From Deltaproteobacteria bacterium (GTDB lineage Bacteria > Desulfobacterota > GWC2-55-46): 64,000 nucleotides of DNA. Numbering within the stretch: the first letter of the stretch is position 1; the number at the start of each line of letters is the position of its first letter. Made by a program: the position numbers and the translations under genes. Shown here one piece after another: positions 1-64,000 of the stretch. The stretch spans positions 33,651 to 97,650 of the forward strand of contig JACRNO010000009.1 in NCBI GenBank assembly GCA_016234855.1, written 5' to 3'. The notes below the pieces were generated by a model. It was not told where the DNA came from. It worked only from the letters and a program-made list of their open reading frames with translations, and made no database searches.

Positions 1-153
1 CACGTGGTGGAGGGGTACAGGCTCACGATGCTCGCGGGCAGGCCGCCGGTCGTCAACGGACTTATTTATCTTGCGGTGGTCTCGGTGGTGACATTCGCCA
101 TGGGCGGCATATTTTTCAGGAGACTCAAGCCGGGGTTTGCAGAGGTGCTTTAA
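1..153 (+). CDS. wzm: ABC transporter permease Wzm (3' end only, partial)
   Basis: Frame 1 reads HVVEGYRLTMLAGRPP...GGIFFRRLKPGFAEVL*, the typical Wzm C-terminus; directly upstream of the Wzt ATPase. Confidence 0.8.
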   Translation, partial: HVVEGYRLTMLAGRPPVVNGLIYLAVVSVVTFAMGGIFFRRLKPGFAEVL

Positions 154-175
154 GCCGCGCTTAAAGAGACAGGAC

Positions 176-1498
176 ATGGAAATAGCAATCAGCGTAAAAA
201 ATATCAGCAAGAGCTACAGGCTCTATAAGGCCCCACCCGACAAGCTCAAGGAGATACTTAATCCGTTCGGCAGGAAGTATCACCAAGAGTTCCGCGCGCT
301 TAACGATGTTTCGTTCGAAATCAAAAAAGGCGAGAGCGTTGGCATAGTGGGCCGTAACGGCAGCGGCAAGTCGACGCTTTTAAAACTGATTTGCGGGGTT
401 CTTCAGCCAACGTCAGGAGAGGTCTCCGTGCAGGGCAGGGTCTCCGCGCTCCTTGAGCTTGGCGCCGGGTTCAACCAGGAATATACCGGCAGGCAGAACG
501 TCTATATGAACGGGGCGTTGAGGGGGCTGACAAAGGAGCAGGTCGATGAAAAACTAGAATCGATTCTCGATTTCGCCGATATCGGGGATTTTATCGACCA
601 GTCCGTCAAAACCTATTCAAGCGGGATGTACGTCAGGCTTGCCTTCTCATGCGCCGTAAATGTCGAGCCGGACATCTTGATAGTGGACGAGGCGCTTTCG
701 GTAGGGGATATAAGGTTTAAGCATAAGTGTTTCAGAAAGATAGAGAGTTTTAGAGAGGCCGGGAAGACTGTTTTGATGGTCACGCATGACATCGGGAGCG
801 TCAAGAGTTTTTGTGATAATGCCATATGGATAAACAACGGCAAGATTGAGCAAATCGGCAAAGCGGACGCTGTTGTCAGAGATTATTCTTCATTCATGAA
901 TTATGGTCTCGTATCAAAGGGTTCGGTGGCCCTGAAAGATACTAAAGCTCAACGCGGGAATGAAGTGTCCTTAGTTCAACGTGGGAATGAAGCGTCCTTT
1001 GACGCTGACATCCCATGGGAAGAAGTAAGCCATAGTTCTTCCTTTGGGGATGGCGGAGCAATAATCAAAAGGGTGGCCTTCTACGGCAAGGATGACTTTA
1101 AGAAGATCGCCATCCTTGAAGGCGGCGAGTCTGTGGTATTCTCGCTCGATATTGAAGTAAAAGAAGCGTTAGACATGCCAATTGTCGCTTGCAGATTGGA
1201 TAATAAATACGGTATGCATATTTTCGGGGTAAGCAATCTTACTGTCGGAGAAGAATTAAGGCCATTGAACGCTGGCGAGCGTGTAGTTGTAAATATCGAA
1301 TTTGTATTTCCTAAACTTGGGAATGGTCATTATGTTATTGCCGCTGCGATTGCTAATGGCACCAACCAAGCCCATGTACAACAGCATTTTGTGCATGAGG
1401 CGTATATTGTTCAAGTGATAAATCCATCAGTAGCGGCCAAAATGGGACATTGCATCGTACTCGAACAGACCTGGATATCGCTGATGGATTCAAAATGA
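176..1498 (+). CDS. wzt: Polysaccharide ABC exporter ATPase Wzt with C-terminal carbohydrate-binding domain
   Basis: Walker A GRNGSGKST, signature YSSGMYVRLAF, Walker B LIVDEALSVGD, Wzt_C-like C-terminal region (SFGDGGAII...); start chosen at ATG 176 after AGGA. Confidence 0.92.
   Translation: MEIAISVKNISKSYRLYKAPPDKLKEILNPFGRKYHQEFRALNDVSFEIKKGESVGIVGRNGSGKSTLLKLICGVLQPTSGEVSVQGRVSALLELGAGFNQEYTGRQNVYMNGALRGLTKEQVDEKLESILDFADIGDFIDQSVKTYSSGMYVRLAFSCAVNVEPDILIVDEALSVGDIRFKHKCFRKIESFREAGKTVLMVTHDIGSVKSFCDNAIWINNGKIEQIGKADAVVRDYSSFMNYGLVSKGSVALKDTKAQRGNEVSLVQRGNEASFDADIPWEEVSHSSSFGDGGAIIKRVAFYGKDDFKKIAILEGGESVVFSLDIEVKEALDMPIVACRLDNKYGMHIFGVSNLTVGEELRPLNAGERVVVNIEFVFPKLGNGHYVIAAAIANGTNQAHVQQHFVHEAYIVQVINPSVAAKMGHCIVLEQTWISLMDSK
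949..999 (+). repeat. 27-bp-period tandem duplication in Wzt linker (QRGNEVSLV-QRGNEASF)
   Basis: tcaacgcgggaatgaagtgtcctt (949-972) vs tcaacgtgggaatgaagcgtcctt (976-999), 22/24 identical. Confidence 0.8.
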
Positions 1499-1523
1499 CG
1501 GCAGATAGTAATCGGGTGCGGTA

Positions 1524-2102
1524 ATGGAAGACGGTAAACAAATTAAAACCACTTTGCGCATGCTTCATTCGGATAAGCCCAATATTGTCGTGGGGCGTTA
1601 TACCTACGGCAATCCTCTGCTTCTTACCTGGGCCGAAGATGAAAGGATAACTATCGGCGCATTCTGTTCTTTCGCCAGGGAGACGGCTGTCCTGGGGGGC
1701 GGGGAGCATCGATATGATTGGATTACCACGAGCCCGATCAGAATAATGTTTGACCTGCCTGGCGCAAGAAAAGACGGAATACCTTGCTCTAGAGGAGAAA
1801 CCGTAATTGGCAATGACGTATGGATGGGCTTCAGGTCCATTATATTATCCGGTGTGACCGTCGCGGATGGCGCTGTGATAGGGGCCGGCGCGGTAGTGGC
1901 TAACGACGTTCCGCCATATGCGGTGGTTGCCGGTAATCCTGCCAAGGTCATCAAATACCGTTTCGAAGAAAGCGTACGGAACGACCTTCTGAGCATAAAG
2001 TGGTGGGATTGGCCGATAGAAAAGATCATCGACAGCGTTGATCTCTTATGTTCGAATGACGCTGATGCCGTTAAGAAACTGATGGCTTTAAGTAGGTGTT
2101 GA
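1524..2102 (+). CDS. CatB/Vat-family hexapeptide O-acetyltransferase
   Basis: VGRYTYG, IGAFCSFA, IGNDVWMG, hexapeptide repeats GVTVADGAVIGAGAVVANDVPPYAVVAGNPAKVIKYRF, KWWDW. Confidence 0.88.
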   Translation: MEDGKQIKTTLRMLHSDKPNIVVGRYTYGNPLLLTWAEDERITIGAFCSFARETAVLGGGEHRYDWITTSPIRIMFDLPGARKDGIPCSRGETVIGNDVWMGFRSIILSGVTVADGAVIGAGAVVANDVPPYAVVAGNPAKVIKYRFEESVRNDLLSIKWWDWPIEKIIDSVDLLCSNDADAVKKLMALSRC

Positions 2103-2156
2103 TTGCAGCGAATTCCCATGCCGTCATAACCGTTTAAAAAGCATTTAAGGAAGAAT

Positions 2157-3833
2157 ATGCACCAGAGCTCGTTTGATAAGATGTCGAAATTCCGGGAGAC
2201 ATACCTGGCCGGCCGGGAACGGGAACCGTTGTTGATATTAGATCTCGGGAGCATGGATGTAAACGGCTCATACCGGCCTCTTTTTGTTTCTGATTCATGG
2301 CAGTATAAGGGCATTGACCTGGCGGAAGGAAGAAACGTAGATATCGTCCTTCCTAATCCCTACGACTGGACAGGGATTGAGTCCACCTCGGTTGATGTCG
2401 TGGTATCAGGACAGGCATTCGAGCATATAGAATACTTCTGGCTTACGATGCTTGAGATAGCAAGGGTCTTAAAGCCTGGCGGCTTGTGCTGCATTATCGC
2501 CCCTTCAGGCGGTTTCGAGCACAGGTACCCGGTAGATTGCTGGAGGTTCTATTCCGACGGATTCTCTGCGCTCGGTCGTTTTGCAGGGTTGGAGGTGCTG
2601 GATGCTTATACGCAAAAAGAGAATCTCGGCTACAAGGATGACAGCGATACATGGAAGGATTCGGTAATAATCTGCAGGAAACCGGCCCGCCCGCTCGAAC
2701 AAGCGGGCCTCTCGCAATTCAACAGGGATATCCTGATAGAGGCTTACAAAGTGACGGTTGCCGATGCTGGCCAGCCGTTAAAGGTCGATTTTAATCCTAT
2801 CGAACATCCGCGCTCCTTTTTTGAGGAACCCCAGAAGCTCTCTGACATAGCAAGCTGGCATGAGCACATGCCGTTTGCCTTTTTAGTAATGGATATTCTC
2901 AAGCCGAGGGTTTTTGTGGAGCTTGGCGTCCATAAAGGAGATTCATATCTCGCGTTTTGTCAGGCCGTTAAAAATTTCGGCATTGATGCAAAGTGCCACG
3001 GCGTGGACACCTGGAAAGGCGAGGAGCATGCTGGGTTCTATGACGAGAGCGTTTATAATCAGTTGACAGCTTATCACGACCCGTTATATGGAAATATCTC
3101 AACACTTTTGAAGATGACTTTCGATGAGGCGCTTGCAAAATTTGCCGATAAGAGCATCGACCTGTTACATATCGACGGTCTGCACAGTTACCAGGCCGTT
3201 AAGCACGATTTTGAAGCATGGCTTCCGAAGATGAGCGATTCAGGCGTAATTCTTTTTCATGATACGAATGTCCGCGAACGCGACTTCGGGGTCTGGAGGC
3301 TCTGGTATGAGATAAAAGATAAGTATCCGAGCATGGAATTCAAGCATGGGCATGGGCTTGGCGTGCTTGCGGTTGGGCGAAGCCTGCCGCAGGATTTCGT
3401 TGATATGCTTGCCGCCGGCAAGGTCGATAACTCGGCGCTATTGCACTTGATGTATTTGCTGGGTTCGCGTAACTCTCTTAAGTATACTGTTGCCTCCAGG
3501 GACAGGGAGTTAGTCTCTTTCAGGGAAAAGTCAACTGCGCTTGAGAATAGATTGAAGGCCGAGGAAGAGAAGGCAAGGAACAAGGACAAGGAGATAGCCT
3601 CTTTTAGAGAAAAGTCCAATATGCTTGAGAGCCAACTTAAGGCATCGGAAGAGAAGATTAAGGCAGGGGAAGAGAGGACAAGGAACAAGGACAGGGAAAT
3701 AGCATCGTTAAGAGAAAAGTCCAAAGCGCTCGAAAATAGGCTGACTGATATCCTGCATAGCAAGAGTTGGCAGGTTACCGTTCCGCTAAGGGCCGTTGGC
3801 GGGCTTTTTACGAGGAAGCCGGCAAAACGCTGA
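2157..3833 (+). CDS. Two-domain SAM methyltransferase with coiled coil and C-terminal SxSWxVTxPLR helix (WbdD/WsaE-like chain terminator candidate)
   Basis: Domain 1 LDLGSMDVNG...QAFEH...RVLKPGG; domain 2 FVELGVHKGDS, DTWKGEEHAG, DLLHIDGLHSY, ILFHD (Methyltransf_24-like); heptad repeats; SKSWQVTVPLR. Confidence 0.8.
   Translation: MHQSSFDKMSKFRETYLAGREREPLLILDLGSMDVNGSYRPLFVSDSWQYKGIDLAEGRNVDIVLPNPYDWTGIESTSVDVVVSGQAFEHIEYFWLTMLEIARVLKPGGLCCIIAPSGGFEHRYPVDCWRFYSDGFSALGRFAGLEVLDAYTQKENLGYKDDSDTWKDSVIICRKPARPLEQAGLSQFNRDILIEAYKVTVADAGQPLKVDFNPIEHPRSFFEEPQKLSDIASWHEHMPFAFLVMDILKPRVFVELGVHKGDSYLAFCQAVKNFGIDAKCHGVDTWKGEEHAGFYDESVYNQLTAYHDPLYGNISTLLKMTFDEALAKFADKSIDLLHIDGLHSYQAVKHDFEAWLPKMSDSGVILFHDTNVRERDFGVWRLWYEIKDKYPSMEFKHGHGLGVLAVGRSLPQDFVDMLAAGKVDNSALLHLMYLLGSRNSLKYTVASRDRELVSFREKSTALENRLKAEEEKARNKDKEIASFREKSNMLESQLKASEEKIKAGEERTRNKDREIASLREKSKALENRLTDILHSKSWQVTVPLRAVGGLFTRKPAKR
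3498..3743 (+). repeat. Three coiled-coil repeats (28- and 35-aa spacing)
   Basis: RDRELVSFREKSTALENRL / KDKEIASFREKSNMLESQL / KDREIASLREKSKALENRL. Confidence 0.85.
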
Positions 3834-3966
3834 ATATTTTGGACACGGTCGTTTCCCACGTCATGCCGTGCCTTCGTTTGAGCAAACGCGGCGAATTTTG
3901 CCGCCGGGCCGTTTGCAAAAAAAAATGTGATATGACGCAGCCGGATAGATAAGGAGCTTGTAGGCA

Positions 3967-6900
3967 ATGAAGTCGATTTTGCGCAACGTGATGGGCATAT
4001 TCAAAACCTATGACTTCAGTCAGGCCATCCCTAATATCAGGAGGTACGGCCTTGGCGCGTTTTTGAGGAATACCGCGTATGAACTGAGGAGAAAGGAGGC
4101 GCCAGGTTACGCGGCAAGACAGCCTGAAAGGTTGAGGCCGGAGCCGCCGGTGTCTGCGTCTGTTGAGTTTGTCGCGGATAGTGAGTCCGGATATGTGTTC
4201 GGGGAATTATCGGAAAGAATTGCAGAAGAGCGCGCAAAGGTACTCGGCGGCATCAATCCCAAGCCTAAGGACCTTATAACAGTCAATGAATCCGAGCTCG
4301 TTTCCGTCGCTGGAAGTATCCGTTTTAAGGATGTGAACGAGCCGCTCGTATCCATAATCATTCCGGCGATGAACGATGCAAGGCTTACCGTTGAATGTCT
4401 CCTCTCGGTCGAAAAATTCACAAAAACCGTTCCTTATGAAGTGATTGTCGTTGATGATGGCTCTTCAGACCGCACCGGCGATATCATTTCAAGGATTAAG
4501 AATATCACCTGCACAAGAAATCCGGGGCTCATTGGCTATGCGCGCTCCTGCAACAAGGGCGCTGATATTGCAAAGGGAAAGTATCTTGTCTTTCTGAACA
4601 GCCGCATGCAGGTGACGCAGGGCTGGCTCACGGAGCTTGTCGGCACATTTGAAGGACGCTCCTCGGTCGGGGCGGCGGGGGCGAAGATAGTTAATCCTAA
4701 CGGCAGGCTGCAGGAGGTTGCGGTCGTCATAAACCACGACCGCACGATGCAGCCCGTCGGCAGGATGGATGACCCCGATCTGCCGAGATACAGTTATGTC
4801 AGAGAGGTGGACTTTTGCTCAGGAGCTTGTCTTGCCGTGGAGGCGGAGCAGTTTCGCGCCGTCGGCGGCTTTGCAGGCCGTTTTGCGCCTGGTTATCTGG
4901 AGGACGCCGATTTGCAAATGAGGTTGAGAGAAAAGGGGTTGCGCATATTCAGCAACCCGGGTTCCGTAGTAATACATAATATCGCCGCCGCGTCCAGCGG
5001 GACGGATGAGCCATCGAGCGCTCCGGATACTTCGCTGAAACTTTCCGTAAAATGGCACAAGCAGGTTGATGAACTGAATAAAATCCGCCTGATAGCCTTA
5101 TATCTTCCCCAATTCCATCCGATACCGGAAAATGACCGTTGGTGGGGCAGGGGCTTTACCGAATGGCGCAATGTGGCCCGCGCGCAGCCGGTTTATGAAG
5201 GGCACTATCAGCCGCACTTGCCCGCGGACCTGGGTTTTTACGACCTTCGCGTCCCGGAGGTCATGGAAGAGCAGGCCGCGTTGGCCAAAAGATACGGTCT
5301 CCACGGCTTTTGTTTTTATTATTACTGGTTTGCCGGCAAACGTCTGTTAGAGATGCCGTTGGAAAGGATGCTCGAGACAGGCAGGCCCGACATCCCCTTT
5401 TGTCTGTGCTGGGCTAACGAGAATTGGACGCGCAGGTGGGACGGGAGCGAGCAGGAAATTCTCATGAAGCAGGAGCATTCCGAGAAACACGACCACGACG
5501 TCATAATGGACGTTGGTCGTTACCTGCGCCATAAAAATTACATCAAGGTAAACGGCAAACCCGCCTTCCTCGTTTATCGCATAGGCCTCTTCCCGGATAT
5601 CAAACGGACGACCGATATCTGGCGTGATGTCTGCCGCAGAGAGGGCATCGGTGAAATATATCTTGTGATGGTGGAGTCTTTCGAGCACTCCACCGCTGGA
5701 GCGGACCCGTCGCAGTACGGCTTCGATGCTTCCATGGAATTTCCGCCGCATCAGATACCTGCGGTGACAGTCAAGCCGGGCAAGATAATTAATCCGAATT
5801 TTACCGGAGTAATCTACGATTATCGCGATGTCGCTTTGAAGTATATGAGCAAGAAGGCCCCTGGCCATAAGCGGTTTCGCGGCGTGATAATGTCATGGGA
5901 CAATACTGCCCGCAGGCCTAATAATTCTCACATCTTCGCGCACTCCTCGCCTGAGGTCTATCAGGAATGGCTGGAAGGGGCTATTGCGCATACGCGGGAA
6001 CAGAACAGCGCGGAAGAGCGCATCGTTTTCATAAACGCGTGGAACGAATGGGCTGAAGGCGCTCATCTGGAGCCTGACCAGCGTTTCGGGCACGGGTATC
6101 TGAAGGCGACGAACAACGCCCTTTCCAGATATTCGCCCAAGCCCTTGATAATCGTGGTCACGCATGACGCTCATTTTCATGGGGCGCAACTGCTGGCGCT
6201 GAAAATCGTAGAGGCCTTATCAATATCTCTCGGTTGCGAGGTAGTCACTCTGTTGGCCGGCCCCGGTGTTCTGGAAGGGGAATTTGCAAGATATTCAACC
6301 ACGTTTAAGATCTATTCCATGACGGATGGAGAAAAGTCGGATTGCATCAAGGAGCTTTACCTTAAAGGTGTTAGAGAGGCTATTTGCAATACGAGCGTCG
6401 TGGGCGATATCACCGAACTGCTTGCGTCAGAAGGGTTCGAGACGGTGAGCCTTGTCCATGAATTAACGGATTACATAACGGCCAACGGGCTTGAAGGTTC
6501 GCTGAGGAAGGAATTTCAATATTCCAAAAAGGTTATCTTTCCAGCCGGTTATTGCAAGAAAGCCTTCATGGCAAAATTCGATCTGGATTACAATAAGGCG
6601 CTTGTCAGGCCGCAAGGCATCTATAACAAGAATCGTTATCTGTCCCGCAGAGACGAGGCACGCGCGATCGTGAGAAAAAGGCTCAACCTGCCTGCAAGCG
6701 CGAAGATAGTCCTTAATATCGCTTTTGGTGACAGCAGGAAAGGCCTGGATATCTTTGTGAAGACCGGTCTTGAATTGATTGAAAGGTTTGAGAACGTGTA
6801 TTTTGTTTGGATAGGGCATTATGATGAGAGGCTTTTTAACAGCGTATCCGGTTTGATCAGCAAGCACGGGAGGCAGAGGCACTTCTTATTCCCCGGTCTG

Positions 6901-8160
6901 CAAAAGGAAATTGACCTGTACTATTCCGGCTCCGACGTCTTCTTCCTCTCATCGAGGGAGGATCCCTTCCCAGCGGTCGTGCTGGATGCGATGAACGCGG
7001 GCCTGCCGGTTGTGGGTTTTGAAGGCGCTGGAGGATTTTGTGAGATTCTTCAAAATCAAAACGGCGTTACGGTCCCTGCATTTGACGAGGCCGCAGCGGC
7101 GAATGCCATTGAAAAACTTCTGAGCGACGCGGATTATCGCGCTTTGATATCCTCGAACGCGGTCAATGCCGTTGCGAGAGATTACGGCTTTAACGAATAC
7201 GTCTCTTTCTTATTGGGTACGCTTCGCGAAAAAAAAAAGATATCCGTAATCATACCGAGTTATAATTACGAACGATATATAGAAGCAAGGTTGAATACCG
7301 TAATCAACCAGACATACAAACCTTATGAGATCATATTTCTTGACGACGCTTCGACGGATAACAGCCTGGAGCGGGCGAGAAGGGTGCTTGAGCGGTCGGA
7401 CGTGCCTTTCAGGATTATAGAATCTACGGGCGGCAATAGCGGTTGTTACGCCCAGTGGCTCAAGGGCATACGCGCCGCCGGCGGAGAGTTGATATGGATT
7501 GCCGAGTCGGACGATTTGTGCGAGTTGGATTTCCTGGAGAAGATGGCGGGGGCGTTTAACGATTCTGACGCCGTGCTGGCGTATTCGCAGTCGCAGGTCA
7601 TAGACGAGAACTCCAATAAGCTCGATGTTACGTATGTGAAGTATACGAACGATATCTCGGAATCGAAATGGAGGTCCAGTTATGTCGAGGACGGCGGAAA
7701 GGAGATAGCAACCGCTCTTGCCATAAAGAATACAATCCCGAACGTCAGCGCGGTCCTTATGCGGAAAGATATCCTCGACAAGGTCGGGCCTGACCTGCTG
7801 AAGTTCAAGACAAGCGGCGATTGGTTCGTTTATGTATCGATGCTGAAGCATGGAAAGGTATATTTCAATTCCGCGGTTTTAAACTATCACAGAAGGCACT
7901 CTTCCAGTATAATCCACAGGAATATCAAGAATTGGGACCTTGTGATGGAGAATATAACGATTCTTGAAGGCGTGCTCTCTGAGTTTCGGTTGCCGCGGGA
8001 GTCGTTTGAGAAGGCCATTAAAAATATTGAGTATGTCTATGGCTTGATGGGCACGGATGCCCGCTCTATCCTCGAGGACCCTGTTATCAAGGATAGGGTG
8101 AAAGGGCTTTATAATATGTATGATGAGGCGAAAAAACGTATGCCGGGCCGCGGCGAGTAG
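3967..8160 (+). CDS. Multidomain glycosyltransferase: GT2 + WbsX/GH99-like + GT4 + GT2
   Basis: VSIIIPA...VIVVDDGSSD; LIALYLPQFHPIPENDRWWGRGFTEW...INAWNEWAEGAHLEPD; SSREDPFPAVVLDAMNAGLPVV; ISVIIPSYNY...FLDDASTD...IAESDD. Confidence 0.88.
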   Translation: MKSILRNVMGIFKTYDFSQAIPNIRRYGLGAFLRNTAYELRRKEAPGYAARQPERLRPEPPVSASVEFVADSESGYVFGELSERIAEERAKVLGGINPKPKDLITVNESELVSVAGSIRFKDVNEPLVSIIIPAMNDARLTVECLLSVEKFTKTVPYEVIVVDDGSSDRTGDIISRIKNITCTRNPGLIGYARSCNKGADIAKGKYLVFLNSRMQVTQGWLTELVGTFEGRSSVGAAGAKIVNPNGRLQEVAVVINHDRTMQPVGRMDDPDLPRYSYVREVDFCSGACLAVEAEQFRAVGGFAGRFAPGYLEDADLQMRLREKGLRIFSNPGSVVIHNIAAASSGTDEPSSAPDTSLKLSVKWHKQVDELNKIRLIALYLPQFHPIPENDRWWGRGFTEWRNVARAQPVYEGHYQPHLPADLGFYDLRVPEVMEEQAALAKRYGLHGFCFYYYWFAGKRLLEMPLERMLETGRPDIPFCLCWANENWTRRWDGSEQEILMKQEHSEKHDHDVIMDVGRYLRHKNYIKVNGKPAFLVYRIGLFPDIKRTTDIWRDVCRREGIGEIYLVMVESFEHSTAGADPSQYGFDASMEFPPHQIPAVTVKPGKIINPNFTGVIYDYRDVALKYMSKKAPGHKRFRGVIMSWDNTARRPNNSHIFAHSSPEVYQEWLEGAIAHTREQNSAEERIVFINAWNEWAEGAHLEPDQRFGHGYLKATNNALSRYSPKPLIIVVTHDAHFHGAQLLALKIVEALSISLGCEVVTLLAGPGVLEGEFARYSTTFKIYSMTDGEKSDCIKELYLKGVREAICNTSVVGDITELLASEGFETVSLVHELTDYITANGLEGSLRKEFQYSKKVIFPAGYCKKAFMAKFDLDYNKALVRPQGIYNKNRYLSRRDEARAIVRKRLNLPASAKIVLNIAFGDSRKGLDIFVKTGLELIERFENVYFVWIGHYDERLFNSVSGLISKHGRQRHFLFPGLQKEIDLYYSGSDVFFLSSREDPFPAVVLDAMNAGLPVVGFEGAGGFCEILQNQNGVTVPAFDEAAAANAIEKLLSDADYRALISSNAVNAVARDYGFNEYVSFLLGTLREKKKISVIIPSYNYERYIEARLNTVINQTYKPYEIIFLDDASTDNSLERARRVLERSDVPFRIIESTGGNSGCYAQWLKGIRAAGGELIWIAESDDLCELDFLEKMAGAFNDSDAVLAYSQSQVIDENSNKLDVTYVKYTNDISESKWRSSYVEDGGKEIATALAIKNTIPNVSAVLMRKDILDKVGPDLLKFKTSGDWFVYVSMLKHGKVYFNSAVLNYHRRHSSSIIHRNIKNWDLVMENITILEGVLSEFRLPRESFEKAIKNIEYVYGLMGTDARSILEDPVIKDRVKGLYNMYDEAKKRMPGRGE

Positions 8161-8202
8161 CATGATCGTTATCGTTACGCATAATATTATTCGGGTGTCT
8201 AT

Positions 8203-9129
8203 ATGAAGGGTCTGATTTTGGGAGGCGGAGGCTTTATCGGCTCGCACATATGCGACGCGCTTGTCGCCGAAGGCTGGGAAGTGGGGGTCTTTGAGCGTCC
8301 GTTCAGGCTCAGCGACAACGTCGCGCATTTGAAGGGCCGCATCTCGTGGTTCGAGGGTGATTTCTCGAACAGCAGCGATATCGCCTCGGCGCTCGAGGGC
8401 GTAGACGTCGTTTTTCATCTGATAAGCACCACGATACCGAAGACCTCGAATGAGAACCCGCTCTACGATCTCACGTCGAACGTATGCGCGACGCTCTCGT
8501 TCCTGAACGAGGCGGTCAGGGCCGGGGTAACGAAGGTAGTATTCATGTCTTCAGGCGGCACCGTATATGGGATACCTGCGCGGATTCCCATACCGGAGAG
8601 CCATCCGACCGAGCCGGTTTGCGCGTACGGGATACACAAACTGGCCATAGAAAAGTATCTGGCCCTGTATAGCAGGAACTACGGGCTCGATTACGCGGTC
8701 ATAAGGCTGTCGAACCCCTACGGGCCGAGGATGAACCCGTTGTCTGCCCAAGGCGCCATACCGGTCTTTATGTACCGGGCTTTGAAGGGGCAAACCATAG
8801 AGATATGGGGCGACGGCTCGATAGTGCGCGATTATCTGTATATAACGGACGTGGCGCGGGCGGTATGCGCGCTTGCCACGTATTCGGGCGGTGAAAAGAT
8901 ATTCAATATTGGCAGCGGCGTCGGCATGTCCTTGAATGACGTGCTCAAGGGGATAGAGGATGTGATAGGCGAGAAGCTCGATATCCGGTACACCGAAAGC
9001 CGCAAATTCGACGTTCCGGCAAACGTGCTTGATATTACGAGAGCCATGAACGAGATTGCATGGACTCCACAGATAGCCTTCAAGGAAGGCTTGAGAAGGA
9101 CGTGTGATTTCCTGAAGGCTCAGCCATAG
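8203..9129 (+). CDS. NAD-dependent epimerase/dehydratase (extended SDR)
   Basis: LILGGGGFIGSH, SSGGTVYG, YGIHK (YxxxK), RLSNPYG, IWGDGSIVRDYLY. Confidence 0.9.
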   Translation: MKGLILGGGGFIGSHICDALVAEGWEVGVFERPFRLSDNVAHLKGRISWFEGDFSNSSDIASALEGVDVVFHLISTTIPKTSNENPLYDLTSNVCATLSFLNEAVRAGVTKVVFMSSGGTVYGIPARIPIPESHPTEPVCAYGIHKLAIEKYLALYSRNYGLDYAVIRLSNPYGPRMNPLSAQGAIPVFMYRALKGQTIEIWGDGSIVRDYLYITDVARAVCALATYSGGEKIFNIGSGVGMSLNDVLKGIEDVIGEKLDIRYTESRKFDVPANVLDITRAMNEIAWTPQIAFKEGLRRTCDFLKAQP

Positions 9130-9260
9130 CGTTAAGAAGGAAGAAAAGCTGTATCGCTGGTGTGGGAATATCAGCCAGCCAGGCGTAAGCGCTTGAAGCA
9201 ATTCGCCGACGGGTTATCGGTAATTAGCTGTACGATGACAAGGCATGAAAGGAGAAGGAT

Positions 9261-10103
9261 GTGTCTAACAGAGACGTTATAGCCCATTTGTTGAGGCGGC
9301 CGCTGGCCTGGGCCAGGAGGCTGGAGATGTTTGTGCCGCTGGGGTTGCGTCAGGCTGGTAAAGGCAAGACGTCACAAAAAGATGGAATCAAGGCAGAGCC
9401 GTCTCTGAAGACCAATCCGGGTTTTTGTCCGATATGTGAGAAAGAGACCGAGTTCGTAGAAAGACATGAATGGTTGCGAGACCATTATCTTTGCGCAAGA
9501 TGCAAGTCGATACCGAGAAATAGGGCGCTTATCCATGTGCTCGGCATGATATTTCCGGATTGGAGAGACGCGAAAATCCATGAATCGTCGCCGAGCGGCC
9601 CTGCTTCGGCCAAGCTTCAAAGAGAATGCAAAGATTACACGCCGCCGCATTTCTGGCCGAACGTTAAACCCGGTGATTCTAAATACGGCATACGCTGCGA
9701 GAACCTGGAGCAGATGACCTTTGCCGACAATACCTTTGACCTGATGATTACCCAGGACGTTATGGAGCATATCCTTAACCCCGTAAAGTCGTTCTCCGAT
9801 ATTGCAAGGATCTTGAAGCCTGGCGGCGCTCATGTCTTTACCGTGCCGTATTACTATTGGAAGCCTACCCTCATAAGGGCGGTTGAGACGCCTGACGGTA
9901 TAAAATATCTTGAAGAGAAGCAATTTCACGGAAATCCGGTGGACAAGGAAGGCTCGCTCGTCGTGACTGAATGGGGCCCGGATTTTGTGGACAGGATCTA
10001 CCGGGAGAGCAAGATGACGACAGCCATTTATCACATAAAAGACCGCAGCCTCGGCATTGACGGAAAGTTTCTTGAGGTTTTTGTGAGCAGGAAGCCGTTA
10101 TAA
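9261..10103 (+). CDS. Class I SAM-dependent methyltransferase with N-terminal CxxC...CxxC
   Basis: CPICE...CARCKSIPRNR, ENLEQMTFADNTFDLMITQDVMEH, RILKPGGAHVFTVP; GTG start after AGGAG. Confidence 0.8.
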   Translation: MSNRDVIAHLLRRPLAWARRLEMFVPLGLRQAGKGKTSQKDGIKAEPSLKTNPGFCPICEKETEFVERHEWLRDHYLCARCKSIPRNRALIHVLGMIFPDWRDAKIHESSPSGPASAKLQRECKDYTPPHFWPNVKPGDSKYGIRCENLEQMTFADNTFDLMITQDVMEHILNPVKSFSDIARILKPGGAHVFTVPYYYWKPTLIRAVETPDGIKYLEEKQFHGNPVDKEGSLVVTEWGPDFVDRIYRESKMTTAIYHIKDRSLGIDGKFLEVFVSRKPL

Positions 10104-10167
10104 CGCGGTTGCGGCGGATTTAGTATCTTGTCCAACGTTATGAGTAAGAAAAATCCCGGAGGCAGCT

Positions 10168-11063
10168 ATGAGAGGCGATTTTCAAAACATATTAGATGAG
10201 ATAAAGGCTGGGCATAAGGAAGGCTCGAACATTAAAGAGCTTTTTCACAAGACAAGCGATGAGTTCTGGTTTTGGGCTCATACTGAAGGCTATCGCAACA
10301 ATCAATGGCTCCGCGAGATTCTGCCCGGTCTGCCTGATGAGCAGCTTCAGAGCAATATACGGGGGCGAGCGGCGACAGGGCGCTCGAAAAGGCATTTGCC
10401 ATCTATTCTCTTTTTAAAAAGAATGCCATTGATATTCAGGGCGCTTTGCAAGACGGCGTGCTCGACTTTGGTTGCGGCTGGGGCAGGATACTCAGGTTTT
10501 GGCTGAAGGATTTTGAGGCTGATCATGTGTGGGGCGTAGACGTTCAGAAAGAGGCCGTAGATATATGTGAGGGTTTGGCGTTCCCTTGTAACCTTAAACA
10601 AATTCCGTCAGGCCCGCCAGTTGACCTGCCGGCTGATAAATTTGGCCTGATATATGCGTTTTCAGTTTTTTCACATCTTTCGCCTGAAGCGGCGGACGCG
10701 TGGGTAGCGGAATTCCATCGTATTCTAAAGCCTGGCGGAACAGCTATGCTCTCGACGCGTCCACGTTCTTTTATCGAGATGGTAGGAAATGCAAGGAAGA
10801 TGAACCCTGCGCCGGAATGGACAAAACGCATTGTTCATCACTTCCAGGATGAAAACAAATGGCTTTCCCGTTACAATGCAGGAGAGTTCTGTTTTGAGCC
10901 GGTTGGTTTAGGCGGAGACCCCAGCAAGTCATTCTACGGTGAAGCCGTCATTCCAAAGGATTACGTTGTCAAGCATTGGGCAGGGAGTAAATTCCGGCTT
11001 TGCGCATTTCTTGCCGGAGACCGGCTTGTAGAACAAAACATAATTATACTCCAAAAAAAATAG
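10168..11063 (+). pseudogene. Class I SAM methyltransferase split by a 1-nt deletion near 10354-10365
   Basis: Frame 1 ...LPGLPDEQLQSN continues sensibly in frame 3 (YT)GASGDRALEKAFAIYSLFKK...VLDFGCGWGRILRF...YAFSVFSHL...RILKPGG; frame 3 has a TGA at 10338 so it cannot extend to the 10168 start. Confidence 0.8.
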
Positions 11064-11079
11064 GGCTTCGGGGGTAATA

Positions 11080-12093
11080 ATGGACACACCGCTTCACGGA
11101 CAAGAAGAAAAACCAGATCGCCATATCGACGGGCCCATAATCGTATACCAGATGGGCAAGGTCGGTTCGAGGAGCGTATTCGAGACGCTTGAGAAACTGA
11201 ACCTCGGCATTCCCGTTTATCATTGTCATGTTCTGCATGACCTGGATAAGATAGCGGAACAGCTAAAAAAGCAATTTGATAACCCGTTTGATTCATTGGC
11301 GGTAGTAAGACAAGGCAAAGACTTGAGGAAATTGATAGATGAGGCCCCTGCCAAGCCCTGGCATGTGGTATCTCTCGTCCGTGACCCGATTGCGCAGACC
11401 ATATCGAGGTTTTTTCAGAGCATAGAGGAGGTTATCCCGAATGCCGGACGAAGATTCAAGGACGGCGCGCTTAACGTGGAGGACCTTTTCAGCGCCTTTG
11501 AGAAAAAGTGGATTCTCAATGACCCGGCCCTTATCTGGTTTGACAATCAGTTCAAGCCTGTCTTTGATATAGATGTATACGAGAGACCGTTCCCGTGCGC
11601 AAAAGGCTATGACATATTCAGGAAAGGCCGTTTTTCTTTGTTGTTATTCAGGCTTGAAGACCTCGACGGGTGCGCGCCGCAGGCCTTTGAGGAGTTTTTC
11701 GGCTTGGCGGACTTCAAGTTGATGAAGGCAAACGAGGCGGCCAATAAATGGTACCAGGGGCTGTATAAGGAATTCATCTCGAAGATAGACCTGTCGAAAG
11801 ATTATCTGGACAAGGTATATGGCTCCAAGTTCAGCAGGCATTTTTATACAAAGCTGGAGATCAACGCTTTCCGGGCAAAGTGGACGCGCAAGCCGGCGGT
11901 TGGCGCATCTTCAGCAGGCGTTAACAAGGCTGCGGATTTGAAGAGCGGGGGACTGGAAAGGAAGGACTCTGAGATTGCAGGATTAAGGAAGATGATAGAT
12001 GCGAAGGAGCGCGAGATAGCCGCGTTGCGCAACAGCTTGAGCTGGAAGGTCACGGCTCCGCTGAGGGCCGTCGGGGGGATATTCATGAAGTGA
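11080..12093 (+). CDS. NKWYS-type putative capsular polysaccharide synthesis protein (sulfotransferase-like) with short coiled coil and SxSWKVTAPLR tail
   Basis: YQMGKVGSRS, SLVRDPIAQTISRFFQ, ANEAANKWYQGLY, YGSKFSRHFYT; tail LRNSLSWKVTAPLRAVGG. Confidence 0.72.
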   Translation: MDTPLHGQEEKPDRHIDGPIIVYQMGKVGSRSVFETLEKLNLGIPVYHCHVLHDLDKIAEQLKKQFDNPFDSLAVVRQGKDLRKLIDEAPAKPWHVVSLVRDPIAQTISRFFQSIEEVIPNAGRRFKDGALNVEDLFSAFEKKWILNDPALIWFDNQFKPVFDIDVYERPFPCAKGYDIFRKGRFSLLLFRLEDLDGCAPQAFEEFFGLADFKLMKANEAANKWYQGLYKEFISKIDLSKDYLDKVYGSKFSRHFYTKLEINAFRAKWTRKPAVGASSAGVNKAADLKSGGLERKDSEIAGLRKMIDAKEREIAALRNSLSWKVTAPLRAVGGIFMK

Positions 12094-12229
12094 AAGCGGC
12101 GCTAGTCTCCGGACTTCTTTCGCACCCGGTCTCGTTTGAGATAGATTTGAGAGAATGGATCTTTTGTGGCGCGTGAAGGAGTCGCAGTCCAACCAACCCG
12201 AAGGCGCATTTTTTTGGCGCAAAGCCTTT

Positions 12230-13135
12230 ATGTCCACTTCAACATACATTATCGTCCTTAACTGGAACGGTGTAGATGACACCATTGAGTGCATACAATC
12301 CCTAAAAAAGATGACGTATCGGGATTATGCGATTCTCCTCGTCGATAACGCTTCGACGGACGGCTCGGTCGCTGTTTTAAGCAAAAAGTTCCCGGAAATA
12401 AAGATTATCGAGGCCCATAAAAATCTCGGGTTTGCGGGAGGCGCCAATCTTGGCATGAGGCACGCCTTGAGCGCGGGCGCGCAATATCTCATACTCCTGA
12501 ATAACGATACGGTCGTTGCCCCTGATTTTGCCGGTGAACTCGTGAAAGCCGCTGAGAACGATAAAAAAGCGGGAATACTCTCTTCCAAGGTATATTTTTA
12601 TGACAGGCCGGGCGTGCTCTGGTATGCCGGAGCAAGTTTTAACAGGTGGCTTGGATGGGGCAGGCACAGGGGTTTTGGTTCAATGGATATCGGACAATTT
12701 GACAGGCTTGAACCGACCGGCCGGCCTTGCGGCTGTGCGCTATTGGCAACAAGGGAATTCTGCGAGAAGGCCGGACTTCTTGAAGAGGAATACTTTTGTT
12801 ACTGCGAGGATATGGAGTGGGGGATGAGGGCAGGGAATCTTGGGTATGCGACGCTCTTTGTTCCATCTTCAAAGGTATGGCATAAGGTCTCAAGGTCGAC
12901 AGGCGGCCCTGCAACCGCAAAGGCGCTCTATTATTCCGTGAGAAATACCTTAAAGTGTCTTGATACTGACGCTCCGCTGCCGTTTGGCCTGCGTCATATC
13001 AGGATATTGCTTGTGTTGGTAATTAGCATTTTAAGTCTTTTTACGATGAATATCCCGAAGGTCCTGGGGCTTAAACGAATTTTTCATGGCGTCATGGATT
13101 ATTTAGAAGGTAAGTTTGGCGAACTCGTAGAATAA
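12230..13135 (+). CDS. GT2 glycosyltransferase (rhamnosyltransferase-like)
   Basis: IIVLNWNG, LVDNASTDGS, NLGFAGGANLG, LLNNDT, YCEDMEWGMR, VWHKVSRS; start chosen at MSTSTY. Confidence 0.88.
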   Translation: MSTSTYIIVLNWNGVDDTIECIQSLKKMTYRDYAILLVDNASTDGSVAVLSKKFPEIKIIEAHKNLGFAGGANLGMRHALSAGAQYLILLNNDTVVAPDFAGELVKAAENDKKAGILSSKVYFYDRPGVLWYAGASFNRWLGWGRHRGFGSMDIGQFDRLEPTGRPCGCALLATREFCEKAGLLEEEYFCYCEDMEWGMRAGNLGYATLFVPSSKVWHKVSRSTGGPATAKALYYSVRNTLKCLDTDAPLPFGLRHIRILLVLVISILSLFTMNIPKVLGLKRIFHGVMDYLEGKFGELVE

Positions 13136-13150
13136 TTGAATCTCTGCTCA

Positions 13151-13281
13151 ATGAAGATACTTGTGGCGGGGCCGGGTTTATCGGCGCGCACGTCTGCAAG
13201 GCGCTTGCCGCGCGGGGTTACGAGCCTGTGGTCTTCGATAACCTTGTTTTCGGTCCCGCTTGTGTGCAGGCGTTCTTATGA
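13151..13281 (+). pseudogene. galE: Frameshifted, truncated 5' remnant of UDP-glucose 4-epimerase
   Basis: ATG AAG ATA CTT GTG then shifted frame GAGFIGAHVCKALAARGYEPVVFDNL, stop at 13279-13281; matches the GalE N-terminus. Confidence 0.75.
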
Positions 13282-13336
13282 AACGAGTTGCGCTTTTTCC
13301 GGCGTTGCGGCATATATGCGGGCCGTAAAAGTTTAA

Positions 13337-14338
<1,002 letters not shown>

Positions 14339-14436
14339 ACGGCAGGAAGCTGGCGGAAAGTGTTTGAACGCGCCTTCTGAGAAAGAGAGGCTCTAACCAA
14401 TGAGTCATATAAATTGTTCGATAGAAGGATAGCGTC

Positions 14437-15390
14437 TTGCGAAAGGTCCTGATTACAGGCATAGCCGGTTTTGTGGGCTCGCATCTCGCCGAGCGCCTTT
14501 CAGGCTCGTTTGAGGTCTGGGGCACGCACATAGACGAGAACAACGGCAACCTCGACGGCATAGGAGGGCTCAACCTGATACGTTGCGACCTGCTTGACGC
14601 TAAGGCGGTAACCGAGGCCGTCTCCCGCGTCAGGCCCGCGGCAATCGTCCATCTCGCCGCCCTTTCCACGCCCGCGTATTCGTTTGAAAACCCGGCTGAG
14701 ACGCTCAGGAACAATATCTTCTCCACGCTCAATATATTCGAGGCAACGGCAAAGGCCTGCCATGAGGCCGTGATACTCAATATCGGTTCCGGCGACGAGT
14801 ACGGAGACGTGCGCGAGGCAGACCTGCCGCTCAAGGAGACGGCGCAGTTGAGGCCGTTGAACCCTTATTCCGTAAGCAAGGTCACGACAGACCTGCTTGG
14901 CTTCCAGTACTGGAAGAGCAAGGGGCTTAATATCGTCCGCTGCCGCCCGTTCAACCACATCGGGCCGCGCCAGGCCCCGCACTTCGTGGCCCCTGCCTTT
15001 GCAAGGCAGATAGCAGAGTGCGAGGCGGGTCTCAAGGATGAGAAGATCATAACGGTCGGCAATCTCGAGTCTTCCAAGGACTTTCTCGACGTCAGGGACG
15101 TTACGTCCGCCTATGAGCTCTTGATTGAGAAGGGCGAGTATGGCGAGGTCTATAATATCTGCTCCGGCCGGGTCGTAAAGATACGCTGGATGCTCGAGAC
15201 CCTGCTCTCGTTCTCAAGCGAGAGCATAGAGGTCGTGGAGGATGCGGCAAAGATGCGTCCCACGGATTCGCTTGCCATATACGGCGACGCATCTAAACTT
15301 CGCGCCCTGGGCTGGGAGCCGCATTATCCGCTTAGTGAGGGGCTCAGGGCGCTGCTGGATTTCTGGAGGCTGAAGACTCGGCAGATATGA
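14437..15390 (+). CDS. rmd: GDP-4-dehydro-6-deoxy-D-mannose reductase (GDP-D-rhamnose synthesis)
   Basis: VLITGIAGFVGSHL, IGSGDEYG, PLNPYSVSK, RPFNHIGPRQ...FARQIAECEAG, GNLESSKDFLDVRDV; adjacent to gmd. Confidence 0.85.
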   Translation: MRKVLITGIAGFVGSHLAERLSGSFEVWGTHIDENNGNLDGIGGLNLIRCDLLDAKAVTEAVSRVRPAAIVHLAALSTPAYSFENPAETLRNNIFSTLNIFEATAKACHEAVILNIGSGDEYGDVREADLPLKETAQLRPLNPYSVSKVTTDLLGFQYWKSKGLNIVRCRPFNHIGPRQAPHFVAPAFARQIAECEAGLKDEKIITVGNLESSKDFLDVRDVTSAYELLIEKGEYGEVYNICSGRVVKIRWMLETLLSFSSESIEVVEDAAKMRPTDSLAIYGDASKLRALGWEPHYPLSEGLRALLDFWRLKTRQI

Positions 15391-15476
15391 GTTATCACTT
15401 GTCCGTTATCGGCAATCAGCAAAGGTTTTCATCTTAATGTTTTCGTTCACCGATAACCTAGTTAAGCCTGCGGGGA

Positions 15477-16619
15477 GTGGTCTTGAGGATAGGCATAAAC
15501 GCGTTGTACCTTATCCCTGGTAAGGTGGGCGGGAGCGAGACGTATATAAGGAACCTCGCGCGGGGCCTTGCGCAGGCAGGCTCAGGCCATGAATTCTTCA
15601 TCTTCATAAACAAGGAGAGCGCCGGGGTCTTTGAGACGGAGGCGCCCGGCATGCAGGTGGTGCAATGTAACGTGGCCGCCGCATCAAGGCCGGCAAGGAT
15701 CATCTGGGAGCAGTTCGTCCTCCCGTTGCAGTTACGGCGTCTCAAAATAGATGTCCTTCTTTCAGCCGGCATGACCACGCCGTTTGTCAGCGGCGTGCCG
15801 TCCGTGGTTGTCATATACGACCTTCAGCACAGGGCGTTGCCGCATAATTTCGCGTGGTGGTACCTCCAGTTTCTCCGCTCAATCATCTACCTCAGCGCAA
15901 AGAGCGCCGACAGCGTTATAACCATATCCAATAAATCCAGGGACGAAATCTCGCATCTGTATGATATCGCGCCGGAGCGCATAGCCGTGACCCATCTTGC
16001 GGCTGACGAAAGGCTTTTTTACAGGAGGTCTGCATCCGAGGTCGCGGCCGCGCGGCAAAGATACGGCCTGCCCGAGCGTTTCATATTGTATGCGGCCTCA
16101 AGCCTGCCGCACAAGAACTATGAGCGGCTGCTTGCGGCCTTTAAGAGAGTATCTGTTGAGGATAGGGGCGTGACGCTACTTCTTGCCGGCGCAAGGTCAT
16201 ACGGCATGGAGGCGATAGAGGAGGGCATACGCAGGCTCGGTCTCTCGGACAGGGTTGTTTTTTCCGGATGGCTGCCGCATGAAGACCTTCCTGCTGTTTA
16301 CTCAGCGTCTGAGCTTCTGGTCTTTCCGTCGCTTTATGAAGGCTTCGGCATGCCGGTGCTTGAGGCGTTCGCATGCGGGGTTCCGGTGGTCTGCTCGAAT
16401 ATCGCGCCGTTGACCGAGGTCGCCTCGGACGCCGCCGTCTACGTCGACCCGCTTGACGAGGCGGATATCGCAAAGGGAATTTTATCGGTTTTGAGCTACG
16501 CAGGGCTTAGAGACAGGCTCATCAGGGACGGCCTCCGGCGCGTTGCGGCGTTCAGTTGGGCCAAGACCGCGGCTCAGACGCTTGAGGTCCTTGAAAGGCA
16601 TGCGGGGGCGCGATTATGA
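15477..16619 (+). CDS. GT4 glycosyltransferase (MtfB/WbpY-like)
   Basis: GGSETY, PHKNYERL, FPSLYEGFGMPVLEAFACGVPVVCSN. Confidence 0.9.
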   Translation: MVLRIGINALYLIPGKVGGSETYIRNLARGLAQAGSGHEFFIFINKESAGVFETEAPGMQVVQCNVAAASRPARIIWEQFVLPLQLRRLKIDVLLSAGMTTPFVSGVPSVVVIYDLQHRALPHNFAWWYLQFLRSIIYLSAKSADSVITISNKSRDEISHLYDIAPERIAVTHLAADERLFYRRSASEVAAARQRYGLPERFILYAASSLPHKNYERLLAAFKRVSVEDRGVTLLLAGARSYGMEAIEEGIRRLGLSDRVVFSGWLPHEDLPAVYSASELLVFPSLYEGFGMPVLEAFACGVPVVCSNIAPLTEVASDAAVYVDPLDEADIAKGILSVLSYAGLRDRLIRDGLRRVAAFSWAKTAAQTLEVLERHAGARL

Positions 16620-17407
16620 GTATGCCCCGCATCTCCGTCATAACGCCTTCCTTTAATCAGGGCAGGTTCATAGAGCGGACTATCGAGAGCGTCCTCGGGC
16701 AGGGCTATCCGAACCTTGAGTATATCGTCGTAGACGGCGGCTCTACGGACGAGACCGTCTCGATATTGCGGCGTTATGAACCCAGGCTCGCTTGGACTTC
16801 CGAAAAGGACAAGGGCCAGTCCGACGCAATAAACAAGGGCATCAGCCGGGCTACCGGAGAGATTGTCGCATATATAAACTCGGACGACGTCTATGAGCCG
16901 GGCGCGCTCGAGCGCGTGGCCGCGTACTTTACGGCCAACCCGTCGGTGATGTGGCTTACCGGACGCTGCCGCATCATAGACGAGGAAGACCGCGAGATGC
17001 GCGGCGTTATAACCGCGTACAAGAATTTCTTGTTAGACCGTTATAGTTATAATATACTTCTGGTGACTAATTGTATCTCTCAGCCTGCGACATTTATGCG
17101 GGCCGGGCTCTTTAAAGAGTATGGTTTATTCGACGTAAATCAGCACCGCGTTATGGATTACGAATATTGGCTCCGTATCGGCGCCCGGCACGAACCGGGC
17201 ATATTGAAAGAGTATCTGGCGGCCTTTCGCGTCTACCGCGCCTCCAAGACATCGAGCGCGTTTAAAGACACGTTCAAAGAGGAGTTGGAAGTCGCGAGAA
17301 TATATTCTCATTCGTGTCTCTTAAACGGACTTCACCGGTTGAGTAATATCGGCATCTGCGCCGCATATACGGCGCTCTCTCTGACCACGGGACGCCGAAC
17401 GAAATGA
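16616..17407 (+). CDS. GT2 glycosyltransferase (WfgS/WcaE-like)
   Basis: ISVITPSFNQGRFIERTIESV, VVDGGSTD, GQSDAINKG, YINSDD, MDYEYWLR. Confidence 0.9.
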   Translation: MSMPRISVITPSFNQGRFIERTIESVLGQGYPNLEYIVVDGGSTDETVSILRRYEPRLAWTSEKDKGQSDAINKGISRATGEIVAYINSDDVYEPGALERVAAYFTANPSVMWLTGRCRIIDEEDREMRGVITAYKNFLLDRYSYNILLVTNCISQPATFMRAGLFKEYGLFDVNQHRVMDYEYWLRIGARHEPGILKEYLAAFRVYRASKTSSAFKDTFKEELEVARIYSHSCLLNGLHRLSNIGICAAYTALSLTTGRRTK

Positions 17408-18873
17408 CGGAGGTCATTCGCGCAATGCAGAAGAGAGCAAGCAGGAAGAGGGCGGACGCCGCCCCTGTCTTTTACGCGGCGATACTTTCCGGCGGCATAG
17501 GCAGCAGGTTCTGGCCCCTGTCAAGGGAGTCGACCCCGAAGCAGATATTGAAGGTCGTTGGCGACGAGAGTCTTCTGAAATCCACCATAAGCAGGCTCCA
17601 TCCGCTCATACCGCACGAGCGGGTCATGATAGTAACTAACTCGCGCCAGGCCGAACTGATAAGGCTTCATCTGTCGTACGAAGGCAGCGCGGTCAAGCCC
17701 GGGTACATAGTCGAGCCGGTTGGCAAGAACACGGCCCCGGCCATAGGGCTTGCGGCCCTGCGCCTTTCTCAGAGCGACCCGGACGCGGTCATGGCGGTGC
17801 TTCCGGCCGACCATATCATAGGAGAATCCAAGCCCTTCCGCGACGCGATGAAGGCCGCGTATACGGCCGCGCTTGACGGGCACCTTGTCACCTTCGGTGT
17901 CGTGCCGACTTCTCCTGAGACGGGTTATGGTTATATAAAGTCGAAGAAGTCCGTCGTCAGGAATATCGACGGCTATGCCATCCGTCCCGTAGAGCGTTTC
18001 GTGGAGAAGCCCGATATAAAGACGGCGCGCCGGTTCCTGGCCGCAGGCGGCTACTTCTGGAACAGCGGCATCTTTGTTTGGAAGGTCTCCAGGATACTCG
18101 AGGAGATAGAAACGCACCTGCCCGGCATATACCGCGGCCTTATGGAGATAAAAGACGGCGCGGATATCGGCGCTGCATATCAGCAGATGCAGTCGATATC
18201 CATCGACCACGGCATACTTGAGAAGGCCTCGGACGTCGTCGTCATACCGGCGGATTTTCCATGGTCGGACATGGGGAGCTGGTCGTCTTTCGCGGACATC
18301 ATCAAGCCGGATGAGAACGGCAACGTCGTAAAAGGGCGCGTCGTGGATATCGGAAGCTCCAACTCCATCATCATGGGGTGCGACCGCGCCGTGGCCACCA
18401 TCGGTCTCAAGGACTTCATCCTCGTCGATACCCCCGATGCCACCCTCGTGTGTCCTAAGGAGAGGGCGCAGGAGGTGAAAGACCTCGTAGGGCTCCTCAA
18501 GAAGAAGGGCTATACGGAGCACGAGGAGCACAGGACCGTCGAGAGGCCATGGGGCTCTTATACGCTGCTTGAGAAGGGCGACGGCTATAAGATCAAGAAG
18601 ATAAGCGTCCATCCCAAGAGGCGGCTTTCCCTGCAGACGCATAAAAAGCGCAGCGAGCATTGGGTCGTCATAGCGGGTCTTGCCCGCATACAGAGGGGAG
18701 AGGAGATTGTCGAGATAGGCGTGAACCAATCCACCTACATCCCGCGCGGGGTAAAGCACAGGCTGGAGAACCCGGGCATTGCCCCGCTTGAGATTATAGA
18801 GGTTCAAAGCGGCGAATACGTGGAAGAGGACGATATCGTGCGCCACGAGGACGATTTTGAGCGCGGCGCCTGA
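17404..18873 (+). CDS. manC: Mannose-1-phosphate guanylyltransferase / mannose-6-phosphate isomerase
   Basis: ILSGGIGSRFWPLSR...PKQ, EPVGKNTAPAI, LPADH, ETGYGYI, FVEKP, WSDMGSW, cupin RPWG...HKKRSEHWVV. Confidence 0.95.
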   Translation: MTEVIRAMQKRASRKRADAAPVFYAAILSGGIGSRFWPLSRESTPKQILKVVGDESLLKSTISRLHPLIPHERVMIVTNSRQAELIRLHLSYEGSAVKPGYIVEPVGKNTAPAIGLAALRLSQSDPDAVMAVLPADHIIGESKPFRDAMKAAYTAALDGHLVTFGVVPTSPETGYGYIKSKKSVVRNIDGYAIRPVERFVEKPDIKTARRFLAAGGYFWNSGIFVWKVSRILEEIETHLPGIYRGLMEIKDGADIGAAYQQMQSISIDHGILEKASDVVVIPADFPWSDMGSWSSFADIIKPDENGNVVKGRVVDIGSSNSIIMGCDRAVATIGLKDFILVDTPDATLVCPKERAQEVKDLVGLLKKKGYTEHEEHRTVERPWGSYTLLEKGDGYKIKKISVHPKRRLSLQTHKKRSEHWVVIAGLARIQRGEEIVEIGVNQSTYIPRGVKHRLENPGIAPLEIIEVQSGEYVEEDDIVRHEDDFERGA

Positions 18874-18896
18874 CAAGGTAAAGAGCGAGGTGAGTT

Positions 18897-19337
18897 ATGG
18901 GAATTTTATCACGGCTTAAAGTCGTCATTGTCCTTGCGTTCGCGGTATCCGGGTTGTTTGTCGCAACTGGCGGCGCGGCCCGCGCTGCCGAGGGCGCCGA
19001 ATGGCGGTTCTATCACAACAGCGGCGATAACTCCATGCTCTACTATGACATGGAGAGCGTCACGGCCCCGTCCAGGGGCACGGCCGACGTCTGGACAAAA
19101 CTCGAGGTGAGGGGCAAGGTCTACTCGCTCGCCCTCTATGAGATAAGCTGCGTCGACAGGAGGCTCCGCACCCTAATCAAGTACGGCTATGACAACGCGA
19201 GCAAGTCCATCATACCTCTTCCGAATTCGGACGAGACCTATCCGACGCGCTGGATGTATATTGTGCCGGAGACCTCGGAGGCCAAACTGGTCAAGTTCAT
19301 CTGTCCGCTGGCCAAGGAGAAGGAGACGGCGAACTGA
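18897..19337 (+). CDS. Secreted surface-adhesin E-like protein
   Basis: Signal peptide; YYDMESV...DVWTK...YEISC..R..R...W..IVPETSEAKL..FIC pattern. Confidence 0.6.
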   Translation: MGILSRLKVVIVLAFAVSGLFVATGGAARAAEGAEWRFYHNSGDNSMLYYDMESVTAPSRGTADVWTKLEVRGKVYSLALYEISCVDRRLRTLIKYGYDNASKSIIPLPNSDETYPTRWMYIVPETSEAKLVKFICPLAKEKETAN

Positions 19338-19457
19338 TTGATGTTTGTCTTTGCGGCAAGTGGATTTGTCTTGCAGGACGGGGGCGGCGGTTACGATATG
19401 CTGCGTAATGACTGCGGTTTCAAATCAATACAGAATTTCTTGTAGAGGTAATCGCAT

Positions 19458-21038
19458 ATGTCCGGGGATAGCAACGGCAGGCGCGAGGAGTGGGGCTCGA
19501 GATGGGGGTTGATACTGGCAATGGCGGGCAACGCCATCGGGCTGGGTAACTTCCTGCGTTTTCCGGTACAGGCCGCTGGCAACGGCGGCGGCGCGTTCAT
19601 GATACCCTACTTCATTTCCCTGGTCCTGCTGGGCGTGCCGCTCATGTGGATAGAGTGGGGCCTGGGCCGTTACGGCGGCTCGCTCGGGCACGGCACGTCT
19701 CCGGCCATATTCGACGCCCTGTGGAAGAATCGCGTTGCCAAGTATATCGGCATCCTCGGCGTATTCCTGCCGCTTGTCGTTCTCGTATATTACATCTACA
19801 TCTGCTCGTGGACGCTGGCCTTCAGCGTCTTTTCCGCCATTGGCAGCTACCCTGTCGTGCAGGACGGCTCCGCTGCCGTTTCAACGGCGGCCTACCTTGC
19901 CCCGTACCGCGCATATCTCAATGACTATATCGGCGCGTCGTCAGGCAACGTGATATTTACCCCGTTGCCCATTGCTTATCTCTTTTTCGTAGGCACGCTC
20001 GTGCTGGGTATGGCCATTCTCGGCAAGGGCGTTGCCAAAGGCATAGAGGTCTTGAACAAGATAGCCATACCCGCGCTCTTCATAATGGGCTTCGTGTTAT
20101 TCATAAGGGTGTTGAGTTTGAAGTCTCCGCTTGACCCGAATATAACGGCTGTCAACGGCCTTGCATTCCTCTGGGAGCCGGACATGAGCGGGCTTTTTAA
20201 CGCAAAGGTCTGGCTTGCGGCCGCGGGCCAGGTCTTCTTTACGCTCTCGCTCGGCATGGGCGCCATAATGACGTATGCATCTTATGTGAAGAAGAAAGAC
20301 GATATCGCGCTGGCCGGTCTTGCGACTGCCTCTCTTAACGAGTTTGCAGAGGTCGTCTTCGGCTCTACGATAGCCATAGTCGCGGCAGTGATATTCTTCG
20401 GGTCTGAAGGCGCCTCCGTCATAGCCCGGGACGGCGCGTTCAGCCTCGGATTCATCAGCATGCCCGCGATATTCACGCATATCGGCTATGGCGGATTCTT
20501 CGGGTTTCTCTGGTTCCTGCTCCTCTTCTTCGCCGGTATCACGTCCGTGGTGGCGTTAGCCCAGCCGGCCATAGCCTTTTTTGAAGACGAATTGGGTTGG
20601 ACGCGGAGGCGCTCGGTCGTAACGCTCGCCGTATTCTTCTTTGTCGTCGCGCACCTGCCGATGCTCGTCTCCGGCGCCCTCGACGAGATGGACTTCTGGG
20701 CGGCGACCCTCGGGCTCGTGATACTCGCGCTCTTCGAGGTCATTATATTCTTCTGGATTTTCGGCGCGGACAAGGCGTGGGAAGAGATAGCCCACGGCGG
20801 ACGCATCAGGATACCGCGCGTCTTCTTCTATATAATGAAGTATATTACGCCGCTCTTTCTCCTCGTCATACTCGTCGCGTGGAGTTATGACCAACTGCCG
20901 GGAATACTGTCGAAGAGCGATACGGGAGTCTGGGCGGCGCGAGCCTTTCTGCTCGCGCTCCTCGGCGCGCACGTTTGGGCGGTCAGGGTCGCATGGAGGC
21001 GGCGGCGGATGAGACAATTTGCGCAGGTGCAGTCATGA
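19458..21038 (+). CDS. Sodium-dependent transporter, neurotransmitter:sodium symporter (NSS) family
   Basis: REEWGSRWGLILAMAGNAIGLGNFLRFP, NGGGAFMIPY, VWLAAAGQVFFTLSLGMG, LNEFAEV. Confidence 0.93.
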   Translation: MSGDSNGRREEWGSRWGLILAMAGNAIGLGNFLRFPVQAAGNGGGAFMIPYFISLVLLGVPLMWIEWGLGRYGGSLGHGTSPAIFDALWKNRVAKYIGILGVFLPLVVLVYYIYICSWTLAFSVFSAIGSYPVVQDGSAAVSTAAYLAPYRAYLNDYIGASSGNVIFTPLPIAYLFFVGTLVLGMAILGKGVAKGIEVLNKIAIPALFIMGFVLFIRVLSLKSPLDPNITAVNGLAFLWEPDMSGLFNAKVWLAAAGQVFFTLSLGMGAIMTYASYVKKKDDIALAGLATASLNEFAEVVFGSTIAIVAAVIFFGSEGASVIARDGAFSLGFISMPAIFTHIGYGGFFGFLWFLLLFFAGITSVVALAQPAIAFFEDELGWTRRRSVVTLAVFFFVVAHLPMLVSGALDEMDFWAATLGLVILALFEVIIFFWIFGADKAWEEIAHGGRIRIPRVFFYIMKYITPLFLLVILVAWSYDQLPGILSKSDTGVWAARAFLLALLGAHVWAVRVAWRRRRMRQFAQVQS

Positions 21039-21133
21039 GCAATGCGGGTTGGGTATTTCTTGTCTCTTCGTGGGCCGCGGTCGCGGCCCTGGTAATCTAT
21101 TGCGTCTATATGGTCTTCAGCTCGCCTGAGTGA
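21035..21133 (+). CDS. 32-aa single-TM small protein, putative NSS accessory subunit (MetS-like)
   Basis: MSNAGWVFLVSSWAAVAALVIYCVYMVFSSPE*; ATGA overlap with the NSS stop codon; not in the ORF track. Confidence 0.72.
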   Translation: MSNAGWVFLVSSWAAVAALVIYCVYMVFSSPE

Positions 21134-21148
21134 CCTTCTTCCTGCGCC

Positions 21149-21673
21149 TTACTGCGTTTCGCTCCGCCGTCTGGCGGCCTTTCGCGCCCGGTGTCCTTTT
21201 ACCGCCCCTCTTACCAGAAAATACGCGCATGCGGTGGATATCGCGCCGAGTATTGCGTTCCCAGCCATGTAGACGAGGCCGGTCTGTTCCGCTGCGATGA
21301 TAAACCTCTCGCCCTTGAACCTGGCAAGCATCTCGGTGCTGTCGTTGCCAGTGATAATGCTCCCGATGATGATGCTCGTTGTCCAGAAGAACGGCGCGGT
21401 GAGCGGGTTGACGACCGCGCTCGCTATGACGGCGGCGGCCTTGTTGGCCTTCAGCACAAAGGCGATGGCGAGGGCCAGGACGCCGCCGAGCCCGAAGGTC
21501 GGCAGCACGCCCATGAGCACGCCGATGGCGGCCCCTCGCGCTATGCGCTCCGGCGGGTCGTCAAGGCGCAGGATGCGCAGGTACATGAGGCGGGCGCGCC
21601 TTTTTACCCTGACGAAGAAGTCTTTCCTGTTGGCGTGGCTGTTTGCGTGTATGCCGTTTGAGTTTCGCACCAA
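21149..21673 (-). CDS. DUF2062 family membrane protein
   Basis: ILRLDDPPERIARGAAIGVLMGVLPTFG...NPLTAPF; start uncertain. Confidence 0.8.
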   Translation of the reverse strand: MVRNSNGIHANSHANRKDFFVRVKRRARLMYLRILRLDDPPERIARGAAIGVLMGVLPTFGLGGVLALAIAFVLKANKAAAVIASAVVNPLTAPFFWTTSIIIGSIITGNDSTEMLARFKGERFIIAAEQTGLVYMAGNAILGAISTACAYFLVRGAVKGHRARKAARRRSETQ

Positions 21674-21728
21674 TCCGCTCTCCGTATGGCGCGCGGTCGT
21701 TCAGCGCGTACGCGCAAAGGCTGCGTCG

Positions 21729-23858
21729 TTACGCCACCACTTCAAGTATGGCGTAACGCAGCGCAAGTTTTTTGACGCCCGCGTCCTTGAAGCTGACAAT
21801 GACCTTTGCGTCAGGGCCGTTGCCGGTCTTTTCCTTAATCACGCCGACACCGAAGTTCGGGTGCTTGACCATTGCGCCGACGCGCCACGGGTCTGAGTGG
21901 TTGTCCTGATAGACCTGTTCGTTGCCATGCGCGGCTGCGAGGGTCGACTGGCGCGAGGGCCTGTCCTCGAAGGTGAAGACGCGCCTGGACTCCTGCTCGC
22001 ATTCGATGACGCTCAGGCACTCGGCGGGTATGTCGTCGATAAATCTGGAACACGTCCTGGACTTGGTCTCGCCGTAGACCGAGCGGGTCCTGGCCGAGAA
22101 GAGGAAGAGTTTTTCGCGCGCGCGCGTCATCCCGACGTAACAGAGTCTGCGCTCTTCCTCCAGCGAGTCCGGGTCGTCGAAACTGCGCGTGTGCGGGAAG
22201 AGCCCTTCCTCCATGCCCGCGATGAGGACGCCCTTGAATTCAAGCCCCTTGGCCGAGTGGATGGTCATGAGCGTCAGGTGGTCGGCGTCCTCGTTGTATG
22301 AGTCCACGTCGCTTATAAGGGCGACGTGGTCGAGGAAGTCGGAAAGCGTTGCGCCCTCGTTCGCCGCTTCGAAGTCCTTGATGGCGGAGACGAACTCGAA
22401 GATATTCTCGATGCGTTCGGCGGCCTCTTCCGTTGCCTCGGCCTGCCACATCTGCATGTAGCCGGAGTCCTCAAGGAGTTTTAGCGTCAGCTCGTGCAGT
22501 GCGCCGCCCGTCTCGATGCCGCTCCTGAATGCGCTGAAGGCGTCAAGGAGCGGCACCCCGGCCTCGGATGCAAGCTCGCGCACCTTGTCGAAGGTTACCT
22601 TGCCAACCCCGCGCGCCGGGGTGTTGACGACGCGCTGAAGGCTTATCATGTCGTTCGGGTTGGTCACGCAGCGCAGATAGGCTATGGCGTCGCGTATCTC
22701 CTTCCTGTCGTAGAACCTGACCCCGCCGACGATGGTATACGGTATGCCTTCGCGTATGAGCTCTTCTTCAAATACCCTGGATTGCGCGTTCGTGCGGTAG
22801 AAGACGGCGAAGTCCCTGTAGCCGAGCCCGCCGTCCGTGTCAAGGCTGGCCTTCAGCCGCGCGAGCACGGCCCGGACCTCGTGGTACTCGTCGCGGGTCT
22901 CTTCGTAGACGAGCAAAGCGCCGTCCTCGTTGGCCGTCCACAGGGTCTTCTTGAGCCGCTTCTCGTTCTTTTCTATGACCGCGTTGGCTGCCGCGAGTAT
23001 CTTCTTTGTGGAGCGGTAGTTCTCTTCGAGGCGCAGCAAGGCCGTGTCAGGGTAGTCCTTCTCGAAATCGAGGATGTTATTTATATCCGCGCCGCGCCAG
23101 CCGTAGATGGACTGGTCAGGGTCTCCGACGGCCATGAGGTTACGCGTGCCGGAGGCGAGCAGGTTCGTGAAGAGGTACTGGGCGCGGTTCGTGTCCTGGT
23201 ATTCGTCGACCAGGACGTGGCTGAACCTCTCCTGATACGCCTTTAACATGGCCGGGTTCTGCCGCAGCAGGCGTATCGGCTCGCAGATGAGGTCTCCGAA
23301 GTCCATGCAGTTCATCTCGTGGAGGCGCCTCTGGTAATGCGAGTATATCCTCCCGATGCGCTCGGCGAGGAAGTGGCGCGACTTCGATTGAAACTCCGCC
23401 GGACTGAGGGCCTCGTTTTTGGCCTCGTTGATTTGCGCGAGCACGGCCTTCGGCGCAAGCGTCTTGTCGCTTATCTCAAGCTCTGCCATGACCTGCCTGA
23501 TTAGTGCGAGCTGGTCGTCGTCGTTGTATACGGTTATGTCGTGGGTCGCGCCGGCCGTCCTGAGTTCCTCGCGCAGTATCCGCAGCCCCAGCGAGTGGAA
23601 TGTGCCGAGCCAGAGGCGGGCGGCTTGAGGGCCGATGAGCCTGCGTAGGCGTTCGCGCATCTCGCCCGCCGCCTTGTTCGTAAAGGTGACGGCAAGTATG
23701 CTTTGCGGCGCGACGTTCATCTCGCGCACGAGCCATGCTATGCGGGCCGTGAGGACGCGGGTCTTGCCGCTGCCCGCGCCAGCGAGTATCAGCAGCGGGC
23801 CGTCACCGGAGGTGACGGCCTCTTTTTGAACCGGGTTTAAGCCTTCATAAGGTGTCAT
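21729..23858 (-). CDS. pcrA: ATP-dependent DNA helicase PcrA/UvrD
   Basis: LAGAGSGKT, TFTNKAA, VDEYQDTN, VGDPDQSIYGWRGA, LEENYRST, YRTNAQSR, MTIHSAKGLEF, EEERRLCYVGMTRA. Confidence 0.95.
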   Translation of the reverse strand: MTPYEGLNPVQKEAVTSGDGPLLILAGAGSGKTRVLTARIAWLVREMNVAPQSILAVTFTNKAAGEMRERLRRLIGPQAARLWLGTFHSLGLRILREELRTAGATHDITVYNDDDQLALIRQVMAELEISDKTLAPKAVLAQINEAKNEALSPAEFQSKSRHFLAERIGRIYSHYQRRLHEMNCMDFGDLICEPIRLLRQNPAMLKAYQERFSHVLVDEYQDTNRAQYLFTNLLASGTRNLMAVGDPDQSIYGWRGADINNILDFEKDYPDTALLRLEENYRSTKKILAAANAVIEKNEKRLKKTLWTANEDGALLVYEETRDEYHEVRAVLARLKASLDTDGGLGYRDFAVFYRTNAQSRVFEEELIREGIPYTIVGGVRFYDRKEIRDAIAYLRCVTNPNDMISLQRVVNTPARGVGKVTFDKVRELASEAGVPLLDAFSAFRSGIETGGALHELTLKLLEDSGYMQMWQAEATEEAAERIENIFEFVSAIKDFEAANEGATLSDFLDHVALISDVDSYNEDADHLTLMTIHSAKGLEFKGVLIAGMEEGLFPHTRSFDDPDSLEEERRLCYVGMTRAREKLFLFSARTRSVYGETKSRTCSRFIDDIPAECLSVIECEQESRRVFTFEDRPSRQSTLAAAHGNEQVYQDNHSDPWRVGAMVKHPNFGVGVIKEKTGNGPDAKVIVSFKDAGVKKLALRYAILEVVA

Positions 23859-23926
23859 AGGGATATTTTTACATAAATGCGGGTAAAGGGCAATGGGAGA
23901 GGATCTGTGTTGTCTAAGATGTGCTA

Positions 23927-24126
23927 AACTCCCCTTCTTTGCAAAAGAGGGGGCTTGACCAGCACCACTTTCTATCGTGTAAATTCATGCTCTAATAGAT
24001 TGCCTTTATGGAAAGTGGTGCTGGTCGAGGGGGAGTTAAGTTGGGCTATGCGCGAGGCAAGAAGCAAGTGCTGGGGCCGCAAATATTAACCCCTCGCGGC
24101 CTCCCCTTAAATAAGTGGATGAGAAA
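23927..24126. repeat. REP-like block (CCCCTCTTT..AAAGAGGGGG type) carrying a nested 70-bp hairpin element
   Basis: ctccccttctttgcaaaagaggggg hairpin; perfect 16-bp IR at 23957-23972 / 24011-24026; 24087-24126 is 36/40 identical to the reverse complement of 25249-25288. Confidence 0.75.
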
Positions 24127-24219
24127 TACTCCCTCTCCCCTCGTGGAAGAGCAGCAGGGCAGGGTGTTGTCAAAGGCGCGGCATTCCCGGACGAATCAAA
24201 ACGGCCGGCAACGGGCCGC

Positions 24220-24966
24220 CTATTCGACGAGCCGCAGTCTTATTAATTCCTTTTTTACGAATGCCTCTATCCGGTTCATGTCTTTTGCGGCAATGGCGGT
24301 GAACATGACGCCGCCGCCGCAAAACCGCGTGGTGCGCCTCTTCTCGGCCGTTGTCCAGCGCACGACGCCGTCTACGGCGAGTGTCTCGTCGGTGCCGGGC
24401 AAAGCGAAGCGCATGCGGATCGTCGTGCCCTTTACGAGCGGCGCTTCGGTGGTCAGGTATACGCCCTTGGCGCTGATGTTGAGTATGAAACCGTCGTGCG
24501 CGCCGTCGTTCGCGGCGTAGTCGGCGGGTATGGAGACGGGCACGCGCTCGCGCTGGCTCACGCCGGCCGCCGCCTTTTCACTGAAGAGTATCTGGTTTGA
24601 GCGCAGGATGAGTTCCTGCGGCGAGAAGTCCTTCGTAAGAAAGCACGCGGCGCCGAGCCGGGTGAGCCTGCCGCGCACGTCGCCCGTCTGGAATATGCTC
24701 GATATGACGATGACCGGAGGCCGGCCCGCGATCCCATGCTCGCTCATCCATGCGAGCACCTGAAACCCGCTCATATCGGGCATGTCGAGGTCAAGGGTCA
24801 TGAGGTCGTACTCCCCTGACCGCGCCCCGAGTATCTCGACGGCCTGCGTGCCGTTTCTGGCGTATTCCACCCTGTGACCGGCCTCGGTCAGTATGTCCCC
24901 GAGCTTCCTCCTGAAGAACATGCTGTCGTCGGTTACAAGGATATTTTTGGCGTCTTCTGTTATCAT
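24220..24966 (-). CDS. Response regulator receiver domain fused to a PilZ domain
   Basis: ILVTDDS...LDLDMPDMSG...VIVISS...LTKDF; C-terminal RVPV...LNISAKGVYL...VVRW...GGGVMF. Confidence 0.85.
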   Translation of the reverse strand: MITEDAKNILVTDDSMFFRRKLGDILTEAGHRVEYARNGTQAVEILGARSGEYDLMTLDLDMPDMSGFQVLAWMSEHGIAGRPPVIVISSIFQTGDVRGRLTRLGAACFLTKDFSPQELILRSNQILFSEKAAAGVSQRERVPVSIPADYAANDGAHDGFILNISAKGVYLTTEAPLVKGTTIRMRFALPGTDETLAVDGVVRWTTAEKRRTTRFCGGGVMFTAIAAKDMNRIEAFVKKELIRLRLVE

Positions 24967-25097
24967 CGCTACCGAAGGCCTGAATATAAAGGTCTCCCGT
25001 CATGGCGCGCGGTCTTCGTGGTGCGGGGTGTTGTGTAATGAAGATGACGGTCGTGCGTCGGGGGTCTGCGCTGCGGGCCTGTGGTGTCCGATGTCTA

Positions 25098-25126
25098 ATG
25101 ATATACCATGAAATCTTTTAAGTCAA
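25098..25126 (-). promoter_or_regulatory. Sigma70-type promoter for the REC-PilZ gene
   Basis: Minus strand TTGACT-17 nt-TATCAT, about 125 nt upstream of the ATG. Confidence 0.55.
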
Positions 25127-25248
25127 AGGCCTTAGCCTCCGGGTAATTGGGTATCCGTAGCGCAGACCAATAGGACTGCATCTTTGCCGCGGGCACGACC
25201 GCTTGTTTCAGGGCAAATCCCCCGCCCCACTTCACAAGCAAGGCGCGC

Positions 25249-25350
25249 TTTCTCCTCCCCTTATTTAAGGGGAGGCAGGGAGGGGTTATGTTTTGCGCGC
25301 CGCAGATTAACTCCCCCCCCGCCCCCTCTTTAAAAAGAGGGGGAGCTTTT
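25249..25350. repeat. REP-like block, inverted counterpart of 23927-24126
   Basis: ctccccttatttaaggggag and ccccctctttaaaaagaggggg hairpins. Confidence 0.75.
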
Positions 25351-25412
25351 AAATCCCCCGCCCCACGCCAATGGGCGTGGGTACCCCGCCCCCGTGTGCG
25401 CTCGTGTGCGCT

Positions 25413-25450
25413 AACGTTATGTCTTCGGCGCAACGTTATGTCTTTAGCGC
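25413..25450 (+). repeat. 19-bp tandem duplication
   Basis: aacgttatgtcttcggcgc followed by aacgttatgtctttagcgc. Confidence 0.65.
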
Positions 25451-25558
25451 CTTTTTCAAAGGGGGAAGTTTAAGCCCTGAGCTACGAAGAGACATCTCGT
25501 GTCATTGCACAAATCGCCGCCTCTTGACGTAACTCAAAATACTCGATATTACCGAGCC

Positions 25559-28500
25559 TCAGGCAACGCGGCGCCTCAGGACGGCCTTGCGGGCCTCTGA
25601 CGCCGCAAGGAGTATGAAGGGGAAAGAGGCGAGAAGCGCCCAGTCCCTGATGCCAAGCGGGGCAAAGCCGAAGATGCGCGCCAAGGGCGGCGTGTAAACA
25701 AGCAGAAGCAGGAGCGTAATCTCGGCGGCTATGCCGAAGAGGACGAGCTTGTTGGTGAAGAGGCCGGTCCGCAGGACGGAGGCGCGCTCGGTGCGGCAGG
25801 CGAAGACGTTGCCTATCTGCGTGGCGACTATCCCGGCGAAGCTCATGGTCGTGGCTGCCGCGTATATGGTCCCGGTTTCGGCCATGGCAAGCCCCGGGCT
25901 CCAACCGCTCGCAAGGTAGACGAAGAAGAAGCCTGCCATGCACAGCGCCGCCTCTATCGGGCCGAGGAACAGGTACGCGAGCGCAAGCGTCTTCCAGTCG
26001 AGCAGGCGCTGCGTCCTGGGCCTCGGCGCCTGCTTCATTATCCCGGCCTCCGGCGGCTCGACCCCGAGGCCCAGGGCCGGCATGACGTCGGTGCCGAGGT
26101 CGACGGCGAGTATCTGCATGACGGTAAGCGGCAGCGGTATCCTGAAGATGACGAAGGCTATGAACGGGACTATTTCCGGGATGTTGCTCGCAAAGATATA
26201 GGTGACGAACTTCTTTATATTCGAATAGACCGCCCTGCCTTCGCGCACGGCCTCCACTATCGAGGAGAAGTTGTCGTCGGTCAGGATTATCTCGGCGGAC
26301 TCCCTGGCCGCGTCAGACCCGCGCAGCCCCATGGCTATGCCGATGTCGGCCTTTTTCAGGGCCGGGGCGTCGTTTACGCCGTCGCCCGTTACGGCCACGA
26401 CCTCGCCGAGGGATTGCAGGGCCGTAACGACCATGAGCTTGTCCTTCGGTTCGACGCGCGCGAATATCGTCTCGCCTTCGCGTAAAATCTCGCGCAGCGC
26501 CGCATGGTCGAGCCCGTTCATCTGCGCGCCGGTAATCACGCGGCCCGATGGGCACACGCCTATCCGGGCCGCGATGGCGGCCGCGGTCAGACTGTAATCG
26601 CCCGTGACCATTATGACGCGTATGCCCGCGCTGTGGCAATCCGCGACCGCGGAGTTGACCTCCGGCCGTGGCGGGTCGTGCATGGCTATGAGCCCGAGCA
26701 TGGTAAGCCCGCATTCGATGTCATCGGCCGCATACTTCTCCGCCCTGTCTATTTCCCTGAAGGCCACGGCAAGTATGCGCAGGCCCTTTGAGGCCATCTC
26801 GTCGTTATGCTTCAGGAGGGCGCTTATCTCGTCGCGTGAGGCCGGCGCCACCTTGCCGTTACGCAGGATATGCGTGCAGAGCGCGGCCAACTCGTAAGGC
26901 GAACCTTTTACAAACGCGATAAGGCGGCCTGTTGCGTCAGGCATGGCGGGTTCGTTGATGGGAAGGCCGAAGGCGTGGATGGTCGTCATCCTCTTCCGGA
27001 CGCGTTCGAACGGAATCTGCGCGGCCCTGCGAAAGGCCGTCTGGAGTTTGGACGGCTCAAGTCCGGCCTTCATTGCCGCGATTATGAGCGCGCCCTCGGT
27101 CGGGTCGCCTGATATGCGCCACTCATCCGTCTTTTTATCAGGGGCGATAAGAGAGGCGTTATTGCAAAGGGCCGCAGCCGTCAGGAGGCGCGTGGCCCCG
27201 CTGTGCTCAAGCGCGGTCTTGTCAAGGCTTTTTTGGCCTATGGAAAACCCGCCGGCCGGCTCGTAGCCGTTCCCGCTGACGTCAATCGTCTGCCCGTCGA
27301 CGTAGAGCTTCTCGACGGTCATCCGGTTTTGCGTAAGCGTGCCGGTCTTGTCCGTGCATATCACCGTCGCGCTGCCGAGGGTCTCGACAGCCGAGAGTTT
27401 CTTGATGAGCGCGCCCCGGCGCGCCATGCGCTGCACGCCCATGGCAAGGGAGAGCGAGACCGTGGGCAGAAGTCCTTCCGGCACGTTGGCGACGATTATG
27501 CCGATGGCGAAGATGAAGCTCTCGGCCGGCCCCAGTCCCGCGGCCAGCCAGCCGAGGAAGAAGAAGGCGACCCCGAGGCTTACGGCGATGAGCGTGACGG
27601 TGCGCGTGACGGCGACAAGCTCTTTTTGCAGAGGGCTCATCTCCGGCCTTATGGCCTGCGTAAGGTAGGCGACCTGGCCTATCTCGGTATTCATGCCCGT
27701 GGCGGTGACGAACATCCTGCCTTCGCCGGATACCACGGTTGTGCCTGCGAAGACGATATTCGGCACCTCCGTCCATATAAAGGCGCCGCCGTCGGCCACA
27801 GGCTCGGCTATCTTGTATATGGGGCGGGACTCGCCTGTAAGCGCGCTGTTGTCCACGCGCATATCCGCCGCCTCTATCAGCCTGCCGTCTGCCGGGATGG
27901 CCTCGCCCTCGGAGAGCAGTATCAGGTCTCCGGGCACGAGTTTTTCAGCATCCATCTCCGTGATCGCGCCGTCGCGCACCACGCGCACCTTCTTCGGCAG
28001 GAGTCTTGTCAGCGCCTCGACCGCCTTTTCCGCCTTGTATTCCTGCAGGAAGCTGAAGGCCGCGTTTATCACTATGACCATGAATATGGCCCAGCCGAGT
28101 TCCGGCATGCCCGCGACGAACGACATCACGCCGCCCGCCCACAGGAGTATGGCGAAGAGGTTTGTAAAGAGGTTGTGCAGGAAGTCGATGAGGAGCGTGC
28201 CGCGCCTTATCCTGACGATGGTATTAGGCCCGGCGAGCTTTTCGCGTCTGGCGGCCTCGGCCGAGGTAAGGCCGTCGGGCGAGGTCTCAAGCTCGCCCAT
28301 TACCTCTTCCCTGGTGAGAGGGACGTAATACGAGCGGGCCGAGCCTTCGGATTTGCGAAGCGCGTCTCTTACCTCGTTCTCGTTCCGGGCGTTGAGAACG
28401 GCATGGTGGAATGCCTTGTCGAGGAGGAGACCTTCTATCTTTGAAAGGAGTTGCAGGTGCGTGCCGCTCTCCTTCATCGGGGAGACTATCATGAAGAAGA

Positions 28501-28783
28501 TGCGCACGGGCCGCCGTTTTGTAGGGTGGGGCACCTCGCGCTGTGAAATCGCCATGCCGACTGCCGTTTCTTTGACTTCTTCCGAGATGCAGTGAAAGAC
28601 CGCGGACTTGGTTCCCGCGAGCACGCCCTCCATGCTCTCGTGCTCGAGCAGGTCGCACATGGTCTTGCTCTTCACTCCGCCTGAGGCCTCGGCGATGCCG
28701 TTGGACAGGGCGGCGAGCACCTTCTCATGGTCCCTGGCCTTTATCCCCGGGATGACGCACTTGAGCATGTCGATTAGATTCAT
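25559..28783 (-). CDS. P-type ATPase, Na+,K+-ATPase-like (P2C-type), with an N-terminal PTS EIIA-like domain
   Basis: DKTGTLT, DNSALTGES, IGIIVANVPEGLL, SNIPE, DLGTD, GDGVNDAPALKKADIG; first ~145 aa LLEHES...AVFHC...RIFFMIVSP...HLQLLSKI resemble EIIA. Confidence 0.9.
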   Translation of the reverse strand: MNLIDMLKCVIPGIKARDHEKVLAALSNGIAEASGGVKSKTMCDLLEHESMEGVLAGTKSAVFHCISEEVKETAVGMAISQREVPHPTKRRPVRIFFMIVSPMKESGTHLQLLSKIEGLLLDKAFHHAVLNARNENEVRDALRKSEGSARSYYVPLTREEVMGELETSPDGLTSAEAARREKLAGPNTIVRIRRGTLLIDFLHNLFTNLFAILLWAGGVMSFVAGMPELGWAIFMVIVINAAFSFLQEYKAEKAVEALTRLLPKKVRVVRDGAITEMDAEKLVPGDLILLSEGEAIPADGRLIEAADMRVDNSALTGESRPIYKIAEPVADGGAFIWTEVPNIVFAGTTVVSGEGRMFVTATGMNTEIGQVAYLTQAIRPEMSPLQKELVAVTRTVTLIAVSLGVAFFFLGWLAAGLGPAESFIFAIGIIVANVPEGLLPTVSLSLAMGVQRMARRGALIKKLSAVETLGSATVICTDKTGTLTQNRMTVEKLYVDGQTIDVSGNGYEPAGGFSIGQKSLDKTALEHSGATRLLTAAALCNNASLIAPDKKTDEWRISGDPTEGALIIAAMKAGLEPSKLQTAFRRAAQIPFERVRKRMTTIHAFGLPINEPAMPDATGRLIAFVKGSPYELAALCTHILRNGKVAPASRDEISALLKHNDEMASKGLRILAVAFREIDRAEKYAADDIECGLTMLGLIAMHDPPRPEVNSAVADCHSAGIRVIMVTGDYSLTAAAIAARIGVCPSGRVITGAQMNGLDHAALREILREGETIFARVEPKDKLMVVTALQSLGEVVAVTGDGVNDAPALKKADIGIAMGLRGSDAARESAEIILTDDNFSSIVEAVREGRAVYSNIKKFVTYIFASNIPEIVPFIAFVIFRIPLPLTVMQILAVDLGTDVMPALGLGVEPPEAGIMKQAPRPRTQRLLDWKTLALAYLFLGPIEAALCMAGFFFVYLASGWSPGLAMAETGTIYAAATTMSFAGIVATQIGNVFACRTERASVLRTGLFTNKLVLFGIAAEITLLLLLVYTPPLARIFGFAPLGIRDWALLASFPFILLAASEARKAVLRRRVA

Positions 28784-28789
28784 GAATAT

Positions 28790-28798
28790 ATTATATCA
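28790..28798 (-). promoter_or_regulatory. Extended -10 promoter, likely leaderless transcript for the ATPase
   Basis: Minus strand TGA-TATAAT followed by 6 nt and then the ATG at 28783; no SD sequence. Confidence 0.55.
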
Positions 28799-28832
28799 GA
28801 AGACTGAGGCGTTGAAAAACGGCGCGCCCCGC

Positions 28833-28861
28833 TTGAACTTTTAGTAATTACTGATTATAAT
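28833..28861 (+). promoter_or_regulatory. Sigma70 promoter with a palindrome in the spacer
   Basis: TTGAAC-17 nt-TATAAT; perfect palindrome AGTAATTACT at 28843-28852; ATG 9 nt after the -10 box. Confidence 0.6.
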
Positions 28862-28870
28862 AGGCAAGCG

Positions 28871-29527
28871 ATGAAGAAGATAAAGGTGTTCATAGCGGAC
28901 GATCATCCGGTCTTGAGAAGCGGCATAAAGGCCATCTTCGCCGAGCGTACGGAATACGAGGTCGTCGGCGAGGCGGACGGCGGCGTAGAGGCGCTCAAGA
29001 TGATATTCACCGTCAAGCCGGACGTCGTGATCATGGATATCACCATGCCGGACCTTAACGGCATAGAGGCGACCAAACGCATCCTCGAAGAGCGGCCCGA
29101 GGTCAAGGTGGTGATGCTCTCCATGCACACGGACGTCTTTCACGCCATCGACGCCTTCCGGGCCGGCGCCATGGCGTACGTGCTTAAGGACGCGGGCGCG
29201 CCTGAGCTCTTTCAGGCCGTGGAGAAGGTGCTGGCCGGTGAAAAATTCGCCAGCCCGGCCGTGACCGCCGGGCTGCTCAACGACTTTGTGGACACCATCA
29301 GGAAGGAGCAGAGCAGCGACCCTTTCGACACGTTGAGCGCAAGGGAGAAAGAGGTCTTGAGGCTGATAGCGGACGGGTTGACCAGCAAGGAGGTGGCTGA
29401 GAGGCTCTTTATCTCGGTTGCGACCGTCAAGAGCCACCGCAACAACCTTATGAGGAAACTCAACTGCAATGAGATGGCCGGTCTCATAAAGATAGCCATC
29501 CGCAAAGGGCTTGTCACGCCGGAGTAG
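28871..29527 (+). CDS. NarL/LuxR-family DNA-binding response regulator
   Basis: IADDHPVLRSG, VIMDITMPDLNG, LSMH, YVLK, LSAREKEVLRLIADG...ISVATVKSHRNNLMRKL. Confidence 0.93.
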   Translation: MKKIKVFIADDHPVLRSGIKAIFAERTEYEVVGEADGGVEALKMIFTVKPDVVIMDITMPDLNGIEATKRILEERPEVKVVMLSMHTDVFHAIDAFRAGAMAYVLKDAGAPELFQAVEKVLAGEKFASPAVTAGLLNDFVDTIRKEQSSDPFDTLSAREKEVLRLIADGLTSKEVAERLFISVATVKSHRNNLMRKLNCNEMAGLIKIAIRKGLVTPE

Positions 29528-29558
29528 AGCGGCCTTTTTTGCGTAGGCACGAGCTTGT

Positions 29559-29665
29559 GTAGCTCAGGGCTTCAGCTCTGAATAAATGGAGCGGGACGCG
29601 CGGTATCACCTCTAAATATCCGAGCTTAAGCCTAACAGAGGCTCAGGCCTGAAGGCCTGAGCTAC
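29559..29665. repeat. GTAG-family REP doublet (REPIN-like)
   Basis: gtagctcagggcttcagctctga ... tcaggcctgaaggcctgagctac in inverted arrangement. Confidence 0.75.
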
Positions 29666-29712
29666 AATGACAATTCATCTTAATAAATCAGAACTTCCAT
29701 TCCCCCCCGGCT

Positions 29713-30990
29713 TTACGGATAATCCAGTCTGAATGTATATCTCTTCCCGTTCTCGATTAACGATTCACCGTCCTTGAAGGCCTCCTGCTCGCGAGAGCAC
29801 TTCGCGTCCCTGTTAAGGTCTATGCATACCCCGCTCTCTTTGAAGAGGCCGTCGTGGTAGAACTCTTCAAAGGCCACGGCGTCGTATACGGCCTCTTTTA
29901 TGCGCACCTTGCCTTTGTAGTGGCAGGTGGCGTAGAAGTGCGCTCCGCTCGTATTTATGAAGAACCAGAGCTTATACGGCGCCTTGACGGTCTTGCCGTC
30001 CGGCAAGACCGTGTCAACGTCAAGCTCCACAGTGGCCGCCATCTTCAGGGTGCCCTGGTTCTCTATCGGCGGCCCGTCGTCGGTCATGTCCTCGTTGTTG
30101 TTCTTGTCGAGGTAGAGTTCCCACTGCCTGCTTTCGACCTTATCAAGCACGAAGCTGACGAGCGGGTCGTCCGAGTTGCCCAGGCGCATGTAACCGTATA
30201 GCGGCTTGGGCGATGAATAGGCGGGTTCGCGCTTCAAGATCTCGAGAGGCGTTGTCTTCAGGCCCGCGGCGTCGGTCTGACCGACTGAAAGGCCCATGGG
30301 CCAGCCGCTTGGGACGTATATGAAGTCCTTGTATATATTGATATGTAGACTGCCGTCGGCCGAGACCCCCACCGGCTCAGGCCCTGCGCCCGGTATGACC
30401 GTTGTAGCGGCCGGTTCAGGCGCGCTCTTTGACACGGTGGCTGGTGCGGGCGCGTCTTTTGCTGCGGCGGCCGGTTCGGGCTGGGGCTTCGATGCGACAG
30501 TCTCGGGCGCTGGTTTTGGCGTGGTTGGTTCAGGTCTGGTCGCTTCCGGCGTAACAACAGGGGCCGCCTCGGCCGTTGCCGTCTTTTTCCCCTTTGTCCT
30601 GTTGCTTGCGACGGCATTGTCGCGGGCCTCGCCAATGCTGACCTTTACGGCCCAGGGGTCTTCCGTCTTGTATATCGCGTCCATACCAACGACAGCGGCC
30701 AGGGCTTCTTTACTCGTGGAATAAAACCCGATGCGGAGCCTGTAGTAGTGTCGGCCGCGAACGTCGGCCTGCGTAACGTATGCGTTATAGCCCGCCTTAT
30801 TGAAGGCCTCGGCTGCGCTGCGCGCCTCTTCGGCAACGAGAAACGATTTGACGTTGACGGCCCATCTGTTGAGGCCGGGCGCGGCATTGGAGGCTGTCGG
30901 GATAATCGCGGCGAAGATAAAAATGGCCAGGAGAGAGGGTAGGACGGTCTTGACTATATCGTAAAAAGACCCTTTGGCGGTTTTTGGCAT
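29713..30990 (-). CDS. Secreted SPOR-domain protein with Pro/Ala/Thr linker and uncharacterised C-terminal domain
   Basis: Signal peptide; WAVNVKSF...YYRLRIGFY (SPOR-like); PEPA-rich linker; DKNNNEDMTDD and DLNRD loops; GGAGG RBS. Confidence 0.72.
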   Translation of the reverse strand: MPKTAKGSFYDIVKTVLPSLLAIFIFAAIIPTASNAAPGLNRWAVNVKSFLVAEEARSAAEAFNKAGYNAYVTQADVRGRHYYRLRIGFYSTSKEALAAVVGMDAIYKTEDPWAVKVSIGEARDNAVASNRTKGKKTATAEAAPVVTPEATRPEPTTPKPAPETVASKPQPEPAAAAKDAPAPATVSKSAPEPAATTVIPGAGPEPVGVSADGSLHINIYKDFIYVPSGWPMGLSVGQTDAAGLKTTPLEILKREPAYSSPKPLYGYMRLGNSDDPLVSFVLDKVESRQWELYLDKNNNEDMTDDGPPIENQGTLKMAATVELDVDTVLPDGKTVKAPYKLWFFINTSGAHFYATCHYKGKVRIKEAVYDAVAFEEFYHDGLFKESGVCIDLNRDAKCSREQEAFKDGESLIENGKRYTFRLDYP

Positions 30991-30999
30991 CGATACCTC

Positions 31000-31371
31000 C
31001 TACAGGCTGACCTTTATAACGGTCTTTACGTTTCCCCTGACGTTGAAGTCCGCAATGACTTCCATCTGCCGCGGCTTAAGCAGCTTGTTGAGGTCGTTGA
31101 ATATCCTGTTCGCCGCGGCCTCGTGCGAGATGTGGCTCTCGCGAAAGGAGTTTAGGTAGAGCTTGAGCGCTTTCAACTCGACGACAAGCTCATCCGGTGT
31201 GTAGACGAGCCTGATGAGCGCGAAGTCTGGGTAGCCCGAACGCGGGCACAGGCACGTGAACTCCGGGTAGCTGATATCGATTACATAGTCGCGCTCGGGG
31301 TTCGGGTTCGGCCATGCCTCAAGACGGGCCTTTTTCACGGCCTTTTCGCCGTATCTCTTCTTCGTTGGCAT
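31000..31371 (-). CDS. queF: NADPH-dependent 7-cyano-7-deazaguanine (preQ0) reductase, class I
   Basis: [39 protein letters not shown]; start chosen at MPTKK. Confidence 0.95.
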
Positions 31372-31502
31372 AAGTTTATATCCGTATGCGTTTGGTTTTC
31401 GGGTATAATTACGGCAATGACGCGCCGCGCACTGATTCATATTAGCAGGTCATGGTTTTCGTGTAAAGGGAGTTCGATAAATAAATAAAGGGGGAATGAA
31501 AG

Positions 31503-31853
31503 ATGAATACCGTTACCATAGTGCTTCAGGACGCGCCTTACGGAAACGAGAAGGTCTGGAACGCGCTGCGCCTGTCGCAGGCGCTTCTGTCCGTCGGGTC
31601 GAAGGTGCGCATATTCCTATACGGCGACAGCGTCATAGCCGCCAAGACCGGGCAGACGCCTCCCAAGGGTTATTACAATATCGGCGAGATGCTCAAGGGG
31701 CTTGTGGACAGGGGCGTCGAGGTGCGCTCGTGCCTTACCTGCACCAGCGCGCGCGGCCTTACGCAGGCCGACTTTGTCGAAGGCGTCGTCGTCGGCAAGA
31801 CGCTTGACCTCGCGCATTGGATAGCCGAAGGCGGGCAGGTGATGGTCTTTTGA
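31503..31853 (+). CDS. DsrE/F-like (YchN-type) protein
   Basis: APYGNEKVWNALRL, FLYGDSV, GYYNIGEML, CLTCTSARG. Confidence 0.88.
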   Translation: MNTVTIVLQDAPYGNEKVWNALRLSQALLSVGSKVRIFLYGDSVIAAKTGQTPPKGYYNIGEMLKGLVDRGVEVRSCLTCTSARGLTQADFVEGVVVGKTLDLAHWIAEGGQVMVF

Positions 31854-32067
31854 GACGGGCGTCTCATGGACGACGGGATTGGCCGTCTCCAATTCCAGGC
31901 ATTGCCAATCAGGTATATTTGCGTGCCGTAATTGTAAAGGTTGGAGTAAACAGCCCCGTTGTCAAACCGCGAGCCTCCTTGATTGTCTCCCCCCGGTGTG
32001 CTACTTTTTAAATGACGGTAATGCGCTGTTTTTTTTAACAGGTTGCGTGGAAACCCAAAACTCGTTA

Positions 32068-32270
32068 AGGCTGCTCAAAAAGCTCCATAGACCCACGCTT
32101 CTCGCGTGGGTTCCCCGAGGCGTCGAGAAGCGAGGAATGAGGCTGGGTTCCCGTTGCCGCCAGCCAAAGGCTGGCTAATGCAACGGGAAGTTTGTGTATA
32201 CGCCGCAGTGACGAGCCGGGGCACCCGCGCCAAGCGGCGCGGGTCGGACAACGAAGCAGATGGACTTTTG
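32068..32270 (+). mobile_element. MITE-like element, degenerate copy with two extra hairpin modules
   Basis: Collinear with the reverse complement of 50664-50811 (ggctgctcaaaaag, gcgaggaatgaggc, tgtgtatacgccgcagtgacgag, gcgcgggtcggacaac); right terminal repeat eroded. Confidence 0.75.
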
Positions 32271-32365
32271 AAGATCTACGTTCTTGTTGGTAAGGTAGTT
32301 TCCATTTAAAGGTTCGCCTTTGGCGAACTGCCAAACAGCAGTCTGTTAGTAATCAGGCGGATTGA

Positions 32366-34570
32366 ATGCCCCGACCGATGCCCCGTTTCAGCCATATATG
32401 CGCTCAGGCGTTTTCCTGGGCGGCCGTCTGCGTCCTTATGCTGGGGTCTGCCGGCTGTACGCCTAATAACCCCTATCGCGACGTTGAGCGGCGCTCGGAT
32501 ATCTTCTATACCACCTTTTATGAGCCGCCCAAGCACCTTGACCCGGGCCGCGCATACAGCTCAGACGAGTACGACCTGCTCGGCCAGATATACGAGCCGC
32601 CGCTCCAGTACCACTATCTCAAGCGGCCTTATGTCCTTATACCGGGCAGCGCCGCTGCCGTGCCTTCGCCCGTCTATGAACCCGTAAAGGGCGGCGGGGT
32701 AAGGGCGGTCTACGAGATAAAGATAAAGAAGGGGCTTGCATACGGCCCGCATCCGGCCTTTGCAAGAAAACCGGACGGCTCTCCCGTTTACGCCAACCTT
32801 ACCGAAGACGCGCTCAATGGCATTGACGAGATAAGGGACTTTCCAATCAAGGGCTCGCGCGAGGCGACTGCGGATGATTTTATCTACGGGATAAAACGCC
32901 TTGCAGACCCGCAGGTCGAGTGTCCGATACTGCCGATACTTGAAAAATATATACTGGGCCTTTCCGAATACAGCGCGGCGCTCAAGGCCGACCTCGACGG
33001 GATACGCGCCCGGAGGAAGGAGGCCGCTGGAGCTGGTTATAACCGCGAGCTCGACGAGCGCGAAAGGCCGATACTGCTCGATTACGGCAGCCACCCGTTT
33101 CCGGGCGCGGTGAAGGTGGACGCCTACACCTACCGGATAATCCTCAAGACCAGGTACCCGCAGTTCATCTACTGGCTGGCCATGCCGTTTTTCGCGCCGG
33201 TGCCCGAAGAGGCGGCTGTATTTTACAAGCAATCCGCGCTTGCCGCAAGGAACATTACTCTCGACCGCTTCCCCGTCGGTACCGGGCCGTATATGATGGA
33301 CGCGTTCAACCCGAACATGGAGATTGCGCTCGTCAGGAATCCGGCCTTCCACGGCGAGGGATACCCGTCCGATGGCGAGCCGGAGGACAAGCGCGCCGGG
33401 CTGCTTGACGACGCGGGCGCGCCGCTGCCGTTTATCGAAAAGATAGTCTTCAAGCTTGAGAAGGAGGCCATCCCGCGCTGGAACAAGTTTCTGCAGGGTT
33501 ATTACGACAACTCCGGCATCACCTCAGACAGTTTCGATCAGGCCGTCTCCATATCGACGACCGGCAGGGCCGAGCTGACCGAGTCGATGAAAGACAAGGG
33601 GATAACGCTTACGACGTCCGTGCGTCCCTCGACGTATTACGCCGGTTTCAATATGCTCGACCCGGTCGTCGGCGGCTACACGCCGTCGAGGCAGAAGCTC
33701 CGTCAGGCCGTCTCCATCGCCCTCGACTTTGAGGAGCATGTCGAGATATTCAATAACGGCAGGGGGATACCCGCGCACTCGCCCCTGCCGCCGGGGATAT
33801 TCGGTTACAAGGAAGGGCGCGACGGGATTAACCCGTACGTCTACAAGTGGGACGAAGACCGCGCCCGGCCGGTGAGGCGCTCCATCGAATATGCGCGCAG
33901 GCTCATGGTTGAGGCCGGCTACCCCGAGGGCCGCGACAGGGACGGCCAGCCCCTTGTCATAACCTTTGATAACCCGTGGACGGGCGTGGACTCCACGCCG
34001 GTCATAAACTGGTATATAAAGAAGTTCAGGCTCCTCGGCATACAGCTTGAGAACCGCACCACCGACTACAACAGGTTCCAGGAGAAGATGCTCAAGGGCA
34101 ACTTCCAGTTCTTCTCATGGGGCTGGAACGCCGATTATCCAGACCCTGAGAATTTTTTCTTTTTACTTGCGTCCTCGAGCGGCAAGGTAAGTCATCAGGG
34201 CGAGAACGCCGCCAACTATTCGAACCCGGAGTTTGACAGGCTCTTCAAGGTGATGGAAAATATGGATAACTCCCCTGAGCGCCGGCGTATAATAGGCGCC
34301 ATGACGGATATCGTTCAGGCCGACTCGCCGTGGGTCTGGGGGTATTACCCCGTTGGGTTCGGGCTGCATCACCAATGGGTAGGCAATATAAAGCCGAATG
34401 CGATGGCCAACAACACCATGAAGTACGTGAAGATTGACGCCGCCATGCGCGACGGATTGAGGCGCGAATGGAACCGGCCCGGCTGGGCGCCCGTTCTTGC
34501 GGCCGCAGCCGTGCTTGCGGCGCTCGCGGCCGCGGCCGTTGCGGCCGCGCGGCGCAGGGCGCGGTTATGA
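32366..34570 (+). CDS. Peptide ABC transporter substrate-binding lipoprotein (SBP family 5)
   Basis: Lipobox SAGC, PKHLDP, YEPPLQY, VGTGPY, KLRQAVSIA, WNADYPDPENF; exact start uncertain. Confidence 0.88.
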   Translation: MPRPMPRFSHICAQAFSWAAVCVLMLGSAGCTPNNPYRDVERRSDIFYTTFYEPPKHLDPGRAYSSDEYDLLGQIYEPPLQYHYLKRPYVLIPGSAAAVPSPVYEPVKGGGVRAVYEIKIKKGLAYGPHPAFARKPDGSPVYANLTEDALNGIDEIRDFPIKGSREATADDFIYGIKRLADPQVECPILPILEKYILGLSEYSAALKADLDGIRARRKEAAGAGYNRELDERERPILLDYGSHPFPGAVKVDAYTYRIILKTRYPQFIYWLAMPFFAPVPEEAAVFYKQSALAARNITLDRFPVGTGPYMMDAFNPNMEIALVRNPAFHGEGYPSDGEPEDKRAGLLDDAGAPLPFIEKIVFKLEKEAIPRWNKFLQGYYDNSGITSDSFDQAVSISTTGRAELTESMKDKGITLTTSVRPSTYYAGFNMLDPVVGGYTPSRQKLRQAVSIALDFEEHVEIFNNGRGIPAHSPLPPGIFGYKEGRDGINPYVYKWDEDRARPVRRSIEYARRLMVEAGYPEGRDRDGQPLVITFDNPWTGVDSTPVINWYIKKFRLLGIQLENRTTDYNRFQEKMLKGNFQFFSWGWNADYPDPENFFFLLASSSGKVSHQGENAANYSNPEFDRLFKVMENMDNSPERRRIIGAMTDIVQADSPWVWGYYPVGFGLHHQWVGNIKPNAMANNTMKYVKIDAAMRDGLRREWNRPGWAPVLAAAAVLAALAAAAVAAARRRARL

Positions 34571-34610
34571 CGGCGATATATTCCTTTCATCGTAAGACAC
34601 GGTCAATGCT

Positions 34611-35591
34611 ATGTTTTCTTACATCATAAGGCGCGTCCTGTACGCGATACCGATAGTCGTGGGCGTCAACGTCCTTACGGCCCTGCTCTTCTTCTACGTC
34701 AACACGCCGGACGATATGGCGCGAAAGATGCTGGGCGAGAAGAACGTCACCCCTGCCGCCGTCGAGAACTGGAAGTCCGAGCACGGGTATAACCTTCCGG
34801 CCTTTATCAACGCGGGCGAGGCCGGTCTCGGCGCGGTGACGCAGACGATATTCTTCCAGAAGTCGGCCCCGCTCCTGTGGCTGGACTTCGGGCGCTCCGA
34901 CCGCAACAACATAGACATAGGCCGCGAGATAAAGACGCGGATGTGGCCGTCGCTGGCCATAAGCATACCTATCTTCATCGCGGGGCTCGTGACCGAGCTC
35001 TTCGTGGCCATGATACTGGCCTACTGCCGCGGGACGTTTCTCGACCTGTGGGGGCTCGTCGTAACCGTCGTCATGATGTCGGTATCCACCCTCTTTTATA
35101 TAATCGGCGGGCAGTACATGCTCGGCAAGTATCTGATGCTCTTTCCGATATCAGGCTACGATATCGGGCTGCACTCGATGAAGTTCCTCGTCCTCCCGGC
35201 GGTCGTCGGCGTTATAAGCGGCGTCGGCGCCGGAGTGCGTTTTTACAGGACGGTCTTTCTGGAAGAGATGGGTAAGGACTACATACGCACGGCGCGCGCC
35301 AAGGGGCTGTCCGAAGGCGCGGTGCTTTTCAAGCACGCCCTGAAAAACGCCATGATACCGGTGCTCACGAACGTCGTCGTCTCCATCCCGTTTCTCTTCT
35401 ACGGCAGCCTCATCATGGAGACCTTCTTCTCCATACCGGGGCTCGGCAGTTTTACCATAGACGCGATACAGTCGCAGGACTTCGCCATAGTCCGTTCGAT
35501 GGTCTACCTTGGTTCGATACTCTATATCGCCGGTCTGCTCCTTACGGACATAAGTTATACGCTTGTGGACCCGAGGGTGAGGCTCGAATGA
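34611..35591 (+). CDS. Peptide ABC permease (OppB/DppB-like)
   Basis: YIIRRVLYAIP, DFGRS, EAA loop DYIRTARAKGLSE...HALKNA, YTLVDPRVR. Confidence 0.92.
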   Translation: MFSYIIRRVLYAIPIVVGVNVLTALLFFYVNTPDDMARKMLGEKNVTPAAVENWKSEHGYNLPAFINAGEAGLGAVTQTIFFQKSAPLLWLDFGRSDRNNIDIGREIKTRMWPSLAISIPIFIAGLVTELFVAMILAYCRGTFLDLWGLVVTVVMMSVSTLFYIIGGQYMLGKYLMLFPISGYDIGLHSMKFLVLPAVVGVISGVGAGVRFYRTVFLEEMGKDYIRTARAKGLSEGAVLFKHALKNAMIPVLTNVVVSIPFLFYGSLIMETFFSIPGLGSFTIDAIQSQDFAIVRSMVYLGSILYIAGLLLTDISYTLVDPRVRLE

Positions 35592-35658
35592 TTAATCTTT
35601 TTTTTCGCCAGCCTGCTGAGGGAATTTTCTATAGCAGCGGTTTGGAGATATCAAGACC

Positions 35659-36828
35659 ATGCCGGTAATCCTTGCAACGGACATAATCGTCTATATCCTT
35701 GCCGCGGGCGCGCTGTGGGCGGCGTTTGCGGTCTTTGGCCAGGGGGCGGCGGCAGCGGCGTGGAAGGAGCTTCGCAGGCGCAGGCTCGCCATGGCCTCGC
35801 TGGCCGTGCTCGCGCTCTATCTGCTCGTCGGTCTATCGGACAGCATCCGCTACAGGGACACAGTGCGCGGGGCCGGCGGCCCGGTCGTAAACGGGGAGCA
35901 GGGGGCGGTCTACAGCGCCGAGGCCCTGAGCCTTCTTGACCGCGCGCTTTCGGGGTTTCGCACGAGAACGGAGAAGACCTACTCAGCGCCGTTCGCCGGA
36001 CGCCTCTTCGGCAAGGAGACGATGGAGGCCCCCGACGGCGCCGTTGTGCGCGATTATCCCGCGCTGAAGCACCCGGGCGGCCATTGGCTCGGCACTGACA
36101 AGGTCGGCGGCGATATCTTCTTCATCGGGCTCAAGGGCGTGCGCACGGGCCTTGTCATAGGCGCGGGCGCGACCCTTGTCATCATCCCGTTCGCTATCTT
36201 CTTCGGGGTCGTCGCGGGCTACTTCGGCGGCATCGTCGACGACGTCGTCCAGTACGTCTATACGACCCTTGCGTCCATTCCGGGCGTGCTGCTTATAGTC
36301 GCCTTCATGCTCCTCTTCGGCAGCCGCGGGTATCAGGGCGGTTTGATTTCGTCTCACGACGTGGTCTTCGGAGTCCTTGTGCCTAACGACAGGCTCTTCT
36401 GGCTCTGTCTGATATTGGGTATAACGTCGTGGACTGATCTGTGCAGGCTCATACGGGGCGAGACCCTGAAGCTGCGCGAGATGGAATACGTTGCCGCGGC
36501 GCGGACCTTCGGGGCAGGCGGGCTGCGCATCATCTACAGGCATATCGTGCCGAACCTCATGCACCTCGTCCTCATCACCTTCGTGCTTCAGTTCAGCGGT
36601 CTGGTGCTGGCCGAGTCCGTGCTCAGCTATATAGGCATAGGCGTAGGCCCTGAGATGGGCAGTTGGGGCAATATGATCAACACGGCGCGCCTGGAGCTCT
36701 CGCGCGAGCCGGTCGTCTGGTGGAATCTCCTTGCGGCGTTCATCTTCATGTTCGGCCTCGTCCTGCCCGCCAACATATTCGGCGACGCGGTGCGCGACGC
36801 GCTCGACCCGCGGCTCAGGGGGAGGTAA
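35659..36828 (+). CDS. Peptide ABC permease (OppC/DppC-like)
   Basis: HWLGTDKVGGD, GVVAGYFGG, EYVAAARTFGA...HIVPN, GDAVRDALDPR. Confidence 0.92.
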   Translation: MPVILATDIIVYILAAGALWAAFAVFGQGAAAAAWKELRRRRLAMASLAVLALYLLVGLSDSIRYRDTVRGAGGPVVNGEQGAVYSAEALSLLDRALSGFRTRTEKTYSAPFAGRLFGKETMEAPDGAVVRDYPALKHPGGHWLGTDKVGGDIFFIGLKGVRTGLVIGAGATLVIIPFAIFFGVVAGYFGGIVDDVVQYVYTTLASIPGVLLIVAFMLLFGSRGYQGGLISSHDVVFGVLVPNDRLFWLCLILGITSWTDLCRLIRGETLKLREMEYVAAARTFGAGGLRIIYRHIVPNLMHLVLITFVLQFSGLVLAESVLSYIGIGVGPEMGSWGNMINTARLELSREPVVWWNLLAAFIFMFGLVLPANIFGDAVRDALDPRLRGR

Positions 36829-36832
36829 GGTT

Positions 36833-38722
36833 ATGGCTGAGCGTGTCATAGAGGTCAAAGACCTCAGGACATACTTCAAGACCTCCAACGGCATAGCAAA
36901 GGCCGTTGACGGGGTCTCGTTCGGCATCGAGCGCGGGGCTACCTTCGCGCTTGTTGGCGAGTCCGGCTGCGGCAAATCCGTCACCGCCCTCTCTATCATC
37001 CAGCTCATACACGGGCCCGCCGGGTTCGTCGCCGGCGGGGAGATCATCTTCGACGGGCGCGATATAACCGGGCTCGACGAGGACGCCAAGCGCGAGATAC
37101 GCGGGGCGCGGATATCCATGATATTCCAGGAGCCGATGACCTCGCTCAACCCGGTCTTCACCGTTGGGGAGCAGGTCTCGGAGACCATCCGGCTGCACCA
37201 GAAAAAGCCGGCTTCCGAGGCGCGCGAGATTGCGATAGAGATGTTCCGGCAGGTGAAACTGCCCGAGCCTGAGGCCGTCTTTGACGAGTACCCGCACCGC
37301 CTTTCCGGCGGCATGCGTCAGAGGGTCATGATAGCCATGGCGGCCGCCTGCCGTCCCGACCTGCTTATCGCGGACGAGCCGACCACCGCGCTCGACGTGA
37401 CGATACAGGACGAGATACTCAACCTCATCTCCGAGTTGAAGAAGACCTTCGGCACGGCCGTGCTCCTCATCACCCACAATATGGCGCTCGTCTATAACAA
37501 CGCCGATACGGTCGGGGTCATGTACGCGGGTAAGCTCGTGGAATGCGCGTCCGCGAAGACGGTCTTTCGTAACCCCATGCACCCGTACACGGTCAAGCTC
37601 CTGCGTTCGATACCCGGCAGCGAGAAGCGCGGCCTTCAGCTCGATACCATTGCCGGCAGCGTTCCCGCGGCTACGGATTATCCTATCGGGTGTCATTTCG
37701 CAGGGCGGTGCCCGAGACAGATGCATGGCTGCGCCTCAATCGAGCCGGGGCTTGTGGAGCGTGGCGCAGGCCACCTTGTCGCCTGCCATCTTCACGACCC
37801 CGCCTTTATGGCTACCGCTGACGCAAAGAGCCTGCGCCATGAGCCGGACGGTCTTTCGCCGCTCTTCGCGCCGGTTGTCGAGTGTGAGACGCTCATGGAG
37901 GTGAGGGGGCTCAAGATGTGGTATCCGGTGCGTCGCGGCTTGTTCAGAAAGACGGTCGGTCATGTAAAGGCGGTCGATGGGATAGACCTTACTATCAGAC
38001 GGGGGGCGACCACCGCGCTCGTAGGCGAGTCGGGCTGCGGCAAGACCACGGCCGGCAAGGCGCTCATCAGGCTCCTCGCGCCCACGGCGGGCGAGATACG
38101 CTTCGGCGGGGCGGACCTCGCGGGTCTGCGCGAGAAGGACCTGCGCTCGCTGCGTTCGCGCGTGCAGATGATATTCCAGGATCCGTACTCGTCCCTGAAT
38201 CCGCGTCTGACGATAAGGGATACAGTCGAGGAGGGGATTGCCGTCCTGATGCCGGGGATGAGCGCCGCGGACAGGCTTGCAAAGGCGGCCCGAACCCTTG
38301 AGCGCGTCGGGCTCGGCCAGGAGGTACTCGGCCGGTATCCGCATGAGTTTTCCGGCGGTCAGCGCCAGAGGATAGGCATTGCGCGCGCCCTTGCCGTTGA
38401 CCCGGAGTTTATCGTCTGCGACGAGGCGGTCTCGGCCCTTGACGTGTCCGTGCAGGCGCAGATACTCAACCTCCTTAAATCCATCCAACGCGAGACGGGC
38501 ATCGCCTTTCTCTTCATCACGCACGACCTTGGGGTGGTGGAGTATATCGCCGATGATGTGGCGGTCATGTATGCCGGGCGCATCGTGGAGTCCGGCACGG
38601 TAGAGGAAATATTTACAAGGCCGAAGGCGGATTATACGAAGAGGCTGCTTGCCGCCGTGCCGAGGATAGATAGGGAATTGTTAAAGGGCTGGGTTCTGCC
38701 CGACGGCGCGGCGGACGCTTGA
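36833..38722 (+). CDS. Fused double ABC ATPase (OppD-OppF type)
   Basis: Two NBDs: GESGCGKS / LSGGMRQR / ADEPTTALD and GESGCGKT / FSGGQRQR / CDEAVSALD; Cys-rich GCHFAGRCP; start chosen at MAERV. Confidence 0.93.
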   Translation: MAERVIEVKDLRTYFKTSNGIAKAVDGVSFGIERGATFALVGESGCGKSVTALSIIQLIHGPAGFVAGGEIIFDGRDITGLDEDAKREIRGARISMIFQEPMTSLNPVFTVGEQVSETIRLHQKKPASEAREIAIEMFRQVKLPEPEAVFDEYPHRLSGGMRQRVMIAMAAACRPDLLIADEPTTALDVTIQDEILNLISELKKTFGTAVLLITHNMALVYNNADTVGVMYAGKLVECASAKTVFRNPMHPYTVKLLRSIPGSEKRGLQLDTIAGSVPAATDYPIGCHFAGRCPRQMHGCASIEPGLVERGAGHLVACHLHDPAFMATADAKSLRHEPDGLSPLFAPVVECETLMEVRGLKMWYPVRRGLFRKTVGHVKAVDGIDLTIRRGATTALVGESGCGKTTAGKALIRLLAPTAGEIRFGGADLAGLREKDLRSLRSRVQMIFQDPYSSLNPRLTIRDTVEEGIAVLMPGMSAADRLAKAARTLERVGLGQEVLGRYPHEFSGGQRQRIGIARALAVDPEFIVCDEAVSALDVSVQAQILNLLKSIQRETGIAFLFITHDLGVVEYIADDVAVMYAGRIVESGTVEEIFTRPKADYTKRLLAAVPRIDRELLKGWVLPDGAADA

Positions 38723-38724
38723 TG

Positions 38725-38762
38725 AAAAAAACGGCCGGAGAGGCGTTGCCTGCTTCCGGCCG
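38725..38762 (-). terminator. Intrinsic terminator between convergent genes
   Basis: Stem cggccgga / tccggccg next to an A7 run (U7 on the minus strand). Confidence 0.6.
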
Positions 38763-38806
38763 AGCGGTTATCGTCATTATGCCGGTAATAAGACGGGTTA
38801 TGCGGC

Positions 38807-39280
38807 TCAGCGCGTCTTAAGTCCGCCGCCGTATTTCCGCAGGAGCTTTGCGGTATCGTCGTGGCGGTACCTTACGGCCAAGTCGTACGGGGTGTATCCG
38901 GCGGTATCCCTCGGGTTGACCTCGGCGCCGTAATCTATGAGCAGTTGGACTATCTCCGTATGTCCGAACCCGGCCGCGCCGTGAAGCGGCGTCCAGCCTG
39001 TCCTGTCTTTTGTGTTGACCTTCGCGCCCTTATCGAGCAGGAACTGCGCCATCTCCATGCGCCCGTCTCCGGCGGCTACGTGCAGGGCCGTCATGCCGTT
39101 CCTGTCGGCGTCGTCAATCCTTGCGCCTTCGGTCATCAGGAGCTTCATGCGCGCAAGGTCGTTCTCCTGCGCCGCTCCGACCATGGTGATGGGCGCGCAC
39201 CCGGTTATGATAAACAGAAGGAAGAGGACTGCAAGGGAGGGTAGAAATAATCGTGCCGGGCTCGTCAACTGATTTTTCAT
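38807..39280 (-). CDS. Ankyrin-repeat lipoprotein
   Basis: Lipobox ITGC; repeats GMTALHVAA, GWTPLHGAA, GYTPYDLA. Confidence 0.88.
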   Translation of the reverse strand: MKNQLTSPARLFLPSLAVLFLLFIITGCAPITMVGAAQENDLARMKLLMTEGARIDDADRNGMTALHVAAGDGRMEMAQFLLDKGAKVNTKDRTGWTPLHGAAGFGHTEIVQLLIDYGAEVNPRDTAGYTPYDLAVRYRHDDTAKLLRKYGGGLKTR

Positions 39281-39461
39281 GGTGATCTCGCTCTTTTATG
39301 GGATTTAAACTATACGGACTTTAATACACCCATATAAAGCCGCTGTCAAGAGGGCTTGACGCCTCCGCGCCCTTGCGGCCTGTTCATCGCAACTTCGCTC
39401 GCCGCGCCAATGACGCGGTACGGCTCGGCCGGGCGGCTCCAGGGCGCAGTAAGCGGGCGGC

Positions 39462-39674
39462 TTACTCGGCCTTCTTTCCGTGTTTTGTCTTCTCGGCCTC
39501 GGTTACAAAACCCGCTGCCACTTCGCGCAGGGCCGTGACAACGGATTTGTTGTCGGTCTTTACAAAAGACGGCGCGCCCTTCATGAGCTCTCTTCCGCGC
39601 TGTGCCGCAAGGTGGATAAGCGTAAAGCGCGACGGGACCTTTTTCAGACAATCTTCGACGGTTATCCTTGCCAT
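39462..39674 (-). CDS. rpoZ: RNA polymerase omega subunit
   Basis: MARITVEDCL...SRFTLIHLAAQRGREL...NKSVVTALREVAAG. Confidence 0.95.
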   Translation of the reverse strand: MARITVEDCLKKVPSRFTLIHLAAQRGRELMKGAPSFVKTDNKSVVTALREVAAGFVTEAEKTKHGKKAE

Positions 39675-39772
39675 TGGTCTTCTCCTTTTTTTGCGGTGCA
39701 ATTGCCGGTATGGCTTAAAAAGCGCTGTTGAGCTTCATTTACAATATGCCTGGCCGGGCGTATCCGTTTCTG

Positions 39773-40384
39773 TCAATCCAGAAAACCGCCGAAGAGCCTT
39801 GTCACCTCTTTCATGGCGCGGCCGCCGCGCACCCTCTCGGCTATGATGACGGATTTGAGTTGCTCGAAGGCCGTATCGAGCTCGTCATTTATTATAACAT
39901 AGTCGTAGTCAAAGACCTTCTTTATTTCCTTCATGGCCTCGGCAAGGCGCCGGGCTATCTGGCGGGGCTGGTCTTTGGCCCGCGCCTCAAGACGCTGTTT
40001 GCAGACCTCCACGGACGGCGGCAGTATGAAGATATATGCGACGCCGTCAATGGTCTTTCTGACCTTTTCCGCGCCCTGCACGTCTATTTCAAGGAGGACG
40101 TCCGCGCCTTCGGCAAGCAGGCGCTCAAGGTCTTTTCGGGACGTGCCATAGCGTTTGCCGAAGACCCCTGCGTATTCGAGGAACTCGCCGCGTTCTATCA
40201 TGGCGTCGAAGGCCGCGTCGTCGATGAACCTGTACTCCACGCCGTCGGTCTCGCCGGGCCGCGCCGGGCGCGTCGTGTATGAGACCGAATGGCGAAGCCC
40301 GCTGATGCGCTCCACCGCCATCTTGCACAGCGTGGTCTTGCCCGCGCCCGAAGGCGCGGATACTATATAGAGGATGCCTGCCAA
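39773..40384 (-). CDS. gmk: Guanylate kinase
   Basis: SAPSGAGKTTL, SVSYTTRPARPGE, EYAGVFGKRYGTS, LEIDVQGA, ILPPS. Confidence 0.96.
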   Translation of the reverse strand: MAGILYIVSAPSGAGKTTLCKMAVERISGLRHSVSYTTRPARPGETDGVEYRFIDDAAFDAMIERGEFLEYAGVFGKRYGTSRKDLERLLAEGADVLLEIDVQGAEKVRKTIDGVAYIFILPPSVEVCKQRLEARAKDQPRQIARRLAEAMKEIKKVFDYDYVIINDELDTAFEQLKSVIIAERVRGGRAMKEVTRLFGGFLD

Positions 40385-40450
40385 TTACAGCTCCCGTAAT
40401 CAGTATATTTGGTAAGACTCGCTATCTCAGCCTTGCAGGGCTTGTGAGTC

Positions 40451-41320
40451 TCATTCGATGTTCTGCACCTGCTCGCGTATCTTTTCCATCTCTGCCTTCA
40501 TCTCGACCACGTCGGCGGTGATATCCGCGTCAGCGGACTTCGAGCCGATGGTGTTGACCTCGCGGCCCATTTCCTGGCAGAGGAAGTCGAGGCGTTTGCC
40601 AGCTGGTTCGCTGGAAGCCGCATAGCCGCGAAATAGCGTAAGGTGGCTTTTGAGGCGCGCAAGCTCCTCGGCGATATCGCTGCGTTGGGCGAAGAGCGCG
40701 GCCTCAAGAAGTATGCGCGTCTCGTCGGCCTTGCCGTTGAGGAGTTTTTCCATCTCGTCTCTTACTCGGTTGCGGTACGCGGCCGTCACCTCGGGCACGC
40801 GTGCCTCCACCCGGCCCATGCGCCGTTCGAGCTGTTCGAGCCTGGCGAGCAGGTCCTGGGTAAGGGTCGCGCCCTCTTTGGCGCGCCACTCGTCGAGTTG
40901 GTCAAAGGCCGCAGCGAGTCCCGTTTTTACCTGCCCCCAGTCGGCCTCGGCATCCGCGCCCGGCTTCTCGTACGTGAATATATCCTTGAGCTTCAGGAGC
41001 GCATTGACGTCGACCATACCCGTGACCCCGAGTTCTCTTCGCAGGGTCTCGGCCGCGTCGAGATAGAGTTTGGCCGTTGCCAGGTTCAGGCGCAGGCTTG
41101 GCGTGCTCGCGCTTGACATCCCGGCATTTATTGTAAACGAGCCGCGTGAGAACCGTTTTTTGATCTCGTCCCTTACCTTCGCGTCGAAAGCCGAGAACCT
41201 CTCCGCTACGCGCAGGTTGACGTCGAGAAAACGGTTGTTCAGCGACTTTACCTCTATGGAATAGGTCTCTGAGCCGAGTTGTACCTCGGCCCTGCCGTAA
41301 CCTGTCATTGACTTCGCCAT
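40451..41320 (-). CDS. yicC: YicC/YloC-family endoribonuclease
   Basis: SMTGYG, EVKSLNNRFLD, DIAEELARL, GKRLDFLCQEMGREVNTIGSK, EKIREQVQNIE. Confidence 0.93.
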   Translation of the reverse strand: MAKSMTGYGRAEVQLGSETYSIEVKSLNNRFLDVNLRVAERFSAFDAKVRDEIKKRFSRGSFTINAGMSSASTPSLRLNLATAKLYLDAAETLRRELGVTGMVDVNALLKLKDIFTYEKPGADAEADWGQVKTGLAAAFDQLDEWRAKEGATLTQDLLARLEQLERRMGRVEARVPEVTAAYRNRVRDEMEKLLNGKADETRILLEAALFAQRSDIAEELARLKSHLTLFRGYAASSEPAGKRLDFLCQEMGREVNTIGSKSADADITADVVEMKAEMEKIREQVQNIE

Positions 41321-41357
41321 GCCGCCTTCTCCGTCGTATGGGTCGTAAGGTTTGCGC

Positions 41358-41903
41358 TTATTTCGAATCGTGACCAACCGCCGTCTGTTGAGCGTATCGT
41401 TCGCGCATCTGCGTGATGAGCCTTATCATGCGCGGCTGTCTGTAGTCCGGGTATGTCCACGGCAACGCCCGCCAGGCGCCGCCTTCGAACCTTAACGTAA
41501 GGTCGGCGTATACGCCGAGTCCGATTGATATCCTGTGCGAAAAATCCTTGCATGAGGCGAGCACGAACCTGGGCAGGGCGACGTAGCCGGGGTCGATGTT
41601 CACGCGCCGGGCGCCGTCCCCGTTCGGGTTGAGATAGCCGTCTTCAACCCCGTTCGTAAAAATCTTTATCCCGGCAAGCGATTCCTGGTTGATAAGCCTT
41701 TCAAACGAGCATACCCTGCGCCTCAGTCCCGGGCCGAACTCTTGCGAGTAGTAGTCGGTTGACGTAAATGCAAACGGCTCGCTCAGTATGTCAAGCGGCC
41801 CTAAGCGTTCGCTGAGACGTCTGAAGACCTCCGTAAATATCCCCGGGTCGTTGGTAAAGACGCTTGCGAAGAGTTTTACCTTCGCGGCCTCGCGCGGTCT
41901 CAT
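41358..41903 (-). CDS. DUF4416 family protein
   Basis: FTSTDYYSQEFG, IKIFTNGVE, RRVNIDPGYV, LASCKDFSHRI, FPW-like LPWTYPDY. Confidence 0.85.
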   Translation of the reverse strand: MRPREAAKVKLFASVFTNDPGIFTEVFRRLSERLGPLDILSEPFAFTSTDYYSQEFGPGLRRRVCSFERLINQESLAGIKIFTNGVEDGYLNPNGDGARRVNIDPGYVALPRFVLASCKDFSHRISIGLGVYADLTLRFEGGAWRALPWTYPDYRQPRMIRLITQMRERYAQQTAVGHDSK

Positions 41904-41915
41904 GCGCTTCGATGC

Positions 41916-42926
41916 CTACTCGGATAGCCGGAGCTTTAGCCCGGCCGTTGCGGCGTCCATAAGCTCCTCCGGCGTGAGCGTGGCCGTGCCGACCTTGCCT
42001 ACGACGACCCCGGCGGCGAAGTTCGCGAGCACCGCGGCCTCGCGGAACGACGCGCCTGAGGCGAGGGCGAGGGCGAGGGTGCCGATGACGGTATCTCCGG
42101 CGCCGCTTACGTCGAAGACCTCTTTGGCGACCGTCGGGATATGCGTCTCCGAGTCCGGTTCAAAAAGGCTCATCCCGTGCTCCCCGCGCGTGATGAGCAG
42201 CGCGGCGCATCCGAGCTTGTTGAAGAGGACCTCACCTGCCCGGTGCAGAGACCCGTTGTCGCTTATCTCTACCCCGGAGGCCTGAGAGGCCTCAAGGTTA
42301 TTGGGCGTGACTATGGTCGACCCGGCGTAATAATCGAAGTGTTCGACCTTCGGGTCAACGGCCACGGGTTTGCCGAGGCTGCGGCAGACGGCAATCGTCT
42401 GCTCGACGAGGGTCTTGGTTATAAGCCCCTTTGCGTAGTCGGATATCACCACCACGTCGACGTCCTTGACCGCCTTGCGGATATACGCGAAGACCTTTGC
42501 CGTGCAGGCCGGGTCTATCTTGTCTCTCATCTCGCGGTCGACGCGCACGACCTGCTGGCTGTGGGCGATGACGCGGGTCTTGATGGTCGTCGGTCTCTTT
42601 GCGTCAATGATGATGCCGGCCGAAGAAATCTTCTTATCCTTCAGGGCGCCTATAAGCCTCTTGCCGTCGTCGTCCTTGCCTATAATGCCCGTGACGCGCG
42701 ACCTGCCCCCGAGGCTGTGGATGTTGTTGACGACGTTGGCGCTGCCCCCGAGCATGAGGGACTCGGACGTGACCGCGACGACCGGCACCGGGGCCTCCGG
42801 CGAGATGCGCGCGACCTTGCCCCAGATGAAGTGGTCCATGATGAGGTCGCCGATGACGAGCACCCGCGCCTTGCTGAACCGGCTGATTATGGCGTGCGCG
42901 CGTTTGTGGCTGAGAATTCTACGCAT
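41916..42926 (-). CDS. rfaE1: D-glycero-beta-D-manno-heptose-7-phosphate kinase (HldA/RfaE1)
   Basis: VIGDLIMDHF..G.V.RISPEAPVPVV, GGSANV, SDYAKG, TPNNLE, VFDVSGAGDTV. Confidence 0.93.
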   Translation of the reverse strand: MRRILSHKRAHAIISRFSKARVLVIGDLIMDHFIWGKVARISPEAPVPVVAVTSESLMLGGSANVVNNIHSLGGRSRVTGIIGKDDDGKRLIGALKDKKISSAGIIIDAKRPTTIKTRVIAHSQQVVRVDREMRDKIDPACTAKVFAYIRKAVKDVDVVVISDYAKGLITKTLVEQTIAVCRSLGKPVAVDPKVEHFDYYAGSTIVTPNNLEASQASGVEISDNGSLHRAGEVLFNKLGCAALLITRGEHGMSLFEPDSETHIPTVAKEVFDVSGAGDTVIGTLALALASGASFREAAVLANFAAGVVVGKVGTATLTPEELMDAATAGLKLRLSE

Positions 42927-44046
42927 CGGTTGACACCTCTTCTATCAGTTTTAGAAACTCGGTTACGTTGCGGCCGATGGTAAAACCCGATGCGATCTCC
43001 CGTACGGCCTTTGACGCCTTTGCGCGAGCGTCCTTGTCCAATAATGTCTCTATGGCCGAGGCGAGGCCGTGCGTGTCCGCGGCCTCATCTATGGAGGCGC
43101 GATATCCCGCGCCGGTCAATATCTCGGATACCCCGTTCGCCCTGCTTGTGATAACGGGCAGTCCCGCTGCCATGGCCTCGAGGCACGCGTTGCTGAAAGG
43201 CTCGTACAAGGTGGGCAGCACGAATACGTCGGCGGCGCCGTAGTATTCAAAGACCCCGTTGACCGGCCCCATGAATATGACGCGGTCTCCAACGCCGAGT
43301 CTTTTCGCCTCGGCTGAGTACCCGGACGTCGCGCCCTTGCCGATGACGAGCAGGCGCACGTCGCCTTTGTCGCGCAGAAGCCCGAGGCTGCGGATGGCGT
43401 GGATAAGCCCCTTTCTCTCGAAGCCTGAGCCTACGAAGAGCAGGAGTACCGTCTCTTCCGAAATGCCGAGGCGGCTACGAATCCCGGCGCGGGTTCCTGC
43501 CCCGTCGGTAGAGGGCGGGGGCGCATCGAACCCATTATATATAACACAAATGCGCTTTTTGGGCAATCCATAATGGCGGATGATATCGTCCCTGACCATG
43601 CGCGAGTTGGCCACGACGCGCTTTAAGCGGGGGCTGGAAAAAAGGCGCGCCTCAAGGTATAGGAGCGCCGCGTGCAGCGGGTTCATGCTGATGAGCGCTC
43701 GCTTTGGGGCGCTTGCCATGGCGCGCTTTCTTGCCAGCCATTCCCTGTGGCAGCCGTCACCGGCCCGGTAGATGTCCTGGCAATACGTGCGCTCAAGGCT
43801 TATGACGCAGTCGCACTGCGCCTTCTCCACGGCCCTGGCCGCGCCTGCCGCGAATATGAGCGGCCTTAGAAACCTGGGTCCGCCCGTCCTTATCCGGTGG
43901 ACGCGGATGCCTTCGGCCTCCGGCCAGTCGCTTGAGAATACGTCAATCTCATGGCCGCGCCTTTTAAGCTCGTTGATGAACCTTTCGAGGAAGATCTCTG
44001 CCCCGCCGTACGGCGAGTATTTCATGCGTATGAGGCCTATGCGCAT
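42919..44046 (-). CDS. GT4 glycosyltransferase (WaaG-like)
   Basis: YSPYGGAE, ERTYCQDIYRAGDGCH, VGSGFERKG, LPTLYEPFSNACLEAMAAG. Confidence 0.88.
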   Translation of the reverse strand: MRIGLIRMKYSPYGGAEIFLERFINELKRRGHEIDVFSSDWPEAEGIRVHRIRTGGPRFLRPLIFAAGAARAVEKAQCDCVISLERTYCQDIYRAGDGCHREWLARKRAMASAPKRALISMNPLHAALLYLEARLFSSPRLKRVVANSRMVRDDIIRHYGLPKKRICVIYNGFDAPPPSTDGAGTRAGIRSRLGISEETVLLLFVGSGFERKGLIHAIRSLGLLRDKGDVRLLVIGKGATSGYSAEAKRLGVGDRVIFMGPVNGVFEYYGAADVFVLPTLYEPFSNACLEAMAAGLPVITSRANGVSEILTGAGYRASIDEAADTHGLASAIETLLDKDARAKASKAVREIASGFTIGRNVTEFLKLIEEVSTDA

Positions 44047-44048
44047 CT

Positions 44049-45083
44049 TTATCCCTTGAGAAAGAGTCTTTTGCAGGCCGCAAACGCCTCATCAGGCCCC
44101 GTTGCAGAGGCCGTGCCGTCTCTCCTGAGTATTATATACGGCACGCCCCACGGGTGCCAGCGCCGCTCGTCGGTCGAGCCCCAGACGGCGACTATGGGCT
44201 TGCCCAGTCCGGCCGCGATATGCATGGCCCCGCCGTCGCAACAGACAACTGCATCGGCCGCGCTCAGGGCCGCGATAAGCTCGCCGAGCCTCTCCGTCCT
44301 GATTGAAAAAGGGGGCGTCTTCATGGATGAGGCGATTTCACTGGCAAGGGCGTCGTCGCCCGGATGGAGCGGGTTGTCGGGTGTGCCCGGAGACCAGAGG
44401 AGCATCACGTCCGCGCCTTCGGTATGGAGCATATCGCCAAGTTTTATGAAAGACCCCCGGGGCCATCTGTTCTGTTCGCGCCTTGACGAGACGTGCATTG
44501 CCACGAGTCTTCGGCCGCCCCGCATCCCGGCTTCACCGAGTTTTTTCATCACGGCGCTTACTTCAATTGCATCGGGTTGAAGCACGAGGCCGGGGGGCGC
44601 GGCCGTGATGCCGATGGGTTCGACAAGCCGCATCACGGCCTCGACCTCGTGTATGGAAGACGTGGGCGCGCTTACCGGATGCGTATAGCAGGCGGTTGCG
44701 CCTTCCGGCGGCCCAATGCCTATGCGCATCCGTGCGCCGGTTGAGCGCGTGAGCCTTGCAAGCCGCTTGGACCATGCGTAGCCGCAGCCTATGGCAGCGT
44801 CAAAACCGGCCTGCCGCACGCGTCTCAGTTCCTTCCAGTTCTGAAACCAGACTGCCAAACGTGACCTGCCCCCGGAGTGTTTCCATTTCTCGTAGACAAA
44901 GACCTCGTTGACGTCGGGGTTGCCCCTTATCGCCTCGGCGTTATACGAGTTTACGAGCACGCCGATGCGCGCATCAGGCCGCGCCCTTCTGATGGCGCGG
45001 ATGGCCGGTGTCGTGCAGACGAGGTCTCCGATATTGTCGCGTCTGATGAAAAGGACGCTCTTTATCCGCGGTTCTGTTCTCAT
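44049..45083 (-). CDS. GT9 heptosyltransferase-like protein
   Basis: IRRDNIGDLVCTTP, HEVE, CCDGGAMHIAAGLGKP. Confidence 0.88.
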   Translation of the reverse strand: MRTEPRIKSVLFIRRDNIGDLVCTTPAIRAIRRARPDARIGVLVNSYNAEAIRGNPDVNEVFVYEKWKHSGGRSRLAVWFQNWKELRRVRQAGFDAAIGCGYAWSKRLARLTRSTGARMRIGIGPPEGATACYTHPVSAPTSSIHEVEAVMRLVEPIGITAAPPGLVLQPDAIEVSAVMKKLGEAGMRGGRRLVAMHVSSRREQNRWPRGSFIKLGDMLHTEGADVMLLWSPGTPDNPLHPGDDALASEIASSMKTPPFSIRTERLGELIAALSAADAVVCCDGGAMHIAAGLGKPIVAVWGSTDERRWHPWGVPYIILRRDGTASATGPDEAFAACKRLFLKG

Positions 45084-45122
45084 GGGATGGTTTCTGCGGT
45101 CTCGGCCCTGAGCCGCGCCTGG

Positions 45123-46256
45123 CTATCGAGTCCTTGTGTCGTCGCGGCCCGGTATGATGTTCAAGACCCTCTTCAGCACGTCGGCCACGGTTATCCCTGA
45201 TACGCAGTGGCTGTCGCCGAACCTGCACTCATAAGGTGCGCGGAAGGTATGCGAGCACGGGACGCACTCGATGTCTCTGCGCTGGATGATCTGCGCGCTC
45301 TCTCCGGTCGGTCTCTGGTCTCTCATGTCGCACGGTCCGGCGATGTCGATGACCGGCACGCCCAGGGCGTCGGCCATGTAGACGAGCCCGGTGTCAACGC
45401 CTATCATAAGAGAGAGTCCCTTTATCACGGCGGGCAGCTCTTCAAGCCCGGCCTGACCGCAGAGGTTGTCTATGCGGCGGTTGCTGTTCGACGCGCCGAT
45501 TATCTCGACGGCAAGGGGCCTGTCCTTCTCAGTGCCGAAAAGGACTATGGCTGCGTCCGTCGTATCCAGAATCCTCTGCGTAAGGGCCGCGAAGTTAGCC
45601 CTGCCCCAGTCCTTCATGGCGTTGCCTGCCGAGATTATAATCCCGATAAAGGGCGCCTGCGTGCCGGTATAGAAATCCGCGAAGCGGCGCATGGCCTGCG
45701 GCGACGGGTAGACCTCTTTATCAATCGAGCACTTGCTGATATCGAAGTGGCGAAGGCTCGCCAGATAGGTCTCGGTCGCGGTCTTCGGATACAGGTGGTA
45801 TTCAACGTGCGTGGTGAAGTTGAGGAGCTTCTTGAGCGTCGGCCCGAGAAAGTCCGGATAGACGACGACCCTCTTCGGTATCAACGCCCAGTATGCCGCG
45901 AGTATGTTGGTTGTGTTCGGCAGGAGTATGAGCGCGGCCGGATAGCGGGCGCAGAGCCTTGCGCTGAGCGCGAGCTTGCCTGTGAACCCGGACGTTTTCT
46001 TTCTGTCGATGACGATTATCTCGTCGATATGCGGGTTGTGGCGGATGACGGGCTCGGACACCGGGTCGACCGCCACGCTGAGGCGCCAGTCAGGGTGCGC
46101 GCGCTTTATCTCCCGGAAGACGGGCGTGGTGCATATCAGGTCGCCTATCTTGGCCGTCTGGAAGACGATGACGGACTTGCCGCTGCGCCTACCGAAGAGA
46201 CGCGAGAGGATGAAGACGATTGGAGAGGATATGTAAGCAATAAGAAGGTAGAGCAA
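45123..46256 (-). CDS. GT9 heptosyltransferase-like protein
   Basis: QTAKIGDLICTTPVFREIK, GVDTGLVYMADALG, CVPCS. Confidence 0.85.
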   Translation of the reverse strand: MLYLLIAYISSPIVFILSRLFGRRSGKSVIVFQTAKIGDLICTTPVFREIKRAHPDWRLSVAVDPVSEPVIRHNPHIDEIIVIDRKKTSGFTGKLALSARLCARYPAALILLPNTTNILAAYWALIPKRVVVYPDFLGPTLKKLLNFTTHVEYHLYPKTATETYLASLRHFDISKCSIDKEVYPSPQAMRRFADFYTGTQAPFIGIIISAGNAMKDWGRANFAALTQRILDTTDAAIVLFGTEKDRPLAVEIIGASNSNRRIDNLCGQAGLEELPAVIKGLSLMIGVDTGLVYMADALGVPVIDIAGPCDMRDQRPTGESAQIIQRRDIECVPCSHTFRAPYECRFGDSHCVSGITVADVLKRVLNIIPGRDDTRTR

Positions 46257-46280
46257 TCTCGGCCTCGTAGTTTTGATAAG

Positions 46281-47498
46281 TTAATCTGCCCGGCCCGCCA
46301 ATATCCCGTCGAATATCGCGCATACGCCGGAAACGTATCTGTCAATGCCGAACTCGTTTGTCACGCGCTCCCTGCCTGCCGCGCCCATTTCCCTGATGCG
46401 GGCCGGATTGTTTGAGGTGATTTCCTTCACGGTTTCGGCAATAGCCTGCGCCCCGCAGTCATTCAATATCCTGCCGGTTACGCCGTCGTCAATCATCTCG
46501 GAGGCCCCGGCCACGTCAAACGCCACGACCGGACGGGCCATGAGCATCGCCTCCAATATCACGCGGGGAAAGCCCTCTTTTTCCGACGGCAGGACAAAGA
46601 CGTCCATGGCGTTTATGTAAGATACGGCATCGGTTGAAAATCCCGTAAAGAGGACGCGGCCTTTTATCTTGATGCGCTCGGCCATGGCGGTAAGCGCGGC
46701 CCTCTCAGGCCCGTCTCCGACTATTATGCAAAAGACGTTATCCAGCGCGGCCGCGGCCTCTATGAGGAGGTGGATGCGTTTCCTCTTTACGAGCGAGCCG
46801 ACCGTGCCTATCACGAGACGGCCTTCGGGTATGCCGAGTTCTTTTCTTACCGCAGCGGCGGTCTTTTGAGTCTTAAGGCCGGCGTCTATGCCGTTATGCA
46901 CGACAACGCATTTATCAGGCGCAACACCGCTTCTGACAAGCCCGTCGCGCACGCCCGCTGACACGCAGATGACCTTTGAGACGAACCTGTTTACGGCGTC
47001 GGCCTCGATATCGTTGAGCGCCGTTTCAATGCGCGCATGTTGCAGGCAGGGCACCCCGGCCGAGTGTGCCGCGATGATGCCTTCGAGGTTCGAGGACGGT
47101 TGGTTGTTCATGTACAGGAGGTCGAAGCCGTTGTCCTTGATGACCGTTGCAATGCGTCCCGCATCCGGCATGATACGCGTCTTGAACTCGAGATAGAAGA
47201 GATATTTTTTCTTCAGTCCGGGGGCGAGGCAGAAGAAGGCGCGCACCGCCTCTCTTGCGGCCTTTGCCGTGAACCCGGGGCGCGCCCGGTCGAGGATTAA
47301 AAGCTCTACGTCGAGCTTTTTTAACTCGGTCTTCAGGTCGGAGGTTCTGCCCTTGGCGTAGTTGTCGTAAAAGAGCGCGGTGAAGGAGTAGCGGCGCCTG
47401 TCAGCGCGCCTTAAGAGTTCGAGCAGGCTGTTTGTCCCGCCGCCCCATTCCTTGCCCGTATCGAGTATCAGAATCTTTTTCAAGCCGGGTCTCATCAT
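46281..47498 (-). CDS. GT4 glycosyltransferase
   Basis: WGGGTNSL, VGSLVKRK, LPSEKEGFPRVILEAM. Confidence 0.88.
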   Translation of the reverse strand: MMRPGLKKILILDTGKEWGGGTNSLLELLRRADRRRYSFTALFYDNYAKGRTSDLKTELKKLDVELLILDRARPGFTAKAAREAVRAFFCLAPGLKKKYLFYLEFKTRIMPDAGRIATVIKDNGFDLLYMNNQPSSNLEGIIAAHSAGVPCLQHARIETALNDIEADAVNRFVSKVICVSAGVRDGLVRSGVAPDKCVVVHNGIDAGLKTQKTAAAVRKELGIPEGRLVIGTVGSLVKRKRIHLLIEAAAALDNVFCIIVGDGPERAALTAMAERIKIKGRVLFTGFSTDAVSYINAMDVFVLPSEKEGFPRVILEAMLMARPVVAFDVAGASEMIDDGVTGRILNDCGAQAIAETVKEITSNNPARIREMGAAGRERVTNEFGIDRYVSGVCAIFDGILAGRAD

Positions 47499-48613
47499 TT
47501 CAAGAGCCTGTTGATTATGGTCTTTACCGCGGCCTCGACCTCGTCAACCGTTATCGCCTCCATGCATTGCTGGTACTTGCACTTTTTGCTGAGGCACGGC
47601 TCGCAGGTGCGCGGCTTTTGTATGACGATGTGGCGCTCGCGGTCGTAGAGCGGGCCGGTGCGGCCGGGGTCTGCGACCGCGTAGAGCGCGACGACCGGAG
47701 TGCCAGCGGTGATGGCTACGTGCATCGGGCCGGTGTCTCCGGTGACGAGGCACTGGAGGCGGCGGATGAGCGGCGGGAGTTGCTTGAGGGGCAAACGGCC
47801 AGCCGTAACGAGCGCGTTCGCCCCGATGCCTCTGGCTATCTCCTCGCAGAGCGCGGCCTCGTCCTGCGACCCGGTCAGGATTATCCTGGCCTGCGGCCGT
47901 GACGCGGTGATGCGGCGGCCGAGCTCTATGAAGCGGTCGGGAAACCATTGTCTGGATACGGTGGAGGCCCCTGGCTGAAAGCCGATGGCGAGGTCATCCT
48001 TACCCAGACCGTTCATCTGCAAAAAGGCCTCGGTGGCCTCGGTGTCGGCCTTGTCAACGAACAACTCCATCCGCACGTCGCGGGTTGGGCATCCGGCAAG
48101 GGCTGCGCACTTGAGGCGCGCCTCTATGCCGTGGCCGAGTTCCTCCCATCCGGCGAGGGGCGTGCGGTTGGAAAGGAGAAAGTTAAAACGGCTCGTATTC
48201 GGCAGCTTGAATATGAACCGCGCGCCTGACAGATAGCAAAGCGGCGTGGCCTGCGGCTCGTTGCCGTGGAGTATGAAGGCGACGTCGGGCTTTGCAGCCT
48301 TGAGCGCCCGTGCGGTCGCAAAGAAGCGTTTGTACCCGCCGTAGTACGGCACGGCCTTGTCTATCCACGGGTTGTTTTCGAAGAGTTCCATGTTGTCCTT
48401 GTTAAAGAGCGCGACTATGTGGCTGCGCGGGTATCTCTTCCGTATCGCCCTTATGGCCGGCGTGGACAGGAGCGTGTCGCCGAGTGCCGTCGAGGAGACG
48501 ATGAGGACGTTACGGATGCCGGAGGCAGGCAGGTCCTCGATGGATGTCTTCCTGGTGTCCAGGGCCTTTCTGGCCCTCATGTAGATATATAGCAGCGTGT
48601 CGAGCGGTCTCAA
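47495..48613 (-). CDS. GT9 heptosyltransferase-like protein (WaaQ-like)
   Basis: STALGDTLLSTP, LHGNEPQ, VTGDTGPMHVA, CEPCLSKKC. Confidence 0.88.
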   Translation of the reverse strand: MRPLDTLLYIYMRARKALDTRKTSIEDLPASGIRNVLIVSSTALGDTLLSTPAIRAIRKRYPRSHIVALFNKDNMELFENNPWIDKAVPYYGGYKRFFATARALKAAKPDVAFILHGNEPQATPLCYLSGARFIFKLPNTSRFNFLLSNRTPLAGWEELGHGIEARLKCAALAGCPTRDVRMELFVDKADTEATEAFLQMNGLGKDDLAIGFQPGASTVSRQWFPDRFIELGRRITASRPQARIILTGSQDEAALCEEIARGIGANALVTAGRLPLKQLPPLIRRLQCLVTGDTGPMHVAITAGTPVVALYAVADPGRTGPLYDRERHIVIQKPRTCEPCLSKKCKYQQCMEAITVDEVEAAVKTIINRLLK

Positions 48614-48645
48614 TTTTCCTCTTGGTTGTTAAAAATATTATTGTT

Positions 48646-48734
48646 TGTCATTCTGAGCGCAGCGAAGAATCTTGTTTATGGATGATTCGGCAAGTTACGA
48701 GATTCCTCGTTCGCTTCGCTCTCTCGGAATGACA
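48646..48734. repeat. Palindromic REP-like element (TGTCATTCTGAGCG...GAATGACA family)
   Basis: tgtcattctgagcgcagcgaagaatct ... agattcctcgttcgcttcgctctctcggaatgaca inverted ends. Confidence 0.8.
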
Positions 48735-48744
48735 ATTAACATAA

Positions 48745-49545
48745 TCAATAGTTACGCAATATTGCGTATATTCGCGCCATTAGCGGGTTCGTGTTGATGT
48801 AGAGCTGTTTTCTCAGCCAGGCCGCGTCCTTCTTGACCGCAATCCTGGGTATGAAGAGGGGGTCGCTTCCGGGTCTTGTTGCGCCGCGCCGCGTGGTGCA
48901 TACGGTCATGTATCCGGCAACGTCGGCCAGTTCCACGGCCTTCTGATTGTAGCGTCCCTTTGGCCAGCACAGGTGATTGCACGGCCTTCCGAGCTCGCGC
49001 TCGACGGCCGCTTTGGATACGGTCAGCGATTTTAAAAGCTCGTCAGGCGGCGTTGTGGCGCAGTCGCAGTGGTCGGCCGTATGCGAGTGGAATTCCACCA
49101 GACCGTTGGATTCGTCTTGCATCTGCCGGGCCATCGGCCAGGTCATGATCACCTTGCCGTATTCGCCGTTGGTTATGAGCCGTTTTGTTTCCGCGTGGTT
49201 TGGGCAGTTTGTTTGCGTTGCGTGAGACTTCTCCGCCGTTTCCGTTGCCCTGTCCACCCATCCGGTTACCAGAAAGATTGCCGCGCGTATGCCGTATTTT
49301 TTTAATACCGGCCAGGCGTGGATATAGTTGTCCAGGTATCCGTCGTCAAATGTTATGACGCAGCACTTTTCCTTTGGCGTAAACGTGCCTGCGATAAACG
49401 CGGCAGTCTCGTCAAGGCTGAGCGTCTTGTAGCCGCCTTCCTGGAGCGCGGCCATCTGGCCGTCGAAGACCTCGGGCGTGACGGTTATCATGTCCCCGGG
49501 GTTCGGGGCCACGTGGTGGTACATAAAGACCGGTATTGACGGCAT
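48745..49545 (-). CDS. Polysaccharide deacetylase (CE4/NodB-like)
   Basis: VFMYHH, ITFDDGYLDNY, FHSHTADH, LCWPKG. Confidence 0.9.
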   Translation of the reverse strand: MPSIPVFMYHHVAPNPGDMITVTPEVFDGQMAALQEGGYKTLSLDETAAFIAGTFTPKEKCCVITFDDGYLDNYIHAWPVLKKYGIRAAIFLVTGWVDRATETAEKSHATQTNCPNHAETKRLITNGEYGKVIMTWPMARQMQDESNGLVEFHSHTADHCDCATTPPDELLKSLTVSKAAVERELGRPCNHLCWPKGRYNQKAVELADVAGYMTVCTTRRGATRPGSDPLFIPRIAVKKDAAWLRKQLYINTNPLMARIYAILRNY

Positions 49546-49557
49546 AAGAAAACCCCT

Positions 49558-50655
49558 TCAGCCCCTGCGCCTTGCGGCCAGTTCGTTATACAGGGCGAAC
49601 ATCCGCTCGGCCATCCGCTCGGTGGTATAGCTCTCCTCGACCATCTTGCGCCCGGCCTGTCCCATCAAGTGAAGCCGCGTCCTGTCCCGCAGAAGCCGGA
49701 TTATAGCATCGGCGAGGGCGGCCGGGTCTTCCGGCGGGACAAGCGAGCCGGTGATGCCTTCTTTTACGACCTCGGGCACGCCGCCGACGGCCGAGGCCAC
49801 GACCGGCTTTTGCATGGCCGAGGCTTCGAGTATGGAGGTGCCGAGCGCCTCCTGAAGGGTCGGCAGGACAAAGAGGTCGAGCCCTTTCAATACGGCGGGC
49901 ACGTCAGGCCTAAGCCCGAGGAGCCGGACGTGCCTGCCGATGCCGAGTTCCCTTATCTGCTCTTCGATATTGTCCTTCTGCGGGCCGTTGCCCGCAAAGA
50001 CGAAGACGGCCTCGGGCACGGCCGCGGTTATCGCGGGTATCGCCTGTAAGAGGACGTGGTGGCCTTTCTTGCGCCTCAGAATGGCGACCACGCCGACGAT
50101 AACGGCGTCTTTGGCAAGCCCGAGCTCCGAGCGAAGGGTCTCTTTGGTCGAGTCCGGGTCGAACCTCTTGAGGTCCACGCCGGTCGGTATGCAGACGACG
50201 CGGCTTGTGTCGATACCCTTCTCGTTGACAAGATAGTCTCTCACGAACTCGCTGACCGTCACGACCCTGTGCGGCAGGCGCGAGTAGGTTATCTTCGAGG
50301 TTATGGGCAGAGCCAGGTGCCGGGTGCGGACGATTGCGGGCCTGCGCGACGAAAGACGCCCGGCAATCGCGCCGAGCAGGCTGTCGTCCCCGCTGTGCGT
50401 GCAGATGCAATCGACTGACTCGGCCTTTACAATCCGCATGATACGGCGAAGCGCCGAGATGTCCCGGTTGGAGCGCATATCGTGGCAGAAGACCTCGATG
50501 CCGGCCTCGATCGCCCGCGCCCTGAGTTTGCTCGCGGGCTTGCACAGGACGAGCGAGCGCGCGCCCAGGCGTTTCAAGCCCATGCACTCGTAGAGCGTCC
50601 TGTTCTCCTGTCCGCCCCATCCGAGGGATGATTCCGTGTGTAGTATCGTGAGCAT
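49558..50655 (-). CDS. GT4 glycosyltransferase
   Basis: HTESSLGWGGQE, THSGDDS, RRKKGH, LPTLQEALGTSILEA; start chosen at MLTIL because the longer ORF start lies inside the MITE end. Confidence 0.88.
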   Translation of the reverse strand: MLTILHTESSLGWGGQENRTLYECMGLKRLGARSLVLCKPASKLRARAIEAGIEVFCHDMRSNRDISALRRIMRIVKAESVDCICTHSGDDSLLGAIAGRLSSRRPAIVRTRHLALPITSKITYSRLPHRVVTVSEFVRDYLVNEKGIDTSRVVCIPTGVDLKRFDPDSTKETLRSELGLAKDAVIVGVVAILRRKKGHHVLLQAIPAITAAVPEAVFVFAGNGPQKDNIEEQIRELGIGRHVRLLGLRPDVPAVLKGLDLFVLPTLQEALGTSILEASAMQKPVVASAVGGVPEVVKEGITGSLVPPEDPAALADAIIRLLRDRTRLHLMGQAGRKMVEESYTTERMAERMFALYNELAARRRG

Positions 50656-50663
50656 CGTCCTGG

Positions 50664-50811
50664 CAGGCTGCTGAAAAAGTCTCATCTGCGTTGTTGTCCG
50701 ACCCGCGCCCCTTGGCGCGGGTACCCCGACTCGTCACTGCGGCGTATACACACAATACGCCTCATTCCTCGCTCCTCGACGCCTAGCATATGAAACTTTT
50801 TGAGCAGCCTG
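50664..50811 (-). mobile_element. 148-bp MITE-like element with 17-bp terminal inverted repeats
   Basis: caggctgctgaaaaagt ... actttttgagcagcctg (16/17 match); internal hairpins; no ORF for a transposase. Confidence 0.82.
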
Positions 50812-50838
50812 AATATATCCTATGTTTTTAATAAACTG

Positions 50839-51522
50839 TTAGTCATCCGTGCCGCGTTCCAGTCTTATTATCAGATGATCTCCAGCAAGCGCCTCTTTTG
50901 ACGCGAGTAGCTTTATGTACGCCGCCTTTGCCCTGTCCTTCTCGAATATCAGCCCGGCAAGGTATAGCCCTTTCAAAAATGGGTAGATGATTAGTGCCGC
51001 GCCCTTCATGTGCGACGTCGCGACCTCTTTGATTGCGAGGCGGTTCTTGATGCCGAGCGCGATGATATCCACGAGTGATATCGGGTGGTATACGACGGCG
51101 TCCCATCCCTTTGCCCCGTCCACCGTCCTTACCGGCTTGAAGAACGGGAAGTAGCCCCTCTGAAGGAAGTAGAGGCGCGAAGCGCCGTTCAGGATATTCG
51201 GCGTGCTTATGACGACGCTGCCGCCCGGTTTGACAGCGGCCGCGAACTCGCGCATGAGGCTGGCGTGGTTCTCAAGGTACTGCATCGACTCGCTGCACAG
51301 GACGTAATCGAACGAGGCCGGGGTAAAGGGCAAAGGCTGATTGAGGTCGGCCTTTACGAACCTGCCCCTTGCGCCGATCGAATAGAGGTCGAGGGAGAAG
51401 ACCTCAAACCCCTTTGCGCGCAGCTTCGTTGCGAGCTCGTCAGTGCCTGAGCCCGCGTCAAGGACCCTGCCCGGCCTGAGCCTGTCGAAGAAGCGTATGG
51501 TATCGGCCTGGTGTCTCTTCAT
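50839..51522 (-). CDS. Class I SAM-dependent methyltransferase
   Basis: VLDAGSG, DLNQPLPF...FDYVLCSESMQYLEN, VKPGG..VISTPN. Confidence 0.85.
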   Translation of the reverse strand: MKRHQADTIRFFDRLRPGRVLDAGSGTDELATKLRAKGFEVFSLDLYSIGARGRFVKADLNQPLPFTPASFDYVLCSESMQYLENHASLMREFAAAVKPGGSVVISTPNILNGASRLYFLQRGYFPFFKPVRTVDGAKGWDAVVYHPISLVDIIALGIKNRLAIKEVATSHMKGAALIIYPFLKGLYLAGLIFEKDRAKAAYIKLLASKEALAGDHLIIRLERGTDD

Positions 51523-51552
51523 CTGAGCGCCGTCTCTCTCTGCGCGTTGAGA

Positions 51553-52692
51553 TCAAATTTTCGCGAGTATGACATCAAGCACCTCTTCCGGCGTTATCTC
51601 GTCCAGGCATCTGCTCTTCTTTGTCCCGTCGCACCCGTCCTTGCCGCACGGCACGCAGTCCCACGCCTTCTGTATGACGACGTTCCTGCCGAACCGCTGC
51701 AACCCGGCCTTGAGCGGATAAGGCGAGCCCTCGCCCGGCTGCCTGCGCTCGAGCCATCTTGCGGCCTCGGCATTGTCCCACGGCCCCCAGTCGAATGCGC
51801 CGGAAGGGCCGAAGAGCGCCACGACCGGCGTGTTGGCTGCCGCGGCTATGTGCATCGGCGCGGAATCGACCCCGAAAAAGAGGGCTGCGCGCCTTGAGAG
51901 CGCGGCAAGCCCCTTGAGGCTGACCTTGCCGGACAGGTCAACGGGCTGTGTCTTCATGGCCCCGCATATCGCCGCCGATATCCTGCGTTCGGCCTGCCCC
52001 GGGCCCGTCGTTATCACCGTGCGAAGCCCATTGGCCTCAATGCCGTCGAGCACCGCTGCCATGCCGTCGGTTGTCCATGCCTTGAAGAGCCAGCGCGAGG
52101 CCGGATGGACGTGAACGAACGGCGTCTTTGCGTCTATGCCGTTGGCCTTCAAAAGTCCGTCTATGGCAGCCTCGTCTTGGGCCGAGGTATATATGTCAAC
52201 GGTCAGGTTGCGGGCCGGTATGCCGAAGGCCGCGGCTATGCCGCAGTCACGCATGACAGTATGCGTGCGGGGCGCTGGCCTCGGCGCAAGGTGCGTATAG
52301 AGCCGTCTTTTTCCGGCAAAGCCTGCCCCGGCCGGGTCATAGCCCAGCCTGTATCTCGCACCGCTTAAAAACCCGAGGAGCGCGGGCCTGTCCCCGCCCG
52401 TAAGGTCTACCGTCATGTCGAAGCGGCGTTTGCGCAGGTCCTTGACAAAACCGAGCTCATTCATTACGCGGCGCGGGGTGGATGCCTTTATCCGGCGGTC
52501 AAAGCAGATGACCTCCTCAAGCAGGGGGTTATCGGTAAGCATCTCTTCCGTGCCTGAGTTTACAAGGGCGGAAATACGCGCGCCGGGAAGGGCCTCGCCA
52601 AGCGCTCGTATGGCGGGCACCGTCAGAAGCACGTCTCCGATATGGCGAAGCTTTATGACGAGTATCTTTTTTACGTCCGTGAATCTATCCAC
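51553..52692 (-). CDS. GT9 putative LPS heptosyltransferase III (RfaQ-like)
   Basis: IKLRHIGDVLL, DLTGGDR, GVDSAPMHIAAA, FGPSG, CVPCGKDGC. Confidence 0.88.
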   Translation of the reverse strand: MDRFTDVKKILVIKLRHIGDVLLTVPAIRALGEALPGARISALVNSGTEEMLTDNPLLEEVICFDRRIKASTPRRVMNELGFVKDLRKRRFDMTVDLTGGDRPALLGFLSGARYRLGYDPAGAGFAGKRRLYTHLAPRPAPRTHTVMRDCGIAAAFGIPARNLTVDIYTSAQDEAAIDGLLKANGIDAKTPFVHVHPASRWLFKAWTTDGMAAVLDGIEANGLRTVITTGPGQAERRISAAICGAMKTQPVDLSGKVSLKGLAALSRRAALFFGVDSAPMHIAAAANTPVVALFGPSGAFDWGPWDNAEAARWLERRQPGEGSPYPLKAGLQRFGRNVVIQKAWDCVPCGKDGCDGTKKSRCLDEITPEEVLDVILAKI

Positions 52693-52744
52693 CGGTTATC
52701 CGTTGTCGATTGTCGGTTATGGCCATCTGTTACCGGATAACCGT

Positions 52745-53524
52745 TTATGGCCGCTTACCGGCCCCCCTGTCCATCTCCCATAGCTTGGCGTATTTCGAGA
52801 GCGTGTAGGATGCGTAGAGCCACGAGAGCATGATGCCGAGGGCCCCGTCCAGAAAGCCCAGTTTCAGAACGTACATCTTGAAGAAGGTGAAAAACGGTCT
52901 GAAGAGGAGGTCGCTGATGGAGGCGCGTCTGCCCTCTTCGCGCATCTCCTCCGCCGCAAGCGTGGAGTAGCGCTGCATCCGCTGGAGATAATCGGCCACG
53001 TCTTTATACGTCCTGTGTTCGAGCGCTCCTTTGAGGCGCCCGGCCGCACCTGTCACCTCGACGGCCTCGTGCACGCGCCTTTCAAGCCATCTGCCTGAGC
53101 CAGCCCGGTACAGGCGCAGGTTATAGTCCGGCCACCATCCGCAGTGGCGCACGCGGCGGTTTCCGAAGTAGTTCCTGCGCGGGATGTAGTAGCCGTTCGC
53201 GCTGCCCGGCGCATTGATAACGGCCGCTATCTCCTCGCGCAACTCGGGCGTGACCCGCTCGTCAGAGTCGATATTGAGTATCCATTCGCCTCGCGCGCGC
53301 GAGGCGCACAGGTTCTTCTGCGCGCCGAAGCCGAGCCACGCGTCCGAATGGACGGCGGCGCCGTACTCCGCGCATATCTCCCGCGTCCTGTCCGTCGAGC
53401 CTGAATCGGAGACGATTATCTCGTCCGCCCACCGGACGCTCTCAAGGCAGTCGCGGATATTGGCCTCTTCGTTCAGACAGATGATGGTGACGGATATGCC
53501 CGGTTTTGTTCTTTTCTGCGTCAT
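52745..53524 (-). CDS. GT2 beta-1,4-glucosyltransferase-like (KdtX/WaaE/LgtF type)
   Basis: ICLNEEANIRDCLESV, DSGSTD, WLGFGAQKN, IDSDERVT, VHE. Confidence 0.9.
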   Translation of the reverse strand: MTQKRTKPGISVTIICLNEEANIRDCLESVRWADEIIVSDSGSTDRTREICAEYGAAVHSDAWLGFGAQKNLCASRARGEWILNIDSDERVTPELREEIAAVINAPGSANGYYIPRRNYFGNRRVRHCGWWPDYNLRLYRAGSGRWLERRVHEAVEVTGAAGRLKGALEHRTYKDVADYLQRMQRYSTLAAEEMREEGRRASISDLLFRPFFTFFKMYVLKLGFLDGALGIMLSWLYASYTLSKYAKLWEMDRGAGKRP

Positions 53525-53543
53525 CTCTTCGCCGAAGCTCCGG

Positions 53544-53711
53544 TCAGATGGGTAAAGCCTCGTCTATCAGCATCACCGGGATATCGTCCTTTATGGGATA
53601 GACTATCCGGCAGCGCTCGCAGACCAGCCCGTCTTGTCCTTTGTTAACGACGACCTTGCCCTTGCACTTAGGGCACGCCAGTATTTCGAGAAGTTCCTTG
53701 TCAACGGTCAT
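53544..53711 (-). CDS. Trm112-family (UPF0434) small zinc-finger protein
   Basis: MTVDKELLEILACPKCKG...LVCERC...YPIKDDIPVMLIDEA; 55 aa, not in the ORF track. Confidence 0.9.
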   Translation of the reverse strand: MTVDKELLEILACPKCKGKVVVNKGQDGLVCERCRIVYPIKDDIPVMLIDEALPI

Positions 53712-53799
53712 GTCAGACCTCCGATGGTTCTATCAGGCCGCTATGCGGCCTGAACCTGTTGATTCCGGGCCGCGCATACGCGCATTGCCCGTTTTATTG

Positions 53800-54762
53800 T
53801 TACACCTCCACGCCGTCGGCCCCGGCCTTGCGTCCGCCCATGCGCAGGTACTCGATTCCGCCGATGAGGCTTACGACGGCCATGATAACAAACCACATGA
53901 GGGAAAGGGTCAGCGCCTGCTCTTTGGAGACCCCCGCCTTGGTGAAGAGATAGATGAAGGCGCCCTCGCGGATGCCGAGGCCGGAAAGGGAGATCGGGAG
54001 CATGGATATCGTCGTGGTCAGCGGTATGAAAAGGAAAAAATACCCGATGCCGATATCTATGCCCAGTTGTCTGCCGAGGAACCAATAGCCGAGCGTAACC
54101 CCGCTCTGGACGAAGAGCGAGCAGATGAATATCTTGACGAGTATGTCGCGTCTGGACTTGTAGCTCATAAGCACGTTGTAGAAGGTGTCTATCTTCTTGT
54201 TTATGCCGTAGAAGTGTATCCGCGCCAGTATGCGCATGGCCCAGTTGTGCAGCCCGCTGACCCACAGAACGAGGCTCCCGCAGATAAATCCGCCGATGAG
54301 TCCGGCGAAGAGCGCCGGCAGGCCTGTGCCGGATATGAGGGCGTACCCCGGTATGAGGGCTATGGCCGTTATGACCATCAGCGCGAGGAAGCCGGAGTAC
54401 CTGTCCATGAATATCGACGCGAACGAGACGTCGCCCCTTGCCGACGATTTGTAGAGGAAGTACCCCTTGACCAGGTCTCCGCCCACCATAGTCGGCAGGA
54501 AGTTGTTGAAGAACATGCCGATGAAGTATATCGAGAGCAGCCGCGGATACGGTATCGCCATGTCTTTACGCAGGATTATCGACCAGCGGAAGGTCGACAG
54601 GGACTGGTTGGCTATCAGTATGACGGCTACCGCGATTACCGCGGCCGGAGAGACCGAGATGACCGTGGCCCAGAATTGAGCGAGGTCGATGTTGCGGAAG
54701 AGCGCCCAGAGTATGACCCCGCTTATGCAAACCTTTACGACCGTGCCTGTCAGTCCCTTCAT
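53800..54762 (-). CDS. Lysylphosphatidylglycerol synthase TM-domain / flippase-like membrane protein
   Basis: FRW, YFIGMFFNNFLPTMVGGD..K, DRYSG, LPISLSGLGIREG. Confidence 0.85.
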   Translation of the reverse strand: MKGLTGTVVKVCISGVILWALFRNIDLAQFWATVISVSPAAVIAVAVILIANQSLSTFRWSIILRKDMAIPYPRLLSIYFIGMFFNNFLPTMVGGDLVKGYFLYKSSARGDVSFASIFMDRYSGFLALMVITAIALIPGYALISGTGLPALFAGLIGGFICGSLVLWVSGLHNWAMRILARIHFYGINKKIDTFYNVLMSYKSRRDILVKIFICSLFVQSGVTLGYWFLGRQLGIDIGIGYFFLFIPLTTTISMLPISLSGLGIREGAFIYLFTKAGVSKEQALTLSLMWFVIMAVVSLIGGIEYLRMGGRKAGADGVEV

Positions 54763-55707
54763 CTATTTACCCAGTACCTTCTTTACCGTGTATATTGGTT
54801 TACCCTGGGATTCGTGGTAGACCCTCGCCAGCATCTCTCCCAAAAGGCCCAGGACTATGAGCTGGACTCCGAGGATGAGCAGGAGGATGCCGAGAGACAG
54901 CAAAGGTCTGTTGCCGATGTTGTGGCCGAGGACGAGCTTCTCGAAGCTGAGATAGAGGCCTATTACGAAACCGGCCGCCCCGAGCACAAGCCCGACCGAG
55001 CCGAAGGCGTGTATCGGCCTGGTCGAGAAACTCTGGAGGAATTTTACCGTGATGAGGTCAAGCAGCACCCGAATCGTGCGGGATATGCCGTACTTCGACC
55101 TGCCGTACTGTCTTGCGTGGTGCGTCGTCTCCACTTCCGTGATGCTCGCGCCCACCCAGGAGGCCATCGCCGGGATGAAGCGGTGCATCTCGCCGTAGAG
55201 CCGGACGTCCTTGATGACCTCTTTTCTGTAGGCCTTGAGCGTGCAGCCGTAGTCGTGCAGCGCGACGCCCGTGACCTTCGATATGAGCCAGTTGGCCATT
55301 ATCGAAGGCAGCCTGCGCGAGAGGAACTTGTCCTGCCTGTTCTTCCTCCAGCCGCTCACGACGTCGAACACTTTGGCCTTCTCCAGAAGGCGCGGTATGT
55401 CGTTCGGGTCGTTTTGCAGGTCAGCGTCCATTGTGATGATGATATCCCCGCTTGCGTACTCGAACCCGGCGGCCATGGCCGCGGTCTGGCCGAAGTTCCT
55501 GCGAAACGATACGACGACGACGGCCGGGTCCTTCTTCTGTATCTCTTCGAGGACCTTGAAGCTCCTGTCGCGGCTTCCGTCGTCAATGAAGAGTATCTCG
55601 TATGTGCGGCCGAGCGGTTCCATTACGCCTTTTATGGACGCATACAGATGAGGGATGGACTCTTCCTCTTCAAAAACAGGGATTACGATAGATACCGACT
55701 CTTCCAA
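54763..55707 (-). CDS. Polyprenol-phosphate glycosyltransferase, GT2 (ArnC/GtrB-like)
   Basis: IDDGSRD, RRNFGQTAA, MDADLQNDP, DYGCTLKAYR, GEMHRFIP, two C-terminal TM helices; TTG start with GGAGG. Confidence 0.9.
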   Translation of the reverse strand: MEESVSIVIPVFEEEESIPHLYASIKGVMEPLGRTYEILFIDDGSRDRSFKVLEEIQKKDPAVVVVSFRRNFGQTAAMAAGFEYASGDIIITMDADLQNDPNDIPRLLEKAKVFDVVSGWRKNRQDKFLSRRLPSIMANWLISKVTGVALHDYGCTLKAYRKEVIKDVRLYGEMHRFIPAMASWVGASITEVETTHHARQYGRSKYGISRTIRVLLDLITVKFLQSFSTRPIHAFGSVGLVLGAAGFVIGLYLSFEKLVLGHNIGNRPLLSLGILLLILGVQLIVLGLLGEMLARVYHESQGKPIYTVKKVLGK

Positions 55708-55724
55708 AAAGACCTCCGTAAACT

Positions 55725-55733
55725 ATTATATCA
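55725..55733 (-). promoter_or_regulatory. Extended -10 internal promoter
   Basis: Minus strand TGA-TATAAT followed by GGAGG and the TTG start at 55707. Confidence 0.5.
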
Positions 55734-55822
55734 GCATTTGATGCGGTGCAGGGGTTGCTGCCTGACGGCACGCAATATCTGCATAGCGCCTATCAACCGG
55801 CAGGGCCGCTCGCCCTGCCGGT

Positions 55823-57370
55823 CTAAAACCGGTCTATCTCCCTTGAATCGTCTGTGCCTTTGAACCCCAGGCAGCGGAATATGGAAAATTCCTTGAGCAC
55901 GCGGCCGTTGTGATTGATGGTGAATATCTCCCGCTCGCAGCTTGCGAACCGGCCGGTCACCTCAGTCTCGGCCTCCGCCACCCCGCCCTTGACGTAGACG
56001 GCGTTATAACCTTTAAGCCCGCCGTAGCCGGGCCACAGGTCGTACTGGTTCATCCTGCGCTGGCCCGTGTATGCGTTATAAGTCACGGGGTTGCCGTCCG
56101 TGTAGAAGGCCAGCTCGCTCGATATCTGGTACGTGTCGCTCATGATGAAGACCTTGCCAACGGCGCTCATCTCGCTCCGTATCCGCGAGACCTCCGCCCC
56201 GAGCTCCTTCCACGCCGTGACCCTGTTAAACGGCGGGCCGTAGAGTATGCGCCTTGCGCCCATGGCCTCGAGGATAACCGGCTCATAGGCGAGCACGGAC
56301 CCGGCGGCGCAGATGACGAGCGCAACTACGGCCAATGTCTTCAATAGTTTTTTTGCGCCGCTCCTTTCATATAATTGTGCAAACGCCCACGGCGCGGCGG
56401 CAAATGCCCCGACGTAGGACGCTACAGCCCAGTTGCCCTGCACCTTGCCGTTGAGGCTCGCAAGCGTAAAGAATATGAAGAGCGGGGCCGAGGTGAAGAA
56501 GACGAGGAGCGGCAACGCCCGCCCTTGCCGCCTGCTCGTGGTAAAGCATTGCCACAGTCCGTAGGCCCCGGCCGCGAAGACAAGGGGCGTGATGAGCAGG
56601 ACTTGCGAACCCAGAAAGTCGAGAAGCTGTGATAAGGCCCGCGCCGCGCCGCCGGGCTCATTCTGCGCCGCGGCCCCCACGTGGACCTGCCCCATGGTAT
56701 GGAATATTGTAACCAATCCGTGCGAGATATTCCAGAAGATAACCGGGGTTGCGAGGGCCAGGCTTATGACCGCGGCCAGGTATGGCTCGCGCCGTTTAAG
56801 CCATGGCCGCTCCGGCTTTGAGAAGGCGAAGAAGAGGAGGAGGCACGGGTAGAAGAGCACCATCGTGTACTTGCCGAGGAACCCGAGGCCGACGGCGGCT
56901 CCGGTAAGATACCACCACCGGCTGTCCCTGCCTGACAAGGCCGCCTGCGCGCAGTAGACGGCCGCGGCCCAGAAGAAGATGAAGAGGACGTCGGTGGTCA
57001 TCAGTACCGAGCCTGCGGCGAATATCGGCACGATGTTGGCGAGCACGACGGAGTAAAGGGCCGTTTTCGAGTCCTTGAAGATATCGAGGGTCAGGAGATA
57101 GAGCAGGGTTGAGGCCGCCGCGCTGAAAAAGACCGCGCCGACGCGCACGCCAAAGGTAGTATCCCCGAATATGGAGGTGAAGAAGGCGATGACATACGCC
57201 ACGCCCGGCCCCTTGCTGTAATACGAGAGGTCGAGCCGTCGTGACCATTCCCAGTAGTGGGCCTCGTCCGGCGAAAGGTCGAACGGCCCGTATGCGACGT
57301 AGACCAGGCGTATCGCGGCAAAGAGCGCGATGAGCGCGAACGCCATCAGGTTATAGTTCTTCGTCTTCAA
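55823..57370 (-). CDS. GT-C membrane glycosyltransferase (GT39/ArnT-like)
   Basis: DLSPDEAHYWEWS, YYSKGPG, TTD, GFLGKYT, multiple TM segments. Confidence 0.88.
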   Translation of the reverse strand: MKTKNYNLMAFALIALFAAIRLVYVAYGPFDLSPDEAHYWEWSRRLDLSYYSKGPGVAYVIAFFTSIFGDTTFGVRVGAVFFSAAASTLLYLLTLDIFKDSKTALYSVVLANIVPIFAAGSVLMTTDVLFIFFWAAAVYCAQAALSGRDSRWWYLTGAAVGLGFLGKYTMVLFYPCLLLFFAFSKPERPWLKRREPYLAAVISLALATPVIFWNISHGLVTIFHTMGQVHVGAAAQNEPGGAARALSQLLDFLGSQVLLITPLVFAAGAYGLWQCFTTSRRQGRALPLLVFFTSAPLFIFFTLASLNGKVQGNWAVASYVGAFAAAPWAFAQLYERSGAKKLLKTLAVVALVICAAGSVLAYEPVILEAMGARRILYGPPFNRVTAWKELGAEVSRIRSEMSAVGKVFIMSDTYQISSELAFYTDGNPVTYNAYTGQRRMNQYDLWPGYGGLKGYNAVYVKGGVAEAETEVTGRFASCEREIFTINHNGRVLKEFSIFRCLGFKGTDDSREIDRF

Positions 57371-57935
57371 TAATCTCCCCGTTGCGGCAGTAGCGTTTGT
57401 CGTAGAGGGCGGCGGCCTTTATCTCGATGCGCGTCCATGCGAACGCGACGAGCGTTCCGACGCATGCCCCCGCGATGACATCGGCCGGGTAATGGACGCC
57501 GACGTAGACCCGCGAGTATGCGACGAGGGCGGCGAAGGTTAGGAACGCCGGGGCAAACCGCCTGTAGCGGAAGCTCAGAAAGACCATGGCCGCGAAGATA
57601 TTTGTCGCGTGCCCGGACGGGAGCGAGTACGACTTGGTGCACGCCACCACGAGCCGCACGTTGTCGAGGGCGCTGCAGGGCCTGGCCCTGCCTATGAGGT
57701 GCTTGAGTTCGTTAGTGAAAAAATCGCTCGATACGACCACGGCGACGAGGAGTGCGAGGCCTATGCGGTCGCGCCTCCTGCCGAGCACGAGTATCAGCAG
57801 GGCCGCGACGATGATTGCGCCGCTGAAGTTGAACTTCTCGGTCACGAACGGCATGAGGCTGTCGAGCCACGCCCCGGTCAGGCGGCCGTTGACGAGACGA
57901 AAGAGGGCTATGTCGATGTTTGCTATAGCGTCCAT
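57351..57935 (-). CDS. PAP2-family phosphatase (undecaprenyl-PP or lipid A phosphatase-like)
   Basis: KHLIGRARP, SLPSGH, SRVYVGVHYPAD. Confidence 0.92.
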   Translation of the reverse strand: MDAIANIDIALFRLVNGRLTGAWLDSLMPFVTEKFNFSGAIIVAALLILVLGRRRDRIGLALLVAVVVSSDFFTNELKHLIGRARPCSALDNVRLVVACTKSYSLPSGHATNIFAAMVFLSFRYRRFAPAFLTFAALVAYSRVYVGVHYPADVIAGACVGTLVAFAWTRIEIKAAALYDKRYCRNGEIIEDEEL

Positions 57936-58001
57936 TAAGGTGTTGGCTGCTCCATGTCAGGGGAACCCTGATTCAGTCCCTGTTTTGTCATTGCGAAGAT
58001 G

Positions 58002-58088
58002 CAGACCTGAAGGTCTGCGCTACAAGACCGTTGCCTGTAGCTCAGGGCTTTAGCCCTGATAAAAGTCAGACCTGAAGATCTGAGCTAC
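58002..58088. repeat. Cluster of three GTAG-family REPs
   Basis: cagacctgaaggtctgcgctac; gtagctcagggctttagccctga; tcagacctgaagatctgagctac; same family as 29559-29665 and 25468-25487. Confidence 0.78.
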
Positions 58089-58091
58089 GGT

Positions 58092-59100
58092 CTAACCCCT
58101 GTCTCCTGAATTCTCCGGCCATAACTTCTTTACCGCCTCAACCACGTCCTCGACCATTATATCCCTCATGCAGCGCGGGTCTGAGCAGGTCTTTTTAAAG
58201 CAGGGCGAGCAGGTCAATTTCTTGCGTATGACCGTGTGTCCCTTGCCGTACGGCCCGGTGCGCCACGGCGCGGTCGGGCCGAAGAGCGCCGCGACGCGGG
58301 TTCCCACTGATGCGGCTATGTGCATGGGCCCGGAGTCCACGGTCACGGCAAAGGCCGCCTTGCGCATGGCCTCCCTCAGCTCTGCAAGGTCAAGCAGGCC
58401 TGCCGCGTTCACGGCCTTCGCGCCTATGGAGGCCGCAAGCGCATCGAGGCTTGCCTTGTCATGCGCGGAGCCTGCAATGACCGCGTGCAGACCGGTCATC
58501 TTGATAATCTTTTTCGCGGCCTCGCCAAACCTCGTGTCGTCCCACGCCTTGGTAGCCCATCTCGTGCGCGGGGCAAGCACGAAGTAGGCGGCGCCTTCCG
58601 GCAGTCCGGCCTCTATGAGTTTGGTCCGGCTGCTGATAGAGGCCTTCAAACGGTTCTGCTTTGCCTGTCACGTGCTGCGCGAGCCTCAGGTATCTCTCGA
58701 TCGCGTGCTGGTTCTGGTCGTAAGGAGGCAGCTTTTCGTTGAGGAAGATATGGCTCATCTCCCGTGCGTTCCTGAAGCCAATCTTCCGTTTGGCCTGCGA
58801 GGCCGCGACCCATGCCCCGCTCTTGAGGAGCCCCTGAAAGTCGATGACCGCGTCATATCTCTGGCTTTGCAGCCATTTGGCCGTCTTGATATTCGCCTTT
58901 GTATTGCGCGTCCAGCCGCGCGGCTGGACGATGACGAGGTTGTTGAGCAGGGGCGAGCGTTTGAGCAGGCCGCTGGCAGGCTCTTCCACGAGCCAGTCGA
59001 TTTGCGCGCGAGGCCCCAGTCCGTGACGCAGCGCGGACAGGGCCGGCATGGTCTGGGCGACGTCGCCTATGGACGATAGTTTTATTATCAGCACCTTCAT
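58092..59100 (-). pseudogene. waaC: LPS heptosyltransferase I-like gene split by a frameshift near 58630-58660
   Basis: N-half IKLSSIGDV...IDWLVEE...DFQGLLKSG (58459-59100 frame); C-half LAPRTRWATKAW...VDSGPMHIA...FGPT...RTGPYG...CSPC (58092-58649 frame). Confidence 0.82.
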
Positions 59101-59639
59101 CTTTCAAGTATCCAGTCGATAGCGTCGGCAAGGTCTTTTGCCACATAGTCCGGCAGGGGCGAGACCTTTTCAAGTTCCGCGTGGCCGTTACCCGTGAGCA
59201 CGAGGACTGCTCTGACGCCGAGGTTGCGGCCAAGTTCAATGTCGATGGCCTTGTCGCCGACGACGAAACCGCGGCTTATCTCGACGCCGTGCTCCGCTGC
59301 TGCCGCCTCGACAAGGCCGGTTGCGGGCTTTCTGCATCTGCAGCCCTCATCCGGCCTGTGCGGGCAGTAATAGGCGCCGTCGAGGCGCGCGCCGGATGCG
59401 GCGAGGAGTTCTATGAGTCGCTCGTTTACCTTTGCGAGCGCGGCCTCGTTGAAAATCCCCCTGTTGACCCCCGACTGGTTGGAGATTACTATGGCCTTGA
59501 CGCCCGCCTCGTTAAGGCGCTTTATGGCCTGCGCGGCGCCGTCTATCAGGCGCACGTCAGCCGGGTCGCCAAGGTATCCCGTGTCTATGTTTATGGTGCC
59601 GTCCCTGTCCAGAAACACGGCTTCCGTTTTAGTTTTCAT
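59097..59639 (-). CDS. gmhB: D-glycero-D-manno-heptose-1,7-bisphosphate phosphatase
   Basis: FLDRDGTIN, ISNQSG, YCPH..DEGCRCRKP, VGDKAID. Confidence 0.94.
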   Translation of the reverse strand: MKTKTEAVFLDRDGTINIDTGYLGDPADVRLIDGAAQAIKRLNEAGVKAIVISNQSGVNRGIFNEAALAKVNERLIELLAASGARLDGAYYCPHRPDEGCRCRKPATGLVEAAAAEHGVEISRGFVVGDKAIDIELGRNLGVRAVLVLTGNGHAELEKVSPLPDYVAKDLADAIDWILER

Positions 59640-59641
59640 GT

Positions 59642-60691
59642 TTATCTCTTACGCGCCTTTTTCATAAGGCCGCATGCCTCGTCCGCAACCGCGTCCGCGT
59701 CTATCTCCGTAAGGCATTTGTAATGTCCGTACCTGCATTCGCGCTTGAAGCACGGGCTGCAATCGATTGATTTTTGAATGACGCTGACGCTCGGGCCGGT
59801 CGGGCCTGTGAGTCCGGCGTCCGTAGAGCCGAAGACAGCCACTGTCGGCACGCCAAGGGCCGCGGCAAGGTGCATCGGCCCGGAGTCGTTGGTGATAAAG
59901 ACCGCGCATTGCGCCATGAGCGCCATGGATTCTCCGAGCGTCAGTTTAGCGCAAAGGTTTACCCGCTCCGGCCAGTCAAGTCCTGTGTAGACGGCATCGC
60001 AGTCCGCTATATCGTCCGGTCCGCCGAAGATTAATATGGCTGCCTTGCGGCGTTTTGCCACGGCGTTGAGCGCATGGGAAAACGCCTTTGCAGGCCAACG
60101 CTTCGCCTGGCCGTAGCTTGCGCCTGGCGCCGCGCCTGCCAAAGGGCGTTTTGCAAGGCCGTGCTCCTTCAGGAAATTCTCCGCCCAACGTTCTTCGCTT
60201 GCCGATATCTTCAGGCGCGGCACTGGCGGTTTCGGCGGCATCTTCGCGCCGAGCGCCTTTACGATATGCAGGTAGTAGAATATCTGGTGCCGTTTTTTGA
60301 TTTCAGGCCCGGCCTTTATCGCCGTGGTAAGGAGCGGCGAGCGCAGGTCGCGGCCGTAGCCCACGCGTTCGGGTATGCCGGAGATGAAGGAGAGAAAGGC
60401 CGCGTCAAACGCGTTCTGAAATAGGACGGCAAGGCCGAACCCTCTTTTTTTAATCTCGCCCGCAAACCTGAGCCTGCCCATTACACCGCGGTGTCTGCCG
60501 CGGTCGTCGTATTCTATGATATCCTTTACATAAGGGGCGTGCTCGAATACCGGCACGACGCGCGGCTTGGCCGCCACAATGACGGGCCTGTCCGGGTAGA
60601 GGCGATGGATGGCCTCGAGCGCCGGAAGGCACATGACCGCGTCCCCTATCCAGTTCGGGACGCGCACCAGTATGGGACTTGTATCCTTCAT
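59642..60691 (-). CDS. waaF: LPS heptosyltransferase II
   Basis: VRVPNWIGDAVM, PGASYGQAKRWP, TNDSGPMHLAAALG, CSPCFKRECRYGH. Confidence 0.92.
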   Translation of the reverse strand: MKDTSPILVRVPNWIGDAVMCLPALEAIHRLYPDRPVIVAAKPRVVPVFEHAPYVKDIIEYDDRGRHRGVMGRLRFAGEIKKRGFGLAVLFQNAFDAAFLSFISGIPERVGYGRDLRSPLLTTAIKAGPEIKKRHQIFYYLHIVKALGAKMPPKPPVPRLKISASEERWAENFLKEHGLAKRPLAGAAPGASYGQAKRWPAKAFSHALNAVAKRRKAAILIFGGPDDIADCDAVYTGLDWPERVNLCAKLTLGESMALMAQCAVFITNDSGPMHLAAALGVPTVAVFGSTDAGLTGPTGPSVSVIQKSIDCSPCFKRECRYGHYKCLTEIDADAVADEACGLMKKARKR

Positions 60692-60780
60692 AAGGCCGCC
60701 GTATCCGTTGCTTAATTGATGCGAGTCTGTCCCAGGCAGGGGAAAGACCCTGGCCCTGAGATAGACCGCAAACCTTTATT

Positions 60781-60808
60781 ATATTATAATTTACGAGGTT
60801 ATTGTCAA
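60781..60808 (-). promoter_or_regulatory. Sigma70 promoter for the LPS core operon
   Basis: Minus strand TTGACA-16 nt-TAATAT. Confidence 0.5.
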
Positions 60809-60879
60809 TAAACTAAGATTGGGCGTCAGGGCAGGGGTAGTATTATCTCGTTTCCGCAGACAAATGCATTGATTGGATA

Positions 60880-63576
60880 ATGGATATGGACTGGTATCAA
60901 AAGACAGCGGAAGAGGTCGTTGCCGGGCTTGGCACGGATGCCTTGGCCGGGCTTGGGACTGATGAGGCGGCTGCAAGGCTTGCGAAGCACGGGCCGAACG
61001 CCCTTGTGGCCGCGAAGAAGGAGAGCCGCGTAGTCAGGTTCCTCCGTCAATTTACGGAATTCATAATCATCGTCCTCATTGGCGCGGCTGTGATAGCCGG
61101 GTTCCTCGGCGAATGGGTCGATGCCGCCGCGATTATGACGATAGTCGTGCTTAACGGCGTAATCGGTTTTGTTCAGGACGAGAAGGCCGAGGCCGTGCTC
61201 GAGGCCCTGAAGAAACTCGCGGCCCCGTCCGCAAAGGTGGTGCGTAACGGCGCGGCGCATACGCTCCCGGCCTTTGAACTCGTGCCCGGCGACGTTATCA
61301 TTGTGGAGGCGGGCGATTCCATACCCGCCGACTGCCGTATCATAAGCTCCCAGTCGCTTCGTATGGACGAGGCATCCCTTACAGGCGAATCTCAGGCCGT
61401 TGGCAAGGACACGGGCGCCTCAGATGCCGTGCTGCCTCTTGCCGACAGGACGAATATGGCGTATATGTCCACGCACGCGGTCTATGGCAGGGGCAGGGCC
61501 GTTGTTGTGGCCACGGGCATGGATACGCAGATAGGCAGGCTTGCCGCTGCCATCCAGCAGGTCGAGGTCGAGCCGACCCCGCTCCAGAAGAGGCTTGCCG
61601 AGTTCGGCAGAAAGCTCGTCTACGCCGCCGGGTTCATCTGCGTCCTTGTATTTATCCTCGGCCTCTTTCACGGCGAGCCTTTGATTGACATGTTCCTTAC
61701 GGCGGTCAGCCTTGCGGTCGCGGCTATACCAGAGGGCCTGCCGGCTGTCGTCACCATCACGCTCGCCCTCGGCGTACAGAGGATGGTCGGAAGAAACGCC
61801 CTTGTAAGAAGACTGCCGTCGGTGGAGACCCTCGGCTCTGCCTCTGTCATAGCATCCGACAAGACCGGCACGCTCACCCAGAACCAGATGACGGTCAGGA
61901 AGCTCTACATACCGGGCCGCGCCGCTATTAACGTCTCCGGCGGCGGGTATGGCCCGCAGGGCGGGTTCTTTGAAGGGGGCGATGAGATGGTCCTGGCCGA
62001 CAGCCCCGGGCTGGTCGCCGCGCTCAAGGCCGGGGTGCTATCGTCAACGGCGGAGCTAAAACAAACGGCGGAAGGCGGCTGGACGGTCGTTGGAGACCCT
62101 ACAGAGGGCGCGCTTTTGGCGGCCGCGCTCAAGGCAGGGATAGGCAGGCAGACGGCCTTGAGCGGACTTACTTTTGTTGGCGAGGCGCCGTTTGATTCCG
62201 AGCGCAAGATGATGACCACGGTCTTTAAAGATAACGGTAACTGGTATTCGTTTACAAAGGGCGCGCCTGAAATCCTCATCAAGGCCTGCACGCATATAAA
62301 CGAGAACGGCGTTGTCAGGCCGATCACCCATGACGATAAAAGACGCATCCTCAGGCAGAACGACGAACTCTCGCAAGAGGCGCTCCGCGTCCTTGGTATC
62401 GCCATGCGCTCGTCAGTAGAGCCGATTGCGGTGCATGACATTTCCAGCCTTGAGAGCGGCCTTGTCTTTCTGGGCTTGGCCGGGATGATAGACCCGCCGC
62501 GCGAGGAGGTCTTTGCCGCCGTTGCAAAGGCGGCCTCGGCAGGCATAACGCCCATTATGATAACCGGCGACCATAAGGTGACTGCCGTTGCCATAGCAAC
62601 CGAGCTCGGCATATATGGGAACGGGGACGCGGCCTTGACAGGCGCGGAACTTGACGCCTTGAGCGAGGGCGAGCTTGCGAACCGGCTTGAGCATATCAAG
62701 GTCTATGCGCGCGCCTCGCCTGAGCACAAGCTCCGGATAGTGCGGGCATGGCGGGCAAAGGGCGAGATAATCGCCATGACCGGAGACGGTGTGAATGACG
62801 CGCCCGCGCTAAAGGAGGCGGATATCGGCGTAGCAATGGGGATAACCGGCACGGACGTCACGAAGGAGGCGGCTGACATGGTATTGACCGACGACAACTT
62901 CGCATCCATCGTATCGGCTGTTGAAGAGGGCAGGGGCATCTTCGCCAATATCAGGAAGGCCGTGCATTTTCTCCTCTCGTGCAATATAGGCGAGATATTC
63001 GTCCTGCTCGCGGCCTCGCTTGCGGGCCTGCCTCTGCCGCTCCTTCCGGTGCAGATACTCTGGACGAACCTCGTCACCGACGGCATGCCCGCCCTCGCCC
63101 TTGCAATGGAGCCGGTTGAAGCGGGCATAATGGACAGGCCGCCGCGTCCGAAGGACGAGGGCATCGTGACCCGTCCGCTCCTCCTCATCATGCTCGTGCA
63201 GGGGCTTATCATCGGGGTATGCACGCTTGCGGCCTACGTTGTCGAGCTTTATATATTCGGCGCATCCACGGGCAGGGCGCGTACCACGGCGTTTGCCGTG
63301 CTCGTCTTCTGCCAGATGTTCCACGTCTACAATTGCCGCTCGATGCTCGGTTCGGCCTTTAACAACGGCATATTCGCCAACAGGACGCTCAATATGGCGG
63401 TCGTGCTGATACTGGCCACGCAACTGCTTATCATCTACGTGCCGGTGCTGCGCGGGATATTTAAGACAGAGGCGCTGGGGTTTACGGACTGGGCAGTCAT
63501 CTTTGCCGCGTCAATTCAGCCGTTGGTGTGGATGGAGGTTGTGAAGGCGGCGTGGCCGAAGGGGAGGAAGATGTAG
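60880..63576 (+). CDS. Cation-transporting P-type ATPase, SERCA-like (P2A)
   Basis: DEASLTGES, AVAAIPEGLPAVVT, DKTGTLT, SCNIGE, WTNLVTDGMPALAL; start at 60880 or 60886. Confidence 0.93.
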   Translation: MDMDWYQKTAEEVVAGLGTDALAGLGTDEAAARLAKHGPNALVAAKKESRVVRFLRQFTEFIIIVLIGAAVIAGFLGEWVDAAAIMTIVVLNGVIGFVQDEKAEAVLEALKKLAAPSAKVVRNGAAHTLPAFELVPGDVIIVEAGDSIPADCRIISSQSLRMDEASLTGESQAVGKDTGASDAVLPLADRTNMAYMSTHAVYGRGRAVVVATGMDTQIGRLAAAIQQVEVEPTPLQKRLAEFGRKLVYAAGFICVLVFILGLFHGEPLIDMFLTAVSLAVAAIPEGLPAVVTITLALGVQRMVGRNALVRRLPSVETLGSASVIASDKTGTLTQNQMTVRKLYIPGRAAINVSGGGYGPQGGFFEGGDEMVLADSPGLVAALKAGVLSSTAELKQTAEGGWTVVGDPTEGALLAAALKAGIGRQTALSGLTFVGEAPFDSERKMMTTVFKDNGNWYSFTKGAPEILIKACTHINENGVVRPITHDDKRRILRQNDELSQEALRVLGIAMRSSVEPIAVHDISSLESGLVFLGLAGMIDPPREEVFAAVAKAASAGITPIMITGDHKVTAVAIATELGIYGNGDAALTGAELDALSEGELANRLEHIKVYARASPEHKLRIVRAWRAKGEIIAMTGDGVNDAPALKEADIGVAMGITGTDVTKEAADMVLTDDNFASIVSAVEEGRGIFANIRKAVHFLLSCNIGEIFVLLAASLAGLPLPLLPVQILWTNLVTDGMPALALAMEPVEAGIMDRPPRPKDEGIVTRPLLLIMLVQGLIIGVCTLAAYVVELYIFGASTGRARTTAFAVLVFCQMFHVYNCRSMLGSAFNNGIFANRTLNMAVVLILATQLLIIYVPVLRGIFKTEALGFTDWAVIFAASIQPLVWMEVVKAAWPKGRKM

Positions 63577-63719
63577 GTTGGGTTGAGCGTAGCGAAGCCC
63601 ATCGGATGAGACGGTGCAAATTGTTGATGGGCTTCGTGCATCAGGCATCTTACGGGCTGTCGATTTGTTGGACGCTGGAGCGTCCACAACTGCGTTCCCA
63701 CGCCGGAGCGTGGGAACGA
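63574..63719. repeat. Cluster of REP-like palindromes
   Basis: gtaggttgggttgagcgtagcgaagcccatc ... gatgggcttcg; ggacgctggagcgtcc; cgttcccacgccggagcgtgggaacg. Confidence 0.75.
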
Positions 63720-63762
63720 TAAAAAATTTCGAGTTTGATCAGCCGTCGTCGGAGGTCCTGAA

Positions 63763-64000
63763 ATGAAAAAAGTATCTTTTTAATTTTCTTTACCACCATA
63801 CTTACACTACCCACTTTAGCTGAAAGCGCTGGAAGTGGCTATCCTGCACCAATATATAAAAACTGTAGTGACACACAGAAAGATGCTATAGACGAGGCTT
63901 ACGGAAAATTAACCAAAGCCATTGACAATCCCGCTACAAGTATAGGCTCTGACCTCAGCGCTAAACTTAAAGAGAGATTAACGGAGGGGACAAGGGCCGT
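63763..64000 (+). pseudogene. Secreted protein gene (partial) with a 1-nt frameshift in the signal-peptide region
   Basis: GGAGG RBS, ATG AAA AAA GTA TCT TTT TAA; the -1 frame continues LIFFTTILTLPTLAESAGSGYPAPIYKNCSD... and stays open to the window end. Confidence 0.65.

Follow-up and report, generated by a model that had tools for sequence, protein, structure and literature searches.

WbdD of Escherichia coli O9/O9a and Klebsiella pneumoniae O3 is a kinase-methyltransferase that terminates O-antigen chains and works as a molecular ruler, the length of its stalk setting the length of the chain (PMC3482155, PMC3447403, PMC11231755, PMC5082667). The protein forms homotrimers (PMC3482155), and through its C-terminal region it both attaches to the membrane and brings in the polymerase WbdA (PMC3447403, PMC3482155, PMC11231755). 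WbdD 1-600 has been purified in soluble form, and the C-terminus is reported to hold a membrane-locating amphipathic helix and a WbdA-interacting region (PMC3447403, PMC3482155, PMC11231755, PMC6286764); this end of the protein is structurally uncharacterised as yet (PMC6286764). The binding modules of Wzt are cap-specific (PMC11231755). In K. pneumoniae O7 ORF6 and O12 WbbB, which can be likened to the present case by domain order, a modifying head, a coiled coil and glycosyltransferase modules lie in one polypeptide. Only a few enterobacterial proteins underlie the molecular-ruler model of how O-antigen length is set.

The locus described here lies in a 64,000-nucleotide stretch of deltaproteobacterial DNA, which we call the window (GCA_016234855.1, JACRNO010000009.1:33651-97650; Table 1). 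It is ABC-transporter-dependent, with Wzm and Wzt, and the C-terminal carbohydrate-binding module of Wzt is the only such module present. The reading frame cut by the window edge is putatively named wzm from its position (wzm is directly upstream of wzt in relatives) and its hydrophobic C-terminus only. A gmd gene and an rmd-like SDR gene would supply a GDP-6-deoxyhexose, and the polymer is probably made from GDP-6-deoxyhexose and mannose, in contrast to the polymannose of E. coli O8. Unlike in ORF6 and WbbB, the putative terminator and the polymerase are separate proteins, encoded by genes 133 nucleotides apart; fused relatives of the two also exist, with the motif discussed below between the coil and a GT2 module. 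The order wzt, dual methyltransferase, polymerase is found in the window and in two related loci (L002 and L003), and in relatives the dual methyltransferase keeps both its tail and its position adjoining wzt. The polymerase has an ortholog, 83% identical, in a syntenic locus (L001).

Table 1. Features of the glycan locus, in window coordinates.
Feature	Position	Strand	Evidence
wzm 3' end (putative ABC-2 permease), cut by window edge	1..153	+	open-ended ORF ending FAMGGIFFRRLKPGFAEVL before the stop
wzt, ABC ATPase with C-terminal carbohydrate-binding module	137..1498	+	ABC_tran 3.1e-25; Wzt_C 6.8e-24, residues 301-431
Hexapeptide-repeat O-acetyltransferase	1524..2102	+	Pfam Hexapep; NCBIfam CatB/Vat-like, WbbJ-like; all below cut-offs
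Dual methyltransferase with long stalk, P0001, 558 aa	2157..3833	+	Methyltransf_11 2.1e-8; Methyltransf_24 3.4e-27
P0001 stalk helix, residues 427-533, 107 aa	3435..3755	+	AlphaFold2 single helix, pLDDT >90
P0001 foot, SKSWQVTVPLR + AVGGLFTRKPAKR	3759..3830	+	48.1 bits against tail profile
Polymerase P0003, 1397 aa, modules GT2-WbsX-GT4-GT2	3967..8160	+	Pfam Glyco_tran_WbsX 4e-139; Glycos_transf_2 (two stretches) 1.8e-49; Glycos_transf_1 6e-23
Polymerase N-terminal LRNVMGIFK, residues 5-13	3979..4005	+	resembles PLRAVGG[IL]F of the tails
SDR epimerase/reductase, nucleotide sugar	8203..9129	+	Pfam Epimerase 2.6e-50
Class I SAM methyltransferase	9261..10103	+	Methyltransf_11 5.8e-11
Methyltransferase gene, apparently split by frameshift, directly upstream of NKWYS gene	10168..11063	+	tblastn with P0017
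NKWYS protein, sulfotransferase-like, short stalk, P0002, 337 aa	11080..12093	+	Pfam NKWYS 6.6e-28
P0002 stalk helix, residues 292-323, 32 aa	11953..12048	+	AlphaFold2; equals one P0001 repeat unit
P0002 foot, SLSWKVTAPLR + AVGGIFMK	12034..12090	+	56.6 bits against tail profile
GT2 glycosyltransferase, rhamnosyltransferase-like	12155..13135	+	Glycos_transf_2 6.8e-22; TIGR01556 1e-19, below cut-off
gmd and second GDP-sugar SDR (rmd-like)	13373..15390	+	TIGR01472 gmd 3.9e-135, above cut-off; GDP_Man_Dehyd 7e-62 (second gene)
GT4, GT2, manC (GDP-mannose pyrophosphorylase/isomerase)	15477..18873	+	

Two proteins of the locus, the long-stalk dual methyltransferase P0001 and the short-stalk NKWYS protein P0002, end in ENRLTDILHSKSWQVTVPLRAVGGLFTRKPAKR and EIAALRNSLSWKVTAPLRAVGGIFMK, respectively, each directly before the stop codon, and both contain S-x-S-W-[QK]-V-T-x-P-L-R-A-V-G-G-[LI]-F. 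An earlier note on this DNA had reported the common motif, and the translations bear it out: BLASTP aligns the C-termini over 78 residues (E=3e-10), and in the six frames of the window W.[LIVM]T.P[LIVM]R has no match other than these two sites. P0001 runs 7 residues beyond the C-terminal string quoted in that note, and 13 residues follow PLR in P0001 against 8 in P0002. Over the last 42 residues, with RKDSEIAGLRK aligned to NKDREIASLREK, 22 are identical (52%). The note also held that the encoding DNA is similar, which stands only weakly, at 58% identity across the last 126 nucleotides; identical degenerate residues use the same codon 10 times and a different one 11 times. The likeness of the tails is evidently an old conservation at the protein level. 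We reject a recent duplication, or gene conversion, as the source of the two tails, since synonymous sites are randomised.

The AlphaFold2 monomer prediction of P0001 (mean pLDDT 90) has, after the two methyltransferase domains that form the putative capping head, an extended helix of 107 residues. Its heptad-repeat part covers about 86 residues, with units starting at residues 448, 476 and 511 (spacings of 28 and 35 residues), and an 84-nucleotide tandem repeat lies within the stalk at 3500-3656. The predicted helix of P0002 has 32 residues and follows the sulfotransferase-like domain and a disordered linker of 23 residues, so that earlier estimates of about 80 and about 25 residues of coiled coil were fair; the two stalks differ by some 75-80 residues. 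Beyond the P0001 stalk, AlphaFold2 gives a second short helix (residues 536-551) at pLDDT 59-73, and the P0002 foot stays below 50; such low values in both feet count against the membrane-foot reading preferred below. So does the alternation of hydrophobic with polar residues in the core of the motif (W-x-I-T-A-P-L), with which a strand is also compatible.

O8 WbdD (strain IAI1; L084:43456-44733, minus strand) has this motif, too, at the end of its coiled coil, as NSRSWRITQPLRW, scoring 28.1 bits against the tail profile (E=5e-11). O9 WbdD carries a half motif at the end of its coiled coil, SRSWRMTKGYR with W595, that is without the P-L-R half (9.3 bits, E=3.6e-5). O8 WbdD is like P0001 in its N-terminal SAM methyltransferase followed by a coiled coil, in the place of its gene between wzt, with a binding module, and the polymerase gene, and in the ABC-transporter dependence of the pathway. 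The motif at the stalk ends of these WbdD proteins, together with the transporter and its Wzt module, strengthens the analogy with WbdD on which the earlier note had built. Differences are equally clear. O8 WbdD has one methyltransferase domain where P0001 has two, and the O9 head includes a kinase. In both the O8 and O9 proteins the motif sits just before the C-terminal region, with about 105-110 residues following (about 105 in O8, against the short P0001 ending; a long C-terminal domain in O9), whereas this domain of roughly 100 residues is absent from both window proteins. The O9 stalk measures about 200 Å, against estimates of about 160 Å for P0001 and 48 Å for P0002, and a further enzyme with the tail, belonging to a different class, is encoded in the window. 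Because its gene lies between the polymerase gene and a wzt with a carbohydrate-binding module, P0001 is likely to be a WbdD-like chain terminator.

A profile of the tail matched 9,829 protein clusters (counted by their representative proteins) at E<=1e-3, spread over many phyla. All 149 best profile matches contain the motif, in 109 of them no more than 30 residues from the C-terminus, and 75 of the 149 carry two or three tandem units of short coil plus motif. The attached domains include GT2, GT4, several methyltransferase families, RgpF, WbsX, WsaF and FkbM. In an alignment of 29 tails, the W, P and R never vary, and the S, S and T hardly do. The residues that close the WbdD stalk belong to a sharply conserved motif found alike on glycosyltransferases, methyltransferases and sulfotransferases. 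It is covered by no Pfam or NCBIfam model, a PDB sequence search with the motif returned designed coiled coils only and no solved structure containing it, and literature searches with motif strings gave nothing relevant. The motif thus appears to be a general stalk foot that is not special to the window locus, and the idea of one docking motif particular to two capping enzymes finds no support in that form, with about 10^4 clusters carrying it and plain GT2s ending in it. As the tail is found on plain GT2 glycosyltransferases and on several sulfotransferases of single loci, it is no mark of a terminator. Between two and six tail-bearing ORFs with differing stalk lengths occur in 25 of 82 sampled related loci (about 30%), a sample drawn with a narrow tail alignment and biased toward SLSW[KR][VIL]TAPL tails. 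One of these loci has six consecutive tail-bearing ORFs, GT2s and sulfotransferases (L007), and another has four, three of them GT2s and one without a Pfam match (L074). Loci of this kind bear on the question of whether stalk length sets chain length only or also places modifications along the chain.

P0002 has a single Pfam match, PF10364 (NKWYS, 'putative capsular polysaccharide synthesis protein'), and itself reaches no Pfam sulfotransferase model. To our knowledge, no activity is known for this family. The protein contains YQMGKVGSRS and LVRDPIAQTIS, and its GKVGS loop, RDPxxxxxS and invariant His, shared with PAPS-dependent sulfotransferases, presumably correspond to the 5'-phosphosulfate loop xKxGS/T, the 3'-phosphate motif RxPxxxxxS and the catalytic His of those enzymes. 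At the motif positions, G29, S30, H50, R101 and P103 are invariant among 101 homologs and K27 is nearly so. Two of the homologs, P0024 and P0073, score above the cut-off of Sulfotransfer_2, and one homolog carries the NCBI name sulfotransferase. At the level of fold the likeness is weak, the best Foldseek matches being Teg12, SULT1C3 and HS6ST (E>=0.016, TM about 0.3). The locus offers the uncharacterised NKWYS family a candidate role in the sulfation of glycans. Its C-terminal stalk and foot set P0002 apart, since P0005, its ortholog, is the one other protein with them in the set of the 120 best homologs. The P0002 gene lies about 3 kb past the polymerase gene, among methyltransferase and glycosyltransferase genes, and adjoins neither wzt nor the polymerase gene. 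Given one Wzt carbohydrate-binding module, and with only the dual methyltransferase keeping the order wzt-methyltransferase-polymerase, one cap and one decorating enzyme are favoured; P0002 is more likely to decorate the chain than to make a second capped population. A short-stalk enzyme could equally cap short chains.

The reading we prefer, to which we give a probability of roughly one half, is that the ending common to the two proteins serves as the foot of the stalk on its membrane side, with P0001 as terminator and ruler and P0002 as a decorating enzyme. The foot would be a module shared by a great many cytoplasmic enzymes of glycan assembly, WbdD included, and would consist of the last stalk heptads, then S-x-S-W-[KR]-h-T-x-P-L-R, in which a proline kink comes after the Trp, and then 8-12 hydrophobic and basic residues (x-h-G/A-x-h-h-+-+). 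The segment after the motif has a net positive charge in 89% of 274 tails, in which acidic residues make up 3.9% of it against 16.8% of the 12 residues upstream, and its hydrophobic (+2, +5, +6) and basic (+4, +7, +8) positions fit the spacing of an amphipathic helix. An interfacial Trp motif and a short cationic amphipathic segment would thereby be combined, the last part probably lying along the inner surface of the cytoplasmic membrane. The foot would keep both modifying enzymes at the membrane, next to the polymerase, but would leave their catalytic heads at unequal heights, some 16 nm for P0001 with its long helix and about 5 nm for P0002 with its short helix and flexible linker, as computed from a rise of 1.5 Å per helical residue. 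The methyl cap added by P0001 would be what the Wzt module reads, and P0002 would most likely add sulfate either in the vicinity of the polymerase or towards the reducing end of the chain. The W, P and R residues and the basic tail offer a mutable handle on how stalked enzymes attach to the membrane or to each other. The tails are far shorter than the WbdD C-terminal region, and perhaps too short to anchor the enzymes or to recruit a polymerase, which speaks against a foot of this kind.

Both enzymes might instead be terminators docked on one polymerase through their tails, short chains being capped from the short stalk, by sulfate or some other group, and long ones methyl-capped from the long stalk, so that chain lengths would be bimodal. 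That a stalk can act as a ruler is established in the case of WbdD (PMC11231755, PMC5082667), both enzymes carry the WbdD-type motif at stalks of very different length, the pair of tails is kept in the syntenic relative L001, and the variable residues after PLR are unusually alike, 5 of 8, which places the pair in the top 2% or so of 384 tails. The single Wzt module weighs against a second cap, such modules being specific for one. The same tail ends ordinary GT2s and up to five sulfotransferase-domain proteins of one locus, and the dual methyltransferase keeps its tail and wzt neighbourhood in relatives, whereas almost all of the 120 best NKWYS homologs lack the tail. Every chain would moreover reach a short-stalk terminator before the long-stalk one, which would tend to be left without substrate. 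We consider two terminators improbable.

Equally doubtful is a reading in which coil unit plus motif is a hetero-oligomerisation module, so that two enzymes here, and up to six elsewhere, would join by their terminal heptads in one mixed bundle, forming a machine of several enzymes whose heads are stacked at different heights, mainly to avoid clashes, any membrane contact being secondary. The identity of the last 42 residues, with the P0002 stalk equivalent to one P0001 repeat unit, would suit such a bundle, as would the abundance of tandem units, which fit an interaction module better than a foot, and the many loci with several tail-bearing enzymes. The residues flanking the motif are also more alike within loci than between them (downstream similarity 0.249 versus 0.161, permutation p=0.0005), but this may reflect shared ancestry or amino-acid composition. 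The oligomeric state of the window enzymes, like their membrane binding, is something we infer, and homotrimeric WbdD is a precedent against mixed bundles (PMC3482155).

More broadly, and with no better odds, the motif and cationic tail could form an undescribed universal 'assembly tag' that mounts any glycosyltransferase, methyltransferase or sulfotransferase on a common membrane platform by the polymerase, with stalk length setting how far from the membrane each acts. If so, loci with several stalks would write position-specific patterns along the growing chain; here, the chain would be sulfated about 5 nm from the membrane and capped with methyl about 16 nm from it, perhaps in two capped size classes. 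That the resemblance is chance, or a functionless low-complexity similarity of coiled coils, is hardly credible: coiled-coil composition does give part of the BLASTP score, but the motif residues are conserved across 29 tails and kept while synonymous sites were randomised, thousands of database proteins match the profile, and the pattern is found just twice in the window.

The N-terminus of the polymerase, whose helix the earlier note had in view as a docking partner of the tails, holds a further likeness to them, for LR.[VM].G[IL][FL] occurs in the six frames of the window only in the two tails and there. Homology tests were not significant: hhalign gave a probability of about 1% (E=0.056) and the tail HMM -4.3 bits, phmmer with residues 1-62 found no match in 11,683 fetched proteins and ORFs, and BLASTP found none between this N-terminus and the post-motif linkers. 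We treat the likeness as a possible lead. The corresponding element in L001 is ILRNMMGILK, and IRRYGLGAFLRNTAYEL is similar to 'LR.EG...', an element found after the motif in the fused relatives and in O8 WbdD.

The methyltransferase gene directly upstream of the P0002 gene appears to be split by a frameshift. Guided by tblastn with P0017, we place the frame switch between 10356 and 10374, with one base missing near 10354-10358; the DNA of another locus (L083) is 100% identical and so lends no independent support. P0017 itself is a methyltransferase homologous to the split gene, fused to an NKWYS domain.

Positions 1-18873 of the window form a single co-directional glycan-assembly locus whose layout is of the ABC-transporter-dependent type, a pathway in which cytoplasmic synthesis of the chain is followed by capping, and export requires that the Wzt module recognize the cap (PMC11231755, PMC3482155). 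G+C content is 0.49-0.52 in the glycan locus (1-19337) versus about 0.60 in the remaining window (20000-64000), which suggests horizontal acquisition.

Features of the glycan-assembly locus (window coordinates)
Feature	Position	Remarks
wzm, 3' end	window start	first in gene order
wzt		second; product with C-terminal carbohydrate-binding module (Wzt_C, 6.8e-24)
hexapeptide acetyltransferase gene		after wzt
P0001, two methyltransferase domains	2157-3833	after acetyltransferase gene
P0001 stalk, three related units	3498-3743	units start at residues 448, 476 and 511
P0003, GT2-WbsX-GT4-GT2 polymerase	3967-8160	1397 residues
P0003 residues 5-13	3979-4005	LRNVMGIFK
P0003 residues 24-40	4036-4086	IRRYGLGAFLRNTAYEL
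SDR enzyme gene, then methyltransferase gene		after P0003 gene
second methyltransferase gene	10168-11063	frameshift-split; directly upstream of NKWYS gene
P0002, NKWYS-family protein	11080-12093
GT2, gmd, rmd-like reductase, GT4, GT2, manC		in this order after NKWYS gene, closing the locus

The translated C-termini of the dual methyltransferase P0001 (...HSKSWQVTVPLRAVGGLFTRKPAKR) and of P0002 (...NSLSWKVTAPLRAVGGIFMK) align by BLASTP with E=3e-10, and a six-frame search of the entire window finds their core pattern at these two ends only. In AlphaFold2 single-chain models (input alignments of 81 and 101 homologs, respectively), P0001 has an unbroken helix at residues 427-533 (107 residues, pLDDT >90) that is interrupted at 534-535 and followed by a helix of lower confidence across the motif; in P0002 a disordered linker (269-291) joins a well-folded head (20-268) to a helix (292-323), after which the tail is unmodelled. 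The translations, alignment and predicted helices of 107 versus 32 residues (1.5 Å per helical residue is assumed for lengths in nm) thus bear out the earlier note's observation of one C-terminal motif on two enzymes with unequal coiled coils. The units of the P0001 stalk are spaced by 28 and 35 residues, both whole heptads, and the encoding DNA contains an 84-nt tandem repeat. Given these repeats, and since four of the five closest P0001 homologs have 479-496 residues with just ~25 residues of coil, the stalk has been lengthened through repeat expansion. The short stalk of P0002 corresponds to one such unit, and 22 of the last 42 residues are identical. DNA identity across this shared region is 58%, and at identical residues the codon differs as often as it is the same, ruling out recent copying of one tail from the other; the similarity is instead old and maintained through selection on the protein.

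Using a 36-column tail profile built from 29 tails of the P0001-homolog type, we found the same motif in WbdD of E. coli O8 (IAI1, 425 residues; ...QQMADLHNSRSWRITQPLRWLSLQ... at W311; 28.1 bits, single-sequence E=5e-11) and, as a half motif, of O9 (HS, 708 residues; ...EIEKIHRSRSWRMTKGYRYLG... at W595; 9.3 bits, E=3.6e-5), in both at the junction of the coiled-coil end and the start of the C-terminal region. The proposed analogy to WbdD is therefore sound at the sequence level. By published accounts, this C-terminal region uses an amphipathic helix to place WbdD at the membrane and also recruits WbdA, the polymerase; a WbdD 1-600 protein is reported to be soluble on purification (PMC3447403, PMC3482155, PMC11231755). 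However, WbdD continues for ~105 residues past the motif, versus just 13 and 8 past PLR in P0001 and P0002, which lack this defining feature. The closest P0001 relatives (47-60% identity) are encoded directly after a wzt with a binding module and ahead of the polymerase gene (loci L002 and L003), and the gene order and stalk of P0001 are those expected of a WbdD-like terminator and ruler. Judged by these sequences, the locus would encode a WbdD-like system plus a second, short-stalked, sulfotransferase-like enzyme.

This stalk-end motif is widespread and unannotated. S-x-S-W-[KR]-h-T-x-P-[LF]-R follows the coiled coil directly in 25 of the best 119 P0001 homologs, at the C-terminus in some and ahead of GT2 or GT4 modules in others. 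Searched against 1.84 billion representatives, the profile matches 9,829 proteins at E<=1e-3. All of the best 149 matches contain the motif, 109 of them within 30 residues of the end, and 75 have two or three tandem 'short coil + motif' units; domains on 78 longer matches include GT2, GT4, several methyltransferase families, RgpF, FkbM, WbsX and WsaF. A scan of species genomes places the motif in Acidobacteriota, Desulfuromonadales/Geobacter, Bacteroidota, Alpha-, Beta- and Gammaproteobacteria, Actinomycetota, Cyanobacteria, Verrucomicrobiota, Planctomycetota and Clostridia. Pfam and NCBIfam have no model for it, it is absent from all PDB chains, and a search of the literature examined for motif strings returned no relevant paper. 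The tandem units, as in the database proteins P0243, P0244 and P0245, consist of short coil, SxSWRxTxPLR and basic tail and lie ~45-60 residues apart.

Among 274 distinct tails, the 12 residues past PLR are net positive in 89%, with 3.9% acidic residues versus 16.8% in the 12 residues ahead of the motif. Hydrophobic residues are preferred at +2, +5 and +6 and Arg/Lys at +4, +7 and +8, a spacing that fits a short cationic amphipathic helix; AVGGLFTRK and AVGGIFMK of the window agree with this consensus. Combined with the Thr-x-Pro kink and the conserved Trp, this pattern suggests that the foot would make an interfacial membrane contact, strengthened by oligomerization of the stalk. A simple membrane foot at the terminus does not readily account for the tandem units in half the best matches, and their frequency, like the alternating core pattern, leaves room for a protein-protein interaction element.

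The first residues of the polymerase P0003, MKSILRNVMGIFKTY, also agree with the post-motif consensus. Residues 5-13 mimic the post-motif part of both tails, and LR.[VM].G[IL][FL] has three sites in the entire window, the two tails and this N-terminus. Residues 24-40 resemble the 'LR.EG...' element past the motif in fused relatives and O8 WbdD (LLRQEGAKVRARRAAKKIL). Every formal test of homology to the tails was negative, leaving a similarity without statistical support and a lead at most. Given the consensus fit, the conservation of the segment in the related locus L001, and the order coil, motif, basic linker, GT2 in fused relatives, the polymerase may itself possess a copy of the foot.

We compared 82 loci (the window, three relatives found via homologs and 78 genome loci), a sample biased towards SLSW-type tails. 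Two to six separate tail-bearing ORFs lie within ±10 kb in 25 of them, with widely differing helix lengths (estimated outside the window by a crude proline/glycine rule). In a Bacteroidia MAG (L007:8118-19201), six consecutive genes all end in coiled coil plus motif, with upstream helix estimates of 15 to 87 residues; their products are a GT2, sulfotransferases from the families Sulfotransfer_2/3/4 and fusions of GT with sulfotransferase. A deltaproteobacterial locus (L074) has four tail-ending genes, three GT2 and one without a Pfam match, and in L002, a locus related to that of the window, the dual methyltransferase is accompanied by another methyltransferase bearing the tail. Two stalked enzymes in one locus are thus a recurrent architecture, of which we found no description in the literature examined. 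The tail is not a terminator marker, being present on GT2 enzymes and sulfotransferases too. The earlier interpretation is thus partly supported: its WbdD analogy holds, but its reading of the tail as a docking motif shared by two capping enzymes is not supported as it stands. Motif-flanking residues are more similar within loci than between them (downstream 0.249 versus 0.161; permutation p=0.0005), and P0001 and P0002 agree at 5 of 8, which ranks them within the top ~2% of 384 tails. This likeness would fit mixed bundles or a partner in common, yet it could also stem from common descent or similar composition. Stalks joined at the opposite enzyme end were also seen: a 116-residue protein (L002:12359-12709) starts with a transmembrane helix and contains a QQEVRQV-repeat coiled coil, the NKWYS homolog P0013 begins with an N-terminus of the same kind, and the N-terminal coil of P0091 closes in a variant motif (HSKAWRLILFLRR).

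P0002 itself has a sulfotransferase-type GKVGS loop, an RDPxxxxxS motif and an invariant His. Homologs score above the Sulfotransfer_2 threshold, one being named a sulfotransferase by NCBI, and the nearest structural neighbours are sulfotransferases, at a weak match. Among the 120 best P0002 homologs, only the ortholog in L001 shares stalk and foot; the tail on the methyltransferase is likewise retained in L001, as is the polymerase. The suggestion that P0002 adds a second cap, giving two chain populations, is in our judgement less likely than a decorating role, since the locus has a single cap reader (one Wzt module) and tail-bearing enzymes elsewhere are often non-terminators. In the homolog P0017 (588 aa), the counterpart of the split methyltransferase is fused to the NKWYS domain, so the two enzymes of the window probably act together. 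The split gene lies in two frames, with one base apparently missing near 10354-10358; as L083, the one further copy identified, has 100% identical DNA, the frameshift may be a sequencing error. The syntenic L001 has an additional Gal-3-O-sulfotransferase-family gene without a stalk (L001:14094-14834) and a radical SAM/SPASM gene, suggesting a sulfated glycan in this lineage.

Follow-up and report, generated by a model that had tools for sequence, protein, structure and literature searches.

An NKWYS-family protein from an ABC-transporter-dependent glycan cluster as a candidate PAPS-dependent sulfotransferase with a coiled-coil tail

Does the NKWYS-family gene of this glycan cluster encode a sulfotransferase and, if so, where on the glycan would the sulfate be placed? 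The stretch of DNA analysed here (64,000 nucleotides, hereafter the window) carries the gene in a cluster with rml/gmd/manC, Wzm/Wzt and glycosyltransferase genes. A preliminary description had presented its product as a candidate glycan sulfotransferase of a family to which no activity is assigned. In agreement with this statement, our search of the literature turned up no relevant paper on NKWYS, on PF10364 or on chain termination by sulfate in bacteria. 'Putative capsular polysaccharide synthesis protein' is to date the family's sole annotation; in NCBI nr one tandem-domain relative is labelled 'sulfotransferase family 2 domain-containing protein'. The PF10364 profile matches ~6,000 clusters at 50% identity, in Chloroflexota, Cyanobacteria, Planctomycetota, Proteobacteria and others.

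The NKWYS gene (11080..12093; this and all other features located below lie on the + strand) has an ATG start codon, with a GGGGG ribosome-binding site upstream of it. As judged by the ORF, Pfam, an AlphaFold (AF2) model and fold matches, it encodes a protein of 337 aa composed of a predicted sulfotransferase-fold catalytic domain (aa ~16-270), a linker and a helical tail. The Pfam PF10364 match (E 6.6e-28, 97.8 bits for a cut-off of 25.1) is restricted to aa 135-257 and leaves the N-terminal half of the protein uncovered. No Rfam match was found in the window.

The three motifs quoted in the preliminary description are all present in this ORF. Conservation was scored in 57 relatives (34-77% identity); in relatives at 31-59% identity, too, the motif residues varied little or not at all. 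In the 5'-phosphosulfate-binding (PSB) loop YQMGKVGSRS (aa 23-32, 11146..11175), position 27 is a lysine in 55/57 relatives, and G29 and S30 are present in all. In the 3'-phosphate-binding (3'-PB) motif LVRDPIAQTISRF (aa 99-111, 11374..11412), every relative has R101 and P103, and 50/57 have S109. Between them lies H48-x-H50 (11221..11229), where H50 is found in 57/57 and H48 in 52/57 relatives. In a wider and more diverse set (n=96), H50 and P103 remained invariant, with K27, G29, S30, R101 and S109 at least 90% conserved. NKWY is indeed present (aa 222-225, 11743-11754), but of its residues only K223 and Y225 are conserved (53/57 each), N222 and W224 being poorly kept (10/57 and 11/57, respectively). 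It lies inside a wider family signature, N218-x4-K223-x-Y225-x3-Y229 (11731..11766), whose outer positions N218 and Y229 are each found in 56/57 relatives and which possibly contacts the nucleotide or the acceptor. On these conservation counts, the motifs are more than chance resemblances.

In the AF2 model (pLDDT 86.6), the PSB loop consists of a strand (20-23), a loop (24-29) and a helix (30-39) with the conserved Lys and Gly, and the 3'-PB motif of a strand (94-100) followed by a helix (103-113) with the conserved Arg and Ser. Such strand-loop-helix and strand-turn-helix elements are hallmarks of polysaccharide sulfotransferases (PMC11625862). H50, a candidate catalytic base at the end of strand 46-49, is positioned between the two motifs like the His of cytosolic enzymes. 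A fold other than that of a P-loop sulfotransferase, named in the preliminary description as a refutation, was not the outcome of two fold searches. In a Foldseek-independent search of 48,161 chains, PAPS sulfotransferases of many families took all of the first 21 places (Z 6.5-8.8, with 7.9-8.5 to HS3ST5, NST and HS2ST), and nucleotide kinases ranked beneath them (Z 5-6.5). In a second-look fold alignment, the best 50 were again all sulfotransferases (Z 8.0-9.4, 153-188 residues aligned), a Z of 8-9 being middling in absolute terms. Most of these sulfotransferase matches had an rmsd of 3.5-4.7, and 153-195 residues were aligned. With Foldseek, no PDB entry matched at E <= 0.001 and the best was Teg12 (E 2.7e-3); the weak matches were mostly sulfotransferases.

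At the sequence level, searching PDB chains directly with the protein yielded noise only, and profile searches gave marginal matches to solved sulfotransferases, confined to the 3'-PB motif. The family profile aligned this stretch with the corresponding motif of heparan sulfate 3-O-sulfotransferase 3A1 (HS3ST3A1, E 0.009). Profile matches to engineered OspA repeats and to a dynein chain were discarded as spurious. No Pfam sulfotransferase family matched the NKWYS protein itself, Sulfotransfer_2 (PF03567) being absent even at E 10. In 18/57 relatives, PF03567 matched at E < 1, N-terminal to the NKWYS match, and its cut-off of 22 bits was exceeded by P0071 (25.4), P0022 (31.6) and P0205 (24.6). 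Comparison by hhalign of the family alignment with five Sulfotransfer_3 domains from fusion proteins detected no relation (probability 0.4%), the alignment being too small and Sulfotransfer_3 too distant.

A sulfotransferase of this type would need PAPS. The absence of PAPS synthesis genes from the window, pointed out earlier, was borne out: the sole match for APS kinase and ATP sulfurylase in the genome is a fused Sat-CysC on another contig, C38. Sat-CysC adjoins a CysH-type reductase gene and is therefore not dedicated to sulfation. A clear APS kinase was found in 44 of 50 NKWYS-bearing genomes, but such a co-occurrence says nothing, since the base rate was already high (11 of 14 control genomes). 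PAPS genes were not enriched near NKWYS genes, with an APS kinase by 1 of 79 NKWYS loci. One locus of an Acidobacteriota genome (L071) carries an operon sulfotransferase-sulfotransferase-cysD-cysNC with the NKWYS gene last.

The surrounding cluster is devoted to glycan assembly and export. A Wzm permease gene lies just upstream of the window and is followed by a Wzt ABC-transporter ATPase gene (137..1498; ABC_tran E 3e-25) whose product ends in a Wzt_C carbohydrate-binding domain (E 6.8e-24). A dual methyltransferase of 558 aa (2157..3833; Pfam Methyltransf_24 and Methyltransf_11), with a ~90-aa coiled coil (match at 449-531), is a second candidate terminator, and a 1397-aa multi-module glycosyltransferase (3967..8160; Pfam GT2, WbsX, GT4, GT2) is the candidate polymerase. 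Directly upstream of the NKWYS gene is a class I methyltransferase gene by Pfam (10168..11063), apparently frameshifted near 10356-10374. The relative P0015, in which a class I methyltransferase is fused in frame to the NKWYS domain, matched this gene by tblastn in two frames.

PAPS-motif conservation, the predicted fold, Sulfotransfer_2 matches in relatives, the genomic PAPS supply and the gene context together support the sulfotransferase reading well. We consider PAPS-dependent sulfotransferase chemistry very likely for the NKWYS protein and, with slightly less assurance, expect the enzyme to act on the glycan of its own cluster. The earlier proposal of a glycan sulfotransferase is to this extent upheld.

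Where the sulfate would go is addressed by the C-terminal part of the protein. The 'terminator-like tail' of the preliminary description is real as a coiled-coil tail of the protein, but not as a transcription terminator, since no intrinsic terminator was found 3' of the gene. A C-terminal helix (aa 292-323, 11953..12048) is predicted as a short coiled-coil-like stalk (AF2 pLDDT 74-89, with a weak Pfam coiled-coil match at 292-320). Our crude heptad scanner was not relied on for counts, as it was over-permissive when loose and missed obvious helices when strict. The helix is followed by the tail motif SWKVTAPLRAVGGIF(MK) (12040..12090), a putative docking or membrane-proximal element. This motif recurs at the end of the dual methyltransferase (SWQVTVPLRAVGGLF, 3765-3809) and in no other long ORF of the 2.3 Mb genome. 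The two tails are identical at 22/43 positions (E 2e-13), and the DNA of the two regions is likewise similar. A shared docking element for the two enzymes is thus suggested by their sequences. Complex prediction with the NKWYS tail (aa 283-337) and the dual methyltransferase tail (aa 430-558), run without controls, returned no answer (score 0.00) and is evidence neither way.

In other genomes, NKWYS domains are fused to WbsX (repeatedly), RgpF, GT4, methyltransferase or Sulfotransfer_3 modules. A genome of the same family (G056) encodes, within a Wzm-Wzt(Wzt_C) operon, a 680-aa protein in which GT2 is followed by an 86-residue helix made up of QLAEKEK repeats and then by NKWYS; apart from this helix, its single-sequence model is poor (pLDDT 40.6). 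By analogy with known terminators, this layout would put NKWYS in the terminator position. Wzt has a C-terminal extension of 160-225 aa in 18 of 22 other Wzt-bearing NKWYS loci, and Wzt_C was detected in 5/5 tested.

Terminal sulfation, as first proposed, would fit the Wzt_C-bearing exporter, the coiled-coil tail and the fusion of GT2, helix and NKWYS in the related genome, and capping by the NKWYS protein is plausible. The proposal has to be shared, however, with a second candidate terminator in the cluster: with ~90 residues of coiled coil as against a helix of ~30, the dual methyltransferase is the more classical terminator. It also speaks against a cap role that just 2/123 close relatives have the tail of the NKWYS protein. 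The substrate would be an undecaprenol-linked glycan assembled by the cluster in the cytoplasm. PAPS, the presumed donor, would be held between the K27/G29/S30 loop (5'-phosphosulfate) and the R101/S109 strand-turn-helix (3'-phosphate), and H50 would deprotonate a sugar hydroxyl for in-line attack on the sulfur. The ~30-residue helix and the SWKVTAPLRAVGG motif may anchor the enzyme to the membrane or the assembly complex, at the same site as the dual methyltransferase. The sulfate, probably together with O-methylation, would then cap the non-reducing end and stop polymerisation, and the cap would be read by the Wzt_C domain prior to export. As a whole (a PAPS-dependent O-sulfotransferase acting on the lipid-linked glycan of its cluster, tethered by its tail and placing a terminal cap), we hold this proposal tentatively, at a little under even chances; that sulfate forms part of the terminal cap we judge marginally more doubtful still.

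The same chemistry might instead be directed at internal repeat units or side branches, the tail keeping the enzyme by the polymerase and the dual methyltransferase alone capping the chain. We give this reading a substantial minority of our belief, and sulfation within the chain is nearly as likely as sulfation at its end. It would fit the shortness of the stalk (helix 292-323) compared with that of the dual methyltransferase, and the majority of the family, which are stand-alone proteins of ~280 aa without a stalk. Tandem double-NKWYS proteins also exist, and several large fusions, ordered Sulfotransfer_3, helix, WbsX, RgpF, NKWYS, carry NKWYS at the polymerase end and a canonical Sulfotransfer_3 at the stalk end. 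Against it are the G056 fusion, with the domain at the place of the terminators, the tail motif common to the terminator-like methyltransferase, and the strong association with Wzt_C-bearing exporters.

Less of the evidence agrees with a sulfotransferase-like fold put to another reaction, either as an ATP phosphotransferase or kinase, or as a sulfotransferase for a non-glycan acceptor (lipid or small molecule), which we consider improbable. The core fold is common to nucleotide kinases (Z 5-6.5), and a kinase could, jointly with the adjacent methyltransferase, produce a phospho or methyl-phospho cap like WbdD of E. coli O9a; the methyltransferase-NKWYS fusion of P0015 recalls such kinase-methyltransferase terminators. 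However, the loop is of the K-x-G-S sulfotransferase type and not a Walker A GxxxxGK[ST], the R-x-P-x5-S 3'-phosphate motif, specific to PAPS binders, is conserved, the best fold matches are sulfotransferases throughout and the gene context is wholly that of glycan assembly. A catalytically dead scaffold or adaptor, whose tail and fold would organise the assembly complex, is very improbable in our estimate: the tail does suggest a structural contact, but thousands of relatives keep the putative catalytic and cofactor residues with little or no variation, which is unexpected for a pseudoenzyme.

New here are the NKWYS family as sulfotransferase candidates and the split arrangement in which two enzymes carry a common tail. 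With NKWYS assigned to the PAPS-sulfotransferase fold, thousands of genes acquire a testable function, and many environmental bacteria are flagged as probable producers of sulfated surface glycans, which matter for carbon and sulfur cycling in marine waters and groundwater and are of interest as bioactive polymers. Methyl, methyl-phosphate and Kdo are the caps known in the polymerase-terminator paradigm. A chain-end sulfate cap, if real, would be a new chemical 'stop and export' signal, and would account for orphan sulfotransferase genes beside wzt, for example in Aeromonas salmonicida. In the broadest claim, which is unlikely, sulfate would be a cap not described before that ends the chains of ABC-transporter-dependent bacterial glycans and licenses their export. 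In this lineage it would be installed by NKWYS as an unrecognised ninth sulfotransferase family, and the cap machinery would be split between two enzymes with one docking tail and stalks of unequal length, providing two rulers per polymerase complex.

Among known systems, the PAPS-binding core matches that of Sulfotransfer_1/Sulfotransfer_2 polysaccharide sulfotransferases, among them the heparan sulfate 3-O- and 2-O-sulfotransferases: it has their K/G PSB loop and R/S 3'-PB strand-turn-helix, and H50 is the candidate counterpart of their His or Glu base (PMC11625862). The NKWYS protein is nevertheless <20% identical to these enzymes, bacterial and cytoplasmic with a putative lipid-linked glycan substrate, and falls outside the eight Pfam sulfotransferase families of that review (PMC11625862). 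Its C-terminal half, with the NKWYS signature, has no described counterpart in known polysaccharide sulfotransferases. In mammals, 3-O-sulfation of the terminal glucuronic acid of matriglycan by HNK-1 sulfotransferase reportedly stops further extension by LARGE. The likeness is in sulfate as a chain-end mark; HNK-1 sulfotransferase is a eukaryotic Golgi enzyme with neither a coiled-coil ruler nor an export checkpoint.

PAPS-dependent sulfation of bacterial surface glycans is documented for NodH and LpsS of Sinorhizobium and KpsS of Mesorhizobium loti (PMC11625862). In A. salmonicida, an unexplained small sulfotransferase-domain gene (ORF19) lies between wzt and wbbB, although the O-antigen repeat showed no sulfate (PMC4483657), which would be the expected picture of a single terminal sulfate. 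These four proteins belong to Sulfotransfer_1 or Sulfotransfer_3, in contrast to NKWYS here, and none has been reported with a coiled-coil tail or a docking motif common to another enzyme.

The closest parallels in architecture are the chain terminators. In WbbB (K. pneumoniae O12) and ORF6 (K. pneumoniae O7), terminator, coiled coil and glycosyltransferase polymerase are on one polypeptide, as in the G056 protein, where the modifying module is also at the far end of the helix; the terminator module is a Kdo transferase or a methyltransferase-kinase rather than a sulfotransferase-fold domain, and in our window the modules are on separate proteins. WbdD (E. coli O9a/O8, the same as K. pneumoniae O3/O5) is a stand-alone chain terminator with a coiled-coil ruler; its partners are a multi-module polymerase on another protein and a Wzt bearing a cap-reading carbohydrate-binding module (PMC11231755). 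The NKWYS cluster likewise has a separate multi-module polymerase and a Wzt with Wzt_C, and the NKWYS protein resembles WbdD in its order of N-terminal catalytic domain, coiled coil and (putative) C-terminal docking region. Unlike the NKWYS protein with its PAPS-sulfotransferase fold, WbdD uses a protein-kinase-like domain and/or a methyltransferase, and the NKWYS stalk, in contrast to that of WbdD, is of ~30 residues. Whereas WbdD is bifunctional, the cluster described here carries one tail on two separate enzymes, one sulfotransferase-like and the other a dual methyltransferase.

The NKWYS ORF (11080-12093, + strand) opens with an ATG preceded by GGGGG and encodes a protein of 337 aa. The three motifs quoted in the preliminary description, YQMGKVGSRS, LVRDPIAQTISRF and NKWY, were all located in it, at aa 23-32, 99-111 and 222-225, respectively. 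The Pfam NKWYS model (PF10364) matched with E 6.6e-28. Since this match is confined to aa 135-257, the two motifs cited as 5'-phosphosulfate-binding (PSB) loop and 3'-phosphate-binding (3'-PB) element fall in the N-terminal half, outside the model. The protein itself matched no sulfotransferase family in Pfam and gave no match in NCBIfam. A literature search for NKWYS or PF10364 found no relevant mention, and automatic cluster names still read 'putative capsular polysaccharide synthesis protein'.

The family is large: a word-indexed search retrieved 555 relatives, and 5,998 (E <= 0.001) came from a full HMM search across 1.8 billion cluster representatives. Conservation was tallied in two alignments, of 57 relatives and of 96 more diverse sequences. 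H50 and P103 are invariant in both. G29, S30 and R101 are invariant among the 57 and conserved at 90% or more in the 96, a level also reached there by K27 (K in 55 and R in 2 of the 57) and S109 (S in 50 of the 57); residue 32 is S or T in 54 of the 57. Judged from these alignments, the putative PSB and 3'-PB motifs exceed chance. Within 'NKWY' only K223 and Y225 are conserved among the 57 relatives, and the true family signature reads N218-x4-K223-x-Y225-x3-Y229. Tandem arrangements of two NKWYS domains are frequent, chiefly in Chloroflexota, in proteins of 550-590 aa (P0002, P0004, P0007 and others).

A confident AlphaFold2 model built from the 57-sequence alignment (mean pLDDT 86.6, pTM 0.78) places the first motif in a strand (20-23), loop and helix (30-39), and the second in a strand (94-100), turn and helix (103-113). 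In polysaccharide sulfotransferases, the hallmark is the presence of both elements around a central sheet, the first with the catalytic Lys and a Gly, the second with a Ser, together with a His or Glu base (PMC11625862). Foldseek alone gave weak matches, the majority to sulfotransferases (best Teg12, E 2.7e-3). In an independent structural search of 48,161 PDB representatives, the top 21 were all sulfotransferases, drawn from many families (SULT7A1, StaL, HS3ST5, NST, HS2ST, Stf9, TPST, the olefin synthase sulfotransferase domain and Stf0), nucleotide kinases ranking only beneath them; Z-scores were 6.5-8.8 there and 8.0-9.4 for the best 50, again all sulfotransferases, of the 60 chains at Z >= 8 in a second-look alignment, values which are middling in absolute terms. 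The case for the fold comes from the uniform hit list and the placement of the motifs, rather than from the size of the Z-scores. The first residues aligned are 16-17 in the model and 37-38 in SULT1A1; without gaps from there on, K27 would fall in register with Lys48, the PSB-loop lysine of SULT1A1. The predicted fold may extend to giant viruses and phages: in the ESM Atlas, hypothetical-protein clusters from Nucleocytoviricota and Uroviricota resemble the catalytic domain (TM 0.69-0.70 over ~220-230 residues).

Links to known families were also found among the relatives. Matches at E < 1 to Sulfotransfer_2 and Sulfotransfer_1 occurred in 18 and 5 of the 57, respectively, and three proteins (P0071, P0022 and P0205) surpassed the Sulfotransfer_2 gathering score directly N-terminal of their NKWYS match. 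The 3'-PB stretch of the 96-sequence profile aligned to the counterpart motif of heparan sulfate 3-O-sulfotransferase 3A1 (E 0.009), and profile positions 47-154 aligned weakly to HS3ST5 (E 0.29). One tandem-domain relative is named 'sulfotransferase family 2 domain-containing protein' in NCBI nr. Taken together, sulfotransferase chemistry is very probable.

As to the sulfate donor, the window holds no PAPS synthesis genes, as had been stated, and the genome's copy, a 570-aa PUA/ATP-sulfurylase/APS-kinase fusion, was found on another contig (C38). A CysH-type reductase ~3 kb from it and sulfite reductase genes elsewhere in the genome imply a supply of PAPS or APS that is shared with assimilation, not a dedicated one. 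A clear APS kinase is present in 44 of 50 other NKWYS-bearing genomes versus 11 of 14 controls, and because the controls have it too this co-occurrence is compatible with the proposed activity but weak. Only one of 79 loci has an APS kinase within 10 kb of NKWYS, and its gene order is telling: in an Acidobacteriota MAG (L071:5092-10882, +), two Sulfotransfer_1/3 genes are followed by cysD, a cysN-cysC fusion and NKWYS, then a transposase.

The surrounding cluster is of the ABC-transporter-dependent polymerase-terminator type. The rml genes and Wzm lie upstream of the window, which continues with Wzt (Wzt_C), a hexapeptide acyltransferase, a dual methyltransferase with a long coiled coil (2157-3833, +, 558 aa), a 1397-aa protein with GT2, WbsX, GT4 and GT2 modules, an epimerase, two methyltransferases and NKWYS; GT2, Gmd, a Rmd/Fcl-like reductase, GT4, GT2 and ManC follow. 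Immediately upstream of NKWYS, the gene for a class I methyltransferase (10168-11063) is split over two frames, with a switch near 10356-10374 adjoining a G5 run (10361-10365), either a true frameshift or an assembly error. G+C is 0.49-0.53 over 1-14000 versus 0.56-0.63 in the remainder, and just 2 of the 41 related genomes have NKWYS; both observations point to a variable surface-glycan island subject to lateral exchange. The product is likely, but not certainly, LPS O-polysaccharide: the genome has LpxB (E 6e-95) as well as four Wzy_C hits resembling O-antigen ligases, one of which a stop codon interrupts. A match to LpxC (PF03331) is missing, probably because the assembly is incomplete (95%). 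The NKWYS protein probably acts on the glycan of this cluster.

Family-wide, Wzt lies within 10 kb of NKWYS at 22 of 79 reference-genome loci; 18 of these 22 Wzt carry a C-terminal extension of 160-225 aa, and Wzt_C was detected in all five tested. Fusion partners of NKWYS domains are WbsX, RgpF, GT4, class I methyltransferase and canonical Sulfotransfer_3 modules. The upstream methyltransferase is itself an in-frame NKWYS fusion in P0015 (588 aa, 58% identical), from a Wzm/Wzt_C cluster, and the locus of the closest relative also has a Gal-3-O-sulfotransferase-family gene.

In the model, the NKWYS C-terminus consists of a low-confidence linker, a helix (292-323) and SWKVTAPLRAVGGIF; that of the dual methyltransferase is a coiled coil of ~90 residues followed by SWQVTVPLRAVGGLF. 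Aligned with each other, the two tails agree at 22 of 43 positions (E 2e-13) and are similar in DNA, and no other long ORF of the genome bears the motif. The same tail-bearing pair occurs in the closest relative's locus. Among 123 relatives, the tail was found in this protein and P0003 only; the close relative P0011 has instead an N-terminal hydrophobic segment and a Q-rich helix. A sulfatase/alkaline-phosphatase-superfamily protein (L005:4326-5903, +) ends with a coiled-coil-like stretch and a similar tail, SKSWRLTYPIR. The motif thus appears to be a portable tag on varied modifying enzymes ahead of a WbsX polymerase.

In terminators, the catalytic module sits at the distal end of a coiled-coil ruler; the C-terminal region of WbdD has an amphipathic membrane helix and a polymerase recruitment site, the Wzt carbohydrate-binding module reads the cap, and the caps described so far are methyl, methyl-phosphate and Kdo (PMC11231755). 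The strongest support for such a role of NKWYS comes from a genome of the same taxonomic family (G056), whose operon comprises, in this order, Wzm, Wzt(Wzt_C), Sulfotransfer_1, a methyltransferase, DegT, a 680-aa protein, three GT4 and an epimerase. In the 680-aa protein (L086:10133-12172, -), a helix with heptad repeats of QLAEKEK/QLAEKDT links GT2 to NKWYS, and the sole confident part of the single-sequence model is an 86-residue helix (328-413). The composition of these repeats resembles a single stable alpha-helix as much as a classical coiled coil.

In the window itself the NKWYS stalk is short and a longer-stalked methyltransferase is at hand, which argues against a cap. Four large metagenomic fusions (P0135, P0157, P0199 and P0228) carry a canonical Sulfotransfer_3 domain, a helical spacer, WbsX (+/- RgpF) and a C-terminal NKWYS, with an amphipathic 'S..W....LR'-like segment between spacer and WbsX. 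By these domain matches, a single polymerase-like protein would contain two sulfotransferase-fold domains of different kinds, the canonical one on the stalk side and NKWYS on that of the polymerase, again against a cap. Sulfation within the chain is an alternative almost as probable as a terminal cap. The preliminary interpretation is therefore supported in part: the sulfotransferase reading stands with good confidence, and addition of a terminal cap is to be held only tentatively.

In the O-antigen cluster of Aeromonas salmonicida, an unexplained gene for a sulfotransferase-domain protein of 216 aa separates wzt from wbbB, although the repeat unit has no reported sulfate (PMC4483657); a single terminal sulfate that went unnoticed would fit these data. 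New here are NKWYS as a putative second sulfotransferase-fold family at Wzm/Wzt, beside the canonical stalked sulfotransferases, and a split arrangement in which one tail is common to two enzymes, NKWYS and the dual methyltransferase.

Follow-up and report, generated by a model that had tools for sequence, protein, structure and literature searches.

A Na,K-ATPase-like P2-type ATPase with an N-terminal PTS EIIA domain: a candidate monovalent cation pump with a proposed built-in regulator

Can the PTS act directly on an ion pump, through a domain carried on the same polypeptide? This question was raised by one gene in a 64,000-nucleotide stretch of DNA from a Deltaproteobacteria bacterium (contig JACRNO010000009.1; hereafter, the window). 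A sequence-only reading had described the gene product as a Na,K-ATPase-like pump fused to an EIIA domain and had proposed that PTS phosphorylation gates its exchange of Na+ or H+ for K+. The ORF is intact, and its ATG start codon was aligned with the first Met of the family. All the motifs quoted in that reading were located in the protein: AVFHC at residues 61–65, DNSALTGES at 311–319, YIFASNIPE at 862–870, ILAVDLGTD at 891–899, VATQIGN at 986–992, AAEIT at 1019–1023, CTDKTGTLT with D478, and IGIIVANVPEGLL. The features of the locus are summarized in Table 1.

Table 1 Features of the EIIA–pump gene and its flanks, in window coordinates
Feature	Position	Strand	Basis
EIIA–P2-type ATPase fusion gene, whole (1074 aa + stop)	25559..28783	−	ORF list, translation, Pfam architecture
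N-terminal PTS_EIIA_2 domain, residues 1–147	28343..28783	−	Pfam match 9–144, AF2, Foldseek
His64 codon, predicted phospho-acceptor in AVFHC	28592..28594	−	IIA-Ntr alignment, family conservation, codon checked
His109 codon, second conserved active-site His (THLQLLS)	28457..28459	−	IIA-Ntr alignment, family conservation
His48 codon, at the conserved-Arg position of EIIA-Ntr/Mtl; derived in the window protein's subclade	28640..28642	−	Family column, alignment to 1a6j
Linker SARSYYVPL, residues 148–156, from EIIA to the Cation_ATPase_N segment of the A domain	28316..28342	−	Domain borders, pLDDT
P2-type ATPase body, residues 157–1074 (A, P and N domains, 10 TM helices)	25559..28315	−	Pfam, TIGR01494, AF2
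Asp478 codon, catalytic phospho-aspartate of DKTGT	27350..27352	−	Sequence; invariant in family
M4 ion-site segment AIGIIVANVPEGLLPT (V322/A323/N324/V325/E327 equivalents)	27461..27508	−	Alignment, conservation
M5 ion-site segment YIFASNIPEIVP (Y771, T772→I, T774→A, S775, N776, E779)	26165..26200	−	Alignment, site table
M6 ion-site segment ILAVDLGTDVMPAL (D804, T807, D808)	26072..26113	−	Alignment, site table
M8 segment VATQIGN (Q923 kept as Q989; D926→N992)	25808..25828	−	Alignment, site table
Glu1021 codon, E954 equivalent in M9	25721..25723	−	Alignment, family conservation
Promoter-like site TTTTCA-17-TG-TATAAT	28790..28818	−	Consensus scan and sequence; pattern match only
Terminator-like hairpin directly 3' of the stop codon	25541..25557	−	Sequence
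NarL/LuxR-type response regulator gene, divergent from the fusion gene	28871..29527	+	Pfam Response_reg and GerE, NCBIfam

The Pfam scan assigned residues 9–144 to PTS_EIIA_2 with 60.3 bits for the whole protein and 65.7 bits for the domain alone, against a cut-off of 27. The pump body matched Cation_ATPase_N (157–221), E1-E2_ATPase (261–456), Cation_ATPase (538–639), Hydrolase (677–813), and Cation_ATPase_C (883–1067). The catalytic motifs of P-type ATPases were intact (D478 in CTDKTGTLT, TGES at 316–319, MVTGD at 725–729, and TGDGVNDAPALKKA at 799–812), and the score with the P-type ATPase (HAD-IC) model TIGR01494, 312 bits against a cut-off of 62.3, placed the protein in this family. An AF2 model of the full-length protein (pLDDT 77.4, pTM 0.65) showed a disordered linker, with pLDDT below 50 at residues 149–151, and predicted no interface; its best fold match was the Na,K-ATPase in the E1.3Na+ state (8jbk, TM 0.80).

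The gene looks monocistronic. The promoter-like site ends 6 nt upstream of the ATG, so the fusion mRNA may be leaderless. A 112-aa ORF downstream gave no family match, and its composition was not protein-like. The divergent pairing with the response regulator gene was also observed in an 89%-identical relative (L084). Riboswitches, whether for c-di-AMP or of other kinds, were not found at the window locus or at 21 related loci. KimA-like K+ transporter genes adjoin related pumps at 3 of 80 loci, and at one of these, L094, the KimA-like gene is joined in frame to an EIIA-pump gene.

As the window derives from a metagenome-assembled genome (groundwater), a free ptsN-like gene might have been joined to a pump gene by an error of assembly or gene calling. 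However, the ORF is unbroken, and PF00359 occurred together with the ATPase domains in 117 of the 120 best 90%-identity clusters. The fusion is widespread: at least 117 homologous clusters of identical architecture were collected from NCBI, JGI, ENA, and Logan, from metagenome-assembled genomes of Deltaproteobacteria (Desulfobacterota), Nitrospinae, Nitrospirota, and Brocadiaceae. Contigs of two studies cross the EIIA–pump junction, namely a 4.6-kb Logan contig (run X1) with 2 differences and contigs of an approximately 91%-identical strain from a separate study (X3). In addition, the fused pumps were monophyletic in the tree (19 rows, support 99), which, along with the conservation of the fusion, agrees with one ancient fusion event that selection has maintained. 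An artefact therefore has a negligible probability and is refuted for practical purposes; the chimeric assembly that the sequence-only reading had considered as a risk gives way to a genuine fusion. No study of an EIIA–P-type ATPase fusion was found in the literature searched, consistent with the earlier remark that no characterized example was known.

The pump had been suggested to group with Na,K/H,K-type rather than Ca-type ATPases, and the P2 tree, the HMM contrast, and the ion-site residues all agreed with this. In the tree, which came from a quick search, had MgtA references as the outgroup, and contained human ATP1A3 as its one eukaryotic sequence and no SERCA, ENA, or PMA1 references, the fused family and ATP1A3 fell into one clade (95 rows, support 98). 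The fused pumps formed a single clade inside a large prokaryotic group with the DLGTD motif, and their sister groups were unfused prokaryotic Na,K-ATPase-like pumps. The Ca-type P2A pump of the window fell outside this group, as did PMCA-type pumps and MgtA. The fusion protein scored 604, 600, and 548 bits with the IIC, PMR1, and SERCA models, respectively, versus 500, 778, and 671 bits for the second pump in the window. TIGR01106 (P2C) was its top subfamily model, but by only 4 bits over the PMR1-type model and with a score (603.8 bits) under the cut-off of 946.1. Among PDB sequences, Na,K-ATPases were the best matches (534 bits, versus 474 bits for LMCA1).

Two other identities were considered and rejected. 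A P2A Ca2+-ATPase (SERCA/PMR1-type) was defined by the Ca-site pattern IPEGL with Ala-Ala, N768, and N796 and by the HMM cut-off; the fusion protein has different motifs and sub-cut-off scores and lies outside P2A in the tree. For MgtA (P3B), the name that some sources give to relatives, the score was 371 bits against a cut-off of 610.75, and MgtA formed the outgroup. No characterized prokaryotic member of the DLGTD pump group was found in the literature searched. These results suggested that the pump is a prokaryotic member of the Na,K/H,K-ATPase (P2C-like) group and works as a single chain without a β subunit; this assignment is part of an overall reading, given below, that we hold to be slightly better than an even bet.

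Likeness to Na,K-ATPase may nevertheless say little on the substrate. The protein could be a pump for a divalent cation (Ca2+, Mg2+, or Mn2+) or could export Na+ without K+ counter-transport, as the nearly equal scores with TIGR01106 and TIGR01522 (PMR1-type Ca, 600 bits), both below their cut-offs, would allow. SERCA and SPCA fold matches equal to those of Na,K-ATPase, and the labels Mg2+- or Ca2+-ATPase carried by relatives in the source databases, point the same way; these labels, however, are automatic annotations. Moreover, a PMR1/SERCA-like pump is already present in the genome, and it is this second pump of the window, not the fusion protein, that carries the Ca-pump pattern (AAIPEG, CNIGE, and NLVTDG). 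The position of P2A pumps, PMCA-type pumps, and MgtA outside the group also argues against such a substrate.

The ion sites bear directly on this alternative, since M4–M6 agree with Na,K/H,K-ATPase residue for residue. Alignment to human α3 indicated that the fusion protein is identical to Na,K-ATPase over IGIIVANVPEGLL in M4 and keeps E327, S775, N776, E779, D804, D808, Q923, and E954. N324, E327, Y771, E779, D804, D808, Q923, and E954 were found in all 105 family members examined, N776 in 103, and S775 in 99; thus, the window protein has every site I/II residue (N324, E327, S775, N776, E779, D804, and D808), and the family shows little or no variation at these positions. The alignment and the site table hence bore out the proposal that the M4–M6 motifs follow the animal Na,K-ATPase rather than SERCA.

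The third Na+ site had been described as altered, and the changes were indeed observed: T774→A, D926→N (Asn992, with Asn in 105/105 members), T772→I, and no KETYY tail, the protein stopping approximately 11 residues before the end of α3. The M7–M8 loop, in a region that did not align, is approximately 13 residues long (965–978) versus approximately 37 in the animal pump (872–909 in α3), and it lacks the β-subunit-binding ectoloop (SYGQ). These changes, however, are not specific to the fusion protein. In the site table, D926N, T772I, and the absence of the tail and the β-subunit loop were the general state of the prokaryotic pump group, and the altered site III and both absences extended to the closest prokaryotic relatives of the animal pump. 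The missing site-III Asp and tail would also suit a divalent cation or Na+-only pump, an alternative that we regard as improbable on the whole. From its residues, the fusion protein would be expected to exchange two monovalent cations in each cycle, with K+ uptake and Na+ or H+ export as the most likely mode.

The N-terminus was EIIA-like, as had been claimed, both in the HMM scan above and in its predicted IIA-Ntr fold. The AF2 model of the domain alone (pLDDT 83.7, pTM 0.82) gave IIA-Ntr structures as the top Foldseek matches (2a0j, 3urr, and 1a6j; TM 0.72–0.80), and the IIA-Ntr and IIA-Mtl matches together ranged from TM 0.67 to 0.80. In alignment with E. coli IIA-Ntr, His64 fell on His73 and His109 on His120. 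His at the phospho-acceptor position, noted in the earlier reading, was kept in 102 of the 105 members and lost in three, and His109 was found in all. The surrounding active site differed from that expected: instead of the conserved Arg, which we take to be Arg57 of PtsN and Arg49 of IIA-Mtl, and of Pro before the acceptor His, the window protein has His48 and Phe63. The His48 column (H 69, R 33, K 2, and L 1; n = 105) co-varied with Phe or Pro before the acceptor His. A canonical subclade (32/105) retains R...PH.R, and a derived active site (Arg→His48, Pro→Phe63, and no Arg after His) occurs in 63/105 members including the window protein.

A PtsN equivalog would be a free protein of approximately 150–160 aa scoring at or above the model cut-off; the present domain is fused and gave 23.8 bits with TIGR01419 (cut-off 138.7) and 22.7 bits with NF008145 (cut-off 221). 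With the FruA-IIA model, it reached 45 bits, far under the cut-off. Judging from the sequence, this subclade does not carry a canonical PtsN as its EIIA domain. Identity within the two subclades was 48% and 64.5% for EIIA, versus 67% and 76% for the pump body, and by these values the domain is under purifying selection within each. Between the window and canonical subclades, it was 27% for EIIA and 59% for the pump body. The derived active site, the low model scores, and this difference in identity mean that phosphotransfer may have changed or been lost. The nearest EIIA relatives outside the fused family were free proteins of approximately 150 aa, and in other relatives the domain was joined to a CPA Na+/H+-exchanger domain or to HPF, which is encoded in the rpoN operon. 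The 64-kb window contained no EI, HPr, or HprK gene, none was found within 8–10 kb of nine fused relatives, and an E. coli HPr probe matched nothing in the loci examined.

Based on these results, the best reading, with a chance somewhat above even, is a K+/Na+(H+)-type pump that has no β subunit and is regulated in cis by its EIIA domain. This keeps the fusion, the Na,K/H,K grouping, and the predicted EIIA fold of the sequence-only interpretation and corrects it on two points: the site-III change is not particular to this protein, and the EIIA domain of the subclade departs from canonical PtsN. The EIIA domain, of the Fru/Mtl/Ntr class and directly N-terminal to the actuator (A) domain, would serve as an internal regulator. 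If it behaves like free PtsN, the unphosphorylated domain may dock on the cytoplasmic headpiece of the pump; its tether to the A domain is approximately 9 residues, so it would restrain the A-domain rotation needed in the E1–E2 cycle. Phosphorylation of His64 by HPr or NPr (PEP → EI → HPr/NPr) would release the domain, and pump activity would then track the cellular PEP/pyruvate and nitrogen/carbon state. Hence, the fusion would probably let the nutrient state directly switch a K+/Na+ (or H+) pump; whether the control is inhibition or activation is a guess. Owing to the derived His48/Phe63 active site, the phosphotransfer kinetics or the signal read may differ from those of canonical members.

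Alternatively, the pump may be as described, with an EIIA fold that in this subclade is no longer a PTS phospho-acceptor and instead serves as a phosphorylation-independent regulatory or autoinhibitory module sensing a ligand, pH, or a partner protein, a role likened to that of the EIIA-fold domains at the cytoplasmic N-termini of eukaryotic SLC4 anion exchangers. The derived active site, the very low PtsN and FruA-IIA scores, the strong divergence of EIIA between subclades, and the absence of PTS genes near all loci examined are consistent with this, as are the Foldseek matches of the EIIA model to the cytoplasmic domains of Band 3, AE2, BTR1, and NDCBE (TMq 0.69–0.73). However, PTS genes are usually unlinked to their regulatory targets, and His in place of Arg could still contact the phosphoryl group. 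Above all, the two active-site histidines are near-invariant even in the derived subclade, which is hard to explain without a role as phosphorylation site. We therefore consider a non-acceptor domain rather unlikely. The strongest form of the preferred reading, that PEP-dependent phosphorylation of a histidine gates this P-type ATPase in cis, as the first such case, and that the regulatory PTS directly sets a β-less two-site K+/Na+(H+) exchanger, is plausible at somewhat less than even chances.

The known regulation of P-type ATPases works through tails, small subunits, and Ser/Thr phosphorylation, to which a folded PTS phospho-His domain next to the A domain would add a new mode. The PTS of Desulfobacterota, Nitrospinota, Nitrospirota, and anammox Planctomycetota has hardly been studied; the gene fusion is direct physical evidence tying the regulatory PTS to K+/Na+ homeostasis outside Proteobacteria. 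If cis-gating is true, the fused pumps and the CPA–EIIA fusions would show that PtsN control of monovalent cations is ancient, widespread, and repeatedly hard-wired into transporters, and the window subclade, with its His/Phe active site, would carry a re-tuned second form of the switch.

Compared with the α subunits of animal Na,K- and H,K-ATPases (P2C), the fusion pump shares the M4–M6 ion-site residues, Q923, and E954; it differs in Asn at D926, Ile at T772, the missing β loop and KETYY, the N-terminus replaced by EIIA, and the score under the TIGR01106 cut-off. The lack of a β subunit together with Asn at D926 bears on the origin of the third Na+ site and of electrogenicity, and the family offers a simple single-chain bacterial Na,K-ATPase relative for structural and mechanistic work. 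Unfused Na,K-ATPase-like pumps of bacteria and archaea have the same body and ion-site pattern (Y-I-x-S-N-E, DLGTD, Q..N, and E) and no β subunit, but short N-termini without EIIA. A bioinformatic survey described prokaryotic Na,K-ATPase-like sequences without the α/β assembly motif (PMC9609216).

Terminal autoinhibitory (R) domains of PMCA and plant and fungal H+-ATPases, for which the cytoplasmic headpiece is the presumed target (review PMC10654040), resemble the EIIA domain in being regulatory domains at a pump terminus. They are, however, short and mostly disordered tails under calmodulin, 14-3-3, or Ser/Thr phosphorylation, whereas the fusion has a folded PTS domain with a predicted phospho-His site. 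The SLC4 exchangers (Band 3, AE2, and NDCBE) also carry an EIIA-like fold N-terminally on an ion transporter, but they are eukaryotic, their transporter fold is unrelated, and, to our knowledge, their cytoplasmic domains lack the active-site histidines. Free EIIA-Ntr (PtsN) controls K+ transport in trans via TrkA and KdpD in Enterobacteria and rhizobia. LacS of streptococci and lactobacilli has a fused EIIA-Glc-like domain, and its HPr-dependent phosphorylation modulates transport (review PMC10710835). It is similar to the fusion in joining a PTS EIIA domain to a non-PTS transporter, but the domain is C-terminal and of the Glc-type superfamily rather than Fru/Mtl/Ntr, and LacS itself is a secondary sugar transporter rather than a primary ion pump. 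Unphosphorylated PtsN binds and inhibits the K+/H+ antiporter YcgO in a phosphorylation-dependent manner (PMC11808508), and a PtsN–KdpD–KdpFABC link is reported in another study (PMC9239096). The fusion is like free PtsN in domain class, fold, the His at the phosphorylatable position, and a monovalent-cation transporter as the putative target; it differs in that its domain is covalently joined, scores far too low for the PtsN model, and carries a derived active site, and in that the transporter is a P2-type ATPase instead of Trk, Kdp, or a CPA antiporter.

The sequence-only reading had described a Na,K-ATPase-like pump with a fused PTS EIIA domain, and this fusion was confirmed. The ORF is uninterrupted, each of the motifs quoted in that reading was found at its position in the translation, and the HMM scan identified PTS_EIIA_2 clearly above the gathering cut-off. 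The pump half contains the complete Pfam domain set of a P2-type ATPase, and its catalytic motifs are undamaged (D478 in DKTGT, TGES, MVTGD, and TGDGVNDAPALKKA). In a collection of 5.8 billion proteins, the PF00359-plus-ATPase architecture was observed in 117 of the 120 top-ranking clusters (90% identity), which showed 51–89% identity to the window protein over the full length. Sequences of the fused family came from NCBI, JGI, ENA, and Logan, and the named carriers among the best clusters were Deltaproteobacteria, Nitrospinae, Nitrospirota, and Brocadiaceae/Planctomycetes or anammox MAGs; the window itself originates from a groundwater metagenome. A 4593-nt Logan contig of the sequencing run X1 matched positions 27484–29000 with two differences and thus spanned the domain junction, and contigs of a ~91%-identical strain from a different study (X3) likewise ran across it. 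With at least 117 clusters alike and the junction crossed by contigs of two studies, the fusion is not an artefact.

Features of the fused pump, its window, and related loci
Feature	Location	Strand	Remarks
Fused pump ORF	25559–28783	-	1074 residues
PTS_EIIA_2 (PF00359)	residues 9–144		Pfam, 60.3 bits, gathering cut-off 27
Cation_ATPase_N	residues 157–221		Pfam
E1-E2_ATPase	residues 261–456		Pfam
Cation_ATPase	residues 538–639		Pfam
Hydrolase	residues 677–813		Pfam
Cation_ATPase_C	residues 883–1067		Pfam
Domain junction	28316–28342
Promoter-like TTTTCA-17-TG-TATAAT			ends 6 nt before the pump ATG
Divergent intergenic region, pump/NarL-LuxR regulator	28783–28871		87 bp
112-aa ORF	25095–25433		rejected as partner gene
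Response-regulator receiver-PilZ protein	24220–24966	-	just downstream of the pump; same in L084
SNF/NSS sodium:neurotransmitter-symporter family transporter	19458–21038	+	4.5 kb from the pump
DsrE gene	31503–31853
Envelope-glycan clusters	1–19000 and 41900–60700		two large clusters
Second P2-type ATPase	60880–63576	+	898 aa, without EIIA
CheR methyltransferase + Cache/HAMP/PAS hybrid sensor kinase	L081 356–5664; L082 6155–9875; L092 4140–7879		divergent; Desulfobacterota
KimA-like/EIIA-pump locus	L094 5894–7861 and 8361–9944		pump in two ORFs
KimA-like APC permease	L025 12978–13976		adjoins unfused Na,K-ATPase-like pump, Nitrospirae MAG
KimA-like APC permease	L043 1037–2059		adjoins unfused Na,K-ATPase-like pump, Vulcanococcus
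KimA-like APC permease	L030 8292–8963		adjoins unfused Na,K-ATPase-like pump, Anaerolineales MAG

The EIIA domain matched only IIA-Ntr/PtsN proteins among PDB sequences (2a0j, 1a6j, 3urr, and 4gqx), and its alignment to E. coli IIA-Ntr placed His64 and His109 at His73 and His120, respectively. An AlphaFold2 model of residues 1–155, built from a 102-sequence alignment (pLDDT 83.7, pTM 0.82), supported the EIIA fold proposed for the N-terminus: its best Foldseek matches were the IIA-Ntr proteins of Neisseria, Burkholderia, and E. coli (TM 0.72–0.80), followed by IIA-Mtl, and it likewise matched the cytoplasmic domains of SLC4 anion exchangers, which share the EIIA fold. By itself the domain scored 65.7 bits on PF00359, 45 bits on the FruA-IIA model, and, with the PtsN equivalog, 23.8 bits against a cut-off of 138.7; it is an EIIA of the Fru/Mtl/Ntr class that is not assignable to PtsN. 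His64 is present in 102 of the 105 family members compared and His109 in all of them. The acceptor His is replaced by Arg or Asn in three proteins of the canonical subclade described below (P0093, P0102, and P0103), and a Desulfobaccia relative (L009) retains it and has Gln in place of the second His. These natural 'locked' variants are potentially of use experimentally.

With the EIIA domain as query, 1.84 billion representatives were searched exhaustively; this yielded only seven proteins at E = 1e-10, mostly fragments of the same family, and the next-nearest relatives were free proteins of ~150 aa. A word-indexed search with the EIIA region found nothing beyond the fused family. Four longer EIIA relatives (P0207, P0171, P0204, and P0252) had other architectures; those observed were a CPA Na+/H+-exchanger with a C-terminal EIIA, EIIA-PilZ, HPF (S30AE)-EIIA, and HTH-EIIA.

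The fused family consists of two clades, each with a support of 100 in the pump-body tree, and these coincide with two types of EIIA active site. The canonical type, R-E...[AV]FPH-A-R, occurs in 32 of the 105 members, one of which reached 106 bits with the PF00359 model and 75 with the PtsN equivalog; the derived type, H-E-S...A-[VI]-F-H-[CTS]-[LIF], occurs in 63, including the window protein. Identities of the EIIA domain and the pump body were 48% and 67% within the derived clade, 64.5% and 76% within the canonical clade, and 27% and 59% between the clades, respectively. The EIIA domain is thus constrained inside each clade and was remodelled from one to the other, which suggests a re-tuned switch or an altered input in the lineage of the window protein.

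As for the type of pump, the best matches among solved structures were Na,K-ATPase alpha subunits (534 bits), followed by Listeria LMCA1 (474 bits), SPCA1 (465 bits), and SERCA (404–428 bits). A second P2-type ATPase of the window, with the motifs of a Ca pump (AAIPEGL, CNIGE, and NLVTDG) and 40% identity to the fused pump, served as a P2A control. On the NCBIfam subfamily models, none of which reached its cut-off, the fused pump scored 603.8 bits for IIC (Na,H/K), 600 for PMR1-type Ca, and 548 for SERCA-type, whereas the second pump showed the reversed pattern (499.9, 777.8, and 671.3 bits, respectively). Foldseek with the full-length model did not separate Na,K-ATPase from SERCA.

A tree of 100 pump bodies was then constructed (IQ-TREE, LG+G4, quick search, rooted on MgtA). 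It comprised 17 proteins of the fused family; 76 relatives of the pump from species genomes of GTDB, two of which (L001 and L009) bear EIIA and are included among the fused sequences below; a plasmid pump of Picosynechococcus; two pumps named PMCA-type by PGAP and two of the MgtA type, all four from plasmid records; the P2A pump of the window; and human ATP1A3, transcribed from the structure alignment. All DLGTD-type prokaryotic pumps, the fused family, and human ATP1A3 formed a 95-row clade (SH-aLRT 98), with the P2A and PMCA-type references outside. The neighbours of ATP1A3 were Methanococcoides, a Nanoarchaeia MAG, a Nitrospirae MAG, and Amylibacter (support 95). Thus, the fused pumps grouped with ATP1A3 and apart from P2A, as the earlier reading had expected, in a tree with a single eukaryotic sequence as reference and without SERCA, ENA, and PMA1. 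The 19 fused sequences formed a single clade (support 99), which indicates that the fusion arose once.

With regard to the ion sites, the equivalents of N324, E327, Y771, E779, D804, D808, Q923, and E954 (Na,K-ATPase numbering) are invariant in all 105 members, and those of S775, N776, and T807 are present in 99, 103, and 102 members, respectively. In Na,K-ATPase, these residues form cation sites I and II, as established by the Na+- and K+-bound crystal structures. In all members the D926 position is Asn and the T772 position is Ile, and in 95 the T774 position is Ala. The altered third Na+ site noted in the sequence-only reading was thus borne out. It is no peculiarity of the fusion: Ile at 772 and Asn at 926 occur throughout nearly all of the prokaryotic pump group, Asn at 926 being found in 7/8 rows of the clade surrounding the human pump and in 22/23 rows of the Nitrospira-type group, so that this pattern looks like the ancestral prokaryotic state. 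The C-terminus ends ~11 residues short of the animal KETYY tail, and the M7–M8 loop has ~13 residues vs ~37 in the animal pump, and the fused pump thus lacks the loop to which a beta subunit docks. The alpha/beta assembly motif is also missing from prokaryotic sequences (PMC9609216). From the residue conservation we infer a two-site monovalent-cation exchanger, probably moving K+ against Na+ or H+.

The pump gene looks monocistronic, with a terminator-like hairpin after its stop codon, and the position of the promoter-like site close to its ATG suggests a leaderless mRNA. A NarL/LuxR-type response regulator gene lies divergently at 87 bp, a pairing kept in an 89%-identical relative (L084), and no histidine kinase was found in its vicinity. 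The intergenic region carries two -10/-35-like sites, each ending 6–9 nt before an ATG, with the palindrome AGTAATTACT between them; leaderless transcription is suggested for both divergent mRNAs. A 112-aa ORF was rejected as a partner gene because it matched no family, did not look protein-like in sequence, and was preceded by a terminator-like hairpin. The receiver-PilZ gene adjoins the pump downstream, and an EIIA-PilZ fusion (P0171) exists elsewhere. As the SNF/NSS transporter shows, Na+-coupled uptake operates in the organism; the transporter gene is not conserved beside the pumps of relatives.

The ~50 annotated ORFs of the window mainly encode LPS/O-antigen glycosyltransferases, an oligopeptide ABC system, and the second P2A pump. 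Among the genes of the two envelope-glycan clusters are many GT4/GT9 heptosyltransferase-like genes and those of a 1397-aa multi-domain glycosyltransferase and a PMT_2 family (ArnT-like) glycosyltransferase; the clusters also encode GDP-mannose dehydratase/epimerases, ManC, a PAP2 phosphatase, and a Wzt-type ABC exporter. No PTS gene was found among these ORFs or within 8–10 kb of nine fused relatives, and tblastn of the related loci with E. coli HPr, a weak probe, gave no match. Rfam families, including the c-di-AMP riboswitch, were absent from the window at the gathering threshold and from 12 fused and 9 unfused related loci.

Relatives at 59–66% identity have divergent CheR and hybrid sensor kinase genes upstream and DsrE-TusA genes downstream. 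The latter, a sulfur-relay pair, follow the pump in each of L081, L082, and L092, and the window retains only the DsrE gene. Other relatives have unrelated neighbours, such as pyrophosphatases and V-ATPase. Since the neighbours differ among relatives, gene neighbourhood was dropped as a clue to the substrate. In an anammox-like Logan contig (L094), ~360 residues whose sole PDB match was the K+ transporter KimA (6s3k, E = 5e-48) continue in frame into an EIIA-pump gene of the canonical type that has lost its first ~10 residues. With its pump divided between two ORFs, this locus may be a genuine rearrangement or an assembly error. In 3 of 80 species loci, an unfused relative also has a KimA-like gene as its immediate neighbour. 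The association with KimA gives a weak hint of a role of this pump group in K+ homeostasis.

Here, we propose a model in which the EIIA domain would work in cis as PtsN does in trans on K+ transporters. The pump is intact, with sites I and II of the Na,K/H,K type and without beta-subunit features, and the EIIA domain has the IIA-Ntr fold with both histidines. In E. coli, unphosphorylated PtsN binds and inhibits the K+/H+ antiporter YcgO, and phosphorylation weakens this binding (PMC11808508). By analogy, unphosphorylated EIIA would dock and inhibit the pump, and phosphorylation of His64 would free it. The tether is ~9 residues to a segment forming part of the A domain, which must rotate in the E1–E2 cycle; hence, an N-terminally anchored EIIA would be well placed to brake or release this rotation. 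The full-length AF2 model (pLDDT 77.4, pTM 0.65, linker below 50) provided no usable docking interface, its linker being disordered. As to the sign of the effect, we give inhibition and activation about equal chances. On balance, we lean slightly towards the view that the fused protein is an EIIA-regulated K+/Na+(H+) pump. The PTS-gated exchange pump of the sequence-only reading is supported in part: the fusion, the Na,K-type grouping, and the predicted EIIA fold argue for it.

The full-text literature searched, subscription journals aside, yielded neither a study of an EIIA-P-type ATPase fusion nor a characterised prokaryotic Na,K-ATPase-like pump. The combination of a Fru/Mtl/Ntr-class EIIA with a P2C-like pump is in databases as automatic annotation only, and one JGI protein name states both halves. 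What is new here is the rooted placement and single origin of the fusion, the generality of the site-III differences among prokaryotes, the division of the family into two active-site classes, of which the window protein has the derived one, the P2A control within the window, the read-based check of the junction, and the negative riboswitch search of the window and related loci. Each component has a precedent: PtsN is known to control K+ transport, prokaryotic Na,K-ATPase-like pumps are known as a group, and other P-type ATPases have terminal regulatory domains. LacS likewise has an EIIA fused to a non-PTS transporter, and the CPA-EIIA fusion parallels the control of YcgO by PtsN in E. coli.
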